DNA of 64,000 nucleotides, taken from positions 5,497 to 69,496 of the forward strand of contig JAQVRO010000001.1 of NCBI GenBank assembly GCA_028701035.1. The letters run 5' to 3'. This document shows, piece after piece, positions 1 through 64,000 of the stretch. Source of the DNA: Minisyncoccota bacterium. Lineage in GTDB: Bacteria > Patescibacteriota > Minisyncoccia > Minisyncoccales > CSSED10-335. Positions within the stretch are counted from its first letter, which is position 1. Each line of letters starts with the position of its first letter. The position numbers were made by a program, and so were the translations under genes. The notes beneath the pieces are model-generated. The model did no database searches, had not been told where the DNA came from, and worked only from the letters and a program-made list of their open reading frames with translations.

Positions 1-2162
1 TGCTCTTTGCTTAATGGCTCAAAAAGAACAACTGAACTAAAACGATTGATAAATTCGGGCTTAAATATTGATTCTTTAAAGAAATAATTTAAAAGCTCTA
101 ACTTTAAAGACTCGGAACTAACATTATCTTTCGCGCGCTCTAGTATTAAATTACTTCCAGCATTACTGGTTGCAATGATAATGCAATTTTTAAAATCAAC
201 TCTTTGCCCCATACCATCAGTAATACTACCCTCGTCTAATACCTGCAAAAACAAATTTAAAATATCCTTGTGTGCTTTTTCTAATTCGTCTAATAATATT
301 AAAGAAAATGGCTTTTGCTTAACTTGGCTAGTAAGCAACCCCTCACTTTTAGTAGATCCTATCAACCTCTCAATATCATTAAGTGTTTGAAATTCAGACA
401 TATCAATACGAATCATATTTCTCACATCTTTAAAGTAAACCTCGGCTAAAGCTTTGGCGGTTTGAGTTTTACCAACTCCGGTGGGGCCAATAAAAAGAAA
501 TGATCCGATTGGTTTGTCGTGTGAAGAAATATCAGAACGAGACCTTCTAAGAGCTGAAGATATTTCTTTAACAGCACTGTCTTGATTGATGAGCCTTTGA
601 TGAATCAACGATTCGAGATTAACTAAAATATCCTTTTCTTGAGTATCCATCGCCCCAACTGGAATATTCATTTTACGAGAAACTATTTTCCGAATATGCT
701 CAGGCAAAAGAGTCTTTTCATTAATTTGACTAATATACATCATCGCCTCGTCAAGTAAATCTAGGGCTTTTTTAGGAAATGGCTCTTCGGGAATATATCT
801 ATCTGAACAAATAACAATCTCTTTAATGGCTTGATAAGATATAATCTTTTTATACTTAAACTCCATATTAATAGATTGTCTTTGTAAAAACATTATTGTA
901 TCTTTTTGAGATAACTCGGGCACATCTACTTTTTCAAAATACGATCCAACCGAAGAATTATTACTAATAGTTCGATACCCCTTGTAGTCAGTAATACCAA
1001 CAATAGGAAAACTATCAAAGGGAAGATAACTTGCTAATACACCAGAGACATCAACCTTACCCGGCTTTGATTCTCCAGATAAAAAATTATGAATATCGTT
1101 GATAAACAATATTGTGTTATTAGAATTAACGACTTCTTGGAATATATGATCTAGGACATTTTCTAATTCTTCACCATTTTCTACTTTAGCTATTAAAAAT
1201 GGTAAATCTAGCTCAACCACTCTTTTATGATTAAGGCCAACTAAGCTCTCAGCATAAAAACTCTTTTTTGCTAGTGCACGCATTATACAAATCCTCCCCA
1301 CTCCGGCGTCCCCAACTAATAAAACATTATTAATCCCTCCTTTGGCTAAAATTCTCTCAGTTTCTTCTATTTGTTTTGCGTGACCAATAATATCAGGAAA
1401 GTCATTTCTTTTAAAATAATCGGTCCAATTGATAGAAAACTTATCAAGCATTATCGTATAACCTGATGCCCAATCCTTAGCTAAAGATCCTTTTTTGACT
1501 AAGTTTTCCCATTTCCAAAACTTGCTTTGATTCTCAGCCCTCTTACGCATCCTATATATCCAATTGAAAACATTGCGCACATCTTCGGAATCAATATCAT
1601 AATTCTTAAAAACTTCTTTAAGTATAAAATGATTTTCTGAGGCAAAAACCAAAACATCATTTTTTTTAATTTTCACTCCCCCTCTATTCTTAGATTCGTT
1701 TAGAGAACCCTCTAGTAGTTTCCAGATATCGTCGTTATCTTTGGTTGTCTTTAATAATGCTCGCACCTCTCTAATATCAATACCTAATCTTGAAAAGACA
1801 AAAACAAAATCACTGTCCTCTAGTAAGTTGTAGAGAAACTGGCAGGTATTAGTAGAAAATGATCTAGCAACATCAAAGCTAAATAGCTCGGCAATATTAC
1901 CATTGTCTACTATTTTTGGATATTTTAATTTTACATTAAAAAAATATTCAATTTGGAAAAACAACAAAAACAAAGAGAAAGATAAAAATATTAAAGAAAC
2001 AAAATTATCATCAACAATTAAAAAGTAGAAAAGAAATATCAAGAAAAGAAGTAAAGATATTGTCTTTAATAATCGTGCCTTTCTAAAGACAACAAAGCGA
2101 TTCATTTTTACCGCGCTGTATATCGAAGAATTAACCAAATTAAATTGTTCTTTTATTGCCAT
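1..2162 (-). CDS. Clp/Hsp100-family double AAA+ ATPase (ClpA/ClpC-like), 3' end off window. It has an N-terminal two-helix membrane anchor and a degenerate first nucleotide-binding domain.
   Basis: Hand translation of the minus strand from ATG at 2162 is open to position 1. It shows a Clp N-domain-like repeat, a D1 P-loop reading GDAGVGRI (Lys to Arg, Thr to Ile) and a D1 Walker B reading FINDIH. D2 is canonical: Walker A GPTGVGKTQTAKALA, RIDMSEF, LLDELEKAH, sensor IIATSNAG. D1 to D2 spacing is about 280 aa (ClpA-like). Two hydrophobic stretches lie at residues about 35 to 75. The six-frame track did not list this ORF because it runs off the window edge. Confidence 0.7.
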   Translation of the reverse strand, partial: MAIKEQFNLVNSSIYSAVKMNRFVVFRKARLLKTISLLLFLIFLFYFLIVDDNFVSLIFLSFSLFLLFFQIEYFFNVKLKYPKIVDNGNIAELFSFDVARSFSTNTCQFLYNLLEDSDFVFVFSRLGIDIREVRALLKTTKDNDDIWKLLEGSLNESKNRGGVKIKKNDVLVFASENHFILKEVFKNYDIDSEDVRNVFNWIYRMRKRAENQSKFWKWENLVKKGSLAKDWASGYTIMLDKFSINWTDYFKRNDFPDIIGHAKQIEETERILAKGGINNVLLVGDAGVGRICIMRALAKKSFYAESLVGLNHKRVVELDLPFLIAKVENGEELENVLDHIFQEVVNSNNTILFINDIHNFLSGESKPGKVDVSGVLASYLPFDSFPIVGITDYKGYRTISNNSSVGSYFEKVDVPELSQKDTIMFLQRQSINMEFKYKKIISYQAIKEIVICSDRYIPEEPFPKKALDLLDEAMMYISQINEKTLLPEHIRKIVSRKMNIPVGAMDTQEKDILVNLESLIHQRLINQDSAVKEISSALRRSRSDISSHDKPIGSFLFIGPTGVGKTQTAKALAEVYFKDVRNMIRIDMSEFQTLNDIERLIGSTKSEGLLTSQVKQKPFSLILLDELEKAHKDILNLFLQVLDEGSITDGMGQRVDFKNCIIIATSNAGSNLILERAKDNVSSESLKLELLNYFFKESIFKPEFINRFSSVVLFEPLSKE

Positions 2163-2533
2163 ATTCCTAAAATAAAAGATAATATCATAATAAAAGGAAT
2201 TAGAATCCATGCCACGATTACTAAGCCACCCAAGAGAAACAAACTAAAACCAGAAACCACTCCAATAATAATTGTTAAAAACCTGACAAACCCACCCAGA
2301 ACCCGAGAGACAAAATTACCGAATAAAATATTAATATAATTCAATGGACCTGAGCTTCTTTCGTGAAACCAATTATAATTATGCCAATAGCAAAACATTG
2401 TTTTAAAAAGAAATCCAATAGAAAAGAAATTAAAGTTGAAAACAAGAATATCTTTAAAGGTTTTAATTATGAAAAAAGGGGCATCAACTAAATACCATTC
2501 AAACCAATTTATGATTATACTTTTTGATTTCAT
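2153..2533 (-). CDS. hypothetical small membrane protein (126 aa) immediately upstream of the Clp-like gene, probably co-transcribed with it
   Basis: ORF track entry with several hydrophobic segments (GGLVIVAWILIPFIMILSFILGIW). Its stop overlaps the downstream gene start by 10 nt. Confidence 0.4.
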   Translation of the reverse strand: MKSKSIIINWFEWYLVDAPFFIIKTFKDILVFNFNFFSIGFLFKTMFCYWHNYNWFHERSSGPLNYINILFGNFVSRVLGGFVRFLTIIIGVVSGFSLFLLGGLVIVAWILIPFIMILSFILGIWQ

Positions 2534-2647
2534 ATACTTAAAATCATTATACTTATTTTAAGGGTATTGACAAGAAAATCATCTTTCTTATAATGGCTCT
2601 TGTAAAGATAAAAGGTCGAAAACTACCTTTTTTAAAATAATAAAAAT

Positions 2648-2815
2648 ATGGTTATTGAAAAAACAATTATGCCACTTGTGGCACAAGACGAAGACGAGTT
2701 AGATGAAATAGAAGAAGATTTAGTAGAAGATGACATGGACGATGATTTACTAGATGATGATATTGACGATATAGAAGAGATAGAAGACGACCTCGAAGAC
2801 ATCACTGAAGAATAA
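2648..2815 (+). CDS. small, extremely acidic peptide (55 aa, almost entirely D/E/L/I)
   Basis: ATG at 2648 runs to TAA at 2813..2815 and is followed immediately by a strong intrinsic terminator. The antisense frame gives the Ser-rich ORF 2632..2895 in the track, which I consider a shadow ORF. Both are low complexity, so the protein-coding status itself is uncertain. Confidence 0.3.
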   Translation: MVIEKTIMPLVAQDEDELDEIEEDLVEDDMDDDLLDDDIDDIEEIEDDLEDITEE

Positions 2816-2821
2816 TTAAAA

Positions 2822-2846
2822 GACCGCCAAAAGGCGGTCTTTTTAT
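2822..2846. terminator. rho-independent terminator hairpin (GACCGCC-AAAA-GGCGGTC) flanked by A-run and T-run, likely bidirectional
   Basis: Perfect 7-bp GC-rich stem followed by TTTTT on plus and by an A-run (T-run on minus) on the other side. It sits between convergent features: the acidic peptide (+) and the histidine kinase (-). Confidence 0.6.
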
Positions 2847-2967
2847 AACCCAGGGAATTGATACAAAAATAACCAGATAACAACAACGGCAACAATAATT
2901 ATAATTATGTAATCACTAATATTCATACTTTAATAATATCAATTGTATTATAAAAAAACAAGAGGGT

Positions 2968-3918
2968 TTAAAAATTACCCTCCTTTATTTTGTATTTATC
3001 TTTTGAAACATAGATCTCAAACTTTGCTCCTTTACCATGCTCGCCTACTTCTCTGATAGAGATCCCTGTTATTGATAGAATCTCCTTGCAGAGGAAAAGG
3101 CCAAGCCCGGTGTTCTTGCCGAAACCTTTATGAAATATCCTTTCTTTATCAATATCAGGAACTCCGCATCCATCATCCAACCAAGTTATGACAAGGCCTT
3201 GATCGGACTCTTTGCATTTAATACAGACCTTAGTAGCAAGGCCATGCCTTCTACTGTTATCCAGTAAGTTATAAAAAACCTTACTAATCATAGGGTCGGC
3301 ATATATTTCTATGTTGCGACAATCATATCGTATATTTCCACGAAGATTTAATATAGTGCTCTCAAGAGAAACCCATGACAGGTCCTTACCTAAGTCGTCA
3401 TAGGCCCGAGTAAATTCAACAATCTCCTGAATTCCAGAGATTGATCTAGAGACTTCTTTAAGATACCTTGAAGAAGTCTCGTCAAGGGTATCTTCTCTTA
3501 TAAAATGAAGATACCCATTGGCTGCCATGATATAATTTAAAATATCATGGCGAGTGATTTGGGATAGAATCTGCAACTTTTCATTAGCAGACCTAAGAAC
3601 CTTTCCAAGCCTCTTCTTCTCTGTCATATCTTTAACAGAGATGATCACCTCCGACTCCGATGGAAAAACTCTTATATCAAAGATTTCTCCATTTAACTCA
3701 TACTCAACAAGTTCTGATTGTTGAGCGCGAACAACTCTTGCAACAACCTCTAAGGCCATCGCGAGATCGCCCTCCGGAATAATATCCGAAAGATGTTTTC
3801 CAACAATCGGTTCATTGGAAACCATTTTTACAATGTTTCCCGCTTCGTCAGTAATAATCACAATGTCCATAAACATTCCCCGCACCAAATTGTAAAAGTG
3901 CTGGCAATAGAATGCCAT
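2968..3918 (-). CDS. cytoplasmic sensor histidine kinase with a PAS-like N-terminal domain
   Basis: H-box region ITRHDILNYI. HATPase_c motifs DDGCGVP (G1) and GLGLFLCKEI (G2). No transmembrane segment. No response regulator is nearby. Confidence 0.75.
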   Translation of the reverse strand: MAFYCQHFYNLVRGMFMDIVIITDEAGNIVKMVSNEPIVGKHLSDIIPEGDLAMALEVVARVVRAQQSELVEYELNGEIFDIRVFPSESEVIISVKDMTEKKRLGKVLRSANEKLQILSQITRHDILNYIMAANGYLHFIREDTLDETSSRYLKEVSRSISGIQEIVEFTRAYDDLGKDLSWVSLESTILNLRGNIRYDCRNIEIYADPMISKVFYNLLDNSRRHGLATKVCIKCKESDQGLVITWLDDGCGVPDIDKERIFHKGFGKNTGLGLFLCKEILSITGISIREVGEHGKGAKFEIYVSKDKYKIKEGNF

Positions 3919-3940
3919 ATAAGATCGTTTTTGTAAAGGG

Positions 3941-4012
3941 TGAGTCCAGATGGATTTGAACCATCGACCTTTCGGATGTGAACCGAACGCTCTGCCCCTG
4001 AGCTATGGACTC
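3941..4012 (-). tRNA. tRNA-Val: tRNA-Val (anticodon CAC)
   Basis: Hand-folded cloverleaf: acceptor GAGTCCA/TGGACTC, D-stem GCTC/GAGC, anticodon stem TTCGG/CCGAA with loop TTCACAT, T-arm GATGG-TTCAAAT-CCATC, discriminator A, CCA not encoded. The ORF 3848..4048 in the track overlaps it and is spurious. Confidence 0.8.
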
Positions 4013-4042
4013 CTCGATATCCTTATATAATAAAAAGAAGGA

Positions 4043-4071
4043 TTGCACAATATTTTAAAAAGTACTATAAT
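4043..4071 (+). promoter_or_regulatory. sigma70-like promoter (TTGCAC-17-TATAAT) placing the transcription start within a few nt of the ATG at 4080 (leaderless or near-leaderless mRNA)
   Basis: -35 TTGCAC at 4043..4048, 17-nt spacer, -10 TATAAT at 4066..4071, ATG at 4080. No Shine-Dalgarno in between. Confidence 0.4.
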
Positions 4072-4079
4072 ACCTCATT

Positions 4080-5765
4080 ATGCAAATATTTGAATTTCAA
4101 TTTAATCCCAAAGTAAAAACCAAGAAGGTTGAGAACCTTTTTCAAGAGTTTGAATCAAGCGAACGCAACCTATATATTATTGGTGATCAAAAAAGAATCA
4201 TTCCCGGAAATGAAAAATTCTTAGCCAATATTATTAGAATGATAAAAGATGAATACGCTCTTAATGAACCAGAGAGTCACGAAAAAGCACTTCAAGAATG
4301 TTTGGTTAAAATAAACGATTACTTTAAAATTGAAATAGCTAGAGACAATATTGGCTGGATGGGTAATTTAAATCTAGTAATAGTTTCTCAATACAAAGAA
4401 GAGATCCATTTAACTAAAATGGGTAAATCAAAAGTTTATCTTTTAAAATATGAGAGTTATTCAGAATTAAATAATAAAAACAAAAAGGACTCTAGCTTTT
4501 TTGGAAGTATAATTTCTGGCAGAATGGTCTATGGCGACAGGTTGTGCGTTATATCAGAAGAATTAAACAAAATAATAGAAAAAAAGAAGGTATTAGAAGA
4601 AATAACTAAACTACCTTTCTTAGATCAAAAAATTGTAGACGAAATAATAGAACCTATTAAGAAAGATTTAGGTAAATCATCCGGCACATTCTTCCTCCTA
4701 GATAGTAAAGATAGCCCTAAGAAAAAAAATACATTAATGGAAGAGATAGAAATAGATTTTTCAATCAAAGAACTATACTATAGCATTAAAAGATTTGTTG
4801 ATAAAAAAACAAAGAAAACTCCAAAAATTGGGATTAACGAAGATCTTAAAAATCTCTTAAAGCCACTAATTGCCCTAGGATTGATACTATTAGTAGGATC
4901 TTTTGTTTTTGATAAAGAAGAAAAAGAAATAGTTAAAGAGCTAACCGTAGAAGAAAAGCTAGCTCAAATTGATATAACCAAAGAAGAATCTCTTCCTCTA
5001 TTAGCTGAATTGTATAATGAAGCGGACGACGAAACTGCCACAGAAATTCAAGAAATAATTGATTCTATGGCTAAGATATATAGAATTAATGATATTAGCA
5101 AATCAAAAGATTTTGAAGAAAATGTATCTAAAATACTTTTAAACAAATACGGCTATGACAACAACTTAGTAATATCTAGTAAAAAATATGAATCTAGTTT
5201 TCCAATAGATTTAGTGTTTGAGTTTCAAAACAGAATTCTTTTATTCTCTAAGCCAAACAAATTATTAGAGCTAAAGGATGATAAAATCACAGAACTAAAA
5301 CAACTTGAAATAGAAGCTCCCAATAACCCAACCCCCTATCTAAATAATATATACTTCACTAACAATAAAGAGATAATAAAATACGATTTAAATAATTATA
5401 CCAATTGGCTAAAATCTCCATTAAAACAATCGACCGACATTATTTCAATGTCAGTCGATGGTCATATTTGGATTTTAGATCAAGAGAATAAAATATCTAA
5501 ATATTATCTTGGCGAACATAGGGCAGATATTAATTTAAACATATTCCCAAGCTCTAAAAACTTTATTCAGATTTTAACTTCTACACAAACCGATTATATT
5601 TTTGCCTTAGATTCACTACATAATAGAATTATTGTAGCAGATAAAGACGGAAAATTAGTTAAACAAATTTGGAGCGAAAAATTTAACAACCTGAAACACA
5701 TCCAAATATCTAACAACAAACTATATATCTTAAACGAAAATACTGTTTACGAAACAACTATTTAA
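4080..5765 (+). CDS. hypothetical Lys-rich protein (561 aa) with one central transmembrane helix and a possible beta-propeller-like C-terminal region
   Basis: ORF track. Hydrophobic segment [18 protein letters not shown]. No recognisable catalytic motifs. Confidence 0.5.
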
Positions 5766-6198
5766 GTGTAATTGTAGCACCAGCTGCTTCAAACTTCTTC
5801 TTCATTTCTTCGGCATCTTCTTTACCGAGTCCCTCAGAAACAATTTGAGGTGAACCTGCTGCCTCGTCAACTAAATCTTTAGCTTCTTTAAGGCCTTTTC
5901 CGGTAACATCTCTTACTACTTTAATTACCTCAATCTTTTTGTCTCCGATAGCGCTAAGCTCAACATTAAATGAGCTCTTTTCTTCGGCGCCTGCACCAGC
6001 ATCACCAGCTACAGGAGCGGCGGCAACAGCCATAGGCATAGATGCAGAAACTCCAAACTTTTTCTCTAAAACCTTTACAAGCTCTGAAAGATCTAAAACC
6101 GACATATTAGCGATCTCGTCTACGATTTTAGCAAATTTCTCAGGAACTTGAACTTCCTCATCTTTCTTTATTTCTTCTGACATTTTTTTAAAAGCCAA
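5758..6198 (-). CDS. rplL: 50S ribosomal protein L7/L12
   Basis: Ala/Glu-rich hinge, C-terminal domain ...[21 protein letters not shown]...ATITLK. Located downstream of rplJ. Confidence 0.9.
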
Positions 6199-6208
6199 AT
6201 CTTATTTC

Positions 6209-6721
6209 TTAGGATTTAACTTGTTTAAGTGTGTAAATTAAACCTTTAATATTTCCCTCCAATACAGTGGCAAAACCAGAAATTGGAGCTTGGATTGTTC
6301 CAACCAATTGAGCCAAAAGTTCTTCCCTTGTAGGAAGCTTAGCTAATGCTAATACTTGCTCTTCAGATATTGCACTGCCATCCATAAACCCACTCACTAT
6401 TTTAAGGTTTGGATTTTCTTTAGAGAAATTATATGCAATCTTAGCTGGAGAAACTGGATCAGAAAAACCAAAAACAACACCAACTTCTTCTTTAAGGCTC
6501 TTGGCATCAATATCAATTTCGTTGTTTTTAAAAGCAACATTCATTAATGTCTTCTTAAAAACCGTAAACCCGGCATCGCTCTTTCTAAGCTCGCCTCTTA
6601 ATTCGGATATTTCATCCATTTTAAGACCTTTGAAGTTTACAAAAACCATTGCTTTTTGTTTCTTGATCTTACCATCTAAATCTTTAACTATCTCTTGTTT
6701 TCTTTCTTTGGTTAAAGGCAT
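6209..6721 (-). CDS. rplJ: 50S ribosomal protein L10
   Basis: L10 family similarity and the conserved rplJ-rplL order. Confidence 0.9.
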   Translation of the reverse strand: MPLTKERKQEIVKDLDGKIKKQKAMVFVNFKGLKMDEISELRGELRKSDAGFTVFKKTLMNVAFKNNEIDIDAKSLKEEVGVVFGFSDPVSPAKIAYNFSKENPNLKIVSGFMDGSAISEEQVLALAKLPTREELLAQLVGTIQAPISGFATVLEGNIKGLIYTLKQVKS

Positions 6722-6838
6722 ATTTTGTGTAATAAAAAACTACGTAAATACACGCAGGCAAAAGGACGACCTTTTAAGATTATACCTCGAGAGGATTTAT
6801 ACACCTCTTGTCTGCGGTAATTGAACAATATCAACTTT

Positions 6839-7354
6839 TTACTTTTTAGTCAAGAGACTTACAACCTCTACCCCAAACTCTTCTGCTACATCAGGCCCAT
6901 TAGCAGTAATAATATTACCGTCAACCACAACATCCTTATCTTCAAATATTGCTCCGTTTTCAGATAATGTCTTAATTGGACTTTTGTCCATATTAGATGA
7001 CCAAACAGTTGCCCTCTTATTTTTCAAAATCCCCGCTTTGGCTAGTATTATAGGAGATATGCATATTGCTCCTATTATCTTTGCCTTGTTAATCAGATTA
7101 TATGAAATATCATTATCTAGATTACCCAAACATCCAGATCCACCAGCAAAAACCAAAGCATCAAAATCATTCATATTAACTTCGCTAATTAATTGGTGTA
7201 TCTCTACCTCTCCCCCACTAACACCTAGCGCTATTCCTTTAGCATTACTAGCTGTAGCAACACTAAAACCATTATTCTCAAAGACTTCTTTGGGAATAAA
7301 ATACTCCTCGTCTTTAAAATTGTTATAGGCAATTACAAATAGTATTTTTTTCAT
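6839..7354 (-). CDS. DJ-1/PfpI family protein (class I glutamine amidotransferase-like)
   Basis: Conserved nucleophile elbow AICISPIILAKAGIL. Length about 170 aa, typical of the PfpI/YajL family. Confidence 0.75.
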   Translation of the reverse strand: MKKILFVIAYNNFKDEEYFIPKEVFENNGFSVATASNAKGIALGVSGGEVEIHQLISEVNMNDFDALVFAGGSGCLGNLDNDISYNLINKAKIIGAICISPIILAKAGILKNKRATVWSSNMDKSPIKTLSENGAIFEDKDVVVDGNIITANGPDVAEEFGVEVVSLLTKK

Positions 7355-8289
7355 TTTAAATATTTATTCTTAGCTTGTATATGCTCGTCAAAAGTTTTAC
7401 TAAAAACAGTTTCGCCATCTGGCTTAGAAAGATAAAAGAAGTATTCGCTATCTTTGGGATATATCGCCGCCTTGATACTATTAAGCCCCGGATTAGATAT
7501 TGGGCCAATTGGCAAGCCACGATTAATATATGTGTTATAGGGAGACTCTATCTTTGTTTCTTCGGTAGAAACTTGAACACTCTTTTTGCCAGTGATATAT
7601 ACTATCGTAGCACAAGATTGAAGTGGCGTTCCATATTCAATTCTTTTCCATAAAATCCCCGAAACTAATGCCATATCTTCGGAGCTTCTAACTTCTTTCT
7701 CAATAATTGACGCCATTGTAATAATCTCAAAGAGACTTTTATCCGCCATATCACTTCTCATCTCTTCAGTAATCTTGCTATTAAAGTTATCAATCATTAT
7801 CTTGATAATCTCTTTTTCAGAATAACTATAAGGAATGTTATAGGTGTCTGGAAAAAGATAACCTTCTAGGTTCTGACTATTAACTAAAGATAAAAAGTTG
7901 TCTTTATCAAAGTTATCTATTGTTTGAGATAAATATCCAGCAATATCATTTTTATTCCAACCCTCAATAATAGTAATCTTTTGATCAACCACATTGCCCG
8001 AATAAAGCAAATTAACCATATCAACAACCGTCACTGGATCTTTAATAAGATAATGACCAGCTTTAAGCTGACTCCCCTTGCCCGAAACAAAAGCACAAAT
8101 ATTAAAAAAATAGTGGTGCCAGATTAGATCTTCTTGGTATAGCTTTAATCCAATATTCTTTACTCCCTCACCGGGCAAGACAACAAAAAGAACATCGCCA
8201 TTATGTTCTTTTGAAGAATAAAAACCGAAGAGAAGAGAAATACTAATTATTAATATTAAAAAGAAGAAAATATATTTAATAAAATGCAT
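7351..8289 (-). CDS. mltG: endolytic murein transglycosylase MltG (YceG family)
   Basis: N-terminal TM anchor and YceG motif region EGYLFPDTYNIPYSYSEKEII. Confidence 0.8.
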   Translation of the reverse strand: MHFIKYIFFFLILIISISLLFGFYSSKEHNGDVLFVVLPGEGVKNIGLKLYQEDLIWHHYFFNICAFVSGKGSQLKAGHYLIKDPVTVVDMVNLLYSGNVVDQKITIIEGWNKNDIAGYLSQTIDNFDKDNFLSLVNSQNLEGYLFPDTYNIPYSYSEKEIIKIMIDNFNSKITEEMRSDMADKSLFEIITMASIIEKEVRSSEDMALVSGILWKRIEYGTPLQSCATIVYITGKKSVQVSTEETKIESPYNTYINRGLPIGPISNPGLNSIKAAIYPKDSEYFFYLSKPDGETVFSKTFDEHIQAKNKYLK

Positions 8290-8750
8290 TAGTTAAAAAT
8301 CTTCTTAATTTTATCGACTAAAGAAATATAATCAATAATCAATGTGCCGTTTAAGTGATCTATCTCGTGTTGTATGATTCTAGCCTCTAGGCCCTCTAGA
8401 TCGCACTCAATAGTATTTCCTTCAATGTCTAAAAATCTAACTCGCACATAGGTTGGTCTTTTAACATTAACTAATTGATCTGGAAGACTAAGACAACCCT
8501 CCTCAACAATATCTTTTTCGGATCCCCTTTCAAGAATAATTGGATTAATAAAAGGAACTATTTCGTTATCTTCAAACCTTACAAGAACCAATCTTTTTAA
8601 AACACCAACTTGAGGGGCAGCCAAACCCGCTCCACGCTCCAAATCAATTACATCTACCATTTGATCAACTAAATCCCGAATACTCCCATCTATTTCTAAG
8701 ACAGGTTCTGACTTCTGACGCAAAAACTTTAAATCTTTTCTTACCTCCAT
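8289..8750 (-). CDS. def: peptide deformylase
   Basis: Three PDF motifs: GAGLAAPQVG, EGCLSLPD, QHEIDHLNG. Confidence 0.85.
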   Translation of the reverse strand: MEVRKDLKFLRQKSEPVLEIDGSIRDLVDQMVDVIDLERGAGLAAPQVGVLKRLVLVRFEDNEIVPFINPIILERGSEKDIVEEGCLSLPDQLVNVKRPTYVRVRFLDIEGNTIECDLEGLEARIIQHEIDHLNGTLIIDYISLVDKIKKIFN

Positions 8751-8751
8751 G

Positions 8752-8822
8752 CGGGTCCGCCCTGATTCGAACAGAGAACTTTGCTTTTGGAGAGCAAAAT
8801 TATGCCATTTAACTACGAACCC
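8752..8822 (-). tRNA. tRNA-Trp: tRNA-Trp (anticodon CCA)
   Basis: Hand fold: acceptor GGGTTCG/CGGACCC (one G-U pair), D-stem GTTA/TAAT, anticodon stem TTGCT/AGCAA with loop CTCCAAA, 4-nt variable loop, T-arm CTCTG-TTCGAAT-CAGGG, discriminator G. Its 3' end lies 2 nt upstream of the def ATG. Confidence 0.7.
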
Positions 8823-8879
8823 AAATCAAAATCAAATTCAAAATGGAATTTGAAATCTTATTCTTCTAAATTAAGCAAA

Positions 8880-9053
8880 CTATTTCTTAGTTTCTTTGTG
8901 TGGCTTGTGGCCTCTGCACCAAGAACAAAACTTGCTCAATTCAAGCTTTTTTTCAATGTCCTGACCCTTGGATTTCTTAACTGAATAGTTAACTCTCTTG
9001 CAAGCGCCACATTGAAGCTTAACATATGCTTTCTTTTTTGATTTTGTAGCCAT
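8880..9053 (-). CDS. rpmG: 50S ribosomal protein L33 (zinc-ribbon type, 57 aa). Not in the ORF track.
   Basis: Hand translation gives MATKSKKKAYVKLQCGACKRVNYSVKKSKGQDIEKKLELSKFCSWCRGHKPHKETKK with two CxxC pairs. It sits in the classical position next to tRNA-Thr/Tyr/Trp. Confidence 0.8.
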   Translation of the reverse strand: MATKSKKKAYVKLQCGACKRVNYSVKKSKGQDIEKKLELSKFCSWCRGHKPHKETKK

Positions 9054-9066
9054 ATTTTTAATACTG

Positions 9067-9138
<72 letters not shown>

Positions 9139-9145
9139 AATAGTG

Positions 9146-9228
9146 TGGGTAGAGAGGGATTTGAACCCCCGTAGCCCGAAGGCGCCAGATTTACAGTCTG
9201 GTGCGATTGACCGCTCCGCCATCTACCC
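9146..9228 (-). tRNA. tRNA-Tyr: tRNA-Tyr (anticodon GTA) with long variable arm
   Basis: Acceptor GGGTAGA/TCTACCC, anticodon stem CCAGA/TCTGG with loop CTGTAAA, long variable arm GCCTTCGGGCTAC, T-arm GGGGG-TTCAAAT-CCCTC. Confidence 0.8.
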
Positions 9229-9257
9229 AACATTGTCAATAATTAGCAACAACGGAT

Positions 9258-9288
9258 TTTATACTACCATAAAACATTAATTTTTCAA
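9258..9288 (-). promoter_or_regulatory. candidate promoter for the tRNA-Tyr/tRNA-Thr/rpmG transcription unit
   Basis: On the minus strand TTGAAA (-35), an 18 to 19-nt spacer and TATAAA (-10) end about 25 nt upstream of the tRNA-Tyr 5' end. The spacer is slightly long. Confidence 0.3.
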
Positions 9289-9292
9289 TACA

Positions 9293-11968
9293 CTACCTCA
9301 AATCCTTGTATCTTAAATATTTATACAATTCCCCCATCCAAAGAACAAACGACGAGCCAATAATAATTAAAGCTAATTCAAATAAGTTGAGATGAACCAA
9401 ATGAAACACTGGATACAGAAAATGCATTGCGAGTAATTGCAATCCGACCGATAAGATTAATGCCCAAACAACATAGGGATTAGAGAATAATCCAATCTTA
9501 AAGATTGATCTTCTCATGGAGCGCATGTTTAAGACATTAAATAACTGAGTAAAAGCCATCGTTGCAAAGGCAGCGGTGCGGGCCTTTTCGATGTCTTGGT
9601 CAATAGACAAGTGATAACCAAAGAACCCTAAAGTAAGCACGGCCATTACAAAGACCATTATCAAAACAAAAGGTATCGTCTCTCTAGATAATATGTTTTC
9701 TGTTTTCTTTTTAGGAGGATCTTTTAGGACATCTCCATGTCCTGGCTCAGCCGCTAAGGCCAAACCAGCAAAACCATCTGTTACTAGATTGAGCCATAAA
9801 ATCTGCGTAGGTAAAAGAGGTAGTTGAGTAAAAAGAATAAGAGAACTAATTAATGTAACCGCTTCGGCAAAGTTGGTGGTAACCAAGAAGCTACTAGCTT
9901 GCCGAGTATTATTAAATACTATTCTCCCCTCTTCAATAGCACTAACAATGGATCTAAAGTTATCGTCGGTAAGTATAATCTCGCTAGCTTCTCGGGCAAC
10001 ATCGGTTCCGCTAATACCCATAGCAATACCAATATCTGCTTTTTTAAGAGCCGGTGCATCGTTGACCCCGTCTCCAGTCATAGCAACAATGTGACCTTGA
10101 CTCTGTAGCTCTTCGGCGATTCTAAGCTTCATATTAGGAGTAAGGCGAGCGAAAACATTGACTCGCTTTATAGCTCTAGAAAATTGGTCTTGAGACATAC
10201 ACAAAAGTTCAGATTCGGTAAGTGCATCGTTATCTTTTTCGTCTATTATTCCAACCTCTTTAGCTATTGCAAGACCAGTTCCTTTATGATCTCCAGTAGT
10301 CATTATAACTCGAATACCAGCTTGCTTGGCTTTTAAAACAGATTCTCTTGCCTCGGGTCTTGGGGGGTCAATAATTCCCACAACCCCCACAAAAACGATA
10401 TCAGAAACCAAATCATCAGATATAGTTTTCTGATTTTTTTTAACACTTCTATACCCTAGAGCTATCGTTCTCATGGATCTAGATGTAAGACGATTTGTTT
10501 TAGATAAAAATTCTTTCTTCTTAGTCCCAGTCAAAATATGCTCTCCCTTATCATCTAAAAAATATTTGGCTTTATCTAATAAAACCTCGGGGGAACCAAC
10601 GATATAAAGCTCTAAGTTATCTTTTCTAGAAATTAGAGATGCCCGATATCTCAATTCTGAACTAAAAGATTCGTCTTCTATTTTCTTTTCTTCTAAAATA
10701 TCTTTATTCAGTCCTGATTTTTGAGATAAAACAACTAGAGCAGCTTCTGTAGGATCTCCAATTACCCTATACTCACCACCCTCTTCTTTAAAAAGTCTAG
10801 CGTTATTACACAAGCAAGATATGTGCAATAGTTTAGCTAAAGAAGTATGCTCTAACGGAGAAATCTTAGTCTCGCTTAAAACAAAATCCCCTATTGAATC
10901 CCAACCATTACCAGTAACATCAATTGTATTGTCTGATAAAATAATACTCCTGACATTCATTGTGTTTTGAGTTAATGTTCCTGTTTTATCAGTACATATC
11001 ACGGTAGATACTCCCAAAGTTTCAGTGGAGGGCAATCGCCTCATAATTGCATTTCTACTAGCCATTCTACGAGCGCCAATAGCTAAAACAATAATTAAAA
11101 TTGCAGGTAATCCTTCAGGGATACCAGAAACCAAAGAAGCTATTGTGAAAAATAATATCTCTTCAAACTCTATCCCTTTGTAAACATAACCAACAATGAA
11201 TATTAGAAATGTTCCGATAACAGCAATGACTGCCATTTGCTTAGCCAATAAGTCTACCTTTAGCTCAAAAGGGCTCCTTCGTCTTTGAATGTTGCCAATA
11301 TCTTTGGCAATTGTTCCAAAAGTAGTTTCGTTTCCAGAAGCGACAACTACCGCTCGTGCATGGCCAGCAACAACAAACGTACCCATCCAAACCATATTAT
11401 TCCTGTCGGCAATCGTAACCTCTTTTTTAATCTTTAAACTATCCTTCGTTATTGGAGTTGACTCCCCCGTCAAAGCAGATTCTACCGTTTTAAAATTTCT
11501 ACAATCAATTATTCTAGCATCAACGGGTATTTTATCACCCTCCTCTAAAAAGATAACGTCACCAGGAACTAAATACTTGGCATCGATTTTGAACATTACT
11601 CCACTACGATAAACTTTAGCAGTTGGAACAATTATTTTCTTAAGAGACTGAATTGCTTTCTCGGCACGATACTCTTGAATAAATCCAACAATTGAATTGA
11701 TAAGAATAACAAAAAGAATTACATAAACATCTATCGTTTTGCCGTAAAACCACCCGATAACAGCGGCAACTATTAAAATATATATCAGAACACTATCAAA
11801 TTGCTTTAAAAATATGTATATTGGACGACTACTTTCTTTTTCTGTTATTTCATTGAAACCATAATCATCTAAACGACTTTTGGCCTCACTCTCGGACAAT
11901 CCAGACTCATCTGATTTAATATCGTTTAGAGTTTCTCTTGGTGATAGTAAATAAAAAGAATTTTTCAT
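9293..11968 (-). CDS. P-type cation-transporting ATPase, type IIA (SERCA-like Ca2+ ATPase)
   Basis: DKTGTLT phosphorylation motif, TGDGVNDAPALKKADIGIAMG hinge, and PEGLPA in TM4 (Ca-ATPase signature). 891 aa with about 10 TM segments. Confidence 0.85.
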   Translation of the reverse strand: MKNSFYLLSPRETLNDIKSDESGLSESEAKSRLDDYGFNEITEKESSRPIYIFLKQFDSVLIYILIVAAVIGWFYGKTIDVYVILFVILINSIVGFIQEYRAEKAIQSLKKIIVPTAKVYRSGVMFKIDAKYLVPGDVIFLEEGDKIPVDARIIDCRNFKTVESALTGESTPITKDSLKIKKEVTIADRNNMVWMGTFVVAGHARAVVVASGNETTFGTIAKDIGNIQRRRSPFELKVDLLAKQMAVIAVIGTFLIFIVGYVYKGIEFEEILFFTIASLVSGIPEGLPAILIIVLAIGARRMASRNAIMRRLPSTETLGVSTVICTDKTGTLTQNTMNVRSIILSDNTIDVTGNGWDSIGDFVLSETKISPLEHTSLAKLLHISCLCNNARLFKEEGGEYRVIGDPTEAALVVLSQKSGLNKDILEEKKIEDESFSSELRYRASLISRKDNLELYIVGSPEVLLDKAKYFLDDKGEHILTGTKKKEFLSKTNRLTSRSMRTIALGYRSVKKNQKTISDDLVSDIVFVGVVGIIDPPRPEARESVLKAKQAGIRVIMTTGDHKGTGLAIAKEVGIIDEKDNDALTESELLCMSQDQFSRAIKRVNVFARLTPNMKLRIAEELQSQGHIVAMTGDGVNDAPALKKADIGIAMGISGTDVAREASEIILTDDNFRSIVSAIEEGRIVFNNTRQASSFLVTTNFAEAVTLISSLILFTQLPLLPTQILWLNLVTDGFAGLALAAEPGHGDVLKDPPKKKTENILSRETIPFVLIMVFVMAVLTLGFFGYHLSIDQDIEKARTAAFATMAFTQLFNVLNMRSMRRSIFKIGLFSNPYVVWALILSVGLQLLAMHFLYPVFHLVHLNLFELALIIIGSSFVLWMGELYKYLRYKDLR

Positions 11969-12606
11969 AGTATTTTTTTATTCTTATCTCTCCACTCTTC
12001 TATTCTTTTATGATCTCCAGATAACAAAACACTAGGAACGGCCCATTTCCCGTAAACTGCCGGCCTAGTAAACTGCGGGTACTCAATAGCACTAACACTT
12101 TTGGTTCTTTTTTTCAAAAAGTCATCTGTACCAACAACCATAGGAACAAGACGAGAAACCGACTCTATTACCACCATAGCTGGAATTTCCCCACCCATTA
12201 GAACATAATCACCTATTGATATCTCTTCATCCGCAATATGTTTAGCTACCCTTTCATCAACTCCCTCATACCTACCGCATATCATAATAATTTGATCAGT
12301 TTTAGACAAGCGATGGGCGGTCTTTTGATCATACTTCTTCCCTCGAGGAGTAAAAAGGATAACCCTAGATTTTCCTTTCTTAATTGATTCAACTGCTTTA
12401 AATATTGGTTCAATCATCATTACCATCCCTACCCCACCACCAAATGGCTTATCGTCTACGGTCTTTCTTTTATCGGTTGTAAAATCTCTTAAATTGTGGA
12501 TATTAATATCTATTAATTTATCATCGCAAGCATTTTTCAAAATGCCACTTTTTTTATAAGGGGCAAAGAACTCAGGAAAAAGAGTAATTACTTCGAAATT
12601 AATCAT
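11965..12606 (-). CDS. trmD: tRNA (guanine37-N1)-methyltransferase
   Basis: TrmD family N-terminus MINFEVITLFPEFF and length 213 aa. Lies downstream of rpsP and the KH protein, as in the conserved operon. Confidence 0.85.
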   Translation of the reverse strand: MINFEVITLFPEFFAPYKKSGILKNACDDKLIDINIHNLRDFTTDKRKTVDDKPFGGGVGMVMMIEPIFKAVESIKKGKSRVILFTPRGKKYDQKTAHRLSKTDQIIMICGRYEGVDERVAKHIADEEISIGDYVLMGGEIPAMVVIESVSRLVPMVVGTDDFLKKRTKSVSAIEYPQFTRPAVYGKWAVPSVLLSGDHKRIEEWRDKNKKIL

Positions 12607-12608
12607 AA

Positions 12609-12644
12609 AAAAATTGTGCTATCTACAAGATAGCACAATTTTTA
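12609..12644 (-). terminator. perfect 12-bp stem-loop (AATTGTGCTATC-TACAA-GATAGCACAATT) followed on the minus strand by a T7 run that overlaps the trmD start codon. Intrinsic terminator or attenuator.
   Basis: Inverted repeat read directly. The minus-strand U-tract TTTTTTTAT runs into the ATG of trmD at 12606. Confidence 0.5.
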
Positions 12645-12661
12645 ATTTTAAGTAATACCCC

Positions 12662-12973
12662 CTAGAGGTTTAAATCGTCTAAATTAGTAGCTGACGATGG
12701 TCTTGCCTCTTCTACTCTTCTGCCTCCTTCTGGCTCTTCTATTTTTAAATTAACTCTTGCTTGGTTCTTTAAACCAATAATCCTAATCAAGTTTCTAATT
12801 GATTTTGCTGTAGCTCCAGCTCGACCAATAACTTGACCCATATCTTTCGAATTAATTCTCAAAGAGAGCAAAACTCCCATTTCGTCTACCTTTCTTTCAA
12901 CTTGAACATCTTCTGGATGATCAACTAAAGCCTTAACAACATATTCTAAGAATTCCTGGTCTGCAATAGGCAT
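12662..12973 (-). CDS. KH-domain RNA-binding protein (YlqC/UPF0109 family)
   Basis: KH motif VIGRAGATAKSIRNLI. Position between rpsP and trmD. Confidence 0.75.
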   Translation of the reverse strand: MPIADQEFLEYVVKALVDHPEDVQVERKVDEMGVLLSLRINSKDMGQVIGRAGATAKSIRNLIRIIGLKNQARVNLKIEEPEGGRRVEEARPSSATNLDDLNL

Positions 12974-13099
12974 AATATTTAATTCTGTTTTTTATTCTTC
13001 TTAACCTCGGTAGTCCGACCTTTGAATCTTACTGATAATTACAGTAAAATCACTGACCGTAATACTATATTTATATATTTCAAAAAGGAAAAAGTCAAA

Positions 13100-13615
13100 C
13101 TACTCTTTCTTTTCCTCCTCTACTGGAGCAGTTTCAACTTCCACTGGTTGTTCTTCAACTGGAGCTTCCTCTTCCTTTTCTGCTGGAGCAGTTTCCTCTA
13201 CTGGTTGTTCTACGATTTCAACCTCTGCTGGTTCTTCAGTTGGAACCTCCTCTTTCTCTTCCTCCTCTACTGAAGCACTTTCTTCTACTGGCTTCTCTTC
13301 AGTTTTAGTTTCTTCTTTCTTTTCTTCTTCTACTGGTTGTTCTTTTTTAGAAACACTATGTTTTGGTCTTTTAGGACCATCTACTATCTTCTCATCTACA
13401 AACATATTGAAAACAGTATCGGAAACCTGAACTCCATTTCCAAGCCAATATTTAACTCTTTCTGAGTTAATATTTCTTTGCTTTGTTGTTGGATCATAAA
13501 AACCAACTTCCTCGACAAAACGACCCCTTGCTGGAGCATTCTTTTTCTCAGTAACCACTATTTTATAAGCGGGCTGTCTTTTTCTACCTACTCTAAATAA
13601 TCTGATTGTTAACAT
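13100..13615 (-). CDS. rpsP: 30S ribosomal protein S16 with a ~90-aa acidic low-complexity C-terminal extension (PVEE/EEKKE repeats)
   Basis: N-terminus MLTIRLFRVGRKRQPAYKIVV matches S16. The C-terminal tail is E/K/P/V-rich. Confidence 0.85.
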   Translation of the reverse strand: MLTIRLFRVGRKRQPAYKIVVTEKKNAPARGRFVEEVGFYDPTTKQRNINSERVKYWLGNGVQVSDTVFNMFVDEKIVDGPKRPKHSVSKKEQPVEEEKKEETKTEEKPVEESASVEEEEKEEVPTEEPAEVEIVEQPVEETAPAEKEEEAPVEEQPVEVETAPVEEEKKE

Positions 13616-13640
13616 ATTTTTATACTAACTTAATTATAAA

Positions 13641-14348
13641 TTAATTGCAATCTTTACAAGGCCATCCCTTAACCTTTAATGCTTCCCCAGCTGCATCCTC
13701 TTCGCCAGCTTGTTTAGAAAAACCATTACCTCGAGCGACAAGATTGTCTCCCAAAAAAACTCCCACCGTAAAGTTTTTTCTGTGATCGGGGCCTTCTTCC
13801 GCCAAAACACTGTATGTTGGAGTAACTCCCAATATTCTTTGAGCTTCTTCTTGAAGTCTTGATTTATTATCCTTATCAAGGCCAAACTTGATAATATTAG
13901 GAAGTTTTGTTATCAAATTATTGTTAATAAATTCGTTGCAAGAATTATATCCTTGGTCAAGATATATCGCTCCAACTAAAGATTCAAATGTATTGGCTAA
14001 TATCGACTGTTTTGATTTACCAACTTCTCGGTTTTCACCCTTTGACAAAAGGATAAAATCATTAAATCCTAATTCTTCAGAAGTTTCAGAAAGAATTTTG
14101 GTATTAACTAATGCTGCCCTTAAACTTGTAAGGTCGCCTTCTGTCTTATCGGGATAATTCTTGTATAAGTATTCGGTTACAGTTAACTCAAGAACCGCAT
14201 CACCCAAAAATTCCATTCTTTCGTTGTGACCTAGTAAAAAATCAGGGTTTTCGTTGATATATGAACGATGACAAAAGGCCTGCAAAAGCAAGTCTTTGTT
14301 TTTGAAAACTATTCCAATATTATTCTCAAGTAAAGAAAAATCGTTCAT
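13641..14348 (-). CDS. rnc: ribonuclease III
   Basis: Signature ERMEFLGDAVLELTVTEYLY. C-terminal dsRBD. Confidence 0.85.
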   Translation of the reverse strand: MNDFSLLENNIGIVFKNKDLLLQAFCHRSYINENPDFLLGHNERMEFLGDAVLELTVTEYLYKNYPDKTEGDLTSLRAALVNTKILSETSEELGFNDFILLSKGENREVGKSKQSILANTFESLVGAIYLDQGYNSCNEFINNNLITKLPNIIKFGLDKDNKSRLQEEAQRILGVTPTYSVLAEEGPDHRKNFTVGVFLGDNLVARGNGFSKQAGEEDAAGEALKVKGWPCKDCN

Positions 14349-14352
14349 GGTA

Positions 14353-14790
14353 TTATCTATTCTCTATTTCTTCTTTCATTTCACGAAAGACGGTTCCTAA
14401 AACTCCGTTAACAAACCTTCCTGAGCTTTCTCCTCCAAAGCTTTTAGCTAGTTCTATAGATTCGTTTATGGCAACTTTTGGTGGAACCTCTTCTTTATCT
14501 CCAAATAAAAGCTCAAAAAGCCCGATTCGTAAAACATTTCTGTCTACAATTGCTACTTGCTCTATTGGCCACTCAGGAGCAGCTATCTTAATAATATCAT
14601 CTATTTTCTCAATATTGTCCATAATCCCTTTAACTAAAGAGAAAACAAATTCTTTTTCTTTGAGTCCTGGAGCAAATTCATCGATGTTTCTCTCTACGAT
14701 ACTATTTAGGTCCCCCACTCTTTTACCGAAAAAATCCCACTCATAAAAAGATTGGAGAACAATTGATCGTGACAAATGCCTAGAAGCCAT
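14353..14790 (-). CDS. nusB: transcription antitermination factor NusB
   Basis: NusB family, 145 aa, N-terminus [20 protein letters not shown]. Confidence 0.8.
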
Positions 14791-14824
14791 GATTTTTAAA
14801 AATTACAATAAATTGTCAAAAAAA

Positions 14825-15067
14825 CTACTTTGCGCTTGGACTATTCTGCATCTCTTTTTCTTTCTGCTTTCTTTCCTTTTTATCAAGCTTTTTAAGAACG
14901 TCTATCACTTCTCTGCCCTTGTAATAGCCGCAATTTTTACAAGCAGTATGAGGTAATGTTTCTTTACCACACTTAGGACATGAAACAAAACCAGTCTTTT
15001 CTAAAAAGATGTGCATCCTTCTGTTATTTCGTCTACCTTTGGTATGACGTTTTTTTGGTACAGCCAT
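14825..15067 (-). CDS. rpmF: 50S ribosomal protein L32 (start at the internal MAVPKKR; the track ORF is extended upstream)
   Basis: MAVPKKRHTKGRRNNRR is the canonical L32 N-terminus. CxxC...CxxC zinc ribbon. C-terminal K/E-rich tail. Confidence 0.8.
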   Translation of the reverse strand: MAVPKKRHTKGRRNNRRMHIFLEKTGFVSCPKCGKETLPHTACKNCGYYKGREVIDVLKKLDKKERKQKEKEMQNSPSAK

Positions 15068-15147
15068 ATTTTTATTTCTTGTTTTAACTGACGATAATAT
15101 ACCATAGCAAGTATAATTTTGCAAGCTAAAAATCAACAATCAATCTT

Positions 15148-15177
15148 TTGAGTACAATTGTACTCAATATTGAGTAC
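15148..15177. promoter_or_regulatory. perfect 20-bp palindrome TTGAGTACAATTGTACTCAA plus a third half-site TTGAGTAC, about 80 bp upstream of rpmF. Candidate operator for a dimeric DNA-binding protein.
   Basis: Read directly from the sequence, between rnhB and rpmF. Confidence 0.3.
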
Positions 15178-15180
15178 GCA

Positions 15181-15744
15181 CTATTTTAATTTAAAGCTCT
15201 TTCTGTGTATTTTAGAATAACCATACTTCTCAATAGCTAGTATGTGCTCTTTGGTTCCATAGCCCTTATTCCTCCTAAATCCGTATTCGGGATATTTTAA
15301 ATCATATTGATCCATTAACCTATCTCGAATAACTTTAGCAATAATACTTGCAACCCTACAAGAAACAATTCTTTCGTCGCCTTTAATAACTGGCAATTCT
15401 AAAGCATCAATCCCGATCTTAAAATTACCATCAATAATTACCAAATCGGGCTTAACATCTAAATCGTTTAGCGCTTTTCTCATGGCTAGTTTAGTTGCCT
15501 CCAATATATTTATCTTATCAATTATATTATTAGAGACCTTGCCAACCCCCCACTTAATTTCTTTTCTTGATTTAAAAAAATCAAACAATTCTTCTCTTCT
15601 TCTAGCGCTCATACTTTTAGAGTCTCCAAACTTCATATCTTTTAAAACACTGAAGTCAGTAATATGAACAGCTGTAGCAACAACTGGTCCCGATAAAGGA
15701 CCTCTCCCTACTTCGTCTAAACCAACAATACAGTTAAAATCCAT
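15181..15744 (-). CDS. rnhB: ribonuclease HII
   Basis: N-terminus MDFNCIVGLDEVGRGPLSGPVVATAV with the DEVGRG active-site motif. Confidence 0.85.
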   Translation of the reverse strand: MDFNCIVGLDEVGRGPLSGPVVATAVHITDFSVLKDMKFGDSKSMSARRREELFDFFKSRKEIKWGVGKVSNNIIDKINILEATKLAMRKALNDLDVKPDLVIIDGNFKIGIDALELPVIKGDERIVSCRVASIIAKVIRDRLMDQYDLKYPEYGFRRNKGYGTKEHILAIEKYGYSKIHRKSFKLK

Positions 15745-15782
15745 GTCTTTCTTTTTTTCAAATATTATTATATAATACCATT

Positions 15783-16469
15783 ATGCAAGAAACATATCAA
15801 TCTATTATTTCTCAAAAAGAAATTGACCAAATAATTAAAATTGCCGAATCGGAAAACACGCTTGCCGATTTCTCAAATATGACAATTCAAGAAATGAACT
15901 TGTCGGAAAGAGAAATAAGGTGTGGGTTGAATTTTACCAATACTGTTTTTTTAGGAAGTGTGTATATGGGCAGAACTATTGTTCATGGAAATATCGTTTT
16001 CAATGGCTCCGTAATCAATAACACAACTTACTTTGGAGAGATTAAGATAGCTGGAGATTTCTTAGCTACAAGAGTCGTAGTCAAAAACTCCCTTAATATG
16101 GTCAAGGGAGAAATTGATGGTCAATTTGTTATGGAAAAGGCCCACATCCAAGGATTTTTAGGGTTGAATAAGATAAAAGTTAAGGGAAACACTAATCTAA
16201 AAGGATTAAAGATAATAGGAATGGTTACTTCTAGTGGAATAATTAATGGAGATGTTTATTTACAAAATGCTGAAATACAAGGATCCCTAGATATGGAAAG
16301 TTGTAATATTACTGGTCTAGCCGATTTAAACAAAATTAATATATGGGGATTTCTTAATCTTGCTGATGGAGAAATTAAAGAAGCTCTTATTCTAAAAGAA
16401 AGCTATATCAAAGGAGAAACTTTATTTGAAGGACTTAAATGCAAAGAGAAGTTTGTTTCTTTTTTCTAA
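15783..16469 (+). CDS. hypothetical beta-helical repeat protein, bactofilin-like (polymer-forming cytoskeletal family)
   Basis: Repeated short units with alternating hydrophobic residues and Gly/Asn turns (GNIVFNGSVINN, KIAGDFLAT, VKGNTNLKGLKIIG, NGDVYLQNAEIQGSLDM). No catalytic motifs. Confidence 0.35.
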   Translation: MQETYQSIISQKEIDQIIKIAESENTLADFSNMTIQEMNLSEREIRCGLNFTNTVFLGSVYMGRTIVHGNIVFNGSVINNTTYFGEIKIAGDFLATRVVVKNSLNMVKGEIDGQFVMEKAHIQGFLGLNKIKVKGNTNLKGLKIIGMVTSSGIINGDVYLQNAEIQGSLDMESCNITGLADLNKINIWGFLNLADGEIKEALILKESYIKGETLFEGLKCKEKFVSFF

Positions 16470-16478
16470 AAAATACTA

Positions 16479-19400
16479 ATGACTAAATTTACTCACCTTC
16501 ATGTGCACTCTCACTACTCCCTATTAGATGGATTATCCAAAATAGATGATTTACTAGAACATATAAAGAGTTTGGGGATGGACTCGGTAGCGATAACCGA
16601 TCACGGTGTATTGTATGGTGCAGTTGAGTTTGCCCAAAAAGCAAAAAAGGCTGGCGTTAAACCAATTATTGGTTGTGAATTCTATGTTGCCCCTGATAGT
16701 CTTCATAATAAAAGGCCTGGTATTGATGATAAGAGACACCACCTAATACTTTTAGCTAAAAACGAAACGGGCTATAAAAATCTAGTCAAGATGGTAACTA
16801 TCGCTCACTTAGAAGGTTTCTATTACAAACCACGAATAGACGAAAATACTCTAAGACAATATTCCGATGGCCTTATTGGATTATCTGCTTGCGTCCAAGG
16901 AAAAATACCCCAACTCATTATCAATAATAATACAGTAGAAGCAGAAAAAACAGCCCTAGATTATGAAAAAATTCTAGGCAAAGGAAATTTCTACTTAGAA
17001 ATGCAAGATCATGAAAAAATACCAGATCAAGCAAAAGCCAATCAAGGACTTATACAAATATCAAAAAATACTGGTATTCCTCTAGTGGCAACTAACGATT
17101 GCCACTACCTAAACAAAGAAGATGCTCATGCTCAAGATGTATTAGTGTTAATTAACACAGGAGCAAAAATAGATGACCCCGAAAGGCTTAATATGCAAGA
17201 GTGTGATTTGTCTGTTAGAAGCCCAAAAGAAATGGCTGAGAGTTTTAAGAAAACACCCGAAGCCATAGAAAATACTCAAAAGATTAAAGATGCTTGTAAT
17301 TTTGAATTTGAATTTGGAAAAATTAAATTGCCTGAATTTGCACTACCTAAAGAAAAAACTGCTGAAAAATACTTAAGGGAGTTAACGCTAAAGGGCGCTG
17401 AAGAGAAATGTAGCAACTATAACTATCAAGAAAGAATTGATTACGAACTTAGCGTTATTGAAAAAACAGGTTTTGCCTCTTACTTTCTTATTGTCCAAGA
17501 TCTTATTAATTGGGCAAAAGGAAATGGTATTGTTGTTGGTCCAGGGAGAGGCTCAGCCGGAGGGTCGCTAGTTTCTTATTGCTTAGGAATTACCGACATC
17601 AATCCCCTAGACTACGATTTACTATTTGAAAGATTTCTAAATCCAGAGAGAATATCAATGCCTGATATTGATATTGATTTTGCCGACAGAAGAAGAGACG
17701 AAGTAATATATTATGTTTCGGAAAAATATGGTAGCGATCGTGTGGCACAAATTATTACATTTGGAACTATGGCCTCTCGTGCCGTTATAAGAGACACCGG
17801 AAGAGCCTTGCAATACCCATACAATTATTGTGACCAAATAGCCAAAATGATTCCTATGGGATTATCGCTAGAAGAAACTCTAGAAAAAATACCTGAGTTT
17901 AGACAATTATATAACACTGATACCAAAGCAAAAGATTTAATTGATGTTGCCAAAAAACTAGAAGGGGTTGCTAGACATGCCTCAACTCATGCATGTGGAG
18001 TTGTAATATCTAAAGATCCGTTAGACGAAATAATACCACTCCAACACTCAACTAATAACGAAGGAAGTACGGTCACACAATACGAAATGACATCGGTTGA
18101 AGCACTGGGAATGCTTAAAATGGACTTCTTAGGACTCAAAAACCTAACCACCATAGAAGACACTCTTTCTAAGATATATGCCATATACAAGAAAAACATA
18201 GACATCAGCTCACTACCACTAGATGACAAAAAGACTTATCAATTATTACAAAAGGGAGAAACAATTGGGGTATTTCAGCTAGAATCTGGCGGTATGCAAA
18301 GATATTTAAAACAATTAAAACCAACCGAATTTGAAGATATTATTGCTATGGTAGCACTTTATCGTCCTGGACCAATGGAGCTTATACCTGATTACATTGC
18401 TAGAAAAAACAAACAGAAAGCTCCAGAATATATCCACCCTAAATTAAAACCGATACTAGAAAGCACTTACTCTATTCCCCTATACCAAGAACAAGTAATG
18501 AAAATGGCTCAAGACCTTGCTGGGTTCTCTTTGTCAGAAGCAGACATATTAAGAAAAGCGATGGGCAAAAAGATTAAATCACTTCTAGACGAACAAAAAG
18601 ATAAGTTTATTGATGGGTGTATTAAGAATGGTGTTGAAGACAAGGTAGCTCAACAAATATGGGATTGGATTACTCCTTTTGCTAGTTATGGATTTAATAA
18701 GAGCCATTCAGCAGGATATGCCACGATAGCTTACCAGACCGCCTGGCTAAAAACTCACTACCCTTGCGAGTTTATGGCATCGCTTCTAGCATCAGAAAGA
18801 AAAGATATTGAAAGAATATCTTTCCTAATTGAAGAGTGTAAAAGAATGAAGATAGAAGTTTTACCACCTGATATTAACGAAAGTTATGTTTTCTTTAGCG
18901 TTGTCCCTCAAAAAAACCAAATTAGATTTGGCCTATCTGCTATTAAAAATGTAGGATTAGGAATAACCGAAAACATTGTTGCTGAAAGAAAAGCTAATGG
19001 TCCTTTTAAATCACTTAATGATTTCATATCTCGCATACAAGAAGGAAACATTAATAAAAAGTCGCTAGAAAGCATGACAAAAGCTGGAGTTTTTGATAGT
19101 ATAATAGAAAGGAATAAGATACTGGAAAATATGGATGATATTTTAAGTCATATTAGAGAGAAAACCAAAAACGACTCTAATGGACAAAAAAACCTTTTTG
19201 ACAATACAAGTTTTAAACACGAAGAAATACATCTTAAAGATGCTCTCCCTACTTCTAAGAGCGACCGCTTAAAATGGGAAAAAGAACTATTGGGTCTTTT
19301 TGTAACTAGCCACCCACTAGAAGATATGCGAGAGTTATTGAGAAAAAACACAACAGCTGTAATTGTCGCTCAAAGAGCAATATCAGGACAAAGAATAAGA

Positions 19401-19640
19401 CTAGGTGGAATAATATCTGGAATTAAAAAGATCTTAACCAAAAGCGGAAAACCAATGATGTTTATTACCCTAGAAGATTTAACTGGGAAGATAGAGGTTG
19501 TTGTTTTTCCCACGACACTAGAAAAATATCAAAGCATACTAGAAGAAAATAAAATAGTATTTATCGCTGGTAAAGTAGACCACAAAGACGGAGTTCCAAA
19601 AATAATATCTGATCAAGTAGAAGAAATTTTAGAAATATAA
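16479..19640 (+). CDS. dnaE: DNA polymerase III alpha subunit
   Basis: N-terminal PHP domain (FTHLHVHSHYSLLDG), polymerase core and OB fold. 1053 aa. Confidence 0.9.
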   Translation: MTKFTHLHVHSHYSLLDGLSKIDDLLEHIKSLGMDSVAITDHGVLYGAVEFAQKAKKAGVKPIIGCEFYVAPDSLHNKRPGIDDKRHHLILLAKNETGYKNLVKMVTIAHLEGFYYKPRIDENTLRQYSDGLIGLSACVQGKIPQLIINNNTVEAEKTALDYEKILGKGNFYLEMQDHEKIPDQAKANQGLIQISKNTGIPLVATNDCHYLNKEDAHAQDVLVLINTGAKIDDPERLNMQECDLSVRSPKEMAESFKKTPEAIENTQKIKDACNFEFEFGKIKLPEFALPKEKTAEKYLRELTLKGAEEKCSNYNYQERIDYELSVIEKTGFASYFLIVQDLINWAKGNGIVVGPGRGSAGGSLVSYCLGITDINPLDYDLLFERFLNPERISMPDIDIDFADRRRDEVIYYVSEKYGSDRVAQIITFGTMASRAVIRDTGRALQYPYNYCDQIAKMIPMGLSLEETLEKIPEFRQLYNTDTKAKDLIDVAKKLEGVARHASTHACGVVISKDPLDEIIPLQHSTNNEGSTVTQYEMTSVEALGMLKMDFLGLKNLTTIEDTLSKIYAIYKKNIDISSLPLDDKKTYQLLQKGETIGVFQLESGGMQRYLKQLKPTEFEDIIAMVALYRPGPMELIPDYIARKNKQKAPEYIHPKLKPILESTYSIPLYQEQVMKMAQDLAGFSLSEADILRKAMGKKIKSLLDEQKDKFIDGCIKNGVEDKVAQQIWDWITPFASYGFNKSHSAGYATIAYQTAWLKTHYPCEFMASLLASERKDIERISFLIEECKRMKIEVLPPDINESYVFFSVVPQKNQIRFGLSAIKNVGLGITENIVAERKANGPFKSLNDFISRIQEGNINKKSLESMTKAGVFDSIIERNKILENMDDILSHIREKTKNDSNGQKNLFDNTSFKHEEIHLKDALPTSKSDRLKWEKELLGLFVTSHPLEDMRELLRKNTTAVIVAQRAISGQRIRLGGIISGIKKILTKSGKPMMFITLEDLTGKIEVVVFPTTLEKYQSILEENKIVFIAGKVDHKDGVPKIISDQVEEILEI

Positions 19641-19644
19641 AAAA

Positions 19645-21237
19645 ATGACACAAATATCAAAAGAAACAAAAGATTTAATCTTGGGATACCAAAAATGGCA
19701 AGAATCACTCCAAAAGAAAGAAGGAGTTTCTACGATTCATGTCGACGAAGTCGCTTCTAAGGTTGCTGCCTTTTATGAAAAGATAAGAGGCATTATAGAC
19801 TGGAAAGAAGAACACCTAATTAAAATAGGTGTGATTGAAAGATCTGTTAGGAAAAGAATTATTCCTAAAATTGGAGTAAAAGAAGAAATAAAAGTGGATG
19901 CCGAGTCGTTAGTATTAGAACTAATAAGGTCTGGCCACTTTCCTAACGATAAGATAGAAGAATCTAAAATAGCAAAAATTCAAACAATAATTAATAAATA
20001 CATATATATTATTGGAAAACATTCAGAAAATGTTCAACTCATCCAATGGCTATCGTCAATCCTATCTTGCGAAATAGAAGAAGCCCTTACGCCATCCATT
20101 AAAGAAAAAGCTTTGATGGATTTTATGTATAATAAAATGAAGGCGTCTACCTTCTTAAGCAAAGATTTAATAGAAAAAGAAGGGATAACCGAAGAAGAAA
20201 AAAACATACAAATATTTATTAATATTCAACGAGCCCTTTTCGATTTAGACGACTCAATAATTGGATACCATCTTATAAAATACAAACACCCCAATTGGTC
20301 AAAATTATCAGACGAGGAATTAAAGGTAATTTCTCTAGATATAATTAAAATAAAAAAAGATATTGACTATGATCTAGATCATCCACTTAAAGGAAAGATT
20401 GGTCAACTTTGTAATAAATACAATACTCCTTATTTGATACTAAATGACATTATATTAGAAAATCCTTTTGAAGCAGAAAATAAAATCGCTAACCCAGCCC
20501 TTTTAGAATCTCTTATTAAAAAGTACTACGAAAAGAGATTAACTAATATGCAATCTCGTATGGTTCGAGCTGGATTCTATTCTACTCTATCAATATTTAT
20601 TACCAATATAGCGTCCCTTCTATTAATAGAAATGCCTGTAGCTAAATACTTCGGTCAATTTTCTAATACTGCCTACATCGTTGATATTTTTGTCCCAACA
20701 GCACTAATGGCAATACTAGTCTTAGCAATAGACCAACCACCAAAAGGAAATCTAGAAAGAGTAATAATGGAGACAATTAAAATATCTTACAATGACGAGA
20801 AAAAAGAAATCTATGAAATTAAAAGATTTAAAAAACGAGGCCCAATATTCAATTTTTTCATATCTTTAATATACGCCGTAAGCTTTATCTTAAGCATGAG
20901 TGCTCTTTACTGGTCTTTAAGCTTAATTAACTTCCCTCCCTTCTCATACATTGTGTTTATAATCTTCCTCTCACTTATTGCTTTCGCAGGAACTAAAATA
21001 AGAGAACGAGCAAAAGAACTACACATGGTAGACCAAAAAGATGGTTTTATTGCAACGATCACCGACTTATTGGCCCTACCAATTATTCTCTTAGGTAAAT
21101 GGCTTACTCTAAGATGGAAAAAATACAATATTATATCCGCTGTATTTAACGCACTAATAGATATGCCTTTATCTATATTTGTTGAATTTATTGAACAATG
21201 GAGATACTTCCTACAAGAAAAGAAAGAAAGACTCTAA
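19645..21237 (+). CDS. hypothetical membrane protein (530 aa): soluble N-terminal half, 4 to 5 TM helices in the C-terminal half
   Basis: ORF track and hydrophobic segments (LSIFITNIASLLLIEMPV, LMAILVLAI, FISLIYAVSFILSMSALYW). Confidence 0.45.
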   Translation: MTQISKETKDLILGYQKWQESLQKKEGVSTIHVDEVASKVAAFYEKIRGIIDWKEEHLIKIGVIERSVRKRIIPKIGVKEEIKVDAESLVLELIRSGHFPNDKIEESKIAKIQTIINKYIYIIGKHSENVQLIQWLSSILSCEIEEALTPSIKEKALMDFMYNKMKASTFLSKDLIEKEGITEEEKNIQIFINIQRALFDLDDSIIGYHLIKYKHPNWSKLSDEELKVISLDIIKIKKDIDYDLDHPLKGKIGQLCNKYNTPYLILNDIILENPFEAENKIANPALLESLIKKYYEKRLTNMQSRMVRAGFYSTLSIFITNIASLLLIEMPVAKYFGQFSNTAYIVDIFVPTALMAILVLAIDQPPKGNLERVIMETIKISYNDEKKEIYEIKRFKKRGPIFNFFISLIYAVSFILSMSALYWSLSLINFPPFSYIVFIIFLSLIAFAGTKIRERAKELHMVDQKDGFIATITDLLALPIILLGKWLTLRWKKYNIISAVFNALIDMPLSIFVEFIEQWRYFLQEKKERL

Positions 21238-22358
21238 TGAAAAAGTATAAAATTATAACTTATGGATGTTTGGCCAACTATTCTGACAGCGAAAGAATTG
21301 AAAAAAAATTAAAAGATAAGGGCTATTTAGCGAGCGAAAATCCAGATCTTGTAATAATTAATATCTGCTCAATAAGACAATCAGCTGTGGATCGAGCCTT
21401 TGCTCAAGCAAAAAAATATAAAAAAGTAATAGTTACTGGTTGTTTACTAGATTCGGATCGTGATAAATTCGCCAAATACGCTAAGATTGTTAAAAAAGAA
21501 GACTGCCTCAAGACAAAAATCACTCACTCTTGCCTTGTTCCAATAATGACGGGGTGCAATAATTTCTGTAGTTATTGCGTTGTCCCCTATACTCGGGGAC
21601 GAGAATACTCTAGACCTCAAGAAGAAGTTATCAAAGAAACAAAATCTTTTATTAAAAATGGAGCAAAAGAAATTTGGCTTTTGGGACAAAATGTAAATTC
21701 ATATAAATATGATTTTCCAAAATTGCTAAAAAACATTAACTCTATTCCGGGAGATTTTTGGATAAGATTTTTGAGCTCTCATCCAAAAGATATGAGTCGC
21801 GAATTAATTAAAAGCGTAAAAGAATTACCAAAAGTTACCGAATATATTAATTTGGCGGTTCAATCGGGAGACAATGAAATACTTAAAAAGATGAACCGAA
21901 AATACACCATAGAAGAATACAAGAAGTTAGCACTAAAGATTAAAAAAGAAATTCCTAATGTTTGCTTGTCAACCGATGTAATTGTTGGATTTCCCGGAGA
22001 AACAAAAAATGCTTTCAAAAATACATTGAAACTATTTAAAGAGATTGAATTTGATATGGCATATATTTCAAAATACTCTCCAAGACCAGGAACTCTAGCA
22101 TCAAAGATGGATAATCAAATATCGTTTGAGGAAAAGACAAAGAGATACAACGAATTGAATGATTTGCTTAAAAAAATATCTCTAAAAAGGAACAAGCAAC
22201 TAGTTGGGCAAAACACTAGAGTATTAATAAATAAAAACTCCATCGGAAAAACAAGAGAATACAAAACAATAAAAGTTGAGGGTGCCAGCGATAATTCTTT
22301 TGTTGATGTAGAAATAACAAAAGCTTTAATATGGGGACTAGAAGGAAAGATAAAATAA
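21237..22358 (+). CDS. miaB: radical-SAM methylthiotransferase, MiaB family (tRNA ms2i6A37 synthase-like), with TRAM domain
   Basis: N-terminal MTTase cysteines (TYGC...ICS), radical SAM CNNFCSYC. Start chosen at MKKYKIITYGC (ATG overlaps the upstream stop, TAATG). Adjacent to miaA. Confidence 0.7.
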   Translation: MKKYKIITYGCLANYSDSERIEKKLKDKGYLASENPDLVIINICSIRQSAVDRAFAQAKKYKKVIVTGCLLDSDRDKFAKYAKIVKKEDCLKTKITHSCLVPIMTGCNNFCSYCVVPYTRGREYSRPQEEVIKETKSFIKNGAKEIWLLGQNVNSYKYDFPKLLKNINSIPGDFWIRFLSSHPKDMSRELIKSVKELPKVTEYINLAVQSGDNEILKKMNRKYTIEEYKKLALKIKKEIPNVCLSTDVIVGFPGETKNAFKNTLKLFKEIEFDMAYISKYSPRPGTLASKMDNQISFEEKTKRYNELNDLLKKISLKRNKQLVGQNTRVLINKNSIGKTREYKTIKVEGASDNSFVDVEITKALIWGLEGKIK

Positions 22359-23206
22359 TAGCTATTTTAGGAGCAACTGCTTCTGGAAAAAGCGATTTAG
22401 CGGTCACACTAGCTCAAAAATTTAATGGTGAGGTAGTTTCTGCCGATTCTAGACAAGTATATATCGGCATGGATATTGGTAGTGGCAAAATTACTAAAAA
22501 AGAAATGAAGGGTGTCCCCCACCACCTACTAAGCATTGCTAGTCCAAAAAGAAATTTTAGCGCTGGACAATATCAGAAAAAAGCAGATCAAATAATTAAT
22601 CAAATTTTAAAAAAGAGTAAACTCCCTATTATTTGTGGAGGAAGTAATTTCTATATCAACACCATTACCAAAGGACTGGTTATGCCTAGCACAAAACCAG
22701 ACTATAAGTTAAGAAGTAAATTAAATAAAAAAAGTAACGAAGAGCTATACAAGATACTTAAAAACTTAGACCCATTAAGAGCGAAAAATATTGATAAAAA
22801 TAATCCTAGAAGATTGATAAGAGCAATTGAGGTTGCCCCCTCAGCTCCTCTTAAAGAAGACCCAAAATACGATTGCTTAGAGTTAGCAATTAAAAAGGAT
22901 AACTTGGAGCTTTTAATCAAAAAAAGAATTGATAAAAGAATTAAAATCGGAATGATTAAAGAAGTTAAAAGACTGAGAATTGGTGGCCTCTCGTGGCAAA
23001 GAATAGAAAACTTTGGACTAGAATACAAATGGATTGCAATCTACTTACAAAACAGAATATCAAAACAAAATATGATTGATGGAATCTTGCAGAGTTCAAT
23101 TAAATTAGCCAAGAGTCAAAACTCTTGGCTAAAAAAAGAAAAAAATATATACTGGATTAAAAATAAGAATGAGGCAGAAAAATTAATAAAAAATTTCCTA
23201 AATTAA
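22331..23206 (+). CDS. miaA: tRNA dimethylallyltransferase
   Basis: P-loop GATASGKS and DSRQVYIGMDIGSGKIT motif. Confidence 0.8.
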   Translation: MGTRRKDKIIAILGATASGKSDLAVTLAQKFNGEVVSADSRQVYIGMDIGSGKITKKEMKGVPHHLLSIASPKRNFSAGQYQKKADQIINQILKKSKLPIICGGSNFYINTITKGLVMPSTKPDYKLRSKLNKKSNEELYKILKNLDPLRAKNIDKNNPRRLIRAIEVAPSAPLKEDPKYDCLELAIKKDNLELLIKKRIDKRIKIGMIKEVKRLRIGGLSWQRIENFGLEYKWIAIYLQNRISKQNMIDGILQSSIKLAKSQNSWLKKEKNIYWIKNKNEAEKLIKNFLN

Positions 23207-24661
23207 TTTCTCTTTAAGTATCTTTTCTATTACTTTTGGATTAGCTCGGCCCTTAGTTTTAGCCATTATCCCACCAATTAAAAACTTAAAAGACGCTTCC
23301 TTGCCTTGCCTATAATCTTCAACTGCTTTAGGGTTTTCTTTAATGACCATCTCTATCATTAACTCAATTTCAGACTCATCTTCAAGCTCTGTGAGCCCTT
23401 TGTCTTTAATGATCTGAGATGGGTCACCACCAGTATTAAACATCTCTTTTAAGACCTCTTTCGCAACCTTACTAGACATTTTGTCTTTGTAAATTAAACA
23501 AACAAACTCGGCAAAGTTCTCGGGATCAATTGGAAGCTCGTCTCCGGTGCGTAAAGACTGAAAATCAGTCAAAAGATAATTTGCAGCCAGTCTTGATAGT
23601 TTTGGCATAACATCATCAACACTAAGAGTTATGTCTGTCTCTTTAATCCAATTTCTAAGCTCACTTACTACTTTTTCGTAATAATCTCCTAATTCCTTAT
23701 CTGTTACTAAAAACTCTGTTTCTTTATCAGAAAGGCTATACTCTTCTTGAAAACGGGATCGTCTTTGTTGAGGCAACTCAACAATAGATGATTTTATTCT
23801 TTGTAAATCAATACCGCTGTCTTTGATATAAACTGGAGGCAAATCGGGGTCGGGAAAATAGCGATAATCATGAGACTGCTCCTTGCTTCTTTGTCCAATA
23901 GTTATTTGTTTATTATCATCCCAACCCCTAGTTTCTTGAACAACAACTCCCCCACTATCCAATAATTCTTGCTGTCTTTTTATTTCATACTCCAACGCTC
24001 TCTCTATTGACCTAAAAGAGTTTAGATTCTTAATTTCTACTCTTACACCGTCTAGTTTGCCTGGGGCTGAAGATAACGAAATATTGGCATCAGCTCTCAT
24101 TTCTCCTTTTTCCAAGTCAACATTAGAAACATTCAAATACTTTAAAATCAAACGCAACTCTTGAGCAAAGCGAGTTGCTTCCTTGGCAGATTTAATAACT
24201 GGTTCCGTAACAAGCTCCATTAAAGGAACGCCGGATCTATTAAAATCAACCAAAGAACTATCAGAATCGGACGAATGAACCAATTTGCCCGCATCCTCTT
24301 CAAGATGAATTCTAGTTATTTTAATATCTCGCCCATCAACATTAAGAGAACCTCCTAGACAAAAAGGGTTTTCGTTTTGGCTAATCTGATAAGCTTTTGG
24401 TAAGTCGGGGTAAAAATAGTTTTTTCTATCAAATTTAGAATACTCTGGAATTTGACAACCAAGAGCAAGACCAACCCTAATAGTCTTCTCGATCGCTTTT
24501 TTATTAGCCACCGGTAAAGTTCCGGGGTGACCAGAACATACTGGACAAATATTAATATTAGGTGTCTTGTTATCAGATTCGTTTTTACAAGAGCAAAACA
24601 TTTTAGAATCTGTGTTAAGCTCTACATGAACTTCAAGACCAATGACAGTTTCGTATTTCAT
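23198..24661 (-). CDS. gatB: aspartyl/glutamyl-tRNA amidotransferase subunit B
   Basis: N-terminus MKYETVIGLEVHVELNTDSKMFCSC is typical GatB. 487 aa. Confidence 0.9.
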   Translation of the reverse strand: MKYETVIGLEVHVELNTDSKMFCSCKNESDNKTPNINICPVCSGHPGTLPVANKKAIEKTIRVGLALGCQIPEYSKFDRKNYFYPDLPKAYQISQNENPFCLGGSLNVDGRDIKITRIHLEEDAGKLVHSSDSDSSLVDFNRSGVPLMELVTEPVIKSAKEATRFAQELRLILKYLNVSNVDLEKGEMRADANISLSSAPGKLDGVRVEIKNLNSFRSIERALEYEIKRQQELLDSGGVVVQETRGWDDNKQITIGQRSKEQSHDYRYFPDPDLPPVYIKDSGIDLQRIKSSIVELPQQRRSRFQEEYSLSDKETEFLVTDKELGDYYEKVVSELRNWIKETDITLSVDDVMPKLSRLAANYLLTDFQSLRTGDELPIDPENFAEFVCLIYKDKMSSKVAKEVLKEMFNTGGDPSQIIKDKGLTELEDESEIELMIEMVIKENPKAVEDYRQGKEASFKFLIGGIMAKTKGRANPKVIEKILKEKLI

Positions 24662-25317
24662 TATTTCAAACCTTTCATTATTTTAACTCCAGAGCTAGTT
24701 CCGACGATACTAGCCCCCGCCTTTAGGGCTTTCTTAACATCTTCCACTGTTTTAATATTACCCGAGGCCTTAACAACTAAACCTGAATGCTTCTTCATCA
24801 ATTTCAAATGAATAATCTTTTCGTCCATTTCTCTATTCTCTAACGGGTCCTTAGAAGTTGCAGTTTTGATACAAAAAGCACCAGATTCTTTAACAACCTT
24901 GGAAACTTTAATAATCTCATCGTCGGTTAAAAACCCCGAACCAATTATTACCTTAGTTGGTAATATTTTACAAAGAGGCTTTAAATCTTTTAAAACCTTG
25001 TCATATCGGTCATATTTAACATCAATAACATTTAAGACAATATCTAACTCGTCAGCTCCATCTTTTTTAGCCTTTTTGCACATCGCTAATCTCTTAGCAT
25101 GAGCAGATAACCCCATATGCGGATCAATTAAAACAACTGTTTTGACTGAAGTCCCTTTTAATTCTTTGGCGACCAGAGAAACAAATTTAGGATTAACACA
25201 AACCCCATGAAAACCATAAAGCTTGGCCTCCAAACATCTCTCTTTAATATCTTTAGTTGTTGCCTCGGACCTAATATCAGTATGATCTATTGTGCTTGCT
25301 ATTTTTTTTATTGTCAT
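24661..25317 (-). CDS. deoC: deoxyribose-phosphate aldolase
   Basis: DeoC-like pattern IDHTDIRSEATTKDIKERCLEAKLYGFHGVCVNP and Schiff-base lysine region VVKASGNI. Confidence 0.65.
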   Translation of the reverse strand: MTIKKIASTIDHTDIRSEATTKDIKERCLEAKLYGFHGVCVNPKFVSLVAKELKGTSVKTVVLIDPHMGLSAHAKRLAMCKKAKKDGADELDIVLNVIDVKYDRYDKVLKDLKPLCKILPTKVIIGSGFLTDDEIIKVSKVVKESGAFCIKTATSKDPLENREMDEKIIHLKLMKKHSGLVVKASGNIKTVEDVKKALKAGASIVGTSSGVKIMKGLK

Positions 25318-25997
25318 ATCTTTATTATTTTTAATATTTTTTGATTAATATCTTCGGGACTTAAAATATTATCCCCCACCATACAGTCTATAAACTTAAA
25401 ATCTCGGGGGTATGCTTTGGTTAATTCGATGTAAGCATTAAGACTATTTTTCAAATGCTCTTTATCATTCTCATGGATATCTTTCTTTTTCCCTAAAAAA
25501 CTAACCGCTTTTTTCTTTTGACTTTTATTCTTAGAAAGCTTGTAAGAAAAATCCACAGAAACTTTAAGAATAATTGTTAAATCTGGTTTTGGTATTTTAA
25601 ATATTCCATACTCTAAATTATATAACCATTTTAAATACTCCTCTCTTTTAGCTTTGCTCTTAATTTTACCTCCCTGATGACCGATATTAGAAGCGATATA
25701 GCGATCGGCAATCACAATATTTCCTTCGTCGATCCATTTTTTAATTTGAAAAGATGAGGCATAACGGTCAACTGCATAAAAAATAGATGCTCTGTATGGT
25801 CCAACCTCGTTAGCACTACCATAATTACCAGCCAAATACTCTTCTATTGATCCAGCTGATTTTTCTCCATATCTGGGAAAATCTATTTTCTTAACCTTCA
25901 ATCCTTTGGAAATTAATTTATCTGTTAATAGCTTAACCTGAGTAGCTTTTCCCGAGCCATCAACACCCTCTATGACTATAAATTTTCCTGGTTTCAT
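25314..25997 (-). CDS. tmk: thymidylate kinase
   Basis: P-loop IEGVDGSGKATQ and the DRY...Q(G) motif of the dTMP kinase family. Confidence 0.75.
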   Translation of the reverse strand: MKPGKFIVIEGVDGSGKATQVKLLTDKLISKGLKVKKIDFPRYGEKSAGSIEEYLAGNYGSANEVGPYRASIFYAVDRYASSFQIKKWIDEGNIVIADRYIASNIGHQGGKIKSKAKREEYLKWLYNLEYGIFKIPKPDLTIILKVSVDFSYKLSKNKSQKKKAVSFLGKKKDIHENDKEHLKNSLNAYIELTKAYPRDFKFIDCMVGDNILSPEDINQKILKIIKI

Positions 25998-26473
25998 TAT
26001 CCTAAAAATGTTATATCTTGATTAGGTTTATCTAAAATATCAACTTGAACACCTGCTTCTTTAAATAATTCGATAAAAGAATCATCGGCATAATTACTAA
26101 AAGTTACATACCTATTAATCTTTGAATTAACTAACATTTTGGCACAAATAATACAAGGAGTGTGAGTGCAATAAACGGTAGCTCCGGCTAAAGAAATACC
26201 ATGAAGAGAGCTTTGAATTATTACATTTTGCTCTGCATGAATAGCTCGACATATTTCGTGCTTAGTTCCAGAAGGTATACCATTTTGATCTCTTAAACAT
26301 CCGAGTTCAAGACAATCTTTAAGACCTGATGCTGCCCCATTATATCCTGTTGCTAATATGTGCTTGTCTTTTACAGCAACTGCGCCGACATGATGTCTGA
26401 CGCAGGTAGATCTCTCAGCAACAACGAGAGCAATTTTTAAAAAATACTCATCTATTGAGATTCTTTTCATCAA
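25997..26473 (-). CDS. dCMP deaminase (CMP/dCMP deaminase zinc-binding family)
   Basis: HAEQNVI and CTHTPCIICAKML zinc-binding motifs. Confidence 0.8.
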   Translation of the reverse strand: MMKRISIDEYFLKIALVVAERSTCVRHHVGAVAVKDKHILATGYNGAASGLKDCLELGCLRDQNGIPSGTKHEICRAIHAEQNVIIQSSLHGISLAGATVYCTHTPCIICAKMLVNSKINRYVTFSNYADDSFIELFKEAGVQVDILDKPNQDITFLG

Positions 26474-26474
26474 A

Positions 26475-26900
26475 TTATTTTTTTATTTCTATTCCCATAT
26501 TTTTCGCAGTCCCCTCTATCGTTCTCATAGCCGCATCAATATCGTTAGCGTTGAGATCAACCATCTTTTTTTCTGTAACCTCTTTTAGTTGATCTTTAGT
26601 AATTGTAGCTACCTTTTGCTTGTTAGGAGTTTTAGCACCCTTTTCTATTCCTGCAACTTTCTTTAAAAGCTCCGATGCTGGAGGTTGCTTCATTTTGAAA
26701 GCATAAGTTCTATCTTCAAATATAGTAACCTCTACTGGCACAGTAAATCCAGCCTTATCTTTACTCTGATCGTTAAACTTTTGACAAAACTCTGCGATAT
26801 TTAATCCATGTGGTGCCAAAGAAGGCCCAACTGGAGGAGCTGGTGTTGCTTTACCGGCTGCTATTTGTAATTTTACAACTGCTTTAATTTTTTTAGCCAT
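26475..26900 (-). CDS. rplK: 50S ribosomal protein L11
   Basis: N-terminus [31 protein letters not shown]. Confidence 0.9.
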
Positions 26901-26904
26901 AATA

Positions 26905-27450
26905 TTATATCTTATTAATCTGTAGAGAGTCCAATTCTACCGGAGTATCCCTACCAAACATATTAACCAAAACTTTTATCTTGCCCCTTTCAGAATCAAT
27001 TTCAGAAACTCGTCCATCGAAATCTTTAAAAGGTCCATCCACTATTTTAACTGCATCGCCTACTATAACATCTATCTTAAATCTTGGAACCTCAGCACCC
27101 ATTCTCTTTTTTAATAAATCAACTTCTTCAAAAGATAGTGGAAGTGGAGTTGTTCCCGCACCAACAAAACCAGTAACATTTGGCGTGTTTCGAACCACAT
27201 ACCAAGAATCATCGGTAACTATCATTTCTACTAAAACATAACCTGGATATATCTTTTCTTCAACAGATTTTCTTTTGCCATTCTTAATCTTGACTTTCTT
27301 CTCTTTAGGAACGATAACACTAAAAATCTTATCTTCCATACCTAAAGATTCAGCTCTTTGACGTAAGTTTTTAGCTACCGCTTCCTCATATCCAGAATAA
27401 GTATGAATGACGTACCATCTTTTTTCTTGTGAAAATTGTTGTTTGGACAT
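26905..27450 (-). CDS. nusG: transcription termination/antitermination factor NusG
   Basis: NGN domain ([13 protein letters not shown]) and KOW motif ([18 protein letters not shown]). Confidence 0.9.
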
Positions 27451-27452
27451 AT

Positions 27453-27677
27453 TTAAAGAATAAAGTTTCTAAAAAGAGTAGTGAATATATAATCAAATCC
27501 TCCAAGCATTATTGCTGTTATTATAGAGGCAACAATAACAATTAAACCATATTTTATAGCATAGTTTGAAGTAGGCCAAGTCACTTTGGCTGTTTCTTGT
27601 CTAACTTCTCTAAAGAATGTTCCTATGTTGTTTATAATCATGTTTTGTATAATAGCTAAACAAAGCTCTTTTGTCAA
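27453..27677 (-). CDS. secE: preprotein translocase subunit SecE
   Basis: 74 aa with a single C-terminal TM helix, immediately upstream of nusG. Confidence 0.75.
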   Translation of the reverse strand: MTKELCLAIIQNMIINNIGTFFREVRQETAKVTWPTSNYAIKYGLIVIVASIITAIMLGGFDYIFTTLFRNFIL

Positions 27678-27679
27678 CC

Positions 27680-29593
27680 TTAAATATCTAAATTTCTAGC
27701 GCTCTTGGCTCTGCTTTGAATAAACTTTTTACGAGGCAAAACATCGTCACCCATTAAAACATCAAAAACTCTATCGGCTTCTTGAGCATCATCTATTTTA
27801 ACTTGCAAAAGAATTCTATTCTCCGGGTTCATGGTTGTCTCCCATAATTGCTCTGGATTCATTTCACCCAGACCCTTATACCTCTGTATTGAAATATTTG
27901 TCTTTTCCTTGCTCATAGAATCTAAAATTTCTTGTTTTTCATCTTCTAAATAAGCATACTCTACTCTTTTGCCAGCTTGTATTTTATACAAAGGAGGTTG
28001 GGCGACATAAACATAACCCGCCTCTATTAATGCCTTAAAATATCTATAAAACAAAGTAAGAATTAGTGTCTTAATATGATTTCCATCAGAATCGGCATCG
28101 GCCATGATAATAATTCTTTGATATCTAAGTTTCTCAATATTAAAGTCCTCGGCAATTGCGGTTCCAAGAGCAATAATTAAAGCTTTTATTTCTTTTGATG
28201 CTAGTATCTTGTCCAAACGAGCTCGCTCAACATTTAAAACTTTACCTCTTAATGGAAGAATGGCCTGAAACCTTCTGTCTCGAGCACCCTTACAAGAACC
28301 TCCTGCAGACTCCCCCTCTACAATATACAACTCTGATTCTTCTGGCTTTCTAGAAGAACAATCTGCTAGTTTGCCCGGTAAAGACAACCCCTCTAAGACA
28401 CCCTTTCTCAATACTGTTTCTCTGGCTGCTTTAGCTGCTTTTCTAGCTTTAGAAGAAAGGAGACATTTTTCAATAATAATCTTAGCATCTTGAGGATTTC
28501 TTTCTAAAAAGTCGGCTAAATATTCAGCCACAACAGCCTCAACGGCTGGCTTAACCTCAGGATTACCTAGCTTCGCTTTGGTTTGTCCTTCAAATTGAGG
28601 TTCTCTAATTTTAACCGATACCACTGCAGTGAGTCCCTCTCTAATATCTTCTCCGCCAAGATTATCATCGGTATTTTTTAATATTCCGTTCTTCTTGGCG
28701 TAATCGTTTAGTGTTCTAGTCAATGCAGATCTAAATCCTGTTAAGTGACTTCCTCCTTCTTTAGTAATAATATTATTAGCAAAACTTTCTTCGTAAGATT
28801 CGTATTCTTCAGTATAGACAAAAGAGGCTTCTACCGCTATTTCGTCTTTAACTCCCGTGCAATAAAATACGTTTTGGTGTCTTTTAATTGAACCTCTAGT
28901 TAAGTGTTTGACATAAGACAATAACCCTCCTTCAAAATAGAAAAAATAACCTTTTTTGTCTTTGGGATCTCTAAAATCGAAAAAACTAACAGCAATAGCC
29001 TTAGTTAAATATGATTGTTGTCTTAGATGAGACAATATTTTTTTAGTACTAAAAGATATTTCTTTAAATATTTCTGGATCGGCCTGAAAAGTAATTACTG
29101 TTCCTCTTTTGTTTGTCTTACCGTCTTTAATAAGCTTTGTCTTGACCTTACCCTTAGAATATTCTTGATAGTATTTATAACCATCACGATAAACATCGGC
29201 TCGCATCCATGTAGAAAGAGCACAGACAACCGACACCCCTACTCCATGAAGTCCGCCAGACACCTGATACGCATCTCCTCCAAACTTTCCACCAGCATGA
29301 AGCGTTGTCATAACTGTTTCTAGGGCAGACTTTTTGGTTTGAGCATGAACATCTATTGGTATTCCTCTACCATCATCTGCCACACTTACAATATTATCAG
29401 GTAAAAGCGTAATCTCTATATTCTTCGCATACCCTCCGATAGCTTCATCTAAAGAGTTATCGGTACACTCCCATATTAAATGATGTAGCCCTTCTGGTCC
29501 AGTAGAACCAATATACATACCAGGCCTTTTTCTTACAGGATCCAAACCTTCCAAAACAAAAATGTCTTTTGAAGTATATTCTTTTTTTGCCAT
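27680..29593 (-). CDS. gyrB: type IIA topoisomerase ATPase subunit (DNA gyrase B; could alternatively be ParE)
   Basis: GHKL ATPase N-terminus (LEGLDPVRKRPGMYIGSTG), Toprim region (EGESAGGS), PLRGKVLNVE. Confidence 0.85.
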   Translation of the reverse strand: MAKKEYTSKDIFVLEGLDPVRKRPGMYIGSTGPEGLHHLIWECTDNSLDEAIGGYAKNIEITLLPDNIVSVADDGRGIPIDVHAQTKKSALETVMTTLHAGGKFGGDAYQVSGGLHGVGVSVVCALSTWMRADVYRDGYKYYQEYSKGKVKTKLIKDGKTNKRGTVITFQADPEIFKEISFSTKKILSHLRQQSYLTKAIAVSFFDFRDPKDKKGYFFYFEGGLLSYVKHLTRGSIKRHQNVFYCTGVKDEIAVEASFVYTEEYESYEESFANNIITKEGGSHLTGFRSALTRTLNDYAKKNGILKNTDDNLGGEDIREGLTAVVSVKIREPQFEGQTKAKLGNPEVKPAVEAVVAEYLADFLERNPQDAKIIIEKCLLSSKARKAAKAARETVLRKGVLEGLSLPGKLADCSSRKPEESELYIVEGESAGGSCKGARDRRFQAILPLRGKVLNVERARLDKILASKEIKALIIALGTAIAEDFNIEKLRYQRIIIMADADSDGNHIKTLILTLFYRYFKALIEAGYVYVAQPPLYKIQAGKRVEYAYLEDEKQEILDSMSKEKTNISIQRYKGLGEMNPEQLWETTMNPENRILLQVKIDDAQEADRVFDVLMGDDVLPRKKFIQSRAKSARNLDI

Positions 29594-29641
29594 TTGAATT
29601 AATTAATTTACTCTTCTATTCTAGCTTAATTTATATTAAAA

Positions 29642-29668
29642 AACAAGAGGTATTTTTCCTCTTGTTTT
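29642..29668 (-). terminator. rho-independent terminator downstream of the tRNA-Met/tRNA-Asp unit
   Basis: Hairpin AACAAGAGG-7 nt loop-CCTCTTGTT followed by T6 on the minus strand (and a T-rich run on plus). Confidence 0.55.
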
Positions 29669-29674
29669 CTCTTT

Positions 29675-29752
29675 TGGCGCGGGCGATGGGATTCGAACCC
29701 ACGATCTCTACCGTGACAAGGTAGCGCTTTAACCTGGCTAAGCCACGCCCGC
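29675..29752 (-). tRNA. tRNA-Asp: tRNA-Asp (anticodon GTC), 3' CCA encoded
   Basis: Acceptor GCGGGCG/CGCCCGC, anticodon stem CTACC/GGTAG with loop TTGTCAC, T-arm GTGGG-TTCGAAT-CCCAT, discriminator G then CCA. Confidence 0.8.
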
Positions 29753-29766
29753 AAAAAATAAAGATA

Positions 29767-29840
29767 TGCCGGCGGGAGGACTCGAACCTCCGACCTACAG
29801 CTTATGAATCTGTCGCTCTAACCAGCTGAGCTACGCCGGC
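29767..29840 (-). tRNA. tRNA-Met: tRNA with CAT anticodon (elongator Met or lysidine-modified Ile2; not initiator-like)
   Basis: Acceptor GCCGGCG/CGCCGGC with a 1:72 base pair, anticodon stem ACAGA/GCTGT with loop TTCATAA, T-arm GGAGG-TTCGAGT-CCTCC. Confidence 0.75.
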
Positions 29841-29847
29841 AAACATG

Positions 29848-29921
29848 TTGCGGGGGCCGGAATTGCACCGGCGCCTTAAGGTTATGGGCCTCACATGGTA
29901 CTACTCCACCACCCCGCTATA
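29848..29921. other. GC-rich (~65% GC) structured element adjacent to the tRNA cluster. tRNA-like in size, but it does not fold into a canonical cloverleaf (possible tRNA remnant or small structured RNA).
   Basis: Closed by GCGGGG...CCCCGC. Internal CCGG-AATTGCA-CCGG hairpin. A near-canonical T-loop is present on the minus reading (TGCAATT) but no anticodon arm. Confidence 0.2.
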
Positions 29922-30021
29922 TAACTACATACTAGTATATTTTTTAACTCAGGTCAAGACTTAGTCTTATCCAACGCAACGATAGCATGAAATGCCCCCC
30001 GCTTTCCAATACAAGATTCCA

Positions 30022-30148
30022 TTAAGGAGCTAAGCTCCTTAATCCAACCTCCTTAACCTATACTTCGCTTAATTAAGGAGCTTAGCTCCTTAATCCGACC
30101 TCCTTAATTTCGTTAAGGGGCTTAGCGCCTTAATCTAGGCTCCTTAAG
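30022..30148. repeat. three tandem REP-like palindromic units. Each is a TTAAGGRGCT-N-AGCKCCTTAA core plus a TCYRACCTCCTTAA tail.
   Basis: Cores at 30022..30042, 30074..30094 and 30114..30134 read directly. Same family as the repeats at 53914, 56879, 56930, 57668, 57813 and inside the RAYT gene. Confidence 0.65.
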
Positions 30149-30189
30149 ACAATCTTATTTTCATACTCATTACTGGATTAAAAAATACT

Positions 30190-30702
30190 CTACAAAAAAC
30201 CTAAACTCTTAAAAGATGTTTCGTAAACTTTAAGCACCTCTCTCACATTATCTTCGGTAAGTTTAAAATCTGGCTCTTGGATTATAGAATTTCTGGTTTT
30301 TCTAACTTCTCTTAATTCGTTGATATTAGCAATATCAATTGATGTTAATCTCTCTACTTTTTCTTCGGTTGTTTCTTCAGTATAACCCATAAACTTAAGC
30401 ATATCATCTAATAGTGCATCTGCTTCAATAACAGCAAGCTTGTATTCCGACTCAATCCCAGTATCAATCTTCTTTAAAATCTTTTTCCATTCTTTAGCGT
30501 ATTTATTGCTACCATAGGGTTTAAACATTACAAACTCAACAATATCTTCCCAAAATCTAAAACGAATCCAACTAGTTGTTGCCAAAGAGTAGAATATTAT
30601 AAAAACAAAGAATACCGACAATCCAATAAAAAGAACTCTCGCTCCTAGATAAATATATAGATAAGGATAAGGTATTAAAGATGGATCTATTAAATATTCC
30701 AT
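30190..30702 (-). CDS. hypothetical membrane protein (170 aa)
   Basis: ORF track. Two N-terminal hydrophobic helices. Overlaps the gatA start by 13 nt. Confidence 0.4.
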   Translation of the reverse strand: MEYLIDPSLIPYPYLYIYLGARVLFIGLSVFFVFIIFYSLATTSWIRFRFWEDIVEFVMFKPYGSNKYAKEWKKILKKIDTGIESEYKLAVIEADALLDDMLKFMGYTEETTEEKVERLTSIDIANINELREVRKTRNSIIQEPDFKLTEDNVREVLKVYETSFKSLGFL

Positions 30703-32099
30703 ATTTTTTCAAATTGTTTACCGGCTGATAATATTTTAGCTTCGTCAAAATGCTTACCTATTACTTGTATTCCCACTGGAAGATTATCAAGTTTTTTACA
30801 AGGCATAGACAATGCTGGAAGTCCTGCTAAGTTTATCGTAACAGTAAATATATCTAAAAGATACATCTCTAATGGATCCGTTGCCTTTTCCCCTATCTTA
30901 AAAGGAAAAGACGGAGACACTGGAGCAATTATTAAATCAACTTTTTTAAATGCATCTATAAAATCCTGACGAATAAAATGACGGACCTCGAGAGCTTTCT
31001 TGTAATATGCATCTTTATATCCAGCAGAGAGCGTGTGAGTTCCTAGAATAATTCTTCTTTTTACTTCCTTACCAAAACCATTACCTCGGTTTTGAAAATA
31101 GCTATCTATCAAGTCCTTGGCATCATCGTCCGAAAATCCATATCTCAGTCCATCATACTTACCCATATTAGAAGATACTTCTGATGATGTAATAATATAA
31201 TATGTAGAAAGAGCGTATTTAGTGTGAGGTAGAGAAATATCCACAACCTCAACTCCAAAATTACGCAACTCGTCAATGCTTTTATCAATTTCTTTTTTCA
31301 TATTCAGATCGATACCATCAATAAAATACTCTTTTGGGATGCCAACTTTTAATTTGGAAATTTCAACATTACATTCTTTAAATGAATAATCAGCCGAAGT
31401 AGAGTCTAAATTGTCCCGCCCCGAAATATTTTTGAAAACAATTTCAGCATCTTCAACATTCTTAGATATTACTCCAATTTGATCTAGTGAAGAAGCCATA
31501 GCCGCGAGCCCATAACGAGAAACTGCACCATAAGTGGGTTTAAGCCCAACAACGCCACAGAAGGCCGCTGGTTGCCTTATAGAGCCACCCGTATCAGAAC
31601 CTAGCGCCACTGTAGTTGTGCCCGAAGCTACTGCGGCCGCCGAACCACCCGAAGAACCCCCTGGAACTCTTGTTTTATCAATTGGATTTAGAGTAGCTCC
31701 AAAGAAAGAACTCTCAGTAGAAGAACCCATAGCAAACTCATCTAAATTGGTTTTACCTAAAAATACAGCTCCAGATTCTTTTAGCTTTTTAATAACACTG
31801 GCGTCGTATGGCGGAGTATAGTCTTTTAGAGCCAAAGATGCCGAGGTGCATTTTACCCCCCTGATCATAATATTATCTTTTATTGCTATAGGAATTCCAA
31901 GCAAGTCCCCTCTTTCTCCATTTTTAATACGCTCATCTGCTCTTTTAGCTTGCTCTAATGCAAGCTCTTTATTCTTTGAAATATATGCCGAGCAAGAATC
32001 TTCTTTGTTTAAGAAAAACTCAGTAAGCTCTACTGAAGAAAATTTACCATCGTATAATCCACTAGAAAGTTCTTTAATTGTCATTAACGAATAATCCAT
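30690..32099 (-). CDS. gatA: glutamyl-tRNA(Gln) amidotransferase subunit A
   Basis: Amidase signature GGSSGGSAAAVA with Ser-cisSer-Lys triad context. 469 aa. Confidence 0.9.
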   Translation of the reverse strand: MDYSLMTIKELSSGLYDGKFSSVELTEFFLNKEDSCSAYISKNKELALEQAKRADERIKNGERGDLLGIPIAIKDNIMIRGVKCTSASLALKDYTPPYDASVIKKLKESGAVFLGKTNLDEFAMGSSTESSFFGATLNPIDKTRVPGGSSGGSAAAVASGTTTVALGSDTGGSIRQPAAFCGVVGLKPTYGAVSRYGLAAMASSLDQIGVISKNVEDAEIVFKNISGRDNLDSTSADYSFKECNVEISKLKVGIPKEYFIDGIDLNMKKEIDKSIDELRNFGVEVVDISLPHTKYALSTYYIITSSEVSSNMGKYDGLRYGFSDDDAKDLIDSYFQNRGNGFGKEVKRRIILGTHTLSAGYKDAYYKKALEVRHFIRQDFIDAFKKVDLIIAPVSPSFPFKIGEKATDPLEMYLLDIFTVTINLAGLPALSMPCKKLDNLPVGIQVIGKHFDEAKILSAGKQFEKIWNI

Positions 32100-32103
32100 A
32101 TAT

Positions 32104-32370
32104 TTAAAGAATTGGTTTTACTTTTAAGAATCTACCCTCTTTGTTATTAAAAGAATTAATAATTAAATCTTTATCATCAAAATCAATTGCGACATCGTCT
32201 CTAAAAACACTACTCAAATCGCTTTGGAAATAATCTTGTTGTTTATGGGAAATATTGGCTTCCTTTAAATCATCTACATAATCTAAAACGATAGCGATAT
32301 CTTTTCTTAAATCTTCTTCCTCTTTTGGATCAAAGCTTATTCTTGCTAAATTAGAAAGTTTTTTAATCAT
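32104..32370 (-). CDS. gatC: glutamyl-tRNA(Gln) amidotransferase subunit C
   Basis: 88 aa, immediately upstream of gatA. N-terminus MIKKLSNLARISFDPKEEEDL is GatC-like. Confidence 0.75.
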   Translation of the reverse strand: MIKKLSNLARISFDPKEEEDLRKDIAIVLDYVDDLKEANISHKQQDYFQSDLSSVFRDDVAIDFDDKDLIINSFNNKEGRFLKVKPIL

Positions 32371-33437
32371 TATCTTGGAGTTTCAATCGTATCAGTGTCA
32401 ACTAATACTTCTTGAAGTTCGTCTATATTTTCTAATACGAAACCTGCGCCACGAGCAACAGCAGTTAAAGGATCGTCCACAATAGTTGTTTTAATTTTTG
32501 TTTCTTGCGTAATTAATGTGTCTAATCCCTTTAATAAACTTCCACCACCCATAAGAAATATTCCTTTATTCATAATATCAGCCAAAAGTTCGGGTGGTGT
32601 TTCTTCAACAATCATTTTTATAGTTGAAACAATTTCTTTTACCGACTTTTCCATCGCCTTCCTGGCATTTTTGTCATTAATAATTATCTCTTCGGGCAAC
32701 CCACTTACCAAATTTCTACCTCTAATCGGCATCTCTAGTTTATCTTTAAGTGGATAAGCCGATCCAATATTAATCTTAACATTTTCTGCGGTTCTTTCTC
32801 CAATTAATAGCTTGTACTCCTCTTGAGCAAATTTAATAATATCTTCGTTAAGTCTGTCTCCAGCAACTCTTAAACTTTTAGCAACCACAATACCTCCTAA
32901 AGATATTACCGCAACCTCGGTAGTTCCTCCACCGATATCTACAACGAAATTACCACCGGCATCTTGGACTGGTAAGCGTGCTCCAATAGCTGAAGCCATT
33001 GGCTCCTCAATAAGATAAACAACGCTAGCTCCGGCACTTATACCTGCGTCTTGAACTGCCTTCCTCTCTACCTCAGTTACACCAACAGGGATACCAACTA
33101 TTAATCTTGGTCTAAAGCTAAAAGGAAATTTTCTTTGATATGCTTTATCAATAAAATAACGAAGCATTTGTTCGGTTACTTCAAAGTCAGAAACAACTCC
33201 AGAAACCAAAGGCCTAGTCGCCACAATATGGGCTGGAGTTTTTCCAACCATTCTTTTGGCTTCTTCACCAATTGATAAAATCTGACCCGTTTTTTGATTT
33301 ACCGCAACTACCGAAGGTTCAGAGATTATAATACCACGACCTCGCACATAAACTAAAGAATTAGCTGTTCCTAGGTCTATAGCAATATCGGTAGAAAATT
33401 TATTCAAGCTATCAGATAAAAATTTGTTTTTAAACAT
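32370..33437 (-). CDS. mreB: actin-like rod-shape protein MreB (paralog 1)
   Basis: Actin fold phosphate-1 motif IAIDLGTANSLVYV and adenosine motif. 355 aa. Confidence 0.85.
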   Translation of the reverse strand: MFKNKFLSDSLNKFSTDIAIDLGTANSLVYVRGRGIIISEPSVVAVNQKTGQILSIGEEAKRMVGKTPAHIVATRPLVSGVVSDFEVTEQMLRYFIDKAYQRKFPFSFRPRLIVGIPVGVTEVERKAVQDAGISAGASVVYLIEEPMASAIGARLPVQDAGGNFVVDIGGGTTEVAVISLGGIVVAKSLRVAGDRLNEDIIKFAQEEYKLLIGERTAENVKINIGSAYPLKDKLEMPIRGRNLVSGLPEEIIINDKNARKAMEKSVKEIVSTIKMIVEETPPELLADIMNKGIFLMGGGSLLKGLDTLITQETKIKTTIVDDPLTAVARGAGFVLENIDELQEVLVDTDTIETPR

Positions 33438-33450
33438 ATTTGTAATTAAA

Positions 33451-34515
33451 TTATCGGAATATATCGTAAAATGTAACGATTACGAAAAGACAAAGTAAAA
33501 CAATAAAAGATCCGGCAATAAGACTCTGCTCTATCTTTTCGCTAACTGGCGAACCCTTAATCTTTTCAATAAGCAAGAATAATAACCGACCACCATCTAG
33601 GGCTGGTATTGGTATCAAATTAAATATCGCTAAAGATATAGAAACCATAACCATTACTTGCAAATAATCAATTATTCCTCGATCAAGCGCACCAACAAAA
33701 AAATCTTTAACAATGCCAACTGGACCAGCTACTTGAACTCCCGCGGGTAATTCTTCTCGAAACACAGCATTTTTAGCGCTAGTGCCTAATATTTTGACTA
33801 CATTAAATGTTATCTTGCCAGTCATTGTTGCTCCATATATTGGTGCTTCGTACCAAGGATATTTTACTGTTTCTACTCTGGCTAAGAAAAATCCAACTAC
33901 TCCGTCCTCTGCCAAAGATTGCACAACGACCTCTTCTTGTTTTTTGCCTCTCTCAATAGTTAGCGTAATAGGTTCTCCTGCATAATTGGATAAAAAGTTA
34001 CTTGCTTCATATCTTCTAGATACATCAATCTTTTCTGTGGCTGATTCCATACTTAAAATAATATCTCCCGATCCAAGACCAGCAACTGATGCCGGATAAT
34101 CCTTTTCTACACCAGTAATCATGACTTTGGCATTTGGAGATTCAACACTGTCTATGATTGCTTGAGGCATACCAATCATCGCCATAAGGGTTAGCAATAA
34201 AAAGGCTACTATCCAAAAAGCAACAACTCCGCCTAAAAGTATTAAGGCTCTTTGATATATTGGCTTTTGACTAAAGCTTCTTTCTCCGTCAGCTGCTTTT
34301 TGTTCTCCGTACATATTCACAAAAGCACCAATTGGTAGAAGATTTAAAGAGTATTCGGTCTCCCCTATTTTCTTAGCACAAATTCTAGGTGGAATTCCAA
34401 TACCAAACTCTTCAACTCTTACATTGTAATACTTGGCTACTAAAAAATGTCCTAGCTCGTGCAAAGCCACCAATAAGACTAAACTAGCAATTGAGATGAT
34501 GATATATAATAGCAT
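33451..34515 (-). CDS. rseP: site-2 zinc metalloprotease RseP family (with PDZ domain)
   Basis: HELGHFLVAKYY (HExxH) in an N-terminal TM segment, a central PDZ-like region, and the C-terminal LDGGR motif. Confidence 0.8.
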   Translation of the reverse strand: MLLYIIISIASLVLLVALHELGHFLVAKYYNVRVEEFGIGIPPRICAKKIGETEYSLNLLPIGAFVNMYGEQKAADGERSFSQKPIYQRALILLGGVVAFWIVAFLLLTLMAMIGMPQAIIDSVESPNAKVMITGVEKDYPASVAGLGSGDIILSMESATEKIDVSRRYEASNFLSNYAGEPITLTIERGKKQEEVVVQSLAEDGVVGFFLARVETVKYPWYEAPIYGATMTGKITFNVVKILGTSAKNAVFREELPAGVQVAGPVGIVKDFFVGALDRGIIDYLQVMVMVSISLAIFNLIPIPALDGGRLLFLLIEKIKGSPVSEKIEQSLIAGSFIVLLCLFVIVTFYDIFR

Positions 34516-34516
34516 T

Positions 34517-35077
34517 TTAGTTTTCCATTATTTCTTTTTTCTTTCTATCAGAAATATTTTCTATTTTCTGATTATATTCGTCGACTGTTTTTTGAAGATC
34601 ATCTTTTCCTTTGAACTTATCATCTTCTCTAATTAATCCGTCTTTAAAACCATCTTGGATCTCTTTCCAAGATTCTTCGCGAACCTTTCTTAGTGAAACT
34701 CGGGCGTCCTCGCTCTTTTCATTTAAGATTTTAACAAGATTAGTCCTAAACTCCTCTGTTAGTGGTGGTAAAAATATATTAATAGAATCTTGATCGGTTG
34801 AAGGGTTAACTCCAAGATCAGACTGAGAAATGGCCTTTTCTATTACTTGATTTAGTGTTCTGTCCCATGGCTGGATACTTATCGCTCTAGGACCCGATAT
34901 GTTTATTGAGGCGACCTGCTTAATAGGCATCTTAGTCCCATAAGAATCAACCATGATATTTTCCACCAAAGAAGTAGATGCTCGACCAGTTCTAATGCTA
35001 GAAATGTCTTTTTCGTAAAAATCAATTACTTTGTCAAAATCAATTCTTGTTTTTTTAATAATATCTTTAATATCCAT
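34517..35077 (-). CDS. frr: ribosome recycling factor
   Basis: RRF family, 186 aa. VDSYGTKMPIKQVASINI region. Confidence 0.9.
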   Translation of the reverse strand: MDIKDIIKKTRIDFDKVIDFYEKDISSIRTGRASTSLVENIMVDSYGTKMPIKQVASINISGPRAISIQPWDRTLNQVIEKAISQSDLGVNPSTDQDSINIFLPPLTEEFRTNLVKILNEKSEDARVSLRKVREESWKEIQDGFKDGLIREDDKFKGKDDLQKTVDEYNQKIENISDRKKKEIMEN

Positions 35078-35080
35078 ATT

Positions 35081-35938
35081 TTACATTTTAATAATTAATG
35101 TTTCTAAGACTATTTTCTTATTAGTATTTGTTCTTGCTATTAAGCAAATTGCGTTTTCTAACGCTACCAATACTTCACTTATTTTAGAAATTGAATAGCT
35201 AGTTTTTTCTCCATTAACAGACTTGATCATAAGGGCTCGAAAATAGCTTAACCATATTTCTAATAAATCTTGGGGCTCTTCTATTTCTTTAATATATTGA
35301 AACTTTTTAAAGACAGGCGTTTTGGGTGAAATTAAAACCATTAGCTCTTTGATCTTTTCTCGTCTCAACGATATTTTAGAATAATCATTTTTAAAATCTA
35401 TTGCAAGCCCTGGTCTTCCAAAAGAAAAAAGGGCAATCTCCTCTGCAACTTTATCTTGACAATCAAGATATGTCAAATGCTTTTTTACTTCACTAAAGCT
35501 TACTGGAAAGAATTTTATCTTAGACATTCTAGAGCGAACAGTATTTAGTAGAGAATCGCTATGATCAGTTACAAGAATAAGAACTGAATCTCCAGTTGGC
35601 TCTTCTAGTATTTTTAAAATAGAATTCTGAGCAAAATCATTCATTAAATGAGCATCGTTGATAATAACAACTTTATACTGTGCAGAGTATGGCTTCATCG
35701 AAAATCTTTCAATCAAAGAACGAATTTGACCTATTTTAATTTCCCCATCTTCGGGCTCAACAATTAATAAGTCGGGATGATTTAGATTGGGGCTAGAAAG
35801 TAATTGACTTGCAAAATCTAGGGCTACCGTTTTTTTCCCAAGACCAGATAATCCCTCAAAAAGCATCGCGTGGGGAACTTTCCCCGATTTAATCATGTTT
35901 GATAATACTTGCCTTTGTTGGCTGTGTCCGACAACCAT
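35081..35938 (-). CDS. holB: DNA polymerase III delta-prime subunit (clamp-loader AAA+)
   Basis: PHAMLFEGLSGLGKKTVALDFAS P-loop-like region and a DnaX-like box. Confidence 0.7.
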   Translation of the reverse strand: MVVGHSQQRQVLSNMIKSGKVPHAMLFEGLSGLGKKTVALDFASQLLSSPNLNHPDLLIVEPEDGEIKIGQIRSLIERFSMKPYSAQYKVVIINDAHLMNDFAQNSILKILEEPTGDSVLILVTDHSDSLLNTVRSRMSKIKFFPVSFSEVKKHLTYLDCQDKVAEEIALFSFGRPGLAIDFKNDYSKISLRREKIKELMVLISPKTPVFKKFQYIKEIEEPQDLLEIWLSYFRALMIKSVNGEKTSYSISKISEVLVALENAICLIARTNTNKKIVLETLIIKM

Positions 35939-35940
35939 AA

Positions 35941-36948
35941 TTATTTCTTAATCATTATACTTCTCTTATAGGCATCAATGTGATCCAATACCTCGCTAGT
36001 TCCCTTGGCGACGCAAACAAGTGGATCTTCGGCAATAAAACAAGGAACTCCTGTGCTCTCAGAAATCAAAACATCTATTTCTCTTAATAGTGCTCCTCCA
36101 CCAGCAACAACCATACCTTTGTCCATAATATCAGCTGAGAGCTCGGGCGGTGTATCTCGCAAAACCTGGCGAATGGCTTTAATCATTTCGTCTAGCGTCC
36201 CCTCCATTGCCTCGGCAACCTCATTAGAGCTAACATCAATATTTCTTGGCAAACCCAAGATAAGGTCTCGCCCCCTTACATTCATAGTCATTTCTTCTTT
36301 TACTGGAACTGCGGTTCCTATCTTAATTTTAATATCCTCGGCAGTTTGAATTCCAATAGCCAACTTATACTTCTTTTTTATATACTCTACTATAGACTCA
36401 TCAAGTTTATCTCCAGCTGTTCTTAGAGAGTAATATGTTACAATACCACCTAGGGATAATACTGCCACCTCTGAAGTTCCTCCACCAATATCAACAATCA
36501 TATGACCTGAGCAAGAGTTAATTGGTATACCGGCTCCAATAGCAGCCAAAACTGGCTCTTTAGTTAGGTAAACATTTTTAGCACCAGCTAGAGTGCCTGC
36601 TTCAATTACTGCTCTCTTCTCTGTTGATGTAATGCCAGCAGGAACACCAACAACTAAATCGGGTTTGAAAAAACTCCAACGCCCCAAACTCTTCTCAATA
36701 AAATAGCGAAGCATTGCCTCGGTAATCTTATACTCGGCAATGACGCCATCTCTCAGTGGACGATATACTTTTATAGTATCAGGAGTTCGGCCAATCATTT
36801 TTTTGGCCTCAGCACCAACAGCCATAACCTTGTTTTCTAAAACAGAAACAGCCACAACAGATGGCTCGTTAATAACAACACCTTTTCCCGGCACAAAAGC
36901 TAGTGAATTACATGTTCCTAAATCTATTCCAATTTTTCTTACAAACAT
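35941..36948 (-). CDS. mreB: actin-like rod-shape protein MreB (paralog 2)
   Basis: IGIDLGTCNSLAFV and an overall MreB pattern. 335 aa. Confidence 0.8.
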   Translation of the reverse strand: MFVRKIGIDLGTCNSLAFVPGKGVVINEPSVVAVSVLENKVMAVGAEAKKMIGRTPDTIKVYRPLRDGVIAEYKITEAMLRYFIEKSLGRWSFFKPDLVVGVPAGITSTEKRAVIEAGTLAGAKNVYLTKEPVLAAIGAGIPINSCSGHMIVDIGGGTSEVAVLSLGGIVTYYSLRTAGDKLDESIVEYIKKKYKLAIGIQTAEDIKIKIGTAVPVKEEMTMNVRGRDLILGLPRNIDVSSNEVAEAMEGTLDEMIKAIRQVLRDTPPELSADIMDKGMVVAGGGALLREIDVLISESTGVPCFIAEDPLVCVAKGTSEVLDHIDAYKRSIMIKK

Positions 36949-36950
36949 AT

Positions 36951-38225
36951 TTATGATTCTAAAGTTATTCTTTTAATGTCCCCCCCAATACCTTGCAATC
37001 TTTCTTCTATTTTTTCATAACCACGATCAATCTGCTCCATATTATGAATTGTGGTTATTCCTTGAGCCGCCAAACCTGCAGATATTAAAGCAGCTCCAGC
37101 ACGCAGATCAAATGTTCTTAAATCGGTTCCATATAATTGAGTTGGCCCACCAATAATTGCCCTATGAGGATCACATACAATAATCCTCGCCCCCATCTTA
37201 TTGAGTTCTTCTAAATACTTTAATCTTCCTTCATACATTGGATCATGAATTAAAGTAGAGTCTATTGTCTGAGTAGCCAAAACCCCAAACATAGACTGTA
37301 AGTCAGTTGGAATGCCTGGATAAGGAAGAGCTTGAATAGAAGCCATCTTCATATTAGAGGAACCATTGACTAATACTGTTTTGCTATCAATAATTTTAAT
37401 ATCAACCCCAAAGGACTTAAGATTTTTTATTAACAAATGCAAATAGTCTACTGGTGTATTTTTAACAATAACAGAACCACCAACAGTGGCAGTCATTAAA
37501 ATATATGTTCCCGCTTCAACATAGTCATATTGAATTGTATGTTCTGCTCCTTTTAGCTCTTTGTTTCCAATTAATTCAATTGTATGAGTTCCCTCTCCTT
37601 TAATTTGAACTCCCATCTTTTTTAAAAACAATGCAAGGTCTTGAATATGGGGCTCACAAGCTGCTAAATCAATAGTTGTTTTGTTGGGGCATAAAGCTAC
37701 CGCCATCATTACATTTTCTGTTGCCGTTACCGAGAACTCATCTAAAATAATATGGCCACCTTTTATACCGTCTTTGGCTTTCAAATAATACAATTCGTCT
37801 GATTGTTCAATAGTAACGCCGAGATCTCTAAAAGCATTCAAGTGAACATCTATTGGTCTAGCTCCGATAATACATCCCCCCGGCTTGTTAATCTCTGCCA
37901 TATTAAGTCTAGCTAACAATGGACCAATAATTAAAACCGAAGAGCGCATCTTTGTAACCAAAGATTTGTTTGTGATATTAGAAGTTATTTCTTTTGCTTG
38001 AACTTTTATCTTTCTTTCACTCAACCATTCAACCTCTGCACCCAAATCTTGAAGAAGCTCTATCATTTTAAAAACATCTTCAATCAATGGAATGTTATCA
38101 ATAATACAAGGTTGATCTGTCAAAAGTGTTGCAGCCAAAATCGGAGTTGCCGCATTCTTGGAACCCCTTACTTCTATTTCTCCTTTTAGTGGTTTTCCAC
38201 CATTAATTACAAACTTTTCAGGCAT
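36951..38225 (-). CDS. murA: UDP-N-acetylglucosamine 1-carboxyvinyltransferase
   Basis: N-terminus FVINGGKPLKGEIEVRGSKNAATPILAATLL. 424 aa. Confidence 0.9.
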   Translation of the reverse strand: MPEKFVINGGKPLKGEIEVRGSKNAATPILAATLLTDQPCIIDNIPLIEDVFKMIELLQDLGAEVEWLSERKIKVQAKEITSNITNKSLVTKMRSSVLIIGPLLARLNMAEINKPGGCIIGARPIDVHLNAFRDLGVTIEQSDELYYLKAKDGIKGGHIILDEFSVTATENVMMAVALCPNKTTIDLAACEPHIQDLALFLKKMGVQIKGEGTHTIELIGNKELKGAEHTIQYDYVEAGTYILMTATVGGSVIVKNTPVDYLHLLIKNLKSFGVDIKIIDSKTVLVNGSSNMKMASIQALPYPGIPTDLQSMFGVLATQTIDSTLIHDPMYEGRLKYLEELNKMGARIIVCDPHRAIIGGPTQLYGTDLRTFDLRAGAALISAGLAAQGITTIHNMEQIDRGYEKIEERLQGIGGDIKRITLES

Positions 38226-38268
38226 AACACTATCATATAACAGATTTAGGAAGTTGGCAAGAGGTAGC

Positions 38269-39309
38269 CTAAGGCACCATTTTCCTTGATTCCATCAACT
38301 GATTATTACTTAAAATGTATAGTTTTTTGTTTTTTTGATTGAAATATATGCTTTCGTGGTCAATATATTCTAAATCTACAGTATTGACCTTATCTCTATT
38401 ATCAATCTCAATACTTTTAATTTCTCCCGAAACATTGAAAATTAAATAATGTGAATTTAGCCAATAAAGGTCTTTAATCTTTTTAGAGACTCTAGTAAGA
38501 AATACTTGCTCCAAATCGCTTAAGAATAAAACCTTAATCTCGTTACTATTAAAATAAGCTAGTTTGTTTTTATCGGGCGATAGTATGGGATCGTTGGGTG
38601 AACTAAACAGTAATTCGTATTCTAAATCTTTATTAAGGAAATAGAAGTCGTCATCAGCCCTGACCACTATACTGTTTAAATAATATAGTTTGTATTCTAC
38701 CCCCTCTACTATTTCTAATGGCTTCATCTTCATTACCCCACTACCCTTTTTAATAAAGCCATCTTTAGTAAGAGTAATTACTTCTTTACCACTAATCATA
38801 TAAGCTAACACATCTTCATCAATAATACTTTCTTCAGGCAAATCTTCTATGTCTCCACTAATACTGTAAGTTGAGTCATCTAGTGTAACTACACCATTAG
38901 AAAAATCTAAAACGTTTTCTTCAATAACAACAAATCCTAAATCTTTTGGTAATAATGTAATGTTATTAGCCTCAGTTACTTTCTTAGGATTAACATCGAG
39001 ATTCTTCTCCCAAGAATGATAACCATCTTTACTCACGACAACTCTGTATTTTTGAGGAATTAAATTCTCAATATATGATGTTCCAAAAAAGAAACTCGTT
39101 TCTTTTTCAATCACTAATTGATCTTTTTTAGTAATTGATATTTTAGCTTCGCGAGGTGTAACATAGAAATAAAAAGCTCCAGTTTGGACAATTTCAAAAT
39201 TATCGAAATCAAATCGATATCCTTGAGAATAGAAAACTACTGTCGGTGCAAAGATTAAAAAAAGCAAAGTAGTAACAGTAAAAAGAATGTTTCTTGTTTT
39301 TTGAGTCAT
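38269..39309 (-). CDS. hypothetical envelope protein: N-terminal TM anchor, PEGA-like domain and C-terminal beta-propeller-like region
   Basis: KYRVVVSKDGYHSWEKNLDV resembles the PEGA motif. SPDKNKLAYFNSNEIKVLF resembles TolB-type propeller blades. This assignment is weak. Confidence 0.4.
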   Translation of the reverse strand: MTQKTRNILFTVTTLLFLIFAPTVVFYSQGYRFDFDNFEIVQTGAFYFYVTPREAKISITKKDQLVIEKETSFFFGTSYIENLIPQKYRVVVSKDGYHSWEKNLDVNPKKVTEANNITLLPKDLGFVVIEENVLDFSNGVVTLDDSTYSISGDIEDLPEESIIDEDVLAYMISGKEVITLTKDGFIKKGSGVMKMKPLEIVEGVEYKLYYLNSIVVRADDDFYFLNKDLEYELLFSSPNDPILSPDKNKLAYFNSNEIKVLFLSDLEQVFLTRVSKKIKDLYWLNSHYLIFNVSGEIKSIEIDNRDKVNTVDLEYIDHESIYFNQKNKKLYILSNNQLMESRKMVP

Positions 39310-39322
39310 AAATTATGTTAAA

Positions 39323-39347
39323 TATCCTGCTACTAGGTAGCAGGATA
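39323..39347 (-). terminator. intrinsic terminator after rpsI
   Basis: Inverted repeat TATCCTGCTAC-TAGG-TAGCAGGATA followed by a T-rich run on the minus strand. Confidence 0.5.
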
Positions 39348-39359
39348 CTCGTAAGCAAA

Positions 39360-39812
39360 CTATCTCTTCTTCCATTGAGGAGCTCTTCTAGCTCTCTTGA
39401 GACCAAACTTCTTTCTTTCTCTTTGTCTTGGATCTCTAGTTAAGAATCCTGCTCTTCTTAGTCTTTTTCTAAACTCTTCGTTAAATTCTACCAATGCTCG
39501 AGAAATTCCGTGTCTTACTGCTTCGGCTTGAGAGTTAACTCCACCACCATGAACTTTAACCGATACCATAAACTTATCGTCACAATTCATTCTTTTTAGT
39601 GGAGAAATACAAATTTCTTGAAGAATTTTGGTAGTAAAGTATTTGTCAAATGATTTATCATTAACTGTTATCCCTTTGTCTCCTTTGGTATACATTCGAA
39701 CTCGAGCAACCGATGTCTTTCTTCTTCCAATAGTTTCAATATATCCTTTTACCTCGACAACTTCGGGCTCTTTTACTTCTTCCTTTTTGATTGTCTTTTT
39801 TTCTTCAGCCAT
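39360..39812 (-). CDS. rpsI: 30S ribosomal protein S9
   Basis: C-terminus ...RRAPQWKKR is typical of S9. 150 aa. Confidence 0.9.
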   Translation of the reverse strand: MAEEKKTIKKEEVKEPEVVEVKGYIETIGRRKTSVARVRMYTKGDKGITVNDKSFDKYFTTKILQEICISPLKRMNCDDKFMVSVKVHGGGVNSQAEAVRHGISRALVEFNEEFRKRLRRAGFLTRDPRQRERKKFGLKRARRAPQWKKR

Positions 39813-40160
39813 TTATTTAATAGTTAACCTTTTAATCATTAATGCTCTCAATTTGTTTTTGGGCAACATCCCCATTACTGCATTGCGTAATACTGTGCCT
39901 GGCTTTCTAATTTCCAAATCCTTCATTAATTCGCCCTTTAATCCTCCGGGGTATCCGCTGTGACGATAATATGTCTTCTGATCCATTTTTCTACCCGTAA
40001 TCTTAATTTGATTAGAGTTTTCAACCACAACAAAACCACCAGCATCTTTATTAGGCATAAAATCAACTCTATTTTTACCTCTTAAAAGAGTTGCAATTTC
40101 AGTTGCTAGTCTTCCTAAAGATTTACCTTTACCGTCTATATTATATGTTTCTCTTTCCAT
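39813..40160 (-). CDS. rplM: 50S ribosomal protein L13 (short form)
   Basis: GKSLGRLATEIATLLRGKNR motif. 115 aa. Confidence 0.85.
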   Translation of the reverse strand: MERETYNIDGKGKSLGRLATEIATLLRGKNRVDFMPNKDAGGFVVVENSNQIKITGRKMDQKTYYRHSGYPGGLKGELMKDLEIRKPGTVLRNAVMGMLPKNKLRALMIKRLTIK

Positions 40161-40167
40161 AGTCGTA

Positions 40168-40515
40168 TTAAACTAATTCTATAAAAGCCATTTTGGCTCC
40201 ATCGGTCTTTCTTGGACCTACTTTAGTAATTCTAGTATAACCACCAGATCTATCCTTGTATTTTACTGCTAATTCTTCTACCATCTTTTTGGCAACATCT
40301 GGTGAGAAATTCTTCATTAAATTTCTTCTAGCATGAAGATCCTGACCTTTGGCAATTGTAATTTGTTTATCAAAAAATCGTGAAACTTCTTTTGCTTTTG
40401 CCTCGGTAGTTTTAATTTTACCATTCAAAACAATACCTCTGGCTAAAGAATTAAGAAGAGCGTCTCTTTGGCCTTTTTCTCTAGATAATATTCTTCCTTT
40501 TACTTTTTTTCTCAT
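40168..40515 (-). CDS. rplQ: 50S ribosomal protein L17
   Basis: L17 family. Downstream of rpoA. Confidence 0.9.
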   Translation of the reverse strand: MRKKVKGRILSREKGQRDALLNSLARGIVLNGKIKTTEAKAKEVSRFFDKQITIAKGQDLHARRNLMKNFSPDVAKKMVEELAVKYKDRSGGYTRITKVGPRKTDGAKMAFIELV

Positions 40516-40517
40516 AA

Positions 40518-41495
40518 TTATTTAAGCTCCAATCCTAATTTTTCTAATGCAGATACAATCTCGTCTACCCCCTTGTTACCCATACCATCTATTTCTAATA
40601 AAGACTCTCTGCTCTTTTTAACAAGACCAGCAACGGTTTTTATCTTAGCAGAAGTAAGGCTGTTTATTGTTCTTGAGCCAACACCTAAATCTTCTATTTT
40701 CATCTTTAAAACATCTTCTGTTTTTTCTTCAACCTTAACCGACTCTTCAACAACAACTTCTACTTCTTCGGGAACATCGTTTGATATCTCGCCTAACAGA
40801 GCAAGAAACTGGTTAGATAATATCTTAGCAGCCATATCAAATGCTTCAGTAGGTTCTATTGTTCCATCGGTTTCAACTTCTAAGAATAACTTATCAAAAT
40901 CGGTTCTCTTCCCAACTCTCATATTCTCTACCCTGAAATTGACACTTCTCATTGGTGTAAATATAGCATCTACTGATATTTGACCAACTTCTAGCTTTTC
41001 TCTTTTTTGTTGATCAGCAACAGTATAGCCCAAACCTCTTTCTACTAATATTTCCATTGTTAATTCTGCTTTCTTATCAGTTAAAGTAGCAATATGTTGT
41101 TCGGGATTAATCAGCTCTACTTGAGTAGGCATCTTAAAATCAGCTCCGGTTACCTCCTTTTCCCCTTTTACGCTAAGAATAATTCTCTGAGATTCATCGT
41201 CATGCATCTTAAATCTTAATTTCTTAAGGTTTAAAACAATAGTAATAATATCTTCTAAGACCCCGTCTTTAGTAGTAAACTCATGACTCACTCCATCTAT
41301 TTTAACTTGGGTCACTGATGCTCCCACGATAGAAGAGAACAAAACTCTTCTTAAACTATTTCCTAGAGTAACACCATAGCCAGGATAAAGACCTTCTATT
41401 TCAAAGATAGCTTTGTTTTTATCTTGGTTTATAACTTTTGGCTTTGCGGGTAATAGAATCATATTTTTATTTTTATTATTTAGAATAAAACTCAA
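40518..41495 (-). CDS. rpoA: DNA-directed RNA polymerase alpha subunit
   Basis: N-terminal domain (GYGVTLGNSLRRVLFSS) and alpha-CTD (INSLTSAKIKTVAGLV). Confidence 0.9.
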   Translation of the reverse strand: MSFILNNKNKNMILLPAKPKVINQDKNKAIFEIEGLYPGYGVTLGNSLRRVLFSSIVGASVTQVKIDGVSHEFTTKDGVLEDIITIVLNLKKLRFKMHDDESQRIILSVKGEKEVTGADFKMPTQVELINPEQHIATLTDKKAELTMEILVERGLGYTVADQQKREKLEVGQISVDAIFTPMRSVNFRVENMRVGKRTDFDKLFLEVETDGTIEPTEAFDMAAKILSNQFLALLGEISNDVPEEVEVVVEESVKVEEKTEDVLKMKIEDLGVGSRTINSLTSAKIKTVAGLVKKSRESLLEIDGMGNKGVDEIVSALEKLGLELK

Positions 41496-42111
41496 AGATT
41501 AGAGATGTTTCTATCGGAATGTTAGCTTCTTCGGCTGTAGGAAGCTTAACAACCTTTCCTTTAAGGTTATCTTTGTCTAGCGTAAGCCAAAGTGGAGCAG
41601 TAAAACCCTTTAATGTTTTTTTAAGTTCTTGGAATTTTGGCATTTCTCTAGATTCTTTCTTTACTTCAATTTCATCTCCCTCAATTAATTCATAAGAAGG
41701 AATGTCAACCTTCTTACCGTTAACTGTAAAATGTCCATGATTAACCATCTGCCTTGCTTCAGAATGAGATGCGGCAAAACCAAGACGAAATACAACATTA
41801 TCAAATCTACTTTCTAATATTCTCATTAATTGATCTCCGGTGCTAAGATTAGAATCCTTAGAACCACCAGATAAAATATTATTAACATAGCTAGCAAACT
41901 GAGATTCACTTAAGTTGTACCAATTTTTAGCTTTTTGCTTTTCCATTAATCCTTTTCCGTATTCAGATATCTTACCACCTCTCTTTTTTGATCTTATTCC
42001 TGGAGGATAATTTCTTTTGATAATCTCACATTTCTGACCAAAACAACGCTCCCCTTTCAAAAAAAGCTTAACACCTAATCTTCTACAAATTTTACATTTT
42101 GGACCTATCAT
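41476..42111 (-). CDS. rpsD: 30S ribosomal protein S4
   Basis: N-terminus MIGPKCKICRRLG (zinc-finger form). Confidence 0.9.
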   Translation of the reverse strand: MIGPKCKICRRLGVKLFLKGERCFGQKCEIIKRNYPPGIRSKKRGGKISEYGKGLMEKQKAKNWYNLSESQFASYVNNILSGGSKDSNLSTGDQLMRILESRFDNVVFRLGFAASHSEARQMVNHGHFTVNGKKVDIPSYELIEGDEIEVKKESREMPKFQELKKTLKGFTAPLWLTLDKDNLKGKVVKLPTAEEANIPIETSLIFEFYSK

Positions 42112-42115
42112 ATTA

Positions 42116-42532
42116 TTATATTCTTCTTGGTTTCTTAGCTCGACAACCGTTATGAGGAATTGGAGTAACGTCTTTAATTAAAGAAACATCTAAACCTTTA
42201 TTAACCAAAGATCTAATTGCAGAATCTCTACCGCCACCAACTCCCTTAACATATATCCTTACTTTATCTATACCTAACTTTTGAGCTTTTTGAGTAATGG
42301 CATCGGCTACTTTAGAGGCCGCAAAAGGTGTTGCCTTCTTGCTACCCTTAAAGCCAAGATTACCCGAAGTGGACCAACCTAAAACATCTCCATTCTGATT
42401 GGCTAAGGTTATTACAGTATTGTTGTAAGTGCAAGTAATGTAAACACTGGCCTCTTTAATACCCCTTACCTTAGGCTTAACTTCTTTCTTTGCTTCTCCT
42501 TCAGCTTTTTGTATAGTTTGCTTTTTTGCCAT
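42116..42532 (-). CDS. rpsK: 30S ribosomal protein S11
   Basis: S11 family. Operon position. Confidence 0.9.
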   Translation of the reverse strand: MAKKQTIQKAEGEAKKEVKPKVRGIKEASVYITCTYNNTVITLANQNGDVLGWSTSGNLGFKGSKKATPFAASKVADAITQKAQKLGIDKVRIYVKGVGGGRDSAIRSLVNKGLDVSLIKDVTPIPHNGCRAKKPRRI

Positions 42533-42540
42533 ATTTCTAA

Positions 42541-42930
42541 TTATTTAGGAGCTGGAGCACCCTTTCTTCCAGAACCAACAGTCTTTTTAACATTGCCTCT
42601 TACTGTTCTGTTGTTAGTTTTAGTTCTCTGTCCACGAACTGGAAGACCCTTCATATGCCTTAATCCTCTCCAACAACTAATTTCTTTTAAACGTTTAACG
42701 TTTAACATTCTATCTTTTCTTAAATCACCCTCTACCTTGTATTCTTTTTCAATAATTTCTTTCAGCTTTTGAACCTCTTCAGAAGTCAACTCTGATGTTT
42801 TCTTGTCTTTATCAATGCCAGCTTGATTTAGTATCTTCTTACTTAAAAAAGGTCCAATCCCAAAAACATATGTGAGCGAAATCTCAACTCTCTTACTTTC
42901 TGGTATGTTTATTCCTGCTATTCTTGGCAT
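42541..42930 (-). CDS. rpsM: 30S ribosomal protein S13 (start at [10 protein letters not shown]; the track ORF is extended upstream)
   Basis: [26 protein letters not shown] is the canonical S13 N-terminus. The ATG at 42930 sits 3 nt after the rpmJ stop. Confidence 0.9.
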
Positions 42931-42932
42931 AA

Positions 42933-43049
42933 TTATCCTTGTCGCTGTTTGTGCTTTTGATTCGCGGGGCAAATAATATGAATACGGCCCTTTCTTCTAA
43001 CGGCTTTACAGTCTTTACAAATTTTTTTAACAGACGACCTTACTTTCAT
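42933..43049 (-). CDS. rpmJ: 50S ribosomal protein L36 (38 aa). Not in the ORF track.
   Basis: Hand translation [38 protein letters not shown] with C-x2-C...C zinc ribbon. Classical position between infA and rpsM. Confidence 0.8.
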
Positions 43050-43056
43050 TTAATTA

Positions 43057-43278
43057 TTATTTTTTTCTGTAAACAATTCTTCCTCGGGTATCGGTTGGAG
43101 AGCTCATTTCTAGCGTAACCTTATCTCCTAGCATTACTCTAATACGAAACATTCTCATCTTTCCAGCCAAGTGAGCCATTACTTCCCCACCCTCATCTAA
43201 TTTAACCTTGAAATGAGCATTGGGCAATGCCTCTACTATGACTCCCGTTTTTTGTATAACTCCTTTTTTTTGATCCAT
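43057..43278 (-). CDS. infA: translation initiation factor IF-1
   Basis: S1-like fold sequence GVIVEALPNAHFKVKLDEGGEVMAHLAGKMR. 73 aa. Confidence 0.85.
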   Translation of the reverse strand: MDQKKGVIQKTGVIVEALPNAHFKVKLDEGGEVMAHLAGKMRMFRIRVMLGDKVTLEMSSPTDTRGRIVYRKK

Positions 43279-43362
43279 TTTTTAAACCACCCTTTTAAAA
43301 GGTAGAGTACCAAACCACTAACAAGTGGACAATACCAAAAAGTTTAAGTTAAGTCAAGGGGT

Positions 43363-44601
43363 CTACTCGAAATTAATTTCGATAGATATTTTGTCTGAAG
43401 TAGGAACTTTTCTCATCCAAGATGGTCTGGTGTATATAGAAATCTTTTCTATGTTTTGATAATCTCTAAGTATTATCTCTGCTTGATCTAAGCTCATACC
43501 AGCAATCTCACTCTTTAACAAATCTTGTCTTATTGGAGAATAGGATAAGGCAGAAGCGTCTATTAAGATATTGGCTTCGCCAGAAGATATTGACTTTGAA
43601 TCTAGGGTATAGTTATAGTCTAAGCTATCTTGCCATATATTTTTAGGAGAAAACATTACATCAATTACATCTTCTTCGTCGCTAACTTGAGCTAAGAAAG
43701 ATCTAGTTAAAAACTTATTCATATCTTCAACTTTAAAACCCAGAAAACTTACTTCTAGCTTCATATAATAATCAAAGTCTTCGTAGTTCTCCCCCACTTC
43801 TGGCTCAACTGATTCTTCAATAATGATAATGTCTGTTAGATCTTCGCTAAAAGAATATTCGGGGTAACTGTTCTTTACTTCTGTTTTAGCTTCCTCAACT
43901 AGTGCATCGAATAATATTTCTTTAGCACCAACAACATCATCTTCTACTATTTTAGGAGCTTCCCCTGTAAAACCACCCTTTATTGGTGTTTCGTTTTCTG
44001 CATAAATACTACCAAACATTGCAGTTCCTTGAAGTCCCGGTATTGAGAAATTAGTTTTCTTCTCAATATTGTAATCTACTCCAGCTTCAACTGCACGAAC
44101 TAAGACTTCTGCTACACCAGGAGTATCACCACTTTTGCCAGGGACAACAATTCTTTCTGTTGATCTAAAAAGCTTGCCATCGGCTGAGACAAATCTTGTC
44201 TCGGCTATTAATGTTTGATTGTTAGTAGAATACTCATTATATACTTTTAGGGTGCCTTCGGCTTTCTTTTCTTCTACTGATTTACCAGACGAAAGAAAGT
44301 TTCTTTTTTCTTCTTTGTTAATAGTGAAAACTTTAGCAGGAATAACATCATCTTCTATGTGAAGATACTCTGCAGACAACTTAACAGTTTCGTTGTAGCT
44401 AAGCTGTTCGGTTTCAGGCCAAATATTAATTTCGAATTTGAATGTTGAAAAGTATACAAAACCCAAAATAATTAAAAAACCCAATCCAAAGACAACGCCA
44501 ACCTTCTTACTCTTTATGGGACGAAAACTGGGCTTGATAGCACCCACTACACTATCTCTTCTTTTGCTTGGCGGAAATATATCGTATATTTTTTTTGTCA
44601 T
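43363..44601 (-). CDS. hypothetical membrane-anchored protein (412 aa)
   Basis: ORF track, one N-terminal TM helix. Occupies the position where map/adk/secY usually sit upstream of infA. Confidence 0.45.
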   Translation of the reverse strand: MTKKIYDIFPPSKRRDSVVGAIKPSFRPIKSKKVGVVFGLGFLIILGFVYFSTFKFEINIWPETEQLSYNETVKLSAEYLHIEDDVIPAKVFTINKEEKRNFLSSGKSVEEKKAEGTLKVYNEYSTNNQTLIAETRFVSADGKLFRSTERIVVPGKSGDTPGVAEVLVRAVEAGVDYNIEKKTNFSIPGLQGTAMFGSIYAENETPIKGGFTGEAPKIVEDDVVGAKEILFDALVEEAKTEVKNSYPEYSFSEDLTDIIIIEESVEPEVGENYEDFDYYMKLEVSFLGFKVEDMNKFLTRSFLAQVSDEEDVIDVMFSPKNIWQDSLDYNYTLDSKSISSGEANILIDASALSYSPIRQDLLKSEIAGMSLDQAEIILRDYQNIEKISIYTRPSWMRKVPTSDKISIEINFE

Positions 44602-44641
44602 AATTTGATTATAATATATAAAAATTAAAAATAAAAGGGTC

Positions 44642-46465
44642 TCATTCTAAAACTGCCTTAATTCTTCTAATCCCCTCTCCCGAAGACTCTTGTTTGGTAA
44701 TCCTAAAACTCCCTAATTCCGATGTTCTCTTAGCGTGAGGTCCTCGACATATTTCTCTAGACAAACCACTAATAGAGTAAACCGTAACCAAATCGGGGTA
44801 TCTTTCTCCAAAGAAAGCTAGGGCTCCTGATTTTAGAGCATTGTCTAAGGACATCTCTTCTTTGGTAACCTCTAAATCGTCAGCTATTATTCTATTAACC
44901 ATTTTTTCTACTTCTAAAATTTCTTCATCAGTTAATTTTCTCTCAAAAGAAAAATCAAATCTTAATCTTTCTTTGGTGATATTGCTTCCTCTTTGAGCTA
45001 CACTATCGCCTAAAATATTTCTTAAGGAGTATAGTAAAATATGGGTAGCTGTATGAAGTTTGGTAGTTAAGTCATCACTATCAGCCAATCCGCCCTTAAA
45101 CATCCCAGAGGATGCTGTTTGTGATAATCCTTTGTGCTTATCCATTTCTAAGTTAAAGCTATCCATATCAACTTTTTTGCCACTTTCTTGTGCAAGCTCT
45201 TCGGTAATTTCTATCGGAAAACCATACGTTTGGTATAAATTAAAGGCGTCTTTGCCAGAAATAACATCGCTCTCTATTTTGTTAAACTCCTTTAATCCTT
45301 TATCTAGAGTCTTTCTAAACTTATCTTCTTCTTTCTGAATTTCGCTAACTACAAAATCATAGTTATCTACTAATTCAGGATAATATTCTTTGTAAATATT
45401 AATTACCTCTTTAACCAAATCAACACTAAAAGATTCTATGCCAATATTTCTTCCGTAAACAATAGCTCGCCTTATTAATCTCCTTACAAAATATCCTTGT
45501 TGTTTGTTACTAGGTGGAACTCCCCTTACATCGCCCAAAACAAAACAACTTGCCTTAATATGATCTGCTATAATCTCAAAAGAAACTACATTTTCAGAAT
45601 ACTTTTTTCCAGAGAGTTCTTCTATTTTAGATATTATTGGCAAAAACAAATCGGTTTCAAAGATACTACTTGCACCCACAGAAACCATAGCTAATCGCTC
45701 TAATCCTCCACCAAAATCAACATTCTTGTTCTTTAACTCTTTCCATCCATCTTCTGTTTTAATATATTGCATAAAAACAGAGTTACCAATTTCTATAAAT
45801 CTACCACAATCACAATTAGGATGACAAAACTCTCCATAAGAACTATCATGTTCTTTTCCAGTATCATAAAATGTTTCTGAGTCTGGGCCTCCCAATTCCC
45901 CTACTGCATCGCCTCTTTGCCACCAATTTTTATCCCGATAACTAAATATTTTAAACTTTGAAAAATCAATTTCTTCTTTAGGAGAACCGCTTAACATTTC
46001 CTTGCCCTCATAAGCATCAATACCATGTTTAGTATATATCTTTTTCAAAACCTCTATTGATTCGTTATCTTTTGGAATAGAATCATTACCCAAATATACT
46101 GTTTGATATAATTTGTTAGGATCTAGACCAATTTCGTTAATAATAAAATCAAACCACCAATTGAGTTGCTCTTCTTTAAAATAATCTCCCAAAGACCAAT
46201 TGCCTAACATTTCAAAAAATGTTGTATGACGCTTATCACCAACATCATTGATATCATCGGTTCTAAAAGACCTTTGGTAATTGACTAATCTACTCCCTAA
46301 AGGATGCTTTTCGCCTGAGAGATATTGAGTTAGAGGAAACATACCCGAATTAACAAAAAGTAGCGTAGAGTCATTTTCTGGTATTAAAGAAACCGAAGGA
46401 ATTGTTTTGTGTTCCTTTTGGTTATAAAAAGTTATAAATTTATTTCTGATTTCTTTTGAATTCAT
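44642..46465 (-). CDS. alaS: alanine--tRNA ligase, short form lacking the C-terminal C-Ala domain
   Basis: Class II catalytic N-terminus (SVSLIPENDSTLLFVNSGMFPL) and editing-domain motifs (HTATHILLYSLRN and CRGPHAKRTSELGSFRI). Only 607 aa. Confidence 0.8.
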   Translation of the reverse strand: MNSKEIRNKFITFYNQKEHKTIPSVSLIPENDSTLLFVNSGMFPLTQYLSGEKHPLGSRLVNYQRSFRTDDINDVGDKRHTTFFEMLGNWSLGDYFKEEQLNWWFDFIINEIGLDPNKLYQTVYLGNDSIPKDNESIEVLKKIYTKHGIDAYEGKEMLSGSPKEEIDFSKFKIFSYRDKNWWQRGDAVGELGGPDSETFYDTGKEHDSSYGEFCHPNCDCGRFIEIGNSVFMQYIKTEDGWKELKNKNVDFGGGLERLAMVSVGASSIFETDLFLPIISKIEELSGKKYSENVVSFEIIADHIKASCFVLGDVRGVPPSNKQQGYFVRRLIRRAIVYGRNIGIESFSVDLVKEVINIYKEYYPELVDNYDFVVSEIQKEEDKFRKTLDKGLKEFNKIESDVISGKDAFNLYQTYGFPIEITEELAQESGKKVDMDSFNLEMDKHKGLSQTASSGMFKGGLADSDDLTTKLHTATHILLYSLRNILGDSVAQRGSNITKERLRFDFSFERKLTDEEILEVEKMVNRIIADDLEVTKEEMSLDNALKSGALAFFGERYPDLVTVYSISGLSREICRGPHAKRTSELGSFRITKQESSGEGIRRIKAVLE

Positions 46466-47115
46466 ATAATACTATTAAACTCTGGCTTAAGAGATAATCC
46501 TCCCACCAAAAGACCATCAAAGTTAGAATAATCTAAATAATTATCTTGATTAACGCTACCACCATACAAAACCTTAGAATTAACAACTCCTTTTATTACA
46601 ACCCTCCTATTCTCGGCTATTATCGGGCTACAAGCCTTACCGCTACCAATAGCCCAAAATGGCTCATAGGCAATAATAACTTTACTTAAATCCCTGCCAA
46701 CATCCTTAATAGAATCTTTGATTTGTTTAATTAAATAACTATCATCCAGCTTGTCTTCGCCAACGCATAAAATTACATTAAGGTTGTTTTTTAGAGCAGC
46801 TTTTAGTTTAAGATTAATTGTCTTGCTATCTTCGCCAAATATACTTCTTCTTTCAAAATGACCCAAAATAACATACTTACAACCAAAACTCTTAATCATC
46901 TTTGGCGAAATCTCTCCAGTTAATGAACCGCTGTCTACCCAAGAACAATTCTGAGCTCCAAGCTTAGCATTATTTAATTTAATCTTTCCTAAAAATATAG
47001 ATGGCGGACAAACAACCAAATTAGAAACATCCCTATACCTTCTAATAATAGCTTCCGCTTGCTTTAGTGTCGGCGGATTCATCTTCCAATTAGCAACTAT
47101 TAGTTTCTTTTTCAT
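46462..47115 (-). CDS. tpiA: triosephosphate isomerase
   Basis: ANWKMN, AYEPFWAIGSGK and LYGGSV motifs. Confidence 0.8.
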   Translation of the reverse strand: MKKKLIVANWKMNPPTLKQAEAIIRRYRDVSNLVVCPPSIFLGKIKLNNAKLGAQNCSWVDSGSLTGEISPKMIKSFGCKYVILGHFERRSIFGEDSKTINLKLKAALKNNLNVILCVGEDKLDDSYLIKQIKDSIKDVGRDLSKVIIAYEPFWAIGSGKACSPIIAENRRVVIKGVVNSKVLYGGSVNQDNYLDYSNFDGLLVGGLSLKPEFNSII

Positions 47116-48245
47116 ACTTTTTGGTTTCTAAGATATTTGGCGGCTTCTTCTGGCTCAATTGTAGATATTTCTATTCCAACTCCAAGCTCAAAACCAGCCC
47201 AAATAGATGTTTTGGGTAATATTGTCCAATGCCAATGATAATATGAATGATCGGCATTGTCCGATGGAGCCGAGTGAAGATAAAAATTATAAGCTGGGTC
47301 TCCCAAGGCTTTGTATAGCTTCTTTAAAACAACGCGAAAGATATCGGCCAAGCTTTCTTTTTCTGCTTCAGTAATATTTTCGAAATGCGACAGATGTTTT
47401 TTAGGAGAAATGATTACTTGAAATGCAACCTTAGATGCGAAAGGACAAATAGCCATAAAATGTTTGTTTTGATAAACAATTCTCTCTTTCTCTTTTATCT
47501 CCCAATCATTCATTTTACAATAAATACAATCCCCATCTTTTTTATACTTCTTAGATTTAGCTAATGCTTTCTTTAGATCATAATCTATCAGCGGTATACC
47601 CGCTATTTGAGAATGAGGATGGCTCATAGATGCTCCTGCCTCAGGGCCATGATTATGGAATATGGCGACATAATTTATATTATCTTCTTTAATTAGTGCA
47701 TTATACCTATCAGCATAAACATCAATAACTTCTTTTACTTCTAGTAAGGACAACTGCCCCAAAGATTTATTATGATTCTTAGTAACAACAACCTCGTGAG
47801 CACCAACCGCATTCATTGTTTCAAAAAACTCACCTTTCTTTTTCCTATTAAGCTTACTAGAACGAACAAATGCTGGAAATTTATTAGGAATAACAACTGT
47901 GGTCCATTTTTTAATACCCTCAACCTCTTTGCCTTTATAGTATACAAGCAAGGGCTTTTCTTGAGTCTCAATATTACAGAAGAAACAGTCTTTTTTTAGT
48001 GACTTTATTTTACTATCTTTTGGCTTCTTAAAAGACTCGGGCCTTTTGGCCCTACCTGTAGCAATAACAACCCAATTGCCCGATGCTTTGTCTAGGCGTA
48101 ATTCTGATGGAAATTTATCTTCTTTCATATTTGATATTATAGCAAATGTTAGGGAAAAAACAAGAATCCGCTTAAAAGCGGATTCAAGTATTGGGCACAA
48201 ATCGTAATTATTGAATAACCTCAACCTCCTCTGCTTCTGTAGCAT
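47112..48245 (-). CDS. galactose-1-phosphate uridylyltransferase family protein (HIT superfamily). The true start may be an internal Met.
   Basis: CFFC zinc motif and the HPHSQ nucleotidyl-histidine motif (HxHxQ). Confidence 0.6.
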   Translation of the reverse strand: MLQKQRRLRLFNNYDLCPILESAFKRILVFSLTFAIISNMKEDKFPSELRLDKASGNWVVIATGRAKRPESFKKPKDSKIKSLKKDCFFCNIETQEKPLLVYYKGKEVEGIKKWTTVVIPNKFPAFVRSSKLNRKKKGEFFETMNAVGAHEVVVTKNHNKSLGQLSLLEVKEVIDVYADRYNALIKEDNINYVAIFHNHGPEAGASMSHPHSQIAGIPLIDYDLKKALAKSKKYKKDGDCIYCKMNDWEIKEKERIVYQNKHFMAICPFASKVAFQVIISPKKHLSHFENITEAEKESLADIFRVVLKKLYKALGDPAYNFYLHSAPSDNADHSYYHWHWTILPKTSIWAGFELGVGIEISTIEPEEAAKYLRNQKV

Positions 48246-48615
48246 TTGAAGTAATTTTTATTCTTGTGTTGGTTGTTGGATTGTCAAACTGAATCAAATA
48301 GCCATCATCGCCAGTTGAAGGATCTACTGGAATTCCTCCAATATGATCGCCCACTAAATCACTACTACAACTTAATACGGTTGCTGTTGAACCATCGGTT
48401 GGAATACAAGAAGGATAAACTCCTTGGTTTGATATAACATAAGAATAAACTGCGTTGGCAATACTATTCATGTTACTCCATCGTGTTGCATTTCTAGCTT
48501 GTTCAAATTGTCTACCAGGATTAATTGCAATAATAATTGCAGCTGCAAGAATTGCTATAATACCGATAACGATAAGCAACTCAATTAATGTAAAACCTTT
48601 TTTATTGTTCTTCAT
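48208..48615 (-). CDS. type IV pilin / pseudopilin
   Basis: Prepilin leader and N-methylation motif KKGFTLIELLIVIGIIAILAA. Confidence 0.7.
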   Translation of the reverse strand: MKNNKKGFTLIELLIVIGIIAILAAAIIIAINPGRQFEQARNATRWSNMNSIANAVYSYVISNQGVYPSCIPTDGSTATVLSCSSDLVGDHIGGIPVDPSTGDDGYLIQFDNPTTNTRIKITSNATEAEEVEVIQ

Positions 48616-48631
48616 ATTTTTTAAAAATAAA

Positions 48632-48994
48632 TTAATTGCCGACCTTTATGAAATCTTGACTAACCCATACTAATAAGTCATTATCTAAAATAATTTGGGA
48701 CCATCCATCAACGCCCCCCACTAATTCGTATTCTCCAGCTTCAATTAATCCAATCTCTTCCGATTCGTAACTAGGTTCAGTATAACCATAAACTTCATCG
48801 CCCGCAATAACTACAAAGTCTTTCATATCTAATTTAGCTTGCTCTATTTGAAACATAACAACGATTCTTTGTTTTAACGGTTGCATGGAATATGGCACAG
48901 GAAAATTAACCACATACCATAGAGAAAATACAAAAAATCCAAGCCCAGCAAATGCTATCATTAATGATGTTAAATATCCCGGTAATTTATCCAT
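48632..48994 (-). CDS. hypothetical single-pass membrane protein. Its extracytoplasmic domain is paralogous to the C-terminal domain of the neighbouring PilM-like protein.
   Basis: One TM helix, then PVPxxMxPLKxR and a beta-rich domain ending in W...I.V, similar to the tail of the 48996..50858 protein. Confidence 0.35.
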   Translation of the reverse strand: MDKLPGYLTSLMIAFAGLGFFVFSLWYVVNFPVPYSMQPLKQRIVVMFQIEQAKLDMKDFVVIAGDEVYGYTEPSYESEEIGLIEAGEYELVGGVDGWSQIILDNDLLVWVSQDFIKVGN

Positions 48995-48995
48995 A

Positions 48996-50858
48996 TTATT
49001 CTATAATAGTTTCTTCTAATAATAAATCTTCCTCTGAATCTTCCCCTGACTCTTCCTCTGGCTCATTAATATTAATAACTTCTATGTGTTCTTCGTTTGC
49101 CCAGCCCTCAAAACCTGCTACCTTTAGTTTATACCAAATATCAATTTTTTGCAACAATTCTATTTCATCTTCTACCGTTGCAACATATAAAACTTCGCTC
49201 CTCTCTCCCGGCAAAGCATAGATGTTTATGCCACTTTCAATAAACTCTTCTCTTATCTTAACCAGCAACTCTTCTTTATCTTTTTCTAAATAAAACTGAG
49301 TCATTACTCTGTGTTTTAATGGAACCATTGGTGCAGGGACAGGCAAAAGCACAAGATAAAGTATTGATAACGATAAAAGAAATATACCTGATAGAGCTAC
49401 AATTAACGAAGCCATCAAAACAGATTTTTGCTTACCTTGTTGAGTTTTAATCTCTTTTGCCTTTACTTCAGATGGCAAAAGGTTTATTCCATCTCTTACT
49501 GGATCTTCTGCGCCCCCTCTCAGGGCAAGACCAATAACATTAGAATATATTACTCCTTTAGTATCATCAAGATTACTCGTATCTTTAATTTTAGTTAAAG
49601 GATTGCCAATTTCAACTTTATTCCCAAAGAACTTTTGGAAAAACAAATCAATTTCTGGCAACAGCGCCGAGCCTCCAGCTAGAATAATCCTTTTAATATC
49701 CTTCTTGAATTCTTTCTTATAAAAAGACTCTGCTTCTTTAGCTTCGTTCACTATCCTTACGGCTTCTTTTTCAATTACCGAGTAGAACTGTGTTTGGCTC
49801 TTAAAACCATCCCTTACCTTTATTTCTTCAGCTTTATCTTTAGCTATATTCAAACTATCAGCAATTTTTTGTGTAAAATTAAAACCAGCTACAGGCACAG
49901 AAACAGCGAAACATATCGCACCAGCACTATCGTATACAGATATAATAGTGCTCTTTGCTCCAATATCTAAAATCATCGTATCCTCTATCTCGTCTTTTTT
50001 AACAACTTCTTTCTTCTTTTTAAATACACTTTTCTTGTTCTTGTTTTCTTCAGCAATAGGATCGTAAACCTTTCTTAATAACCCTCGCCCAGTAGCAAAA
50101 GACTCAACATCTAGAGCAACCGGCGTAATATTGGCTGCTCTTAAAAAATAAATATAGTTATCAACAACATCTTTATCTACCGCAACACAAATTACATCTA
50201 TCTGATTCTCTTTTTCTTGATTAGTAATCTTTAAGAAGTCCCAAGATATCTTCTTTAAAGGTAAAGGTATCGTTGTTTCTATCTTCTTAGTTAGCGCGTT
50301 ATAAAAGTTTTCTTTTGCATCTATTTGAAAATGATATATGTATGTTTTGCTCTCTGGTAAGCTAATAATCGCCTTTAGCTCTTTTATCTCTTCGGCAATC
50401 AAAGGAAATGGTTTTGTTTCTTTTAGAGTTTTGTTTAAGATGCTTATTAATTCCTTTTGGTTCTTGATATCCCCATCTTCCACAATACCTTCTGGTAATA
50501 TGGCTCTACCATAAGAGACAATTTTGCCTTGCCTGTTTAACTGCATTATCTCTATTGAGTGGTCACTTACATCTATACCAACGACTGGTTGCTTAGTGAC
50601 ATCTAATAAATCACTAACAACTTGAGATTGCCTAATTTTAGCCAACTGCAACTTCCAACCTTCATTAGGTTTTTCTTTTTTAATTTCTTTGCTTTGCTTA
50701 ATAATCTCGTTTATAATCTGAGTTGGGTTGGCGCCTCTTTTCTGGGCCTGCTCTAACAAAGCTTTCTTTTCTGGATTTGATTCAATTATCTTCTTTAATA
50801 TTAAATCATCTCCGGCTCCTCTTTCTCTAGCTTTTTTAATTGTTTCTTCTATTGACAT
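48996..50858 (-). CDS. PilM-like actin-fold pilus assembly protein fused to a C-terminal TM segment and a PilN/PilO-like periplasmic domain. About 100 aa of N-terminal extension.
   Basis: VGIDVSDHSIEIMQL and later actin-like ATPase segments. TM helix LMASLIVALSGIFLLSLSILYLVLL. C-terminal domain similar to the 48632 ORF. Confidence 0.5.
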   Translation of the reverse strand: MSIEETIKKARERGAGDDLILKKIIESNPEKKALLEQAQKRGANPTQIINEIIKQSKEIKKEKPNEGWKLQLAKIRQSQVVSDLLDVTKQPVVGIDVSDHSIEIMQLNRQGKIVSYGRAILPEGIVEDGDIKNQKELISILNKTLKETKPFPLIAEEIKELKAIISLPESKTYIYHFQIDAKENFYNALTKKIETTIPLPLKKISWDFLKITNQEKENQIDVICVAVDKDVVDNYIYFLRAANITPVALDVESFATGRGLLRKVYDPIAEENKNKKSVFKKKKEVVKKDEIEDTMILDIGAKSTIISVYDSAGAICFAVSVPVAGFNFTQKIADSLNIAKDKAEEIKVRDGFKSQTQFYSVIEKEAVRIVNEAKEAESFYKKEFKKDIKRIILAGGSALLPEIDLFFQKFFGNKVEIGNPLTKIKDTSNLDDTKGVIYSNVIGLALRGGAEDPVRDGINLLPSEVKAKEIKTQQGKQKSVLMASLIVALSGIFLLSLSILYLVLLPVPAPMVPLKHRVMTQFYLEKDKEELLVKIREEFIESGINIYALPGERSEVLYVATVEDEIELLQKIDIWYKLKVAGFEGWANEEHIEVININEPEEESGEDSEEDLLLEETIIE

Positions 50859-50863
50859 TTAAT

Positions 50864-53842
50864 TTAAAATTTAAGGTCTAAGTCAGAGATATCAACTTCC
50901 TTTGGTTTTTCCTCTTTTTTAGTTTCAACTATTTTTTTGTCTTGTTGTTTATCCTCTGGCTCTTTTTGTTCTTCCTTAACTTCAATCTTTTTTTCAGCTA
51001 TAGCATCCTTTCTCTTGGCTTCTTGTTCTTCTTGGGCTCTCTTCTTAGCTTCGGCTTCTTTTTTTTGTTGCTCTATCTTTTTCAAGTAATCCTCGGCTTG
51101 TTCGTATATTGATTTAGCAGAGAAAAATCCAGCTTTCTTTTCAGGTTTGGTAGCTTTAGTTAATACTTCCTTAAATGCAGTAGCACTTTCTTCTAGCTTA
51201 TGACTATTATACATAGAAACTGCATTTTTGAAAAGACTATTAATTTCTAATTCTTTTTCTTTATCGACTTGTGGCCTCTCCTGTTGGACTTTAGCTATAA
51301 CTTCTCTTCTTTTAGATTCTTGTTCTTCTTGGGCTCTCTTCTTAGCTTCAGCTTCTTTTTTTTGTTGTTCTATCTTTTTCAAGTAATCTTCAGCTTGCTC
51401 GTATATTGATTTAGCAGAGAAAAATCCAGCTTTCTTTTCAGGCTTTGAGGCTTTAGTTAATACCTCTTTGAATGCAGTAGCACTTTCTTCTAACTTATGA
51501 CTGTTATACATAGAAACTGCATTTTTGAAAAGACTATTAATTTCTAATTCTTTATTTTTCTTTACTTCTTCTGCTTCTTTCTTTTGTTTTATCTTAAGAG
51601 CTTCTTCGGATTTTTTAAGATATTCTTCGGCTTGTTCATATAATGTTTTGGCAGAAAATAGTCCAGATTTTTTTTCGGGCTTAGGGTCTTTCTCCATTAC
51701 CTTTTTGAAACAAACTATACTTTCTTCTATCTTTTGATGATTATACAAAGATACCGCATTATTAAAAAGATTTTTAATTTCTAATTCTTTCTTTTTCTGG
51801 TCCTCCAACTCTTCTTGAGCTTTCTTCTTAGCCTCAGCCTCGGCTTTTTCTTTGGCGATTCTCTCGGCTTCAATTTTCTTCATTGCTTCTTCCCTGGCAC
51901 GCCTTTCTTCCTCTTGCCTCTTCTTAGCTTCAGCCTCAGCTCTTTGTTTATTCTCTTCTTCTTGTTTTCTCCATCTAAGTTCTTTTTCTGCCTTAATTAT
52001 ATAGTTTTCAGCTTTAAGTTTAAGAGAAATTCCTTTATCTTTAGATAAAGATACAAATATGTCTGGGTTTTGGTTGATTTTTTCTAATTTATTTAAAACA
52101 CTATTAAAGCCAACCAAGCTCTCTTCGAATTTACCTTGATCGAATAGATTAACCGAATCATCTATTATCTTGTTTAACTCTTGACGAACAAGCTCTTCTT
52201 TAGCTTTTCTTTCAAACTCATATTCAATTTCTTTTTTAGCCTCCTCTTTAGCTCTTCTTTCAATCTCCCGCCTTTCTGCATCTTGTTTTATCTTTGATAT
52301 TTGATTTTCAGCTTTTAAATATATTGGGTGATTTTTGTCTAGCTTGCTCATTAGTTGCTGAAACCCTTTCATGCAACTATCTAAGTCTCCATTTTGGTAT
52401 AGATTATTGCATCGCTCAAATTCATTAACAAGTTCTTTTTCTTTCTCTTCTTGGGCTCTTCTTGCTTCTTCCATTGATCTTTGCTCTTCTAATTCTTTTT
52501 GTTTTCTTAATTCTTCTGCCTCTTGAATACGCTTCTTCTCTTCTTCTTGCCTCTTCCACCTAATATCTTTCTCTGCTTTCAAGATGTAGTTCTCTGCTTT
52601 GAGTTTAAAAGATACTCCCGCGTCGGCTAGTGAAGTAAATTCGTTTAGCTTAGATAATACATTTTTAAAAGATACAATACTCTCTTCAAGTTTGCCTGAT
52701 TCGTAGAGAGAAATACCTTCAGCTAAAATGGAATTGAGCTCGACTCTTTGTTGTTCTTGTAGCTGGCGTTGCCTAGCTAGTTCTGCTTCCCTTTCTAGTC
52801 TTTCTTGTTCTTCTTTTTTAGCTCTTTCTTCTTGGGCTCTTCTTTCTTCTTCTTGCCTCTTCCACCTAATATCTTTCTCTGCTTTCAAGATGTAGTTCTC
52901 TGCTTTGAGTTTAAAAGACACTCCCTCGTCGGCTAGTGAAGTAAATTCGTTTAGCTTAGATAATACATTTTTAAAAGATACAATACTTTCTTCGAGTTTG
53001 CCTGATTCGTAGAGAGAAATACCTTCAGTTAAAATGGAATTAAGCTCAGCTCTTTGTTGTTCTTGTAGCTGGCGTTGCCTAGCTATTTCTGCTTCCTTTT
53101 CTAGTCTTTCTTGTTCTTCTTTTTTAGCTCTTTCTTCTTGAGCTCTTCTCGCTTCTTCTATTGCTCTTTGTTCCTCTAATTCTTTTTGTCTTCTTAATTC
53201 TTCTGCCTCTTGAGCCATTCTTCTTTCTTCTTCTTCTTTTTGTTGCTTAAGAATTCTGTGCTCTTCGTGCATCTTTTCGAGATCAATAGCACTATCAAGA
53301 TCTCTTAAGTTCTTTGTTAAAGTGTTAAGTTCTATTAAAGCCTTATCTGTTTTTTGTTTTAACTCAGCGATATTAGATTGTTCAACGCTATAATTCTCAG
53401 TTATTCTTTCAATGTTTTGAGCTCTTTTAGATATTTGACTTTCTAGTTGACCTACCTTCTCTTCTATTGCCCATCTTTTATCTTCTAGCTCTCTTCTTTT
53501 GTCTACCAATGCCCATCTTTCACGCTCAATCTTTCTCTTCTTTTCTATGTCATCAGTAGATGTTTCTTGGTTTTCAATATTCTCTTTTTCTTTATCGAGA
53601 ACTTCTTTTTCTTTTAAGATATATTCTATTTCTTTCGAAAGATTAGCTTTCTCGTCAACATCCTTAGTCATTGCTAATTCTTCAGCTTCTTTTTCCCTAA
53701 GAGCACTGTTTAGATATTCGTCTTTTACTTTTTTGAGTTCACTTAAACGCTCTGCTTCTTTTTGCAGAAGCGAAGAGTTTTGCTCAATTGATTTTTTTTG
53801 CAACTCCAACTCTTTTATTTTACTGTTGGTGATTTCTTGCAT
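50864..53842 (-). CDS. giant coiled-coil repeat protein (992 aa) with E/K/R/Q-rich heptad regions. Single TPR-like modules (SLYESGKLEESIVSFKNVL, SMYNSHKLEESATAFKEVL) are embedded between charged linkers. No signal peptide.
   Basis: ORF track. Two protein-level tandem duplications are mirrored by near-identical DNA repeats. Confidence 0.6.
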   Translation of the reverse strand: MQEITNSKIKELELQKKSIEQNSSLLQKEAERLSELKKVKDEYLNSALREKEAEELAMTKDVDEKANLSKEIEYILKEKEVLDKEKENIENQETSTDDIEKKRKIERERWALVDKRRELEDKRWAIEEKVGQLESQISKRAQNIERITENYSVEQSNIAELKQKTDKALIELNTLTKNLRDLDSAIDLEKMHEEHRILKQQKEEEERRMAQEAEELRRQKELEEQRAIEEARRAQEERAKKEEQERLEKEAEIARQRQLQEQQRAELNSILTEGISLYESGKLEESIVSFKNVLSKLNEFTSLADEGVSFKLKAENYILKAEKDIRWKRQEEERRAQEERAKKEEQERLEREAELARQRQLQEQQRVELNSILAEGISLYESGKLEESIVSFKNVLSKLNEFTSLADAGVSFKLKAENYILKAEKDIRWKRQEEEKKRIQEAEELRKQKELEEQRSMEEARRAQEEKEKELVNEFERCNNLYQNGDLDSCMKGFQQLMSKLDKNHPIYLKAENQISKIKQDAERREIERRAKEEAKKEIEYEFERKAKEELVRQELNKIIDDSVNLFDQGKFEESLVGFNSVLNKLEKINQNPDIFVSLSKDKGISLKLKAENYIIKAEKELRWRKQEEENKQRAEAEAKKRQEEERRAREEAMKKIEAERIAKEKAEAEAKKKAQEELEDQKKKELEIKNLFNNAVSLYNHQKIEESIVCFKKVMEKDPKPEKKSGLFSAKTLYEQAEEYLKKSEEALKIKQKKEAEEVKKNKELEINSLFKNAVSMYNSHKLEESATAFKEVLTKASKPEKKAGFFSAKSIYEQAEDYLKKIEQQKKEAEAKKRAQEEQESKRREVIAKVQQERPQVDKEKELEINSLFKNAVSMYNSHKLEESATAFKEVLTKATKPEKKAGFFSAKSIYEQAEDYLKKIEQQKKEAEAKKRAQEEQEAKRKDAIAEKKIEVKEEQKEPEDKQQDKKIVETKKEEKPKEVDISDLDLKF
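51005..51595. repeat. intragenic tandem duplication, 2 copies of ~296 bp, >90% identical
   Basis: Identical strings such as ttcttgttcttcttgggctctcttcttagcttc recur at 51022 and 51318. Each copy contains a T9 or T10 homopolymer. Confidence 0.7.
52480..53110. repeat. intragenic tandem duplication, 2 copies of ~308 bp, >90% identical
   Basis: tcttcttgcctcttccacctaatatctttctctgctttcaagatgtagttctctgctttgagtttaaaaga recurs at about 52545 and 52851. Confidence 0.7.
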
Positions 53843-53861
53843 GTTTATTATTTATATTTCT

Positions 53862-53889
53862 ATTATATACAATGTATATTTTTTTGCAA
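53862..53889 (-). promoter_or_regulatory. near-consensus sigma70 promoter TTGCAA-16-TATAAT driving the coiled-coil gene. Part of a ~75-bp cassette repeated at 57716..57790.
   Basis: On the minus strand, -35 at 53889..53884 and -10 at 53867..53862, with ATG at 53842. About 85% identical to the cassette upstream of the RAYT gene. Confidence 0.55.
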
Positions 53890-53913
53890 TAGTTCTTGCT
53901 GTTTAGCTTCTGA

Positions 53914-53934
53914 TTAAGGCGCTAAGCGCCTTAA
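53914..53934. repeat. REP-like palindrome TTAAGGCGCTAAGCGCCTTAA
   Basis: Perfect 10-1-10 palindrome immediately upstream of the promoter cassette. Confidence 0.65.
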
Positions 53935-54078
53935 TCTGCCATTGCCTTATTTTAAATATTTCAATATTATTTTATCACAAAAAATTAAAAAATCTAGCAC
54001 CTGATTAATTGGAGAAATAATTTATATGTTAATTCTCTGATATTAATTAATAAAATAATAAAAACGGCATCCACATAC

Positions 54079-54927
54079 TCAACACACATAGTATCTTCCC
54101 CTATCCTTCTTCACAATTCCTTTTAAGCAAAGAATAGAAAGCGTCGTGTTCGTCTGTGAAATATTCATCTCTATAATCTTACAAATACTGTTTGCATCCA
54201 TCGCTTCGCTTTTCAAAACATCAAAAACTTTCTTTTCGTTTTCTGAAAGTCCTTCTACTTTTTTTGCACTTCTTTTCTCTGAGCTTTTATTAAAAAAAGA
54301 AAGTATTTCTTCTGCTGAAAGAACACTCTTGGCCAATCCTTCTTTGATAATTCTGTTTGTCCCTTGTGATGTGGGATTAAATATAGAACCAGGGACGGCA
54401 AAAAGTTTTCTTTTGTATTTAACTGCTAAATTCACCGAAATAAGTGTTCCGCTTTTTTCTTCTGCTTCAACGGCAAGCACTGCTTTTGAAAGTCCAACAA
54501 CAATCCTATTTCTTTTTGGATAAGTCCACTTGCTAGGAGGGTATCCGTTATCAAACTCAGAAAGAATAAGACCCTTCTCTTCTATCTCTTTGTAAAGATC
54601 TCTTTGATAAGCAGGATGAATAACATCAACCCCACACGGCATAACAGCAATTGTTTTTCCACCCACACTTAACGCTGCACGGTGTGCCGCCGCATCAACG
54701 CCATACATAAATCCAGAAACAATAGTCACTCCTTCTTTAGCAACCTTTGAAACAATTTCCTCAACAACTCTCTTGCCATAACTAGTTATTCTCCTTGAAC
54801 CAACAACCGCCAAAGTATCACTAAAAATACTCTCATCAAAATCCCCTCTATAATTCAAAGCAACAGGAGCATCCTCAATCCCCTTTAAAATACTAGGATA
54901 GTTTTTATTATCAAGAAATATCTTCAT
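54079..54927 (-). CDS. dprA: DNA processing protein A (Smf)
   Basis: Rossmann-like core LAVVGSRRITSYGKRV...GVDAAAH and a C-terminal winged-helix domain. Confidence 0.8.
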   Translation of the reverse strand: MKIFLDNKNYPSILKGIEDAPVALNYRGDFDESIFSDTLAVVGSRRITSYGKRVVEEIVSKVAKEGVTIVSGFMYGVDAAAHRAALSVGGKTIAVMPCGVDVIHPAYQRDLYKEIEEKGLILSEFDNGYPPSKWTYPKRNRIVVGLSKAVLAVEAEEKSGTLISVNLAVKYKRKLFAVPGSIFNPTSQGTNRIIKEGLAKSVLSAEEILSFFNKSSEKRSAKKVEGLSENEKKVFDVLKSEAMDANSICKIIEMNISQTNTTLSILCLKGIVKKDRGRYYVC

Positions 54928-55267
54928 AATGCGTAATTCTCTCTACTCCCCCATTATTATTTAGCACAATACAAATCAAATCTATTCTGTATTGCCCCTT
55001 GTAGTTTTTTCTTTGAGCGTATCCTAATGCCCCTCTTCTTAATCTCCTTGTCTTATCTTTTTTGATTGTTTCTTCTGGACTACCAAATCTTTCGCTAGTT
55101 TTTGTTCTTACTTCCACAAAAACAAGCTCATCATCTTTACTAGCAACAATATCAATTTCTACATATTCTGTTTTGTAATTCCTTTCTAAGATCTGAAAGT
55201 CATTCTTTTGTAAGTATTCACAAGCAATATCTTCTCCTTTTATTCCTACATCTTGTTTGTTATGCAT
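54911..55267 (-). CDS. yraN: YraN family endonuclease (UPF0102, PD-(D/E)xK fold)
   Basis: GIKGEDIACEYL...ILERNYK...EIDIVA...VFVEVRT. Confidence 0.7.
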   Translation of the reverse strand: MHNKQDVGIKGEDIACEYLQKNDFQILERNYKTEYVEIDIVASKDDELVFVEVRTKTSERFGSPEETIKKDKTRRLRRGALGYAQRKNYKGQYRIDLICIVLNNNGGVERITHYEDIS

Positions 55268-55278
55268 TATAATCGTTA

Positions 55279-56805
55279 CTATTTTCTCGGTTCATCTAGG
55301 CGATACTGCAACGCCTCAGCAATATGCTCTATTTTTATTTCTTCACTTCGACCAAGATCAGCAATTGTTCGCGCAACTTTTATTACTTTAAAATATGCTC
55401 TCGCAGACAAGTGAAACTCCAACGAAGCACTGACTAAAACATCCTCTACTTCTTTAGATAAAGAAGCATACTTTTCTATCTGCTTGTTCTTCATTTCAGA
55501 GTTTGTAAAAATATTTTCCTCTTTAAACCTCTCTTTCTGTAATTCTCTTGCTTTCTCAACTCTCTTTCTTATCTCTTTTGACTTTTCATTATTTGCCCTC
55601 TTCTTTTCTTCCGCAGTTAATTTTTTAGTTTCTACATCGGGAACCTCTATATGAATATCAATCCGATCAAGCATCGGGCCAGAAACTCTTTTCCTATACC
55701 TTTCAACTTCTCTCTCAGTGCAACTACACTGTTTCTTTTCACTGTTAAGATATCCACAAGGGCAGGGATTAGCAGCAGCAACAAACATATATCGTGCGGG
55801 ATAAACAACACTCTCAATACTTCTTGAAATATTTACATATCCGTTCTCCATCGGTTGTCTTAGAGCTTCCAACGCCGATCTTTGAAACTCGTTTAGCTCA
55901 TCTAAAAACAATACTCCTCTATGGGCAAGTGTCACTTCTCCGGGCCGAGGACGAGTTCCTCCGCCAGTAAGTCCAATTGAAGATATCGTGTGATGTGGAG
56001 CACGAAAAGGACGATTTTGAATAAGCGAACTTCCCGGAGGCAGATTGCCAGAAACAGAATATATCTTTGTTACTTCAATTGACTCTTCTTCATTTAATTT
56101 TGGGAGAATCCCCGAAAAAGCTCTTGCAAGCATTGTTTTCCCACTTCCCGGACCACCAATCATAAACAAATTATGCCCTCCCGCTGCCGCTATCTCTAAG
56201 GCTCTCTTTGCTTCTTCTTGTCCTAAAACTTCTTCCATATCAAACTCACAGAAAAAATCCTCCTTCTGTTTCTTGTACTTCGCTCTTTCCGGCTGTTCCC
56301 TTCCACTTAAAAATGCTGTTAATTGCGAAAGATCTTTTACTGGATAAACATTTACTCCCGCCACTACCGACGCCTCGTTAGCCGAAAGCATAGGAAGAAA
56401 TATATTTTTGTATCCGTTTTCTTTTGCAAAAAGAGCAAGTGGAAGCGCTCCTTTTGTATGCCTCAACTCTCCATTTAAAGAAAGCTCTCCAAAGAACAAA
56501 CTTTTTTCAGGAATGGTTAAATTTAAAACCGAAGCAATAATTCCAGTAGCTATCGGCAGATCATAACAAGAACCATCTTTGGGAACATCAGCTGGAGCAA
56601 GGTTAACAATTATTCTCCTTCTGGGAAACTCTATTTTTGAGTTGCTTATTCCCGCCCGAACTCGCTCCTTACTCTCATCAACAACCTTCGCTGGAAGTCC
56701 AACAATATCAAAACTGGGAAGCCCCTTCTTCATCACATTGACTTCCACATCAACCCCAATAGAATTAAGGCCTAAATGAGCGACAGATGGTATCTTAATA
56801 AACAT
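55279..56805 (-). CDS. comM: Mg-chelatase-like AAA+ ATPase YifB/ComM
   Basis: N-terminal Lon-like domain, Walker A GGPGSGKTMLA, Walker B LFLDELNEF, and a C-terminal Mg-chelatase subunit ChlI domain. Confidence 0.85.
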   Translation of the reverse strand: MFIKIPSVAHLGLNSIGVDVEVNVMKKGLPSFDIVGLPAKVVDESKERVRAGISNSKIEFPRRRIIVNLAPADVPKDGSCYDLPIATGIIASVLNLTIPEKSLFFGELSLNGELRHTKGALPLALFAKENGYKNIFLPMLSANEASVVAGVNVYPVKDLSQLTAFLSGREQPERAKYKKQKEDFFCEFDMEEVLGQEEAKRALEIAAAGGHNLFMIGGPGSGKTMLARAFSGILPKLNEEESIEVTKIYSVSGNLPPGSSLIQNRPFRAPHHTISSIGLTGGGTRPRPGEVTLAHRGVLFLDELNEFQRSALEALRQPMENGYVNISRSIESVVYPARYMFVAAANPCPCGYLNSEKKQCSCTEREVERYRKRVSGPMLDRIDIHIEVPDVETKKLTAEEKKRANNEKSKEIRKRVEKARELQKERFKEENIFTNSEMKNKQIEKYASLSKEVEDVLVSASLEFHLSARAYFKVIKVARTIADLGRSEEIKIEHIAEALQYRLDEPRK

Positions 56806-56968
56806 AATACAATTTGATTAAATTCTAACAAATATAATACAATTATTAATACTTATTTAATCTCTATACTTCGCTTAATTAAGGCGCCTGGCGCCTTAAT
56901 CTAACCTCCTTAATTTATACTTCGCTTAATTAAGGCGCCTGGCGCCTTAATCTGAACTCCTTAATACT

Positions 56969-57640
56969 TTAATCCTTTTCTATTAAATATTTATCTATAT
57001 CTTTTTTATTACGGCTTTCCTCAATCACCATTTTGACAAACTTTTTATACTCCACTACCGAATTTGACCCTTGTGCTTCAGAAAAATGATCAAGAATAAT
57101 GTCTTTACTCGCAACCAAATCGTCTGGCCTTTCTCCTAAGAAATATCCATAGCTTGTCCATGGATAATCTTCAACATCAGCTATTTTATGAATTTGTGAA
57201 TTACCATTGATATAGGCAGACAGCCAAAGAAGATAATCATCATTATCAATATGAATTGCTTTGTAAGCTCCTTGGAATAATCTACCTGGGCGATTGTATT
57301 TTTTATTAATAAAATTAGTATAGCTGTGTCCTATTTTGTGTAAAAATTTAGAAATACCATCATCGGTTAATTGTTGTAATATCAAATGATAATGATTAGG
57401 TAATAAATTATAAGCATTTATTGTGACTATTTTTTCTAATCCCTCTAAGAAGGAGCTTAGCTCCTTAATATCTTTACGAGCCACAGATGCCCTTTCTTCG
57501 TAATAAGATTTATTATTAAAATCCTTTAAGCCTCTTTTAAACATTTTATAATCTTCGTCTTCTCTAAAAAGCAATGAATCAGCTACAGCTCGATTATAAA
57601 CATGATAGTATTCACCATTGGTAAATTTTATTTTTCTCAT
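56969..57640 (-). CDS. REP-associated tyrosine transposase (RAYT; IS200/IS605-like Y1 HuH transposase)
   Basis: N-terminal YHVYNRA motif, HuH motif LPNHYHLILQ, downstream conserved Tyr region RLFQGAYKAIHID. 223 aa. Flanked by REPs. Confidence 0.7.
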   Translation of the reverse strand: MRKIKFTNGEYYHVYNRAVADSLLFREDEDYKMFKRGLKDFNNKSYYEERASVARKDIKELSSFLEGLEKIVTINAYNLLPNHYHLILQQLTDDGISKFLHKIGHSYTNFINKKYNRPGRLFQGAYKAIHIDNDDYLLWLSAYINGNSQIHKIADVEDYPWTSYGYFLGERPDDLVASKDIILDHFSEAQGSNSVVEYKKFVKMVIEESRNKKDIDKYLIEKD

Positions 57641-57748
57641 ATAACTTTTTTCGTTAAGGAGCCTGGATTAAGGAGCCAGGCTCCTTAATCTAACCTCCTT
57701 AATTTGTTGCTGTTGGTTATTGCTTGCATATTTATTATTTATATCTCC

Positions 57749-57776
57749 ATTATATATAATGTGTATTCTTTTGCAA
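57749..57776 (-). promoter_or_regulatory. sigma70 promoter TTGCAA-16-TATAAT upstream of the RAYT gene (second copy of the cassette)
   Basis: On the minus strand, -35 at 57776..57771 and -10 at 57754..57749. The transcript would traverse the REP at 57706..57654 before the RAYT ATG at 57640. Confidence 0.5.
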
Positions 57777-57849
57777 GCGTTCAGTTGTTTGGTTCTTGGT
57801 TAAGGAGCCTGGGTTAAGGAGCCAGGCTCCTTAATCCGACCTCCTTAAT

Positions 57850-59547
57850 TTATTTGGTGGTCCAGGTGGGGCCGTCTCCAACAGGTAAGAGGGTTCCGTG
57901 GTTGTCGTTTCCGCTTCTGTCGTAGGCGGTTTCGCCTTGACCTTCGTTTAATGGCCAGTGGCCAACGAGGCCGTTTCTGATATCGTAGCCTTTGTAGAGT
58001 TGCTCTACTTCTTCTGCAGAGAGAGCTCGGTTGTATATACGGACATCGTCGATAAGACCGTCCCAAAAATAAATATCAATACCCCCCACTCTTAAAGGTC
58101 CTACTATATCAATACTTGTAGAATCGACCCTACTTCCTATAAAAGAATTGTCAATAAATAGATTTGCATTAGATCCATTTCTAGAAAAAAATAAATAATG
58201 CCACTCTCCATCATTGTAATTCTCAGTTGTTGTTATTCTATTCGTACCTCCCCCCATCCAATAAACCCAAACTCCGTAAGGCTCATTATTAAAATTAAAA
58301 GATATATTATTAGCACTATAACTTGATCCAAAATTTAAAGCATGCATCCTCTTATTTGATATTTCGCTTTTAAACCAGAAACCAACCGAAAGATTATTTG
58401 TCCCAAAATCCCAGGCAGAATCATTCGGAATATTCGCATAATCGTTAGTGCCGTCGAAGTTTAGGGCGATTTCGGGGGCGCCGGTGGAAACTTCTTTGGT
58501 TTCGTCTTCAGTGGATTTTAAGGAAATGTTTTTGGTGACGGGGTTTTGCCAAATGGTATATTTGCTAGAATATTCGTAGTTGTATAGGTCTTGGATTTCT
58601 TCTGCTGATAGTGCTCGGTTATAGATGCGGACATCGTCGATAAGACCTTCCCATGACTGAGTTGTACTCCCTGGAAGGACTTGCCCAAATACATCATTTT
58701 CAGTATTATCGCCTAAAGTATCCAGAGATCCTGTTTCAGTTCCAGTTAAATTGCCATTTTTATAAGCTTTATAGGTTGTGCCATTTTTTACCCATGTAAT
58801 GTGTGTCCACTCATTTTCGGAGATAGTTCCAAAGTTTCCTCCTGTCCAGATGTCAATCCAATTACTGCCGGAGCCACTATAAAAAGAAATATTCTCTCCG
58901 TATATACCGACATAAAGAACCCCTTCCTTAGAAAATACTCTGTGATGTCCTGATGAAATTGGAGTCTTTACCCATGCTCCCAAAGACACCTCTGTTAAGT
59001 TGCTAGGGATTTTTACATCTCCTAAATCAATATAATCGTTATCTCCATCAAAATCTAAAGCTTCGCCCATTTTACCATCTACCCATGTAGGCCCATTAAA
59101 CAAAGTCCCATGGTTTTCGTTGCCACTGGCGTCATAGGCAGTTGTTCCACTTCCCTCGTCGAACTTCCAGTGTCCAACAAGCCCATCGGTAATATTACTT
59201 CCAGATATACTTCCCTCTTTTGGATCAACTAAATACTTACTTAAGTAGTTTGGTTTTAAGCAATCATACAAGTCATACTCTCCTGGGCCTGTGCCGATTG
59301 CAGTAAACTTATCTTGTGGAAGTGGTCCACTAGGACAATTCCAACCTCTATCGTTTTTTACTTTCTGTTGCACAGAGAGTAATATACTATTTAAATCTGA
59401 TTCTCTTTGAGAATCTCTTTGCGCTTTGATTTTTCCTACTGGGTCTACTGCTACCACAAAGAAAACTCCAAATATTATCATAACGCCAACGACAATCAAT
59501 AGCTCTATATATGTAAACCCTTTTGTTTTGTATAAATATTCTTTCAT
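57850..59547 (-). CDS. pilin-like protein with type IV pilin N-terminus and two LamG (concanavalin-like, Laminin_G_3) domains. The 3' end appears truncated by REP insertion.
   Basis: KGFTYIELLIVVGVMIIF. Two copies of GLVGHW..EGSG..AYD.SGN.NHGTL....W.......DFDG.NDY and LIDDVRIYNRALSAEE. The gene ends ...GPTWTTK, and its TAA stop is the first triplet of the REP tail. Confidence 0.7.
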   Translation of the reverse strand: MKEYLYKTKGFTYIELLIVVGVMIIFGVFFVVAVDPVGKIKAQRDSQRESDLNSILLSVQQKVKNDRGWNCPSGPLPQDKFTAIGTGPGEYDLYDCLKPNYLSKYLVDPKEGSISGSNITDGLVGHWKFDEGSGTTAYDASGNENHGTLFNGPTWVDGKMGEALDFDGDNDYIDLGDVKIPSNLTEVSLGAWVKTPISSGHHRVFSKEGVLYVGIYGENISFYSGSGSNWIDIWTGGNFGTISENEWTHITWVKNGTTYKAYKNGNLTGTETGSLDTLGDNTENDVFGQVLPGSTTQSWEGLIDDVRIYNRALSAEEIQDLYNYEYSSKYTIWQNPVTKNISLKSTEDETKEVSTGAPEIALNFDGTNDYANIPNDSAWDFGTNNLSVGFWFKSEISNKRMHALNFGSSYSANNISFNFNNEPYGVWVYWMGGGTNRITTTENYNDGEWHYLFFSRNGSNANLFIDNSFIGSRVDSTSIDIVGPLRVGGIDIYFWDGLIDDVRIYNRALSAEEVEQLYKGYDIRNGLVGHWPLNEGQGETAYDRSGNDNHGTLLPVGDGPTWTTK

Positions 59548-59551
59548 ATTA

Positions 59552-60799
59552 TTAATATGGTTTTGTACTTTCGTATAATAACTTTACTTCGCTTGGAGAC
59601 AAAGCTCGGTTGTATATACGAACATCGTCGATTTGTCCGTTGAAATAATCGACCAGAGAAGACCCGATTAACAATGGATAATTATTATTTATATTATATG
59701 GCCCTGTGCCTGTTTTTCTGATTGTTGTTAGTGACTTAGACTCCCCATCAACATAAACATAATGATTATCCCCTTTTCTTATAGCAACAACATTGTGCCA
59801 ATTACCATCTATAATGTCATCAGTTGTATACAGACGCACTTCATTGTCTGTGTCAGCTCGAACCCACCAACTTATTTTTTTTGATTCACTATGAACTCCA
59901 CCGAATGTCACTGTACCAATATAAATACTAACAAAATTGTATGGATCTATGGACTGTCTTTTTAATACAAGGCCCGCTATCTGGTCATTATTCAGTGCTA
60001 AAAACCATAACGATATTGACAAATCACTTATATTTGGTCTTAATTCAGGAGTATCTCCAATCTCCACATAATCCCCAACTCCATCAAACTCCAGTGCTCT
60101 ATCTTCTTCAAAAAACCTATTCTCCGACCAATCTGGTGCTCCAACTAATGTTCCATGATTATCGTTTCCACTAAAGTCATAGGCTGTTAGTCCTTTACCT
60201 TCGTTAAATGTCCAGTGGCCTACAAGTCCATCTGTTAAAAGCTTATCCGAAGGCTTTGAATTCTTGGCTCTTAAAGTATAAGCAGATATGAATTGGTCTG
60301 AAAAGTCATATTCTGGATAATTCTGCGGATTATAATACGAGGCTCCAATGGTTATTTGTACCGAACCAGGATCTTTAGGAAGACCAACATTTCTAAAGGT
60401 AAGACTATCAATCACTATACTTGATGCTGTTATTTTCTCCTGAGGATAACCTGCCACCTTCATTACAATAGCTCCGTCTTCAAGCCAAAAGAGAACTGGA
60501 TCGTTTTCATTGTTTGTTCTAAGCCATAACATATTTCCTGTTCTACCAGGTAATACTATCGTATCTGCATTCCTTATCTCTGCACCAATCTTTTGCATTG
60601 CAAAACGAACATTGTATGTTACCTCTTCTACAATTTCAGAATTAGAACTAGATGATAAAACATTGACTGCAATACCACCCATAGCCAAAAGAATACCCGA
60701 AAGAAGAAATGTATAAACAAGAAACTCAATAAAAGTAAAGCCTCTCTCCCTTTTCTTATTTAAATTATATTCTTTTAGAATCATAGTATTACCTAACAA
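59552..60799 (-). CDS. pilin-like protein with LamG domain (paralog 2)
   Basis: RGFTFIEFLV prepilin motif. GLVGHWTFNEGKGLTAYDFSGNDNHGTL...FDGVGDYVEIG...IDDVRIYNRALSPSEV. Confidence 0.7.
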   Translation of the reverse strand: MLGNTMILKEYNLNKKRERGFTFIEFLVYTFLLSGILLAMGGIAVNVLSSSSNSEIVEEVTYNVRFAMQKIGAEIRNADTIVLPGRTGNMLWLRTNNENDPVLFWLEDGAIVMKVAGYPQEKITASSIVIDSLTFRNVGLPKDPGSVQITIGASYYNPQNYPEYDFSDQFISAYTLRAKNSKPSDKLLTDGLVGHWTFNEGKGLTAYDFSGNDNHGTLVGAPDWSENRFFEEDRALEFDGVGDYVEIGDTPELRPNISDLSISLWFLALNNDQIAGLVLKRQSIDPYNFVSIYIGTVTFGGVHSESKKISWWVRADTDNEVRLYTTDDIIDGNWHNVVAIRKGDNHYVYVDGESKSLTTIRKTGTGPYNINNNYPLLIGSSLVDYFNGQIDDVRIYNRALSPSEVKLLYESTKPY

Positions 60800-61892
60800 C
60801 TTCTATTCTGCCTTGACGACCAACATTAATTTTAACAGAATCGCTACCGTCACTTAGCTCAATAATATTATCATCTACACCATCAAGCCCAGATTCATAT
60901 ATCAACCTTATTTCTTCCGCTGTAAGAGCACGATTGTAGATGCGGATGTCGTCAATAGAGCCGTTAAAAAATTGAGCGTAACCAGATAACGAACCAAGAT
61001 AAAGATTGGCACTTCCCCAATTATTCATGGTTCCACTAAAGGCTATAGTAGCTACCTGCATTCCGTCTATATATAAAAATTTATTCGTTCCGTTCCAGAC
61101 CCCTACCACATTGTGCCAATTTCCATCATTATAAGTTAATGGTGAAGTTAAAGTATTTGAATTGCCCGTATCCGTTAGAGTATAAAACTTTATAATATTA
61201 TTAGTAGAATCATCAACGCCAATAGCGTAACTACTATGAGAAGTATCTAAACGACGAAAGATAAAACAGCGAGTATTTTGAGAAGTATTAAATTTTATCC
61301 ATTGCGATATTGAAACTTGTGTTGTAATTGAATCTAAGCTTGTTCCACTTCCGCAATTCACATAATCGTCTGTTCCATCGAAATCTAGCGCCCCGCCAAC
61401 CTTACCATTTGCCCATGTAGGATCGTTAACCAAAGTTCCGTGGTTCTCCTGACCACTTAAATCGTGTGCTACGCCTCCCTCCCCTTCGTTCATTGTCCAA
61501 TGACCAACCAAGCCCTCAATTTGGGGTTTACCGCTATTATCAAAAACAATCTCTGGAGCTCCAGCAATAGTTATGTCTGAATAAAGTTCAAACACTTCGT
61601 CATATAAAGGATCTCTTTCTTCATAAGAGTTACCTTTAAAAGATGTATATGTTTCTGGTGTAAAATATACTCCCCAAAGGCTATCATCTCTACCTTTCAT
61701 TGACTTTGCCTGTGTTTGTCTTAAAACACTTAATAACTGAGAAGCTTCTTCTTCAACGGATTGTTTTTTTAAAGAACCAAAGCTTATTGGTATTGTCATA
61801 GCTGACAACATTGCAATCATTGAAACAACAAGCATAAGCTCAATGAAAGTGAACCCTTTTTGTCTTTTGCTTTTTTTTATAATCCAAAACAT
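60789..61892 (-). CDS. pilin-like protein with LamG domain (paralog 3)
   Basis: KGFTFIELMLVVSMIAML. GLVGHWTMNEGEGGVAHDLSGQENHGTL...FDGTDDYVNCG...IDDIRIYNRALTAEEI. Confidence 0.7.
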   Translation of the reverse strand: MFWIIKKSKRQKGFTFIELMLVVSMIAMLSAMTIPISFGSLKKQSVEEEASQLLSVLRQTQAKSMKGRDDSLWGVYFTPETYTSFKGNSYEERDPLYDEVFELYSDITIAGAPEIVFDNSGKPQIEGLVGHWTMNEGEGGVAHDLSGQENHGTLVNDPTWANGKVGGALDFDGTDDYVNCGSGTSLDSITTQVSISQWIKFNTSQNTRCFIFRRLDTSHSSYAIGVDDSTNNIIKFYTLTDTGNSNTLTSPLTYNDGNWHNVVGVWNGTNKFLYIDGMQVATIAFSGTMNNWGSANLYLGSLSGYAQFFNGSIDDIRIYNRALTAEEIRLIYESGLDGVDDNIIELSDGSDSVKINVGRQGRIEVVR

Positions 61893-61904
61893 ATTTTAGT
61901 GATA

Positions 61905-64000
61905 TTAACGGTTAACATGATACTCTAAACCTCTTTGGTACAAAAACTTTATTTCGTCTTCTGTGAGAGCACGGTTGTAGATGCGAACATCGTCTATAAG
62001 GCCGTTAGTATAATCAACATTAGCCTGATCTCTTTTTCCGATCCATAAGTCATCATCACCAGCAACAACTGCTTTAGGTGTTCCAGAATAAGAACCATTA
62101 ATATATTGTCCATCTATATAAAGCGATAACGTAGTTCCACTCCAAGTCATCATATAATGATGCCAATTATTATCTTGTAGAACTGTATGTCTTTTGTAGT
62201 AACCATCACTCGCCATCATGTCTATCGTTCCGTTATTATGGGATGAATAATAAACCTGATAACCTTCTAATTGATCATGGTTTGCATTCTTTTTCGAAAT
62301 CATGAAACTGCTGTCTATTCCAACTGTTCCTTGAAATTTACTCCACAATGATATTGATAAATCGCTATCTAGCGCCAAACTCGCATCATTTCCCACATCC
62401 ACATAATTTCCGACTCCATCGAAGTCCAAAGATTTGTCGTGGCGGCCATCTACCCATCTAGTGTATCTTATGATAACAATGCCAGAACCACCAGAACCAC
62501 CATCTCCAATGGGAGTAGTGTCGCTATGAGCACCTCCTCCTCCTCCACCACCACCTGTATTGGACAAAGCATCTTCTCCTTTCTGTTCTTCACTACTTGA
62601 AGTGTCATATCCATCACCTCCGTCACCACCACCTCCAGATCCTCCCTCCCCAGGGTTAACTCTATCTATAGTGGCATCGTTTCCCCCAATTGCACCACCT
62701 CCACCACCTGCGAACCAACCATATTCTCCATAATTATCTCCGAAAGTATGACCAAAATAAAGACCGTCTCCACCATCTTGAGCAACTGTTCCATCTGAAG
62801 AACCTCCTGGTTCTGAAGCACCTCCACCACCTGCCGAACTACCACCAGGACCATAATAATCCCCCCCCTTATTTCCTTGATTAAGGGTTCCTGCGCCACC
62901 CTCAACAGGATGATCAACATGCCTTGCACCTCCTCCACCGGATCCTCCACTATGTGGACTATTCTCAGAGATATTGTCAATGCTTGCACCCCTTCCACCC
63001 CCTACTGCTACAAGTGTATCGAATACTGAATTTTCACCATCTTGAGGAGCAGTGTCATTGTACCCACCTGCCCCGCCGTCACCGACATTAATTGAGATAC
63101 TACTTCCTGAGACTACATTGTATGAATCATCGAAAATCAACCCTCCAGCTCCTCCGCCGCCGCCGGCAGTATGATGATAGGTGCCACCATTATTAAGTCC
63201 ACCTCCTCCGCCGCCGCCGACAACAAGAACATCTACTTCCGTTACTCCTTCTGGCACAGTCCAGGTGTGACTACCTACTGTGGTAAAAGCTTCTATACCA
63301 ACATACTTTCCTTTAGAGCCACCTCTCTTGGCTCCATAAATAGTGCCATGATTATTATTCCCAGAACTATCAACAGCTAAATCACCAAATGTTTCATCCA
63401 TATCCCAATGACCGACTAAACCATCTGTGATGTTTTCTGTTTCGTTATAAAGTTTTTGAATTTCTGTTTCTGACAAAGCTCGGTTATAAATGCGGACATC
63501 ATCAATGAGACCATCAAAAAAACTAATCCAATCGCTACCGTTATACCTGCCCCCTATAGTAAAATAATTAGCGCCTTTTTTTAAAGTAGAATCTGATATT
63601 ATAGCACTATTTACAAAAACTCCATCAACATAAATACTGGCTTCTTTGGTAGAGCTATCAAACACACCAACAAAATGAATCCAATCATTAGTTTTTGAAA
63701 TTCCAGAACTAATCTCATAATAACCAGTGCTATCTCTAACAAGAAAAATAAACTCTCCACTTTCATTTATTCTTAAATCATACTGCTCCATTGAATTCTG
63801 TGCTCTTCCAGCGATAATAGTCCATGTATTCGGAACAGTATTTGCTTTTACCCAAGACGAAATAGTAACAGATCCATCTACTTCTGTTTCTGAAGAAGCT
63901 CCCATTGTCACATAATCGTCCACTCCGTCAAAATCTAAATATGATTCTCTATCGTCCGATGCCTCGTTATAAACAGCAGTGCCTCTGCCCTCATTCATTG
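61905..64000 (-). CDS. LamG-domain protein with a long Gly-rich low-complexity region (paralog 4), 5' end off window
   Basis: The ORF is open to the window edge. Three LamG-like modules (LDFDGVDDYV..IDDVRIYNRALSETEI; GLVGHWDMDETFGDLAVDSSGNNNHGTI; LDFDGVGNYVDVG..IDDVRIYNRALTEDEI). G-rich 62450..63260 with a G8 tract. Confidence 0.6.
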   Translation of the reverse strand, partial: MNEGRGTAVYNEASDDRESYLDFDGVDDYVTMGASSETEVDGSVTISSWVKANTVPNTWTIIAGRAQNSMEQYDLRINESGEFIFLVRDSTGYYEISSGISKTNDWIHFVGVFDSSTKEASIYVDGVFVNSAIISDSTLKKGANYFTIGGRYNGSDWISFFDGLIDDVRIYNRALSETEIQKLYNETENITDGLVGHWDMDETFGDLAVDSSGNNNHGTIYGAKRGGSKGKYVGIEAFTTVGSHTWTVPEGVTEVDVLVVGGGGGGGLNNGGTYHHTAGGGGGAGGLIFDDSYNVVSGSSISINVGDGGAGGYNDTAPQDGENSVFDTLVAVGGGRGASIDNISENSPHSGGSGGGGARHVDHPVEGGAGTLNQGNKGGDYYGPGGSSAGGGGASEPGGSSDGTVAQDGGDGLYFGHTFGDNYGEYGWFAGGGGGAIGGNDATIDRVNPGEGGSGGGGDGGDGYDTSSSEEQKGEDALSNTGGGGGGGGAHSDTTPIGDGGSGGSGIVIIRYTRWVDGRHDKSLDFDGVGNYVDVGNDASLALDSDLSISLWSKFQGTVGIDSSFMISKKNANHDQLEGYQVYYSSHNNGTIDMMASDGYYKRHTVLQDNNWHHYMMTWSGTTLSLYIDGQYINGSYSGTPKAVVAGDDDLWIGKRDQANVDYTNGLIDDVRIYNRALTEDEIKFLYQRGLEYHVNR

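Follow-up and report, generated by a model that had tools for sequence, protein, structure and literature searches.

A partial copy of the 5' region of a coiled-coil gene, lying between REP hairpins upstream of a RAYT-like transposase gene and probably acting as its promoter, in a Minisyncoccota bacterium

Upstream regions that recur in front of unrelated genes have been described as putative mobile promoters (Matus-Garcia, Nijveen and van Passel, 2012); as summarised in PMC3575422, such regions have an identity of 80% or higher over 50 nt or more, precede unrelated genes within one genome and occur mostly as pairs, and according to the authors they can run into the coding sequence and could have a link with small mobile repeats. 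Correia elements and ERIC, cited in the same source, are small repeats that can place promoters upstream of genes and that may overlap ORF starts (PMC3575422). REP clusters are known to recur along with stretches of the DNA that flanks them (PMC3733652), and a promoter or transcription-factor role of REPIN/RAYT systems has only been speculated upon (PMC8049555). In the literature searched, no paper on RAYTs in Patescibacteria was found.

The locus described here lies in the window (the whole stretch of 64,000 nucleotides that was analysed), where a promoter-like segment is found in front of a coiled-coil gene (copy 1) and again in front of a RAYT-like transposase gene (copy 2). With 86% identity over 76 nt, or 88% over a core of 67 nt, the two copies fall within the range of identity and length of mobile promoter pairs, and the downstream genes are not paralogues: the RAYT is a Y1_Tnp transposase, and the gene of the coiled-coil/TPR protein had only its first 7 codons copied. 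Mobile promoters, however, were defined on positions -150 to -50, with no coding sequence, whereas copy 1 reaches from about -70 to +23 relative to its own gene. The locus also departs from that class in other ways: it reveals its donor and the direction of copying, the donor's start codon and 7 of its codons were copied along, the receiving gene encodes a RAYT, and REPs lie at both ends of the copy. As in REP/RAYT systems (REPtrons, REPINs, BIMEs), a single-copy Y1 HUH gene is tightly flanked by cognate REP hairpins and further REPs are dispersed in intergenic DNA. In contrast with those systems, the REPs are AT-rich TTAAGG(A/C)GC palindromes in one orientation in a Patescibacteria genome, the segment between the REPs is a copy of a distant, predicted host promoter rather than local flanking DNA, and the RAYT scores below the NCBIfam equivalog cut-off. 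In Correia elements and ERIC the promoter is part of a multi-copy repeat, whereas here the promoter segment was present twice and most REPs were without it. The copying of a promoter at this locus is a further example of a kind of event that is already known. The features of the region are the following.

53820..53912, minus strand: copy 1, putatively the coiled-coil gene's native 5' region, which is conserved in loci L003, L004 and L014 in front of the orthologue; it consists of a 23-nt spacer, a -35 box TTGCAA (53889..53884), a 16-nt spacer, a -10 box TATAAT (53867..53862), a 19-nt leader, an ATG (53842..53840) and codons 2-8.
53913..53938, core 53914-53934: simple REP hairpin TTAAGGCGCTAAGCGCCTTAA upstream of copy 1 (family D9).
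50864..53842, minus strand: 992-aa coiled-coil/TPR gene of the pilus/competence cluster, with its start within copy 1.
57707..57799, minus strand: copy 2, a putative partial duplicate of copy 1, with a -35 box TTGCAA (57776..57771), a -10 box TATAAT (57754..57749), a leader, an ATG (57729..57727) and 7 homologous codons.
57685..57729, minus strand: 14-codon ORF MQAITNSNKLRRLD opened by the copied ATG, with its stop codon in the 5' arm of a REP hairpin.
57647..57708, core 57668-57688: nested REP hairpin that separates copy 2 from the start codon of the RAYT (family D5; predicted -28.9 kcal/mol, z -5.3).
57793..57854, core 57814-57834: nested REP hairpin upstream of copy 2 (family D5), 90% identical to 57647-57708.
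56969..57640, minus strand: RAYT-like Y1 (HUH) transposase gene, 223 aa, with the Pfam Y1_Tnp domain and the HUH motif.
57447..57472: REP-like palindrome AAGGAGCTAAGCTCCTT within the RAYT ORF, encoding KELSSF (family D9).
56858..56970: two tandem 51-nt REP units between the RAYT stop and the ComM/YifB gene (families D5 and D7).
30001..30150: cluster of three REPs without the cassette, a control for the linkage of REP and cassette.

All genes of the region lie on the minus strand. LamG-domain pilins (57850-59547 and further upstream) are followed by a REP, copy 2, a second REP and the transposase (56969-57640), then by the two tandem REP units, ComM/YifB, YraN, DprA, a REP and copy 1, and finally by the 992-aa coiled-coil/TPR protein and a PilM-like protein. 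The LamG pilin gene ends in a stop codon (57850) directly next to the REP at 57793..57854, and the nearest homologues of ComM carry the labels Patescibacteria or Pacebacteria. Other repeats were seen in the structural genes. A tandem family of LamG-domain pilin-like genes lies ahead of the RAYT and is marked by six copies of a 74-nt motif (57992-63518) that encodes ...DDVRIYNRALS... and is 64-81% identical to the reference copy. The coiled-coil gene carries long internal direct repeats between 50993 and 53213 (units of 278-300 nt, 90-96% identity) and its product measures 791, 830 and 992 aa among close relatives; these repeats and the varying length suggest ongoing repeat expansion and contraction.

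The transposase reached 31.1 bits against Pfam Y1_Tnp (cut-off 23) and 31.5 bits against NCBIfam REP_Tyr_transpos, under the equivalog cut-off of 80, and there was no sequence match in PDB; it was named RAYT-like on account of these two last results. It displays NHYH at residues 82-85 and an invariant Tyr143 placed 58 residues past the last His, a spacing within a reported range (PMC6006769). The transposase of the window is a member of a divergent RAYT-like group. One RAYT copy was present in the window, with REPs on both sides (57647-57854 and 56858-56970) and further REPs at 30021-30150 and at 53913-53938. Where a conserved GTAG or CGTC tag was looked for, the hairpins are preceded on their 5' side by a variable YAG/CGG (TTAG, TCAG, GCAG and TCGG, and GTAG in one copy of L004), with no fixed GTAG. 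A RAYT occupies the slot between LamG pilins and ComF/ComM in L003, L004-L006, L010, L011, L015 and L022; as compared with 56969-57640 in the window, the slot genes lie at 312-1046 in L010, 602-1324 in L011, 3395-4120 in L015 and 7476-8216 in L022. The use of the same pilus/competence slot despite completely different REPs implies a long vertical residence with co-evolving REPs. The RAYT of L015 is directly preceded by a gene set (447-3099) that resembles a diversity-generating retroelement and comprises bAvd/23S_rRNA_IVP proteins and an RVT_1 reverse transcriptase.

An earlier note on this DNA had reported about 75 bp with some 85% identity in two places, and the duplication was confirmed. 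A repeat search (family D18) aligned 53820-53895 with 57707-57782 without gaps at an offset of 3887, and a 46-nt degenerate consensus of the cassette had two sites in the window, copy 1 and copy 2, and no match in 100 dinucleotide shuffles; blastn-short of the cassette in the window gave nothing above noise beyond the two copies. The intervals that had been given for the repeat were nevertheless out of register (53843 pairs with 57730 and not with 57716), and the homologous segment, which had been taken to stop at the start codon, was found to cover the ATG and 7 further codons. The repeat runs 23 nt into the 992-aa ORF, with the ATG at 53842 and the equivalent ATG at 57729. In relation to the RAYT start, copy 2 spans about -67 to -159. 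The sigma70-like arrangement that had been pointed out in both copies was also recovered, as TTGCAA-16 nt-TATAAT on the minus strand (53889..53862 and 57776..57749; 10/12 each in a consensus scan), and both promoter-like copies face minus-strand genes.

The position of the REPs agreed with what had been stated before, with one upstream of each copy (cores 53914-53934 and 57814-57834) and one between copy 2 and the RAYT start (core 57668-57688; start at 57640). The palindrome TTAAGGMGCnnnGCKCCTTAA is located about 24 nt upstream of each -35 box, the distance from the REP edge to the box being 24 vs. 23 nt in the two copies; similarity was weaker along this spacer, where 118 of 5000 shuffles gave an equal score. 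The downstream end of the homology of copy 2 coincides exactly with the start of the next REP unit, at a junction that reads ...ACCAACAG followed directly by CAACAAATTAAGGAGG and displays CAACA microhomology.

Both copies were also found in L003, an ENA sample (assembly ERZ27315056) whose RAYT is 98% identical; over 93 nt, copy 2 was 100% and copy 1 98.9% identical to the window. A chimeric join at REP repeats, that is, an assembly artefact, has a practically negligible chance: misassembly is promoted by repeats, but L003 was assembled independently with the same arrangement, which excludes such an artefact, and copy 2 was identical over the 93 nt though the REP loops differ. The orthologous REPs of the two assemblies (57668-57688 and 57814-57834 in the window; 552-604 and 698-750 in L003) have GCCTGGC and GCTTAGC, respectively, as their central bases, whereas the sequence around them, copy 2 included, is 97-100% identical. 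These differing centres in near-identical surroundings suggest rapid conversion among REP copies.

In a sister lineage (L004-L007 and L014; RAYT 86%, ComM 94%; L004-type genome in samples 3300036969 and ERZ27249274) copy 1 was present before the orthologous coiled-coil gene with 90% identity over 70 nt, a degenerate homologue of its REP hairpin occupied the same place, and the coiled-coil orthologue of L004 aligned from residue 1 (MQEITN). Copy 2 was not found in the sister-lineage loci L004-L007 and L014, and was seen in the window and L003 only. The frame of copy 2 leaves the coiled-coil sequence after codon 8 and ends at 14 codons, within the REP. Because the start of the orthologue is conserved in a lineage without copy 2, and because the frame of copy 2 breaks off after codon 8 into REP, copy 1 appears to be the native 5' region and copy 2 a truncated copy; we strongly infer that copying proceeded from copy 1 to copy 2. 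Judged from these loci, the duplication is small and lineage-specific, and is a one-off, non-tandem and partial one. The gene after DprA in L010 and L011 was considered as an orthologue with another 5' end, which would have left room for a delivery of the cassette; it turned out to be unrelated (E = 2.2) and uninformative on direction.

It is highly improbable that copy 2 is the stump of a coiled-coil paralogue truncated by the insertion of RAYT and REP. The start codon and 7 homologous codons retained in copy 2 are what such a stump would keep, but no more coiled-coil-like sequence was present past the REP, copy 2 is absent from L004-L007, and the same RAYT slot (after LamG pilins and before ComF/ComM) occurs without any such gene in lineages with three REP types. 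The timing of the truncated copy was approached through a three-way comparison of 67 core positions (copy 2, copy 1 of the window and L004), which is unrooted and has no outgroup. Seven states were common to copy 2 and copy 1 of the window against L004, two were common to copy 2 and L004 against copy 1 of the window, and private substitutions amounted to 6 in copy 2 and 2 in copy 1 of the window. This pattern fits a duplication within the lineage of the window and a subsequent faster change in copy 2. Since a comparison of three sequences cannot be rooted, copy 2 could alternatively be older than the divergence of the L004 lineage, in which it would then have been replaced.

The REP had been read in the earlier note as travelling with a portable promoter. 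A mobile, REP-linked promoter cassette delivered independently to the RAYT and to the coiled-coil gene is improbable. It would account for the presence of a REP some 24 nt before the -35 box in both copies, for the weak similarity of the spacer up to the REP edge and for the REPs that bound copy 2 on both sides; against it, copy 1 reaches 23 nt into a conserved ORF and does so at the orthologous gene of a lineage without copy 2. Moreover, the window has eight extragenic REP cores, of which only three are next to the cassette (one upstream of copy 1 and two flanking copy 2) and the other five are without it; no cassette lies alongside the REP clusters at 30021-30150 and at 56858-56970. The REP subtypes differ as well, the one by copy 1 being of the simple TTAAGGCGC type and the two by copy 2 being nested TTAAGGAGCC hairpins.

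A wider search for the cassette, which had been proposed along with the portable promoter, also spoke against it. The cassette had two copies in the 64 kb of the source genome covered by the count, and may have more elsewhere in that genome. The collections were scanned by exact match to a degenerate pattern, a procedure that misses diverged copies: in GTDB (185,579 genomes, 26-nt cassette pattern) it gave two AT-rich chance matches, in a spirochaete MAG and in Lysinibacillus; in JGI metagenomes (49-nt tolerant pattern) it gave one match, L014, which is the orthologous copy 1 of an L004-type organism; and in IMG/VR the scan for the cassette gave no matches. Of the "promoter capture or delivery" suggested before, capture at the RAYT remains reasonable, while delivery to the coiled-coil gene is not supported, copy 1 containing the gene's own start and 7 codons. 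The copy event is, by its predicted function, a capture of a promoter by the RAYT and not a delivery.

On balance, we consider it probable that copy 1 is native and that copy 2 is a one-off partial duplicate bounded by REPs, which arose in a REP-associated event and probably provides the RAYT promoter. The donor would have been the 5' end of the coiled-coil gene, with its native promoter, short leader and first coding positions (copy 1). The segment copied, once and in the window's own lineage, would have run from the roughly 24 nt that adjoin the REP through the -35 and -10 boxes and the 19-nt leader to the ATG and 7 codons; it would have landed in the spacer between the pilin and the RAYT, with a nearly identical REP hairpin on either side. 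A REP-associated origin of copy 2 is most likely because both of its ends coincide with REP edges, and the involvement of REPs in making the copy is accordingly graded as likely. The route may have been ssDNA cleavage and joining by the RAYT, or else template switching or illegitimate recombination at the REP hairpins, with the CAACA microhomology at the downstream junction; as for the agent, the sequence does not discriminate between the RAYT, template switching at hairpins and ordinary illegitimate recombination.

Copy 2 most likely supplies the promoter of the RAYT, a predicted role that is based on the intact state of both hexamers and the ATG. Over 67 columns of five homologous sequences, 16 columns were variable, none of them among the 12 hexamer positions (P = 0.026) nor among the hexamers plus the ATG (P = 0.009). 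Intact hexamers in copy 2 considered alone are weak evidence, as 12 unchanged positions are expected in around 16% of cases at 86% identity (0.86^12), and so is a promoter match alone, sigma70-like sites of at least 9/12 numbering 23 in 6 kb vs. 15.6 expected. Promoter-like sites are enriched in intergenic DNA, 11/28 of them falling in the non-coding 10% of the window. Several of them are located 4-28 nt from start codons, with several -10-like boxes at 4-20 nt, and of the window's 59 crude gene calls only 3 had a Shine-Dalgarno-like motif. Given these promoter-like sites near starts and the few Shine-Dalgarno motifs, a -10 box 19 nt before the ATG would be normal here; short-leader or leaderless expression is plausible in this organism, and the scarcity of Shine-Dalgarno motifs together with the close -10-like boxes suggests that its mRNAs are mostly of these kinds. 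No other promoter-like sequence was found between copy 2 and the ATG of the RAYT, a stretch that is all REP. The predicted transcript would have a leader of about 12 nt, then the 14-codon uORF ending in the REP hairpin and, 46 nt further on, the RAYT ORF; any transcript started at the copy 2 promoter would carry the nested REP hairpin at 57647..57708 in its 5'-UTR.

Other lineages carry different sequences at this place. In L004-L007 an unrelated, promoter-like insert of 98 nt, X, lies between the REPs upstream of the RAYT (299-396 in L004) and comes with a promoter-like TGCTACAAT box of its own and an ORF of 9 codons; no donor of insert X was matched in the window or in any locus examined. 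L010 (166-245) and L015 (3237-3333) present a terminator hairpin and then TTGACA-17-TATACT, in the same layout of REP, promoter, REP and RAYT. These differing inserts suggest that a promoter is maintained upstream of the RAYT while its sequence turns over.

The alternative that copy 2 is a neutral by-product of REP recombination, with the RAYT transcribed by read-through from the upstream pilin operon, is unlikely, although it deserves some weight. Neighbouring genes are all co-oriented, and read-through from the pilin gene is possible because the REPs lack a T-run and are not terminator-like. The RAYT homologues of L020 (61-nt spacer after recA) and L011 do without a recognisable promoter of their own, and the larger number of private substitutions in copy 2 (6 vs. 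2 in copy 1 of the window, over 67 nt) would also fit neutrality. Yet copy 2 has kept both hexamers, the distance between them and the ATG intact, two of its private changes complete a 14-nt palindrome over the -10 box, and each of three lineages has a different promoter-like sequence between the REPs, which suggests selection for a promoter there.

Some further sequence features were recorded around copy 2. The palindrome across its -10 box, CATTATATATAATG (57748-57761), is perfect over 14 nt and was made by 2 of the 6 private substitutions; it is imperfect in copy 1 and in the L004 copy, where it reads CTATTGTATATAATAG. It may be an operator, or just an AT-rich chance occurrence. Every REP unit has, on its sense (minus) strand, the Shine-Dalgarno-like sequence AAGGAGG in perfect form, which the nested hairpin sequesters in part (57693-57706, 57839-57852, 56904-56916, 30043-30056 and other REP tails). 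In a search for an RNA family in 53500-58200 (Rfam, E <= 1), three sub-threshold sRNA matches of at most 27 bits were obtained, as compared to a gathering score of 60; no Rfam family accounts for the segment, and an RNA family was rejected as its explanation.

REPs were present not only around but also within the RAYT gene, and the palindrome in the RAYT ORF of the window is no chance occurrence. In the eleven RAYT genes examined, an in-frame palindrome was located in one homologous variable loop, 10-25 residues before the HUH motif (57447-57472 in the window, 784-806 in L011, 3592-3608 in L015, 3177-3195 in L023, 3154-3209 in L026 and 3188-3220 in L027). It contained GC in 9 of the 11 genes, and was decayed in L004 and AT-only in L022. 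At least four unrelated palindrome sequences were present at this loop, and the palindrome matched the lineage's own REP wherever flanking REPs exist, except in L022. The loop palindromes and the REPs flanking the respective genes were as follows.

Window, L003, L020 and L023/L024: loop palindrome AAGGAGCTnAGCTCCTT; flanking REP of the same sequence.
L011: loop palindrome TTCCCGAGGTGAGACCTCGGGAA; flanking REP of the same sequence.
L010 and L015: loop palindrome of the (C)AAGGTCGGACCTATG type; flanking REP of the same type.
L026: perfect inverted doublet with a 27-bp stem in the loop; no flanking REP within 200 nt.
L027: 15-bp stem in the loop; no flanking REP within 200 nt.
L004: loop palindrome decayed; flanking REP present.
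L022: AT-only loop palindrome; flanking REP unrelated to it.

With another palindrome the loop also encodes another peptide (KELSSF, NSRGETSGN, SIGRTYE, KPDSSILEESGS); as the peptide follows the palindrome and not the reverse, selection appears to act on the nucleic-acid hairpin. REPs inside other genes are known (PMC3733652), and no description of a conserved cognate REP within the RAYT gene itself was found in the literature searched. It may be speculated from the intragenic, 5'-UTR and 3' REPs that the RAYT acts on its own gene or mRNA. This intragenic cognate REP is possibly the more valuable lead, as a handle on the matching of RAYT and REP and on the control of RAYT expression.

A broader reading, which we regard as doubtful, is that the REP pair upstream of the RAYT constitutes an exchange site where the RAYT pastes REP-bounded host DNA, which would have left three unrelated promoters in three lineages, and that the intragenic, lineage-matched REP together with the 5'-UTR and 3' REPs allows the RAYT to target its own gene. 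If the exchange site were real, the system would mobilise non-REP cargo, namely a host promoter with its start codon; if the gene were targeted by its own product, an autoregulatory or self-processing circuit would be implied.

Returning to copy 2 as a REP-bounded duplicate that probably provides the RAYT promoter, its significance is modest because it is a single two-copy event with promoter activity that is predicted only. It offers a concrete case of directional promoter reuse that can be read from sequence, with a pilus-cluster gene as the putative donor, a domesticated transposase as the recipient and breakpoints at REP hairpins, in Patescibacteria, a phylum with poorly known regulation and mobile DNA. 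If the REP/RAYT machinery made the copy, this would be evidence that REP systems move host regulatory DNA.

What the first reader, a model, noticed from the sequence alone, without database searches (positions are those of the whole stretch)
57850..64000. Tandem array of four pilin-like LamG-domain paralogs next to the competence genes
Four consecutive minus-strand genes begin with type IV prepilin leaders (GFT[FY]IE). They contain one to three concanavalin/LamG-like modules with the conserved GLVGHW..EG.G...D.SGN.NHG and IDDVRIYNRAL[ST].EE motifs. They follow dprA-yraN-comM and a pilin/PilM cluster. The paralogs are diverged (~80% identity only at the conserved motif DNA), consistent with diversification of an adhesin-like pilus tip or minor pilin repertoire. 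This is the kind of surface protein proposed to mediate host attachment in episymbiotic CPR bacteria.
Basis: partly seen in the sequence, partly recalled or inferred. Interest (0 to 1): 0.6.

Follow-up and report, generated by a model that had tools for sequence, protein, structure and literature searches.

The report
Lectin-tipped pilins with swappable cassettes
An ultrasmall Paceibacteria bacterium has an operon of five pilus-subunit genes, four of them in this window, each carrying sugar-binding-type (LamG) modules whose ~390-bp cores are replaced wholesale between closely related strains and even moved between genes, which makes them good candidates for the parts that decide what the cell sticks to.

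Summary
Three complete minus-strand genes (57850-59547, 59552-60799, 60789-61892) start with canonical prepilin leaders (G|FT[FY]IE) and carry Laminin_G_3 modules. The fourth (61905 to beyond 64000) is cut by the window end. Its full form (837 aa) starts with a non-canonical SG|FIALT leader lacking Glu5, and a phage-type glycine-rich domain is nested inside one of its LamG modules.

These are not recent tandem duplicates. They are genes B to E of a conserved five-gene minor-pilin operon. In relatives this operon directly follows a PilB/GspE-type ATPase gene and a PilC/GspF-type platform gene.

The main new result is a mosaic pattern. Between strains the pilin scaffolds and linkers are 80-100% identical, while every LamG core (~130 aa) is only about 20-27% identical, with sharp borders at the FDG.DDYV and F.G.IDDVRIY motifs. 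One ~390-nt cassette with a single mismatch sits in gene A of one strain and in gene E of another.

Best reading: tip-displayed lectin-like pilins whose specificity cassettes are exchanged by recombination. Pilins carrying lectin modules are already known; the cassette exchange and the permuted and nested modules are new variants.

The parts
57850..59547 (-). Gene E (565 aa, MDD4062224.1). Layout: prepilin leader MKEYLYKTKG|FTYIE, long alpha1 helix, complete LamG1, conserved linker, circularly permuted LamG2.
58647..59045 (-). Hypervariable cassette of gene E LamG1. It cannot be aligned to relatives, while its flanks are 81-84% nt identical.
58061..58451 (-). Hypervariable cassette of gene E LamG2.
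57853..57987 (-). C-terminal tail (aa 521-565, GLVGHWPLNEGQGETAYDRSGNDNHGTLLPVGDGPTWTTK). It provides the first strands of LamG2, placed after the core (circular permutation). It is conserved in all orthologues.
   Evidence: pLDDT 81-92, strands 527-531, 551-554, 561-563; the tail matches module-HMM positions 36-75 and the core matches 74-235; in permuted order the two align as one domain
59552..60799 (-). Gene D (415 aa from TTG, or 410 aa as called by NCBI). Leader ...KKRERG|FTFIE, a 175-aa pilin domain, one LamG module.
59638..60051 (-). Hypervariable cassette of gene D. Six different alleles occur in six lineages (19-27% aa identity), on a scaffold that is 80-100% identical in five of them.
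60789..61892 (-). Gene C (367 aa). Leader MFWIIKKSKRQKG|FTFIE. Pfam N_methyl and TIGR02532 both score above their cut-offs. There is weak similarity to GspH and ComGD. One LamG module.
60968..61374 (-). Hypervariable cassette of gene C.
61905..64000 (-). Gene B, cut by the window end. The full protein (837 aa, MDD4062227.1) would start near position 64418. Leader MFKNKKQSG|FIALT, without Glu5. It carries LamG-a and then LamG-b, which has a nested glycine-rich domain.
63514..63910 (-). Hypervariable cassette of gene B LamG-a.
62463..63284 (-). Gly_rich_2 (PF21722) domain, inserted between the first strands (GLVGHW..NHGT) and the rest of LamG-b. Its fold matches viral glycine-rich domain proteins.
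   Evidence: (pLDDT 90-98)
62006..62377 (-). Hypervariable cassette of gene B LamG-b.
57647..57854 (.). Two REP-like hairpin units (TTAAGGAGCCTGGCTCCTTAA core) directly after the gene E stop codon. They are a possible operon terminator and belong with the neighbouring RAYT-like gene.
56969..57640 (-). IS200/Y1-type, REP-associated-tyrosine-transposase-like gene. It holds the same position in relative L081. Context only; no link to the cassettes was found.
54079..56805 (-). comM (55279-56805), yraN/UPF0102 (54911-55267) and dprA (54079-54927). Context only.
48208..50858 (-). Small pilin (48208-48615, N_methyl 39 bits), a candidate major subunit, and a PilM-like protein with a C-terminal extension (48996-50858).

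Best explanation
The region holds genes B, C, D and E of a five-gene operon of modular minor pilins of a type IV filament in a Paceibacteria (CPR) bacterium. Gene A lies just beyond the window end.

Each protein has a class III (prepilin) signal and a hydrophobic first helix, which would insert it into the pilus. Each also carries one to three LamG (concanavalin-A-like) jelly-roll modules. Gene B in addition carries a phage-type glycine-rich domain.

By analogy with the tip complexes of other type IV filaments, I infer three things:
- The five proteins prime assembly and end up at the pilus tip.
- The Glu5-less gene B product sits on top.
- The complex displays up to nine lectin-like modules that bind surface glycans of a host or partner cell.

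Each module has a conserved rim (first strands, FDG.DDYV, F.G.IDDVRIYNRAL) that joins it to the scaffold. It also has a core of about 130 aa that is exchanged as a unit. Strains with nearly identical scaffolds carry unrelated cores, and the same cassette turns up in different slots in different strains. I therefore infer that binding specificity is reprogrammed by recombination with breakpoints in the conserved rim codons.

Shown here: the pilin signals, the LamG fold, the operon order, the link to the ATPase and platform genes in relatives, the mosaic pattern, the cassette transfer, the circular permutation and the nested domain.

Inferred: pilus-tip location, glycan binding, host attachment and the recombination route.
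For: Pilin signals:
- The leaders are G|FTYIE, G|FTFIE and G|FTFIE in the window, plus G|GILME (gene A) and G|FIALT (gene B) from the database. They are conserved in all orthologues.
- N_methyl and TIGR02532 score above their cut-offs for gene C.
- The gene C N-terminus matches the N-terminal helices of solved pilins.
- The AF2 model of gene E has a helix at residues 13-65.

LamG modules:
- Laminin_G_3 E-values range from 1e-23 to 1e-57.
- Foldseek finds laminin LG, neurexin LNS and the sugar-binding domain 4 of AbnA (TMt 0.75).

Operon:
- L083 has the order ATPase, platform, A, B, C, D, E. L082 has platform, A, B, C, D. L081 has B, C, D, E, RAYT, comM.
- NCBI accessions for genes E, B and A are MDD4062224, MDD4062227 and MDD4062228, which fits five adjacent genes.
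- More distant Patescibacteria show pilA, ATPase, platform and then LamG pilins.

Mosaic pattern:
- Scaffolds are 80-93% nt identical, and every core is unalignable.
- Protein profiles show 80-100% identity in scaffolds against 5-35% in cores.
- Gene D has six alleles at 19-27% identity to each other.

Cassette movement:
- L082 gene A module 3 equals L083 gene E module 1. They share about 390 nt with one mismatch and sharp borders, while the scaffolds of these strains are 84-96% identical.
- The same placement is seen in two independent assemblies, L081 and L082.
- The last module of P0124 is 97.7% identical to module 2 of gene A on the window's contig.
- L085 combines the gene C allele of L081 with the gene D allele of L083.

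Literature precedent:
- Modular pilins with PF13385 modules are frequent and include CPR examples (PMC8179133).
- S. sanguinis PilC is a lectin pilin that binds glycans at the tip (PMC9934059).
- TM7x PilX1 and PilX2 are lectin-like minor pilins, and PilX2 contributes to host binding (PMC11623550).
Against: - There is no expression, proteomic or imaging evidence that these proteins enter a pilus.
- N_methyl is below its cut-off for gene D and is not reported for gene E.
- No prepilin peptidase gene lies in the window.
- The N-domain of gene B is modelled with pLDDT below 45, so its pilin fold is unverified.
- Matches to the GspH and ComGD/E/F/G models are far below their cut-offs, so assignment to individual minor-pilin types is not established.
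- LamG domains also bind proteins or serve structural roles, so sugar binding is not shown.
- Only about six lineages were available. The donors of the cassettes are unknown.
- There are no silent copies in the window.
- Synonymous-site similarity of the flank motifs among paralogues is at chance level. Exchange between slots therefore has only short, imperfect homology to work with.
Confidence: 0.65

Rival explanations
1. The filament is a competence (Com-type) pseudopilus. The plan of ATPase, platform and five pilins mirrors comGA to comGG, and the array sits beside comM, yraN and dprA. The LamG modules would then help capture DNA or dock onto cells that supply DNA.
For: - The operon plan in L083 fits this.
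- There are weak NCBIfam matches to ComGD, ComGE, ComGF, ComGG and ComGB.
- comM, yraN and dprA lie downstream both here and in L081.
Against: - All ComG matches are far below their cut-offs. The ATPase and platform score better against the GspE/PilB and GspF models.
- None of the five pilins is a small major pilin like ComGC.
- In L001 a gene E homologue follows secY, so the link to comM is not fixed.
- In TM7x the T4P-2 pilin mutants kept normal competence (PMC11623550).
Confidence: 0.1
2. The variation is driven by escape, not by choice of target. The tip pilins would be receptors for phages or targets of predators or antagonists, and core replacement removes the recognised surface.
For: - Allele identity is bimodal and turnover is fast on near-identical scaffolds. 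This is the pattern expected for surface structures under negative frequency-dependent selection.
- LamG and glycine-rich modules are shared with phage tail fibre and virion protein families.
Against: - The evidence does not distinguish this from host-range switching, and the two can act together.
- No related sequence was found on viral contigs.
- Replacing all nine modules seems more than is needed for escape alone.
Confidence: 0.15
3. The LamG modules are carbohydrate-binding or glucanase-type modules of a secretion-type pseudopilus, used to scavenge polysaccharides rather than for cell-to-cell attachment.
For: - The closest single-domain structure is the arabinan-binding domain 4 of the GH43 arabinanase AbnA.
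- The ATPase and platform score highest against the GspE and GspF models.
Against: - No glycoside hydrolase catalytic domain is detected in any of the five proteins.
- No secretin or other type II secretion components were found in the window or in the loci.
- Patescibacteria are described as having a monoderm-type envelope (my own knowledge).
- The GspE and GspF scores are below the equivalog cut-offs.
Confidence: 0.07
4. The mosaic and the shared cassettes are artefacts of metagenome assembly across repeated motifs or mixed strains.
For: - All sequences come from metagenome assemblies.
- The operon contains a repeated motif nine times.
- Reassortment such as that in L085 could arise from chimeric assembly across conserved scaffolds.
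Against: - The motif copies are only 58-81% identical in DNA, which is too low for k-mer mis-joins.
- The gene A module 3 cassette is found in two independent assemblies from different samples, which are 99.9% identical over 6.4 kb.
- All reading frames are intact.
- The same pattern is seen in data from NCBI, JGI, ENA and Logan.
Confidence: 0.03

Closest known systems
Streptococcus sanguinis PilC, and modular pilins in general (Raynaud et al. 2021, PMC8179133; Shahin et al. 2023, PMC9934059)
   Same: - An N-terminal pilin module carries a grafted concanavalin-A-like/LamG lectin module.
- It is a minor pilin predicted to sit at the pilus tip together with a Glu5-less partner.
- PF13385 grafts are listed among the most frequent modular-pilin architectures, and CPR representatives are among the 15 most frequent architectures.
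   Different: - Here all five pilins of the operon are modular, with nine LamG modules in total.
- One module is circularly permuted, and one carries a nested glycine-rich domain.
- The cores are exchanged as cassettes between strains and between slots.
- No S. sanguinis PilC chain appeared among the PDB chains matched by sequence to gene E.
Nanosynbacter lyticus TM7x minor pilins PilX1 and PilX2 (PMC11623550)
   Same: - They are Patescibacteria type IV pilus minor pilins with large C-terminal lectin-like domains. [quoted passage not shown]
- PilX2 contributes to host binding, and sugars inhibit binding.
   Different: - The lineage differs (Saccharibacteria against Paceibacteria).
- Each TM7x pilin has a single accessory domain.
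- No cassette variation, permutation or nested domain is reported there.
- Sequence relatedness was not tested here.
HIJK-type tip complex of minor pilins (GspH/I/J/K; FimU-PilVWX)
   Same: - A fixed set of several different minor pilins is encoded together next to the machinery genes.
- One bulky member lacks Glu5.
   Different: - There are five genes here rather than four.
- Sequence matches to GspH are sub-threshold, and GspI/J/K were not matched by any of the five array proteins.
- The bulk here comes from LamG grafts, not from the GspK alpha-domain.
R64 shufflon (PilV tip adhesin) and Neisseria pilE/pilS antigenic variation
   Same: Pilus subunit specificity is changed by swapping sequence segments while the conserved N-terminal part is kept.
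   Different: - No invertase gene was found.
- No inverted repeats flank the cassettes.
- No silent cassette copies lie in the window.
- Variation is seen between strains, not yet within a clone.
Receptor-binding module swapping in phage tail fibres
   Same: - The same module types (LamG, glycine-rich domain) occur in tail fibre and virion protein families.
- A conserved attachment part is combined with a replaceable distal binding part.
   Different: - These are cellular pilins, and no close relative was found on viral contigs.
- The replaced unit is the inside of a domain, not a whole C-terminal domain.

Membership tests
Type IV pilin (class III signal peptide protein) | Short charged leader ending in Gly, followed by about 20 hydrophobic residues | tested here: met
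   Genes C, D and E show this in the window. Genes A and B show it in their database full-length forms. The feature is conserved in orthologues.
Type IV pilin (class III signal peptide protein) | Glu at position 5 of the mature protein | tested here: met
   Present in genes A, C, D and E. Absent in gene B (Thr5), as in GspK-type and S. sanguinis PilA-type capping subunits (PMC9934059).
Type IV pilin (class III signal peptide protein) | Curated N-terminal methylation-site model scores above its cut-off | tested here: inconclusive
   Gene C passes (PF07963 25.9 against 21.2; TIGR02532 22.7 against 16.3). Gene D scores 16.1, below the cut-off. No match is reported for genes E, B or A.
Type IV pilin (class III signal peptide protein) | Lollipop fold: long alpha1 helix plus a beta-sheet head | tested here: inconclusive
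   The gene E model has a helix at residues 13-65 and a few strands, at pLDDT 50-80. The gene B N-domain has pLDDT below 45.
Type IV pilin (class III signal peptide protein) | Encoded alongside the filament machinery (assembly ATPase, platform protein) | tested here: met
   Met in relatives L083 and L082 and in distant loci. For the window's own contig it is inferred only, because that region lies beyond the window end.
Type IV pilin (class III signal peptide protein) | Cleavage and N-methylation by a prepilin peptidase, and incorporation into a filament | not testable with these tools
   This needs biochemistry or proteomics. No peptidase A24 gene lies in the window.
LamG / concanavalin A-like lectin-glucanase superfamily (Pfam Laminin_G_3) | Significant profile match and jelly-roll fold | tested here: met
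   PF13385 scores 83-194 bits against a cut-off of 27.6. Foldseek finds laminin LG, neurexin LNS and AbnA domain 4.
LamG / concanavalin A-like lectin-glucanase superfamily (Pfam Laminin_G_3) | Ligand (glycan) binding | not testable with these tools
   This needs glycan arrays or binding assays.
Modular pilin, as defined by Raynaud et al. 2021 | [quoted passage not shown] | tested here: met
   definition taken from PMC8179133
HIJK core minor pilins / ComG minor pilins | Sequence membership in the GspH/I/J/K or ComGD/E/F/G families | tested here: not met
   The best scores are GspH 33.3 against 80, ComGD 30.6 against 70, ComGE 26.2 against 49 and ComGF 17.7 against 80. The resemblance is in gene set and layout only.
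Programmed variation systems (shufflon, pilS-type silent cassettes, diversity-generating retroelement) | Invertase with inverted repeats, or silent donor copies, or a reverse transcriptase with a template repeat | tested here: not met
   No inverted repeats flank the cassettes. No further LamG copies lie in window 1-57800. No recombinase or reverse transcriptase was seen among the annotated neighbours apart from a RAYT-like Y1 gene. The rest of the genome was not seen.
TafC family fimbrial protein (NCBIfam NF052521, haloarchaeal Tat-fimbriae) | Score above the equivalog cut-off | tested here: not met
   Scores are 59-106 bits against a cut-off of 410. The match covers only the shared LamG part (PMC11821415).

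The most novel reading that the evidence does not exclude
The nine LamG cores form a pool of ~390-bp specificity cassettes. These cassettes move at high frequency between slots, between genes and between strains, through recombination at the conserved rim codons. DNA taken up by the cell's own competence machinery (comM and dprA lie next door) may feed this exchange. The pilus tip would then be a combinatorial, population-level host-recognition device, an adhesin counterpart of phage receptor-binding-protein swapping in an episymbiotic bacterium.
Probability: 0.3. Interest if true: 0.8.

Novelty: new variant of a known kind. Interest (0 to 1): 0.6.

Why it matters
How ultrasmall episymbiotic bacteria recognise their partners is an open question, and most of them cannot be cultured. 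This locus offers concrete, testable candidates for specificity determinants. It has nine discrete cassettes with defined borders on a conserved pilus scaffold. Their alleles can be catalogued in metagenomes, correlated with co-occurring hosts, and expressed for binding assays. The circularly permuted LamG and the glycine-rich domain nested in a LamG also show how freely these modules are re-engineered. The near-identical cassette found in two different genes shows that the exchange is recent.

Tried and rejected
- Looking up the window's own contig failed. Exact-product look-ups of the NCBI-sourced proteins returned nothing. The species-representative genome scan did not contain this genome. 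The region beyond 64000 was therefore reconstructed from database proteins and accession order.
- The metagenome scan with gene D returned only two loci. The viral-contig scan with gene B returned none.
- I tested the idea that IS insertion truncated gene E and rejected it. The tail is conserved in all orthologues and completes module 2. The RAYT-like gene holds the same place in L081.
- I tested for ongoing gene conversion among the paralogous flanks and rejected it. Identical codons at identical residues number 100 of 196 against 89.9 expected, and 58 of 189 against 75.5 expected.
- I considered a diversity-generating retroelement, a shufflon or silent cassettes. No supporting features were found.
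- A PDB sequence search with the gene D pilin domain gave nothing meaningful.
- The AF2 model of the gene B N-domain was uninformative, with pLDDT below 45.
- The TafC match is only shared LamG similarity.
- The promoter and terminator scan was at background level.

Full report
**What is in the window**

Positions 57850-64000 hold four tightly packed minus-strand ORFs: 57850-59547 (565 aa), 59552-60799 (415 aa), 60789-61892 (367 aa) and 61905-63998. The gaps or overlaps between them are 4-12 nt, which suggests an operon.

The first three begin with canonical prepilin signals: MKEYLYKTKG|FTYIE, ...KKRERG|FTFIE and ...SKRQKG|FTFIE. Each is followed by about 20 hydrophobic residues.

Pfam finds Laminin_G_3 in all four proteins (E 1e-23 to 1e-57), with two modules each in the first and the fourth. 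It also finds a Gly_rich_2 domain in the fourth. N_methyl passes its cut-off only in the 367-aa protein.

There are six IDD[VI]RIYNRAL and five GLVGHW..NHGT motifs. The 74-nt 3' motif DNA is 64-81% identical among copies.

Downstream lie, in order:
- REP-like hairpins and an IS200/RAYT-like gene;
- comM, yraN and dprA;
- a 992-aa coiled-coil/TPR protein;
- a PilM-like gene and a small pilin gene.

The rest of the window is housekeeping genes.

**The fourth gene and a fifth**

The fourth ORF is cut by the window end. An exact database match (P0121, MDD4062227.1, 837 aa) shows that its true N-terminus is MFKNKKQSG|FIALTSVLLFGALIL. This has a pilin-like shape but lacks Glu5, as do capping subunits such as GspK or S. 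sanguinis PilA (PMC9934059).

The same 78.6-kb contig of a 'Candidatus Pacebacteria' MAG encodes a fifth such protein, P0112 (MDD4062228.1, 745 aa). It has the leader KNKG|GILME and three LamG modules. The accession numbers run 224 (565-aa protein), 227 and 228, which fits five adjacent genes. I call them A (P0112), B, C, D and E, in transcription order.

**Not tandem duplicates, but a conserved minor-pilin operon**

The N-terminal domains of genes A to E are unrelated beyond the first helix. The only exception is C against E, at 30% identity over 95 aa. The nine LamG cores of this genome are only 18-31% identical to each other.

Each gene has its own orthologue, in the same order, in related assemblies:
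- L083 (Logan): a membrane protein, a PilB/GspE-type ATPase, a PilC/GspF-type platform, then A, B, C, D, E.
- L082 (JGI): platform, then A, B, C, D.
- L081 (JGI): B, C, D, E, then the RAYT-like gene and comM.

More distant Patescibacteria loci show major pilin gene(s), ATPase, platform, and then pilins with LamG motifs.

Matches to the GspH and ComGD/E/F/G models exist but are far below their cut-offs. The resemblance to HIJK or ComG sets is therefore one of layout, not of demonstrated membership.

**The mosaic pattern**

DNA comparison of the window with L081 and L083 gives alignable blocks of 80-93% identity. These are interrupted by six unalignable gaps of about 400 bp: 63910-63514, 62377-62006, 61374-60968, 60051-59638, 59045-58647 and 58451-58061. 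Each gap is the core of one LamG module.

At protein level the scaffolds and linkers are 80-100% identical, while the cores are 5-35% identical. This holds for all nine modules of genes A to E. It also holds against the closest relative, the 165.5-kb contig, whose scaffolds are about 95-100% identical.

For gene D, six lineages carry six different cores. The cores are 19-27% identical to each other. The scaffold is 80-100% identical in five of these lineages.

Identity between cores is bimodal: they are either essentially the same or as different as unrelated family members. This argues for replacement rather than gradual divergence. The borders fall just after FDG.DDYV and just before F.G.IDDVRIY.

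**Cassettes move between slots**

An all-against-all comparison of 48 cores found three notable matches:
- Module 3 of gene A in L082 is 99% identical to module 1 of gene E in L083.
- The last module of the chimeric protein P0124 is 97.7% identical to module 2 of gene A on the window's contig.
- P0006 module 1 is 65% identical to gene A module 1.

The DNA alignment of the first pair shows about 390 nt with a single mismatch. Its borders are sharp: one lies right after the FDG codons, and the other lies inside the F.G.IDDVR codons. The orthologous scaffolds of the same two strains are only 84-96% identical. The transfer is therefore more recent than the split between the strains.

The placement in gene A appears in two independent assemblies from different samples, L081 and L082. 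The motif copies are too dissimilar (58-81%) to cause k-mer mis-joins. Both points argue against an assembly artefact.

L085 combines the gene C allele of L081 with the gene D allele of L083, which is reassortment between strains.

Within the window, synonymous codons in the flank motifs match no more often than codon usage predicts. The flanks are therefore conserved as protein, not homogenised by ongoing conversion. No extra LamG copies lie elsewhere in the window. No inverted repeats or recombinase genes suggest a programmed switch.

**Unusual module architectures**

Gene E ends with GLVGHWPLNEGQGETAYDRSGNDNHGTLLPVGDGPTWTTK. Three observations show otherwise:
- The tail is conserved in all orthologues.
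- Module 2 of gene E lacks exactly these first strands.
- Against an HMM built from 300 canonical modules, the core aligns to positions 74-235 and the tail to positions 36-75. In permuted order the two align as one continuous domain, scoring 168.9 bits.

In the AF2 model the tail forms strands with pLDDT 81-92. This is a circularly permuted LamG. I could not inspect the model coordinates, so the strand packing is inferred.

In gene B the Gly_rich_2 domain sits between the first strands and the rest of LamG-b. In the full-length protein it spans about residues 379-652 by Pfam and 370-656 in the model, with pLDDT 90-98. The orthologue in L081 carries a second copy inside the pilin N-domain. This domain and the LamG modules match phage tail fibre and virion protein families. 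They also match viral glycine-rich domain proteins, for example Halorubrum phage HF2 at TMt 0.76.

**Function**

The fold search places the modules with laminin LG, neurexin LNS and a sugar-binding domain of an arabinanase.

The closest characterised systems are:
- S. sanguinis PilC, a pilin with a concanavalin-A-like lectin module that binds host glycans from a tip complex (PMC9934059).
- The wider class of modular pilins, in which PF13385 grafts and CPR examples are frequent (PMC8179133).
- The lectin-like minor pilins PilX1 and PilX2 of the Saccharibacterium TM7x, of which PilX2 contributes to host binding (PMC11623550).

I therefore read the locus as a set of tip-displayed, lectin-like minor pilins whose binding cores are exchanged by recombination.

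Tip location, glycan binding, a role in host attachment and the recombination route are all inferred.

The rival readings are:
- a competence-type pseudopilus;
- variation driven by escape from phages;
- polysaccharide scavenging;
- assembly artefact.

Each is weighed in its own section of this report. None fits as well, though escape and target choice may act together.

**Novelty**

Pilins carrying LamG modules are known, including in CPR bacteria. What I did not find in the searched literature is the following:
- a whole five-gene set decorated with nine modules;
- cassette replacement with defined borders;
- movement of a cassette between genes;
- the permuted and nested module forms.

I rate the finding a new variant of a known kind, of moderate to good interest.

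Noticed in passing
window 56858-56970, 57647-57854 and 30022-30093: Pairs of REP-like palindromic units (core TTAAGG[AC]GCC[TA]GGC[GT]CCTTAA) flank the IS200/RAYT-like gene on both sides, and a further pair lies 27 kb away. There are 12 matches against 0 expected. The RAYT-like gene holds the same position in relative L081, so it looks resident rather than newly inserted.
   Followed up: partly
window 50864-53842 (-): A 992-aa Glu/Lys-rich coiled-coil protein with TPR-like units sits between dprA and the PilM-like gene. It contains a 306-nt tandem duplication (52532-53159, 95% identical) and shows a strong AT skew (-0.34 to -0.37). Its function is unknown.
   Followed up: partly
window 48996-50858 (-) and 48632-48994 (-): The PilM-like protein (620 aa) has a long C-terminal extension with a hydrophobic segment and an SH3_3-like end. 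The next small ORF also has a weak SH3_3 match. This could be a fusion of PilM with a PilN-like anchor.
   Followed up: no
window 32370-33437 (-) and 35941-36948 (-): Two full-length MreB paralogues (E 1e-133 and 1e-134) lie within 4 kb of each other in an ultrasmall-genome bacterium.
   Followed up: no
window 4080-5765 (+) and 19645-21237 (+): Two large ORFs (561 and 530 aa) have no Pfam match at E <= 0.001.
   Followed up: no
L081 378-3590 (P0122, 1070 aa): The gene B orthologue in this relative carries a second Gly_rich_2 domain inserted into the N-terminal pilin domain. The glycine-rich domain is therefore also a movable insert.
   Followed up: partly
L083 10633-12879 (748 aa): The gene E orthologue of this strain replaces the permuted LamG2 and its tail with an unrelated C-terminal region of about 380 aa, ending in a LamG-like IDELVVLPYAL motif.
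   Followed up: no
L001 8765-9451: In Parcubacteria bacterium ADurb.Bin247 a gene-E-type pilin follows secY at the end of the ribosomal protein operon, with no genes A to D upstream. The E-type gene can therefore occur on its own.
   Followed up: partly
P0002 and P0004 (both on one 165.5-kb NCBI contig): That close relative encodes two gene-E-type proteins with different N-domains and different cores. Some genomes may therefore hold more than one copy of at least part of the set.
   Followed up: no
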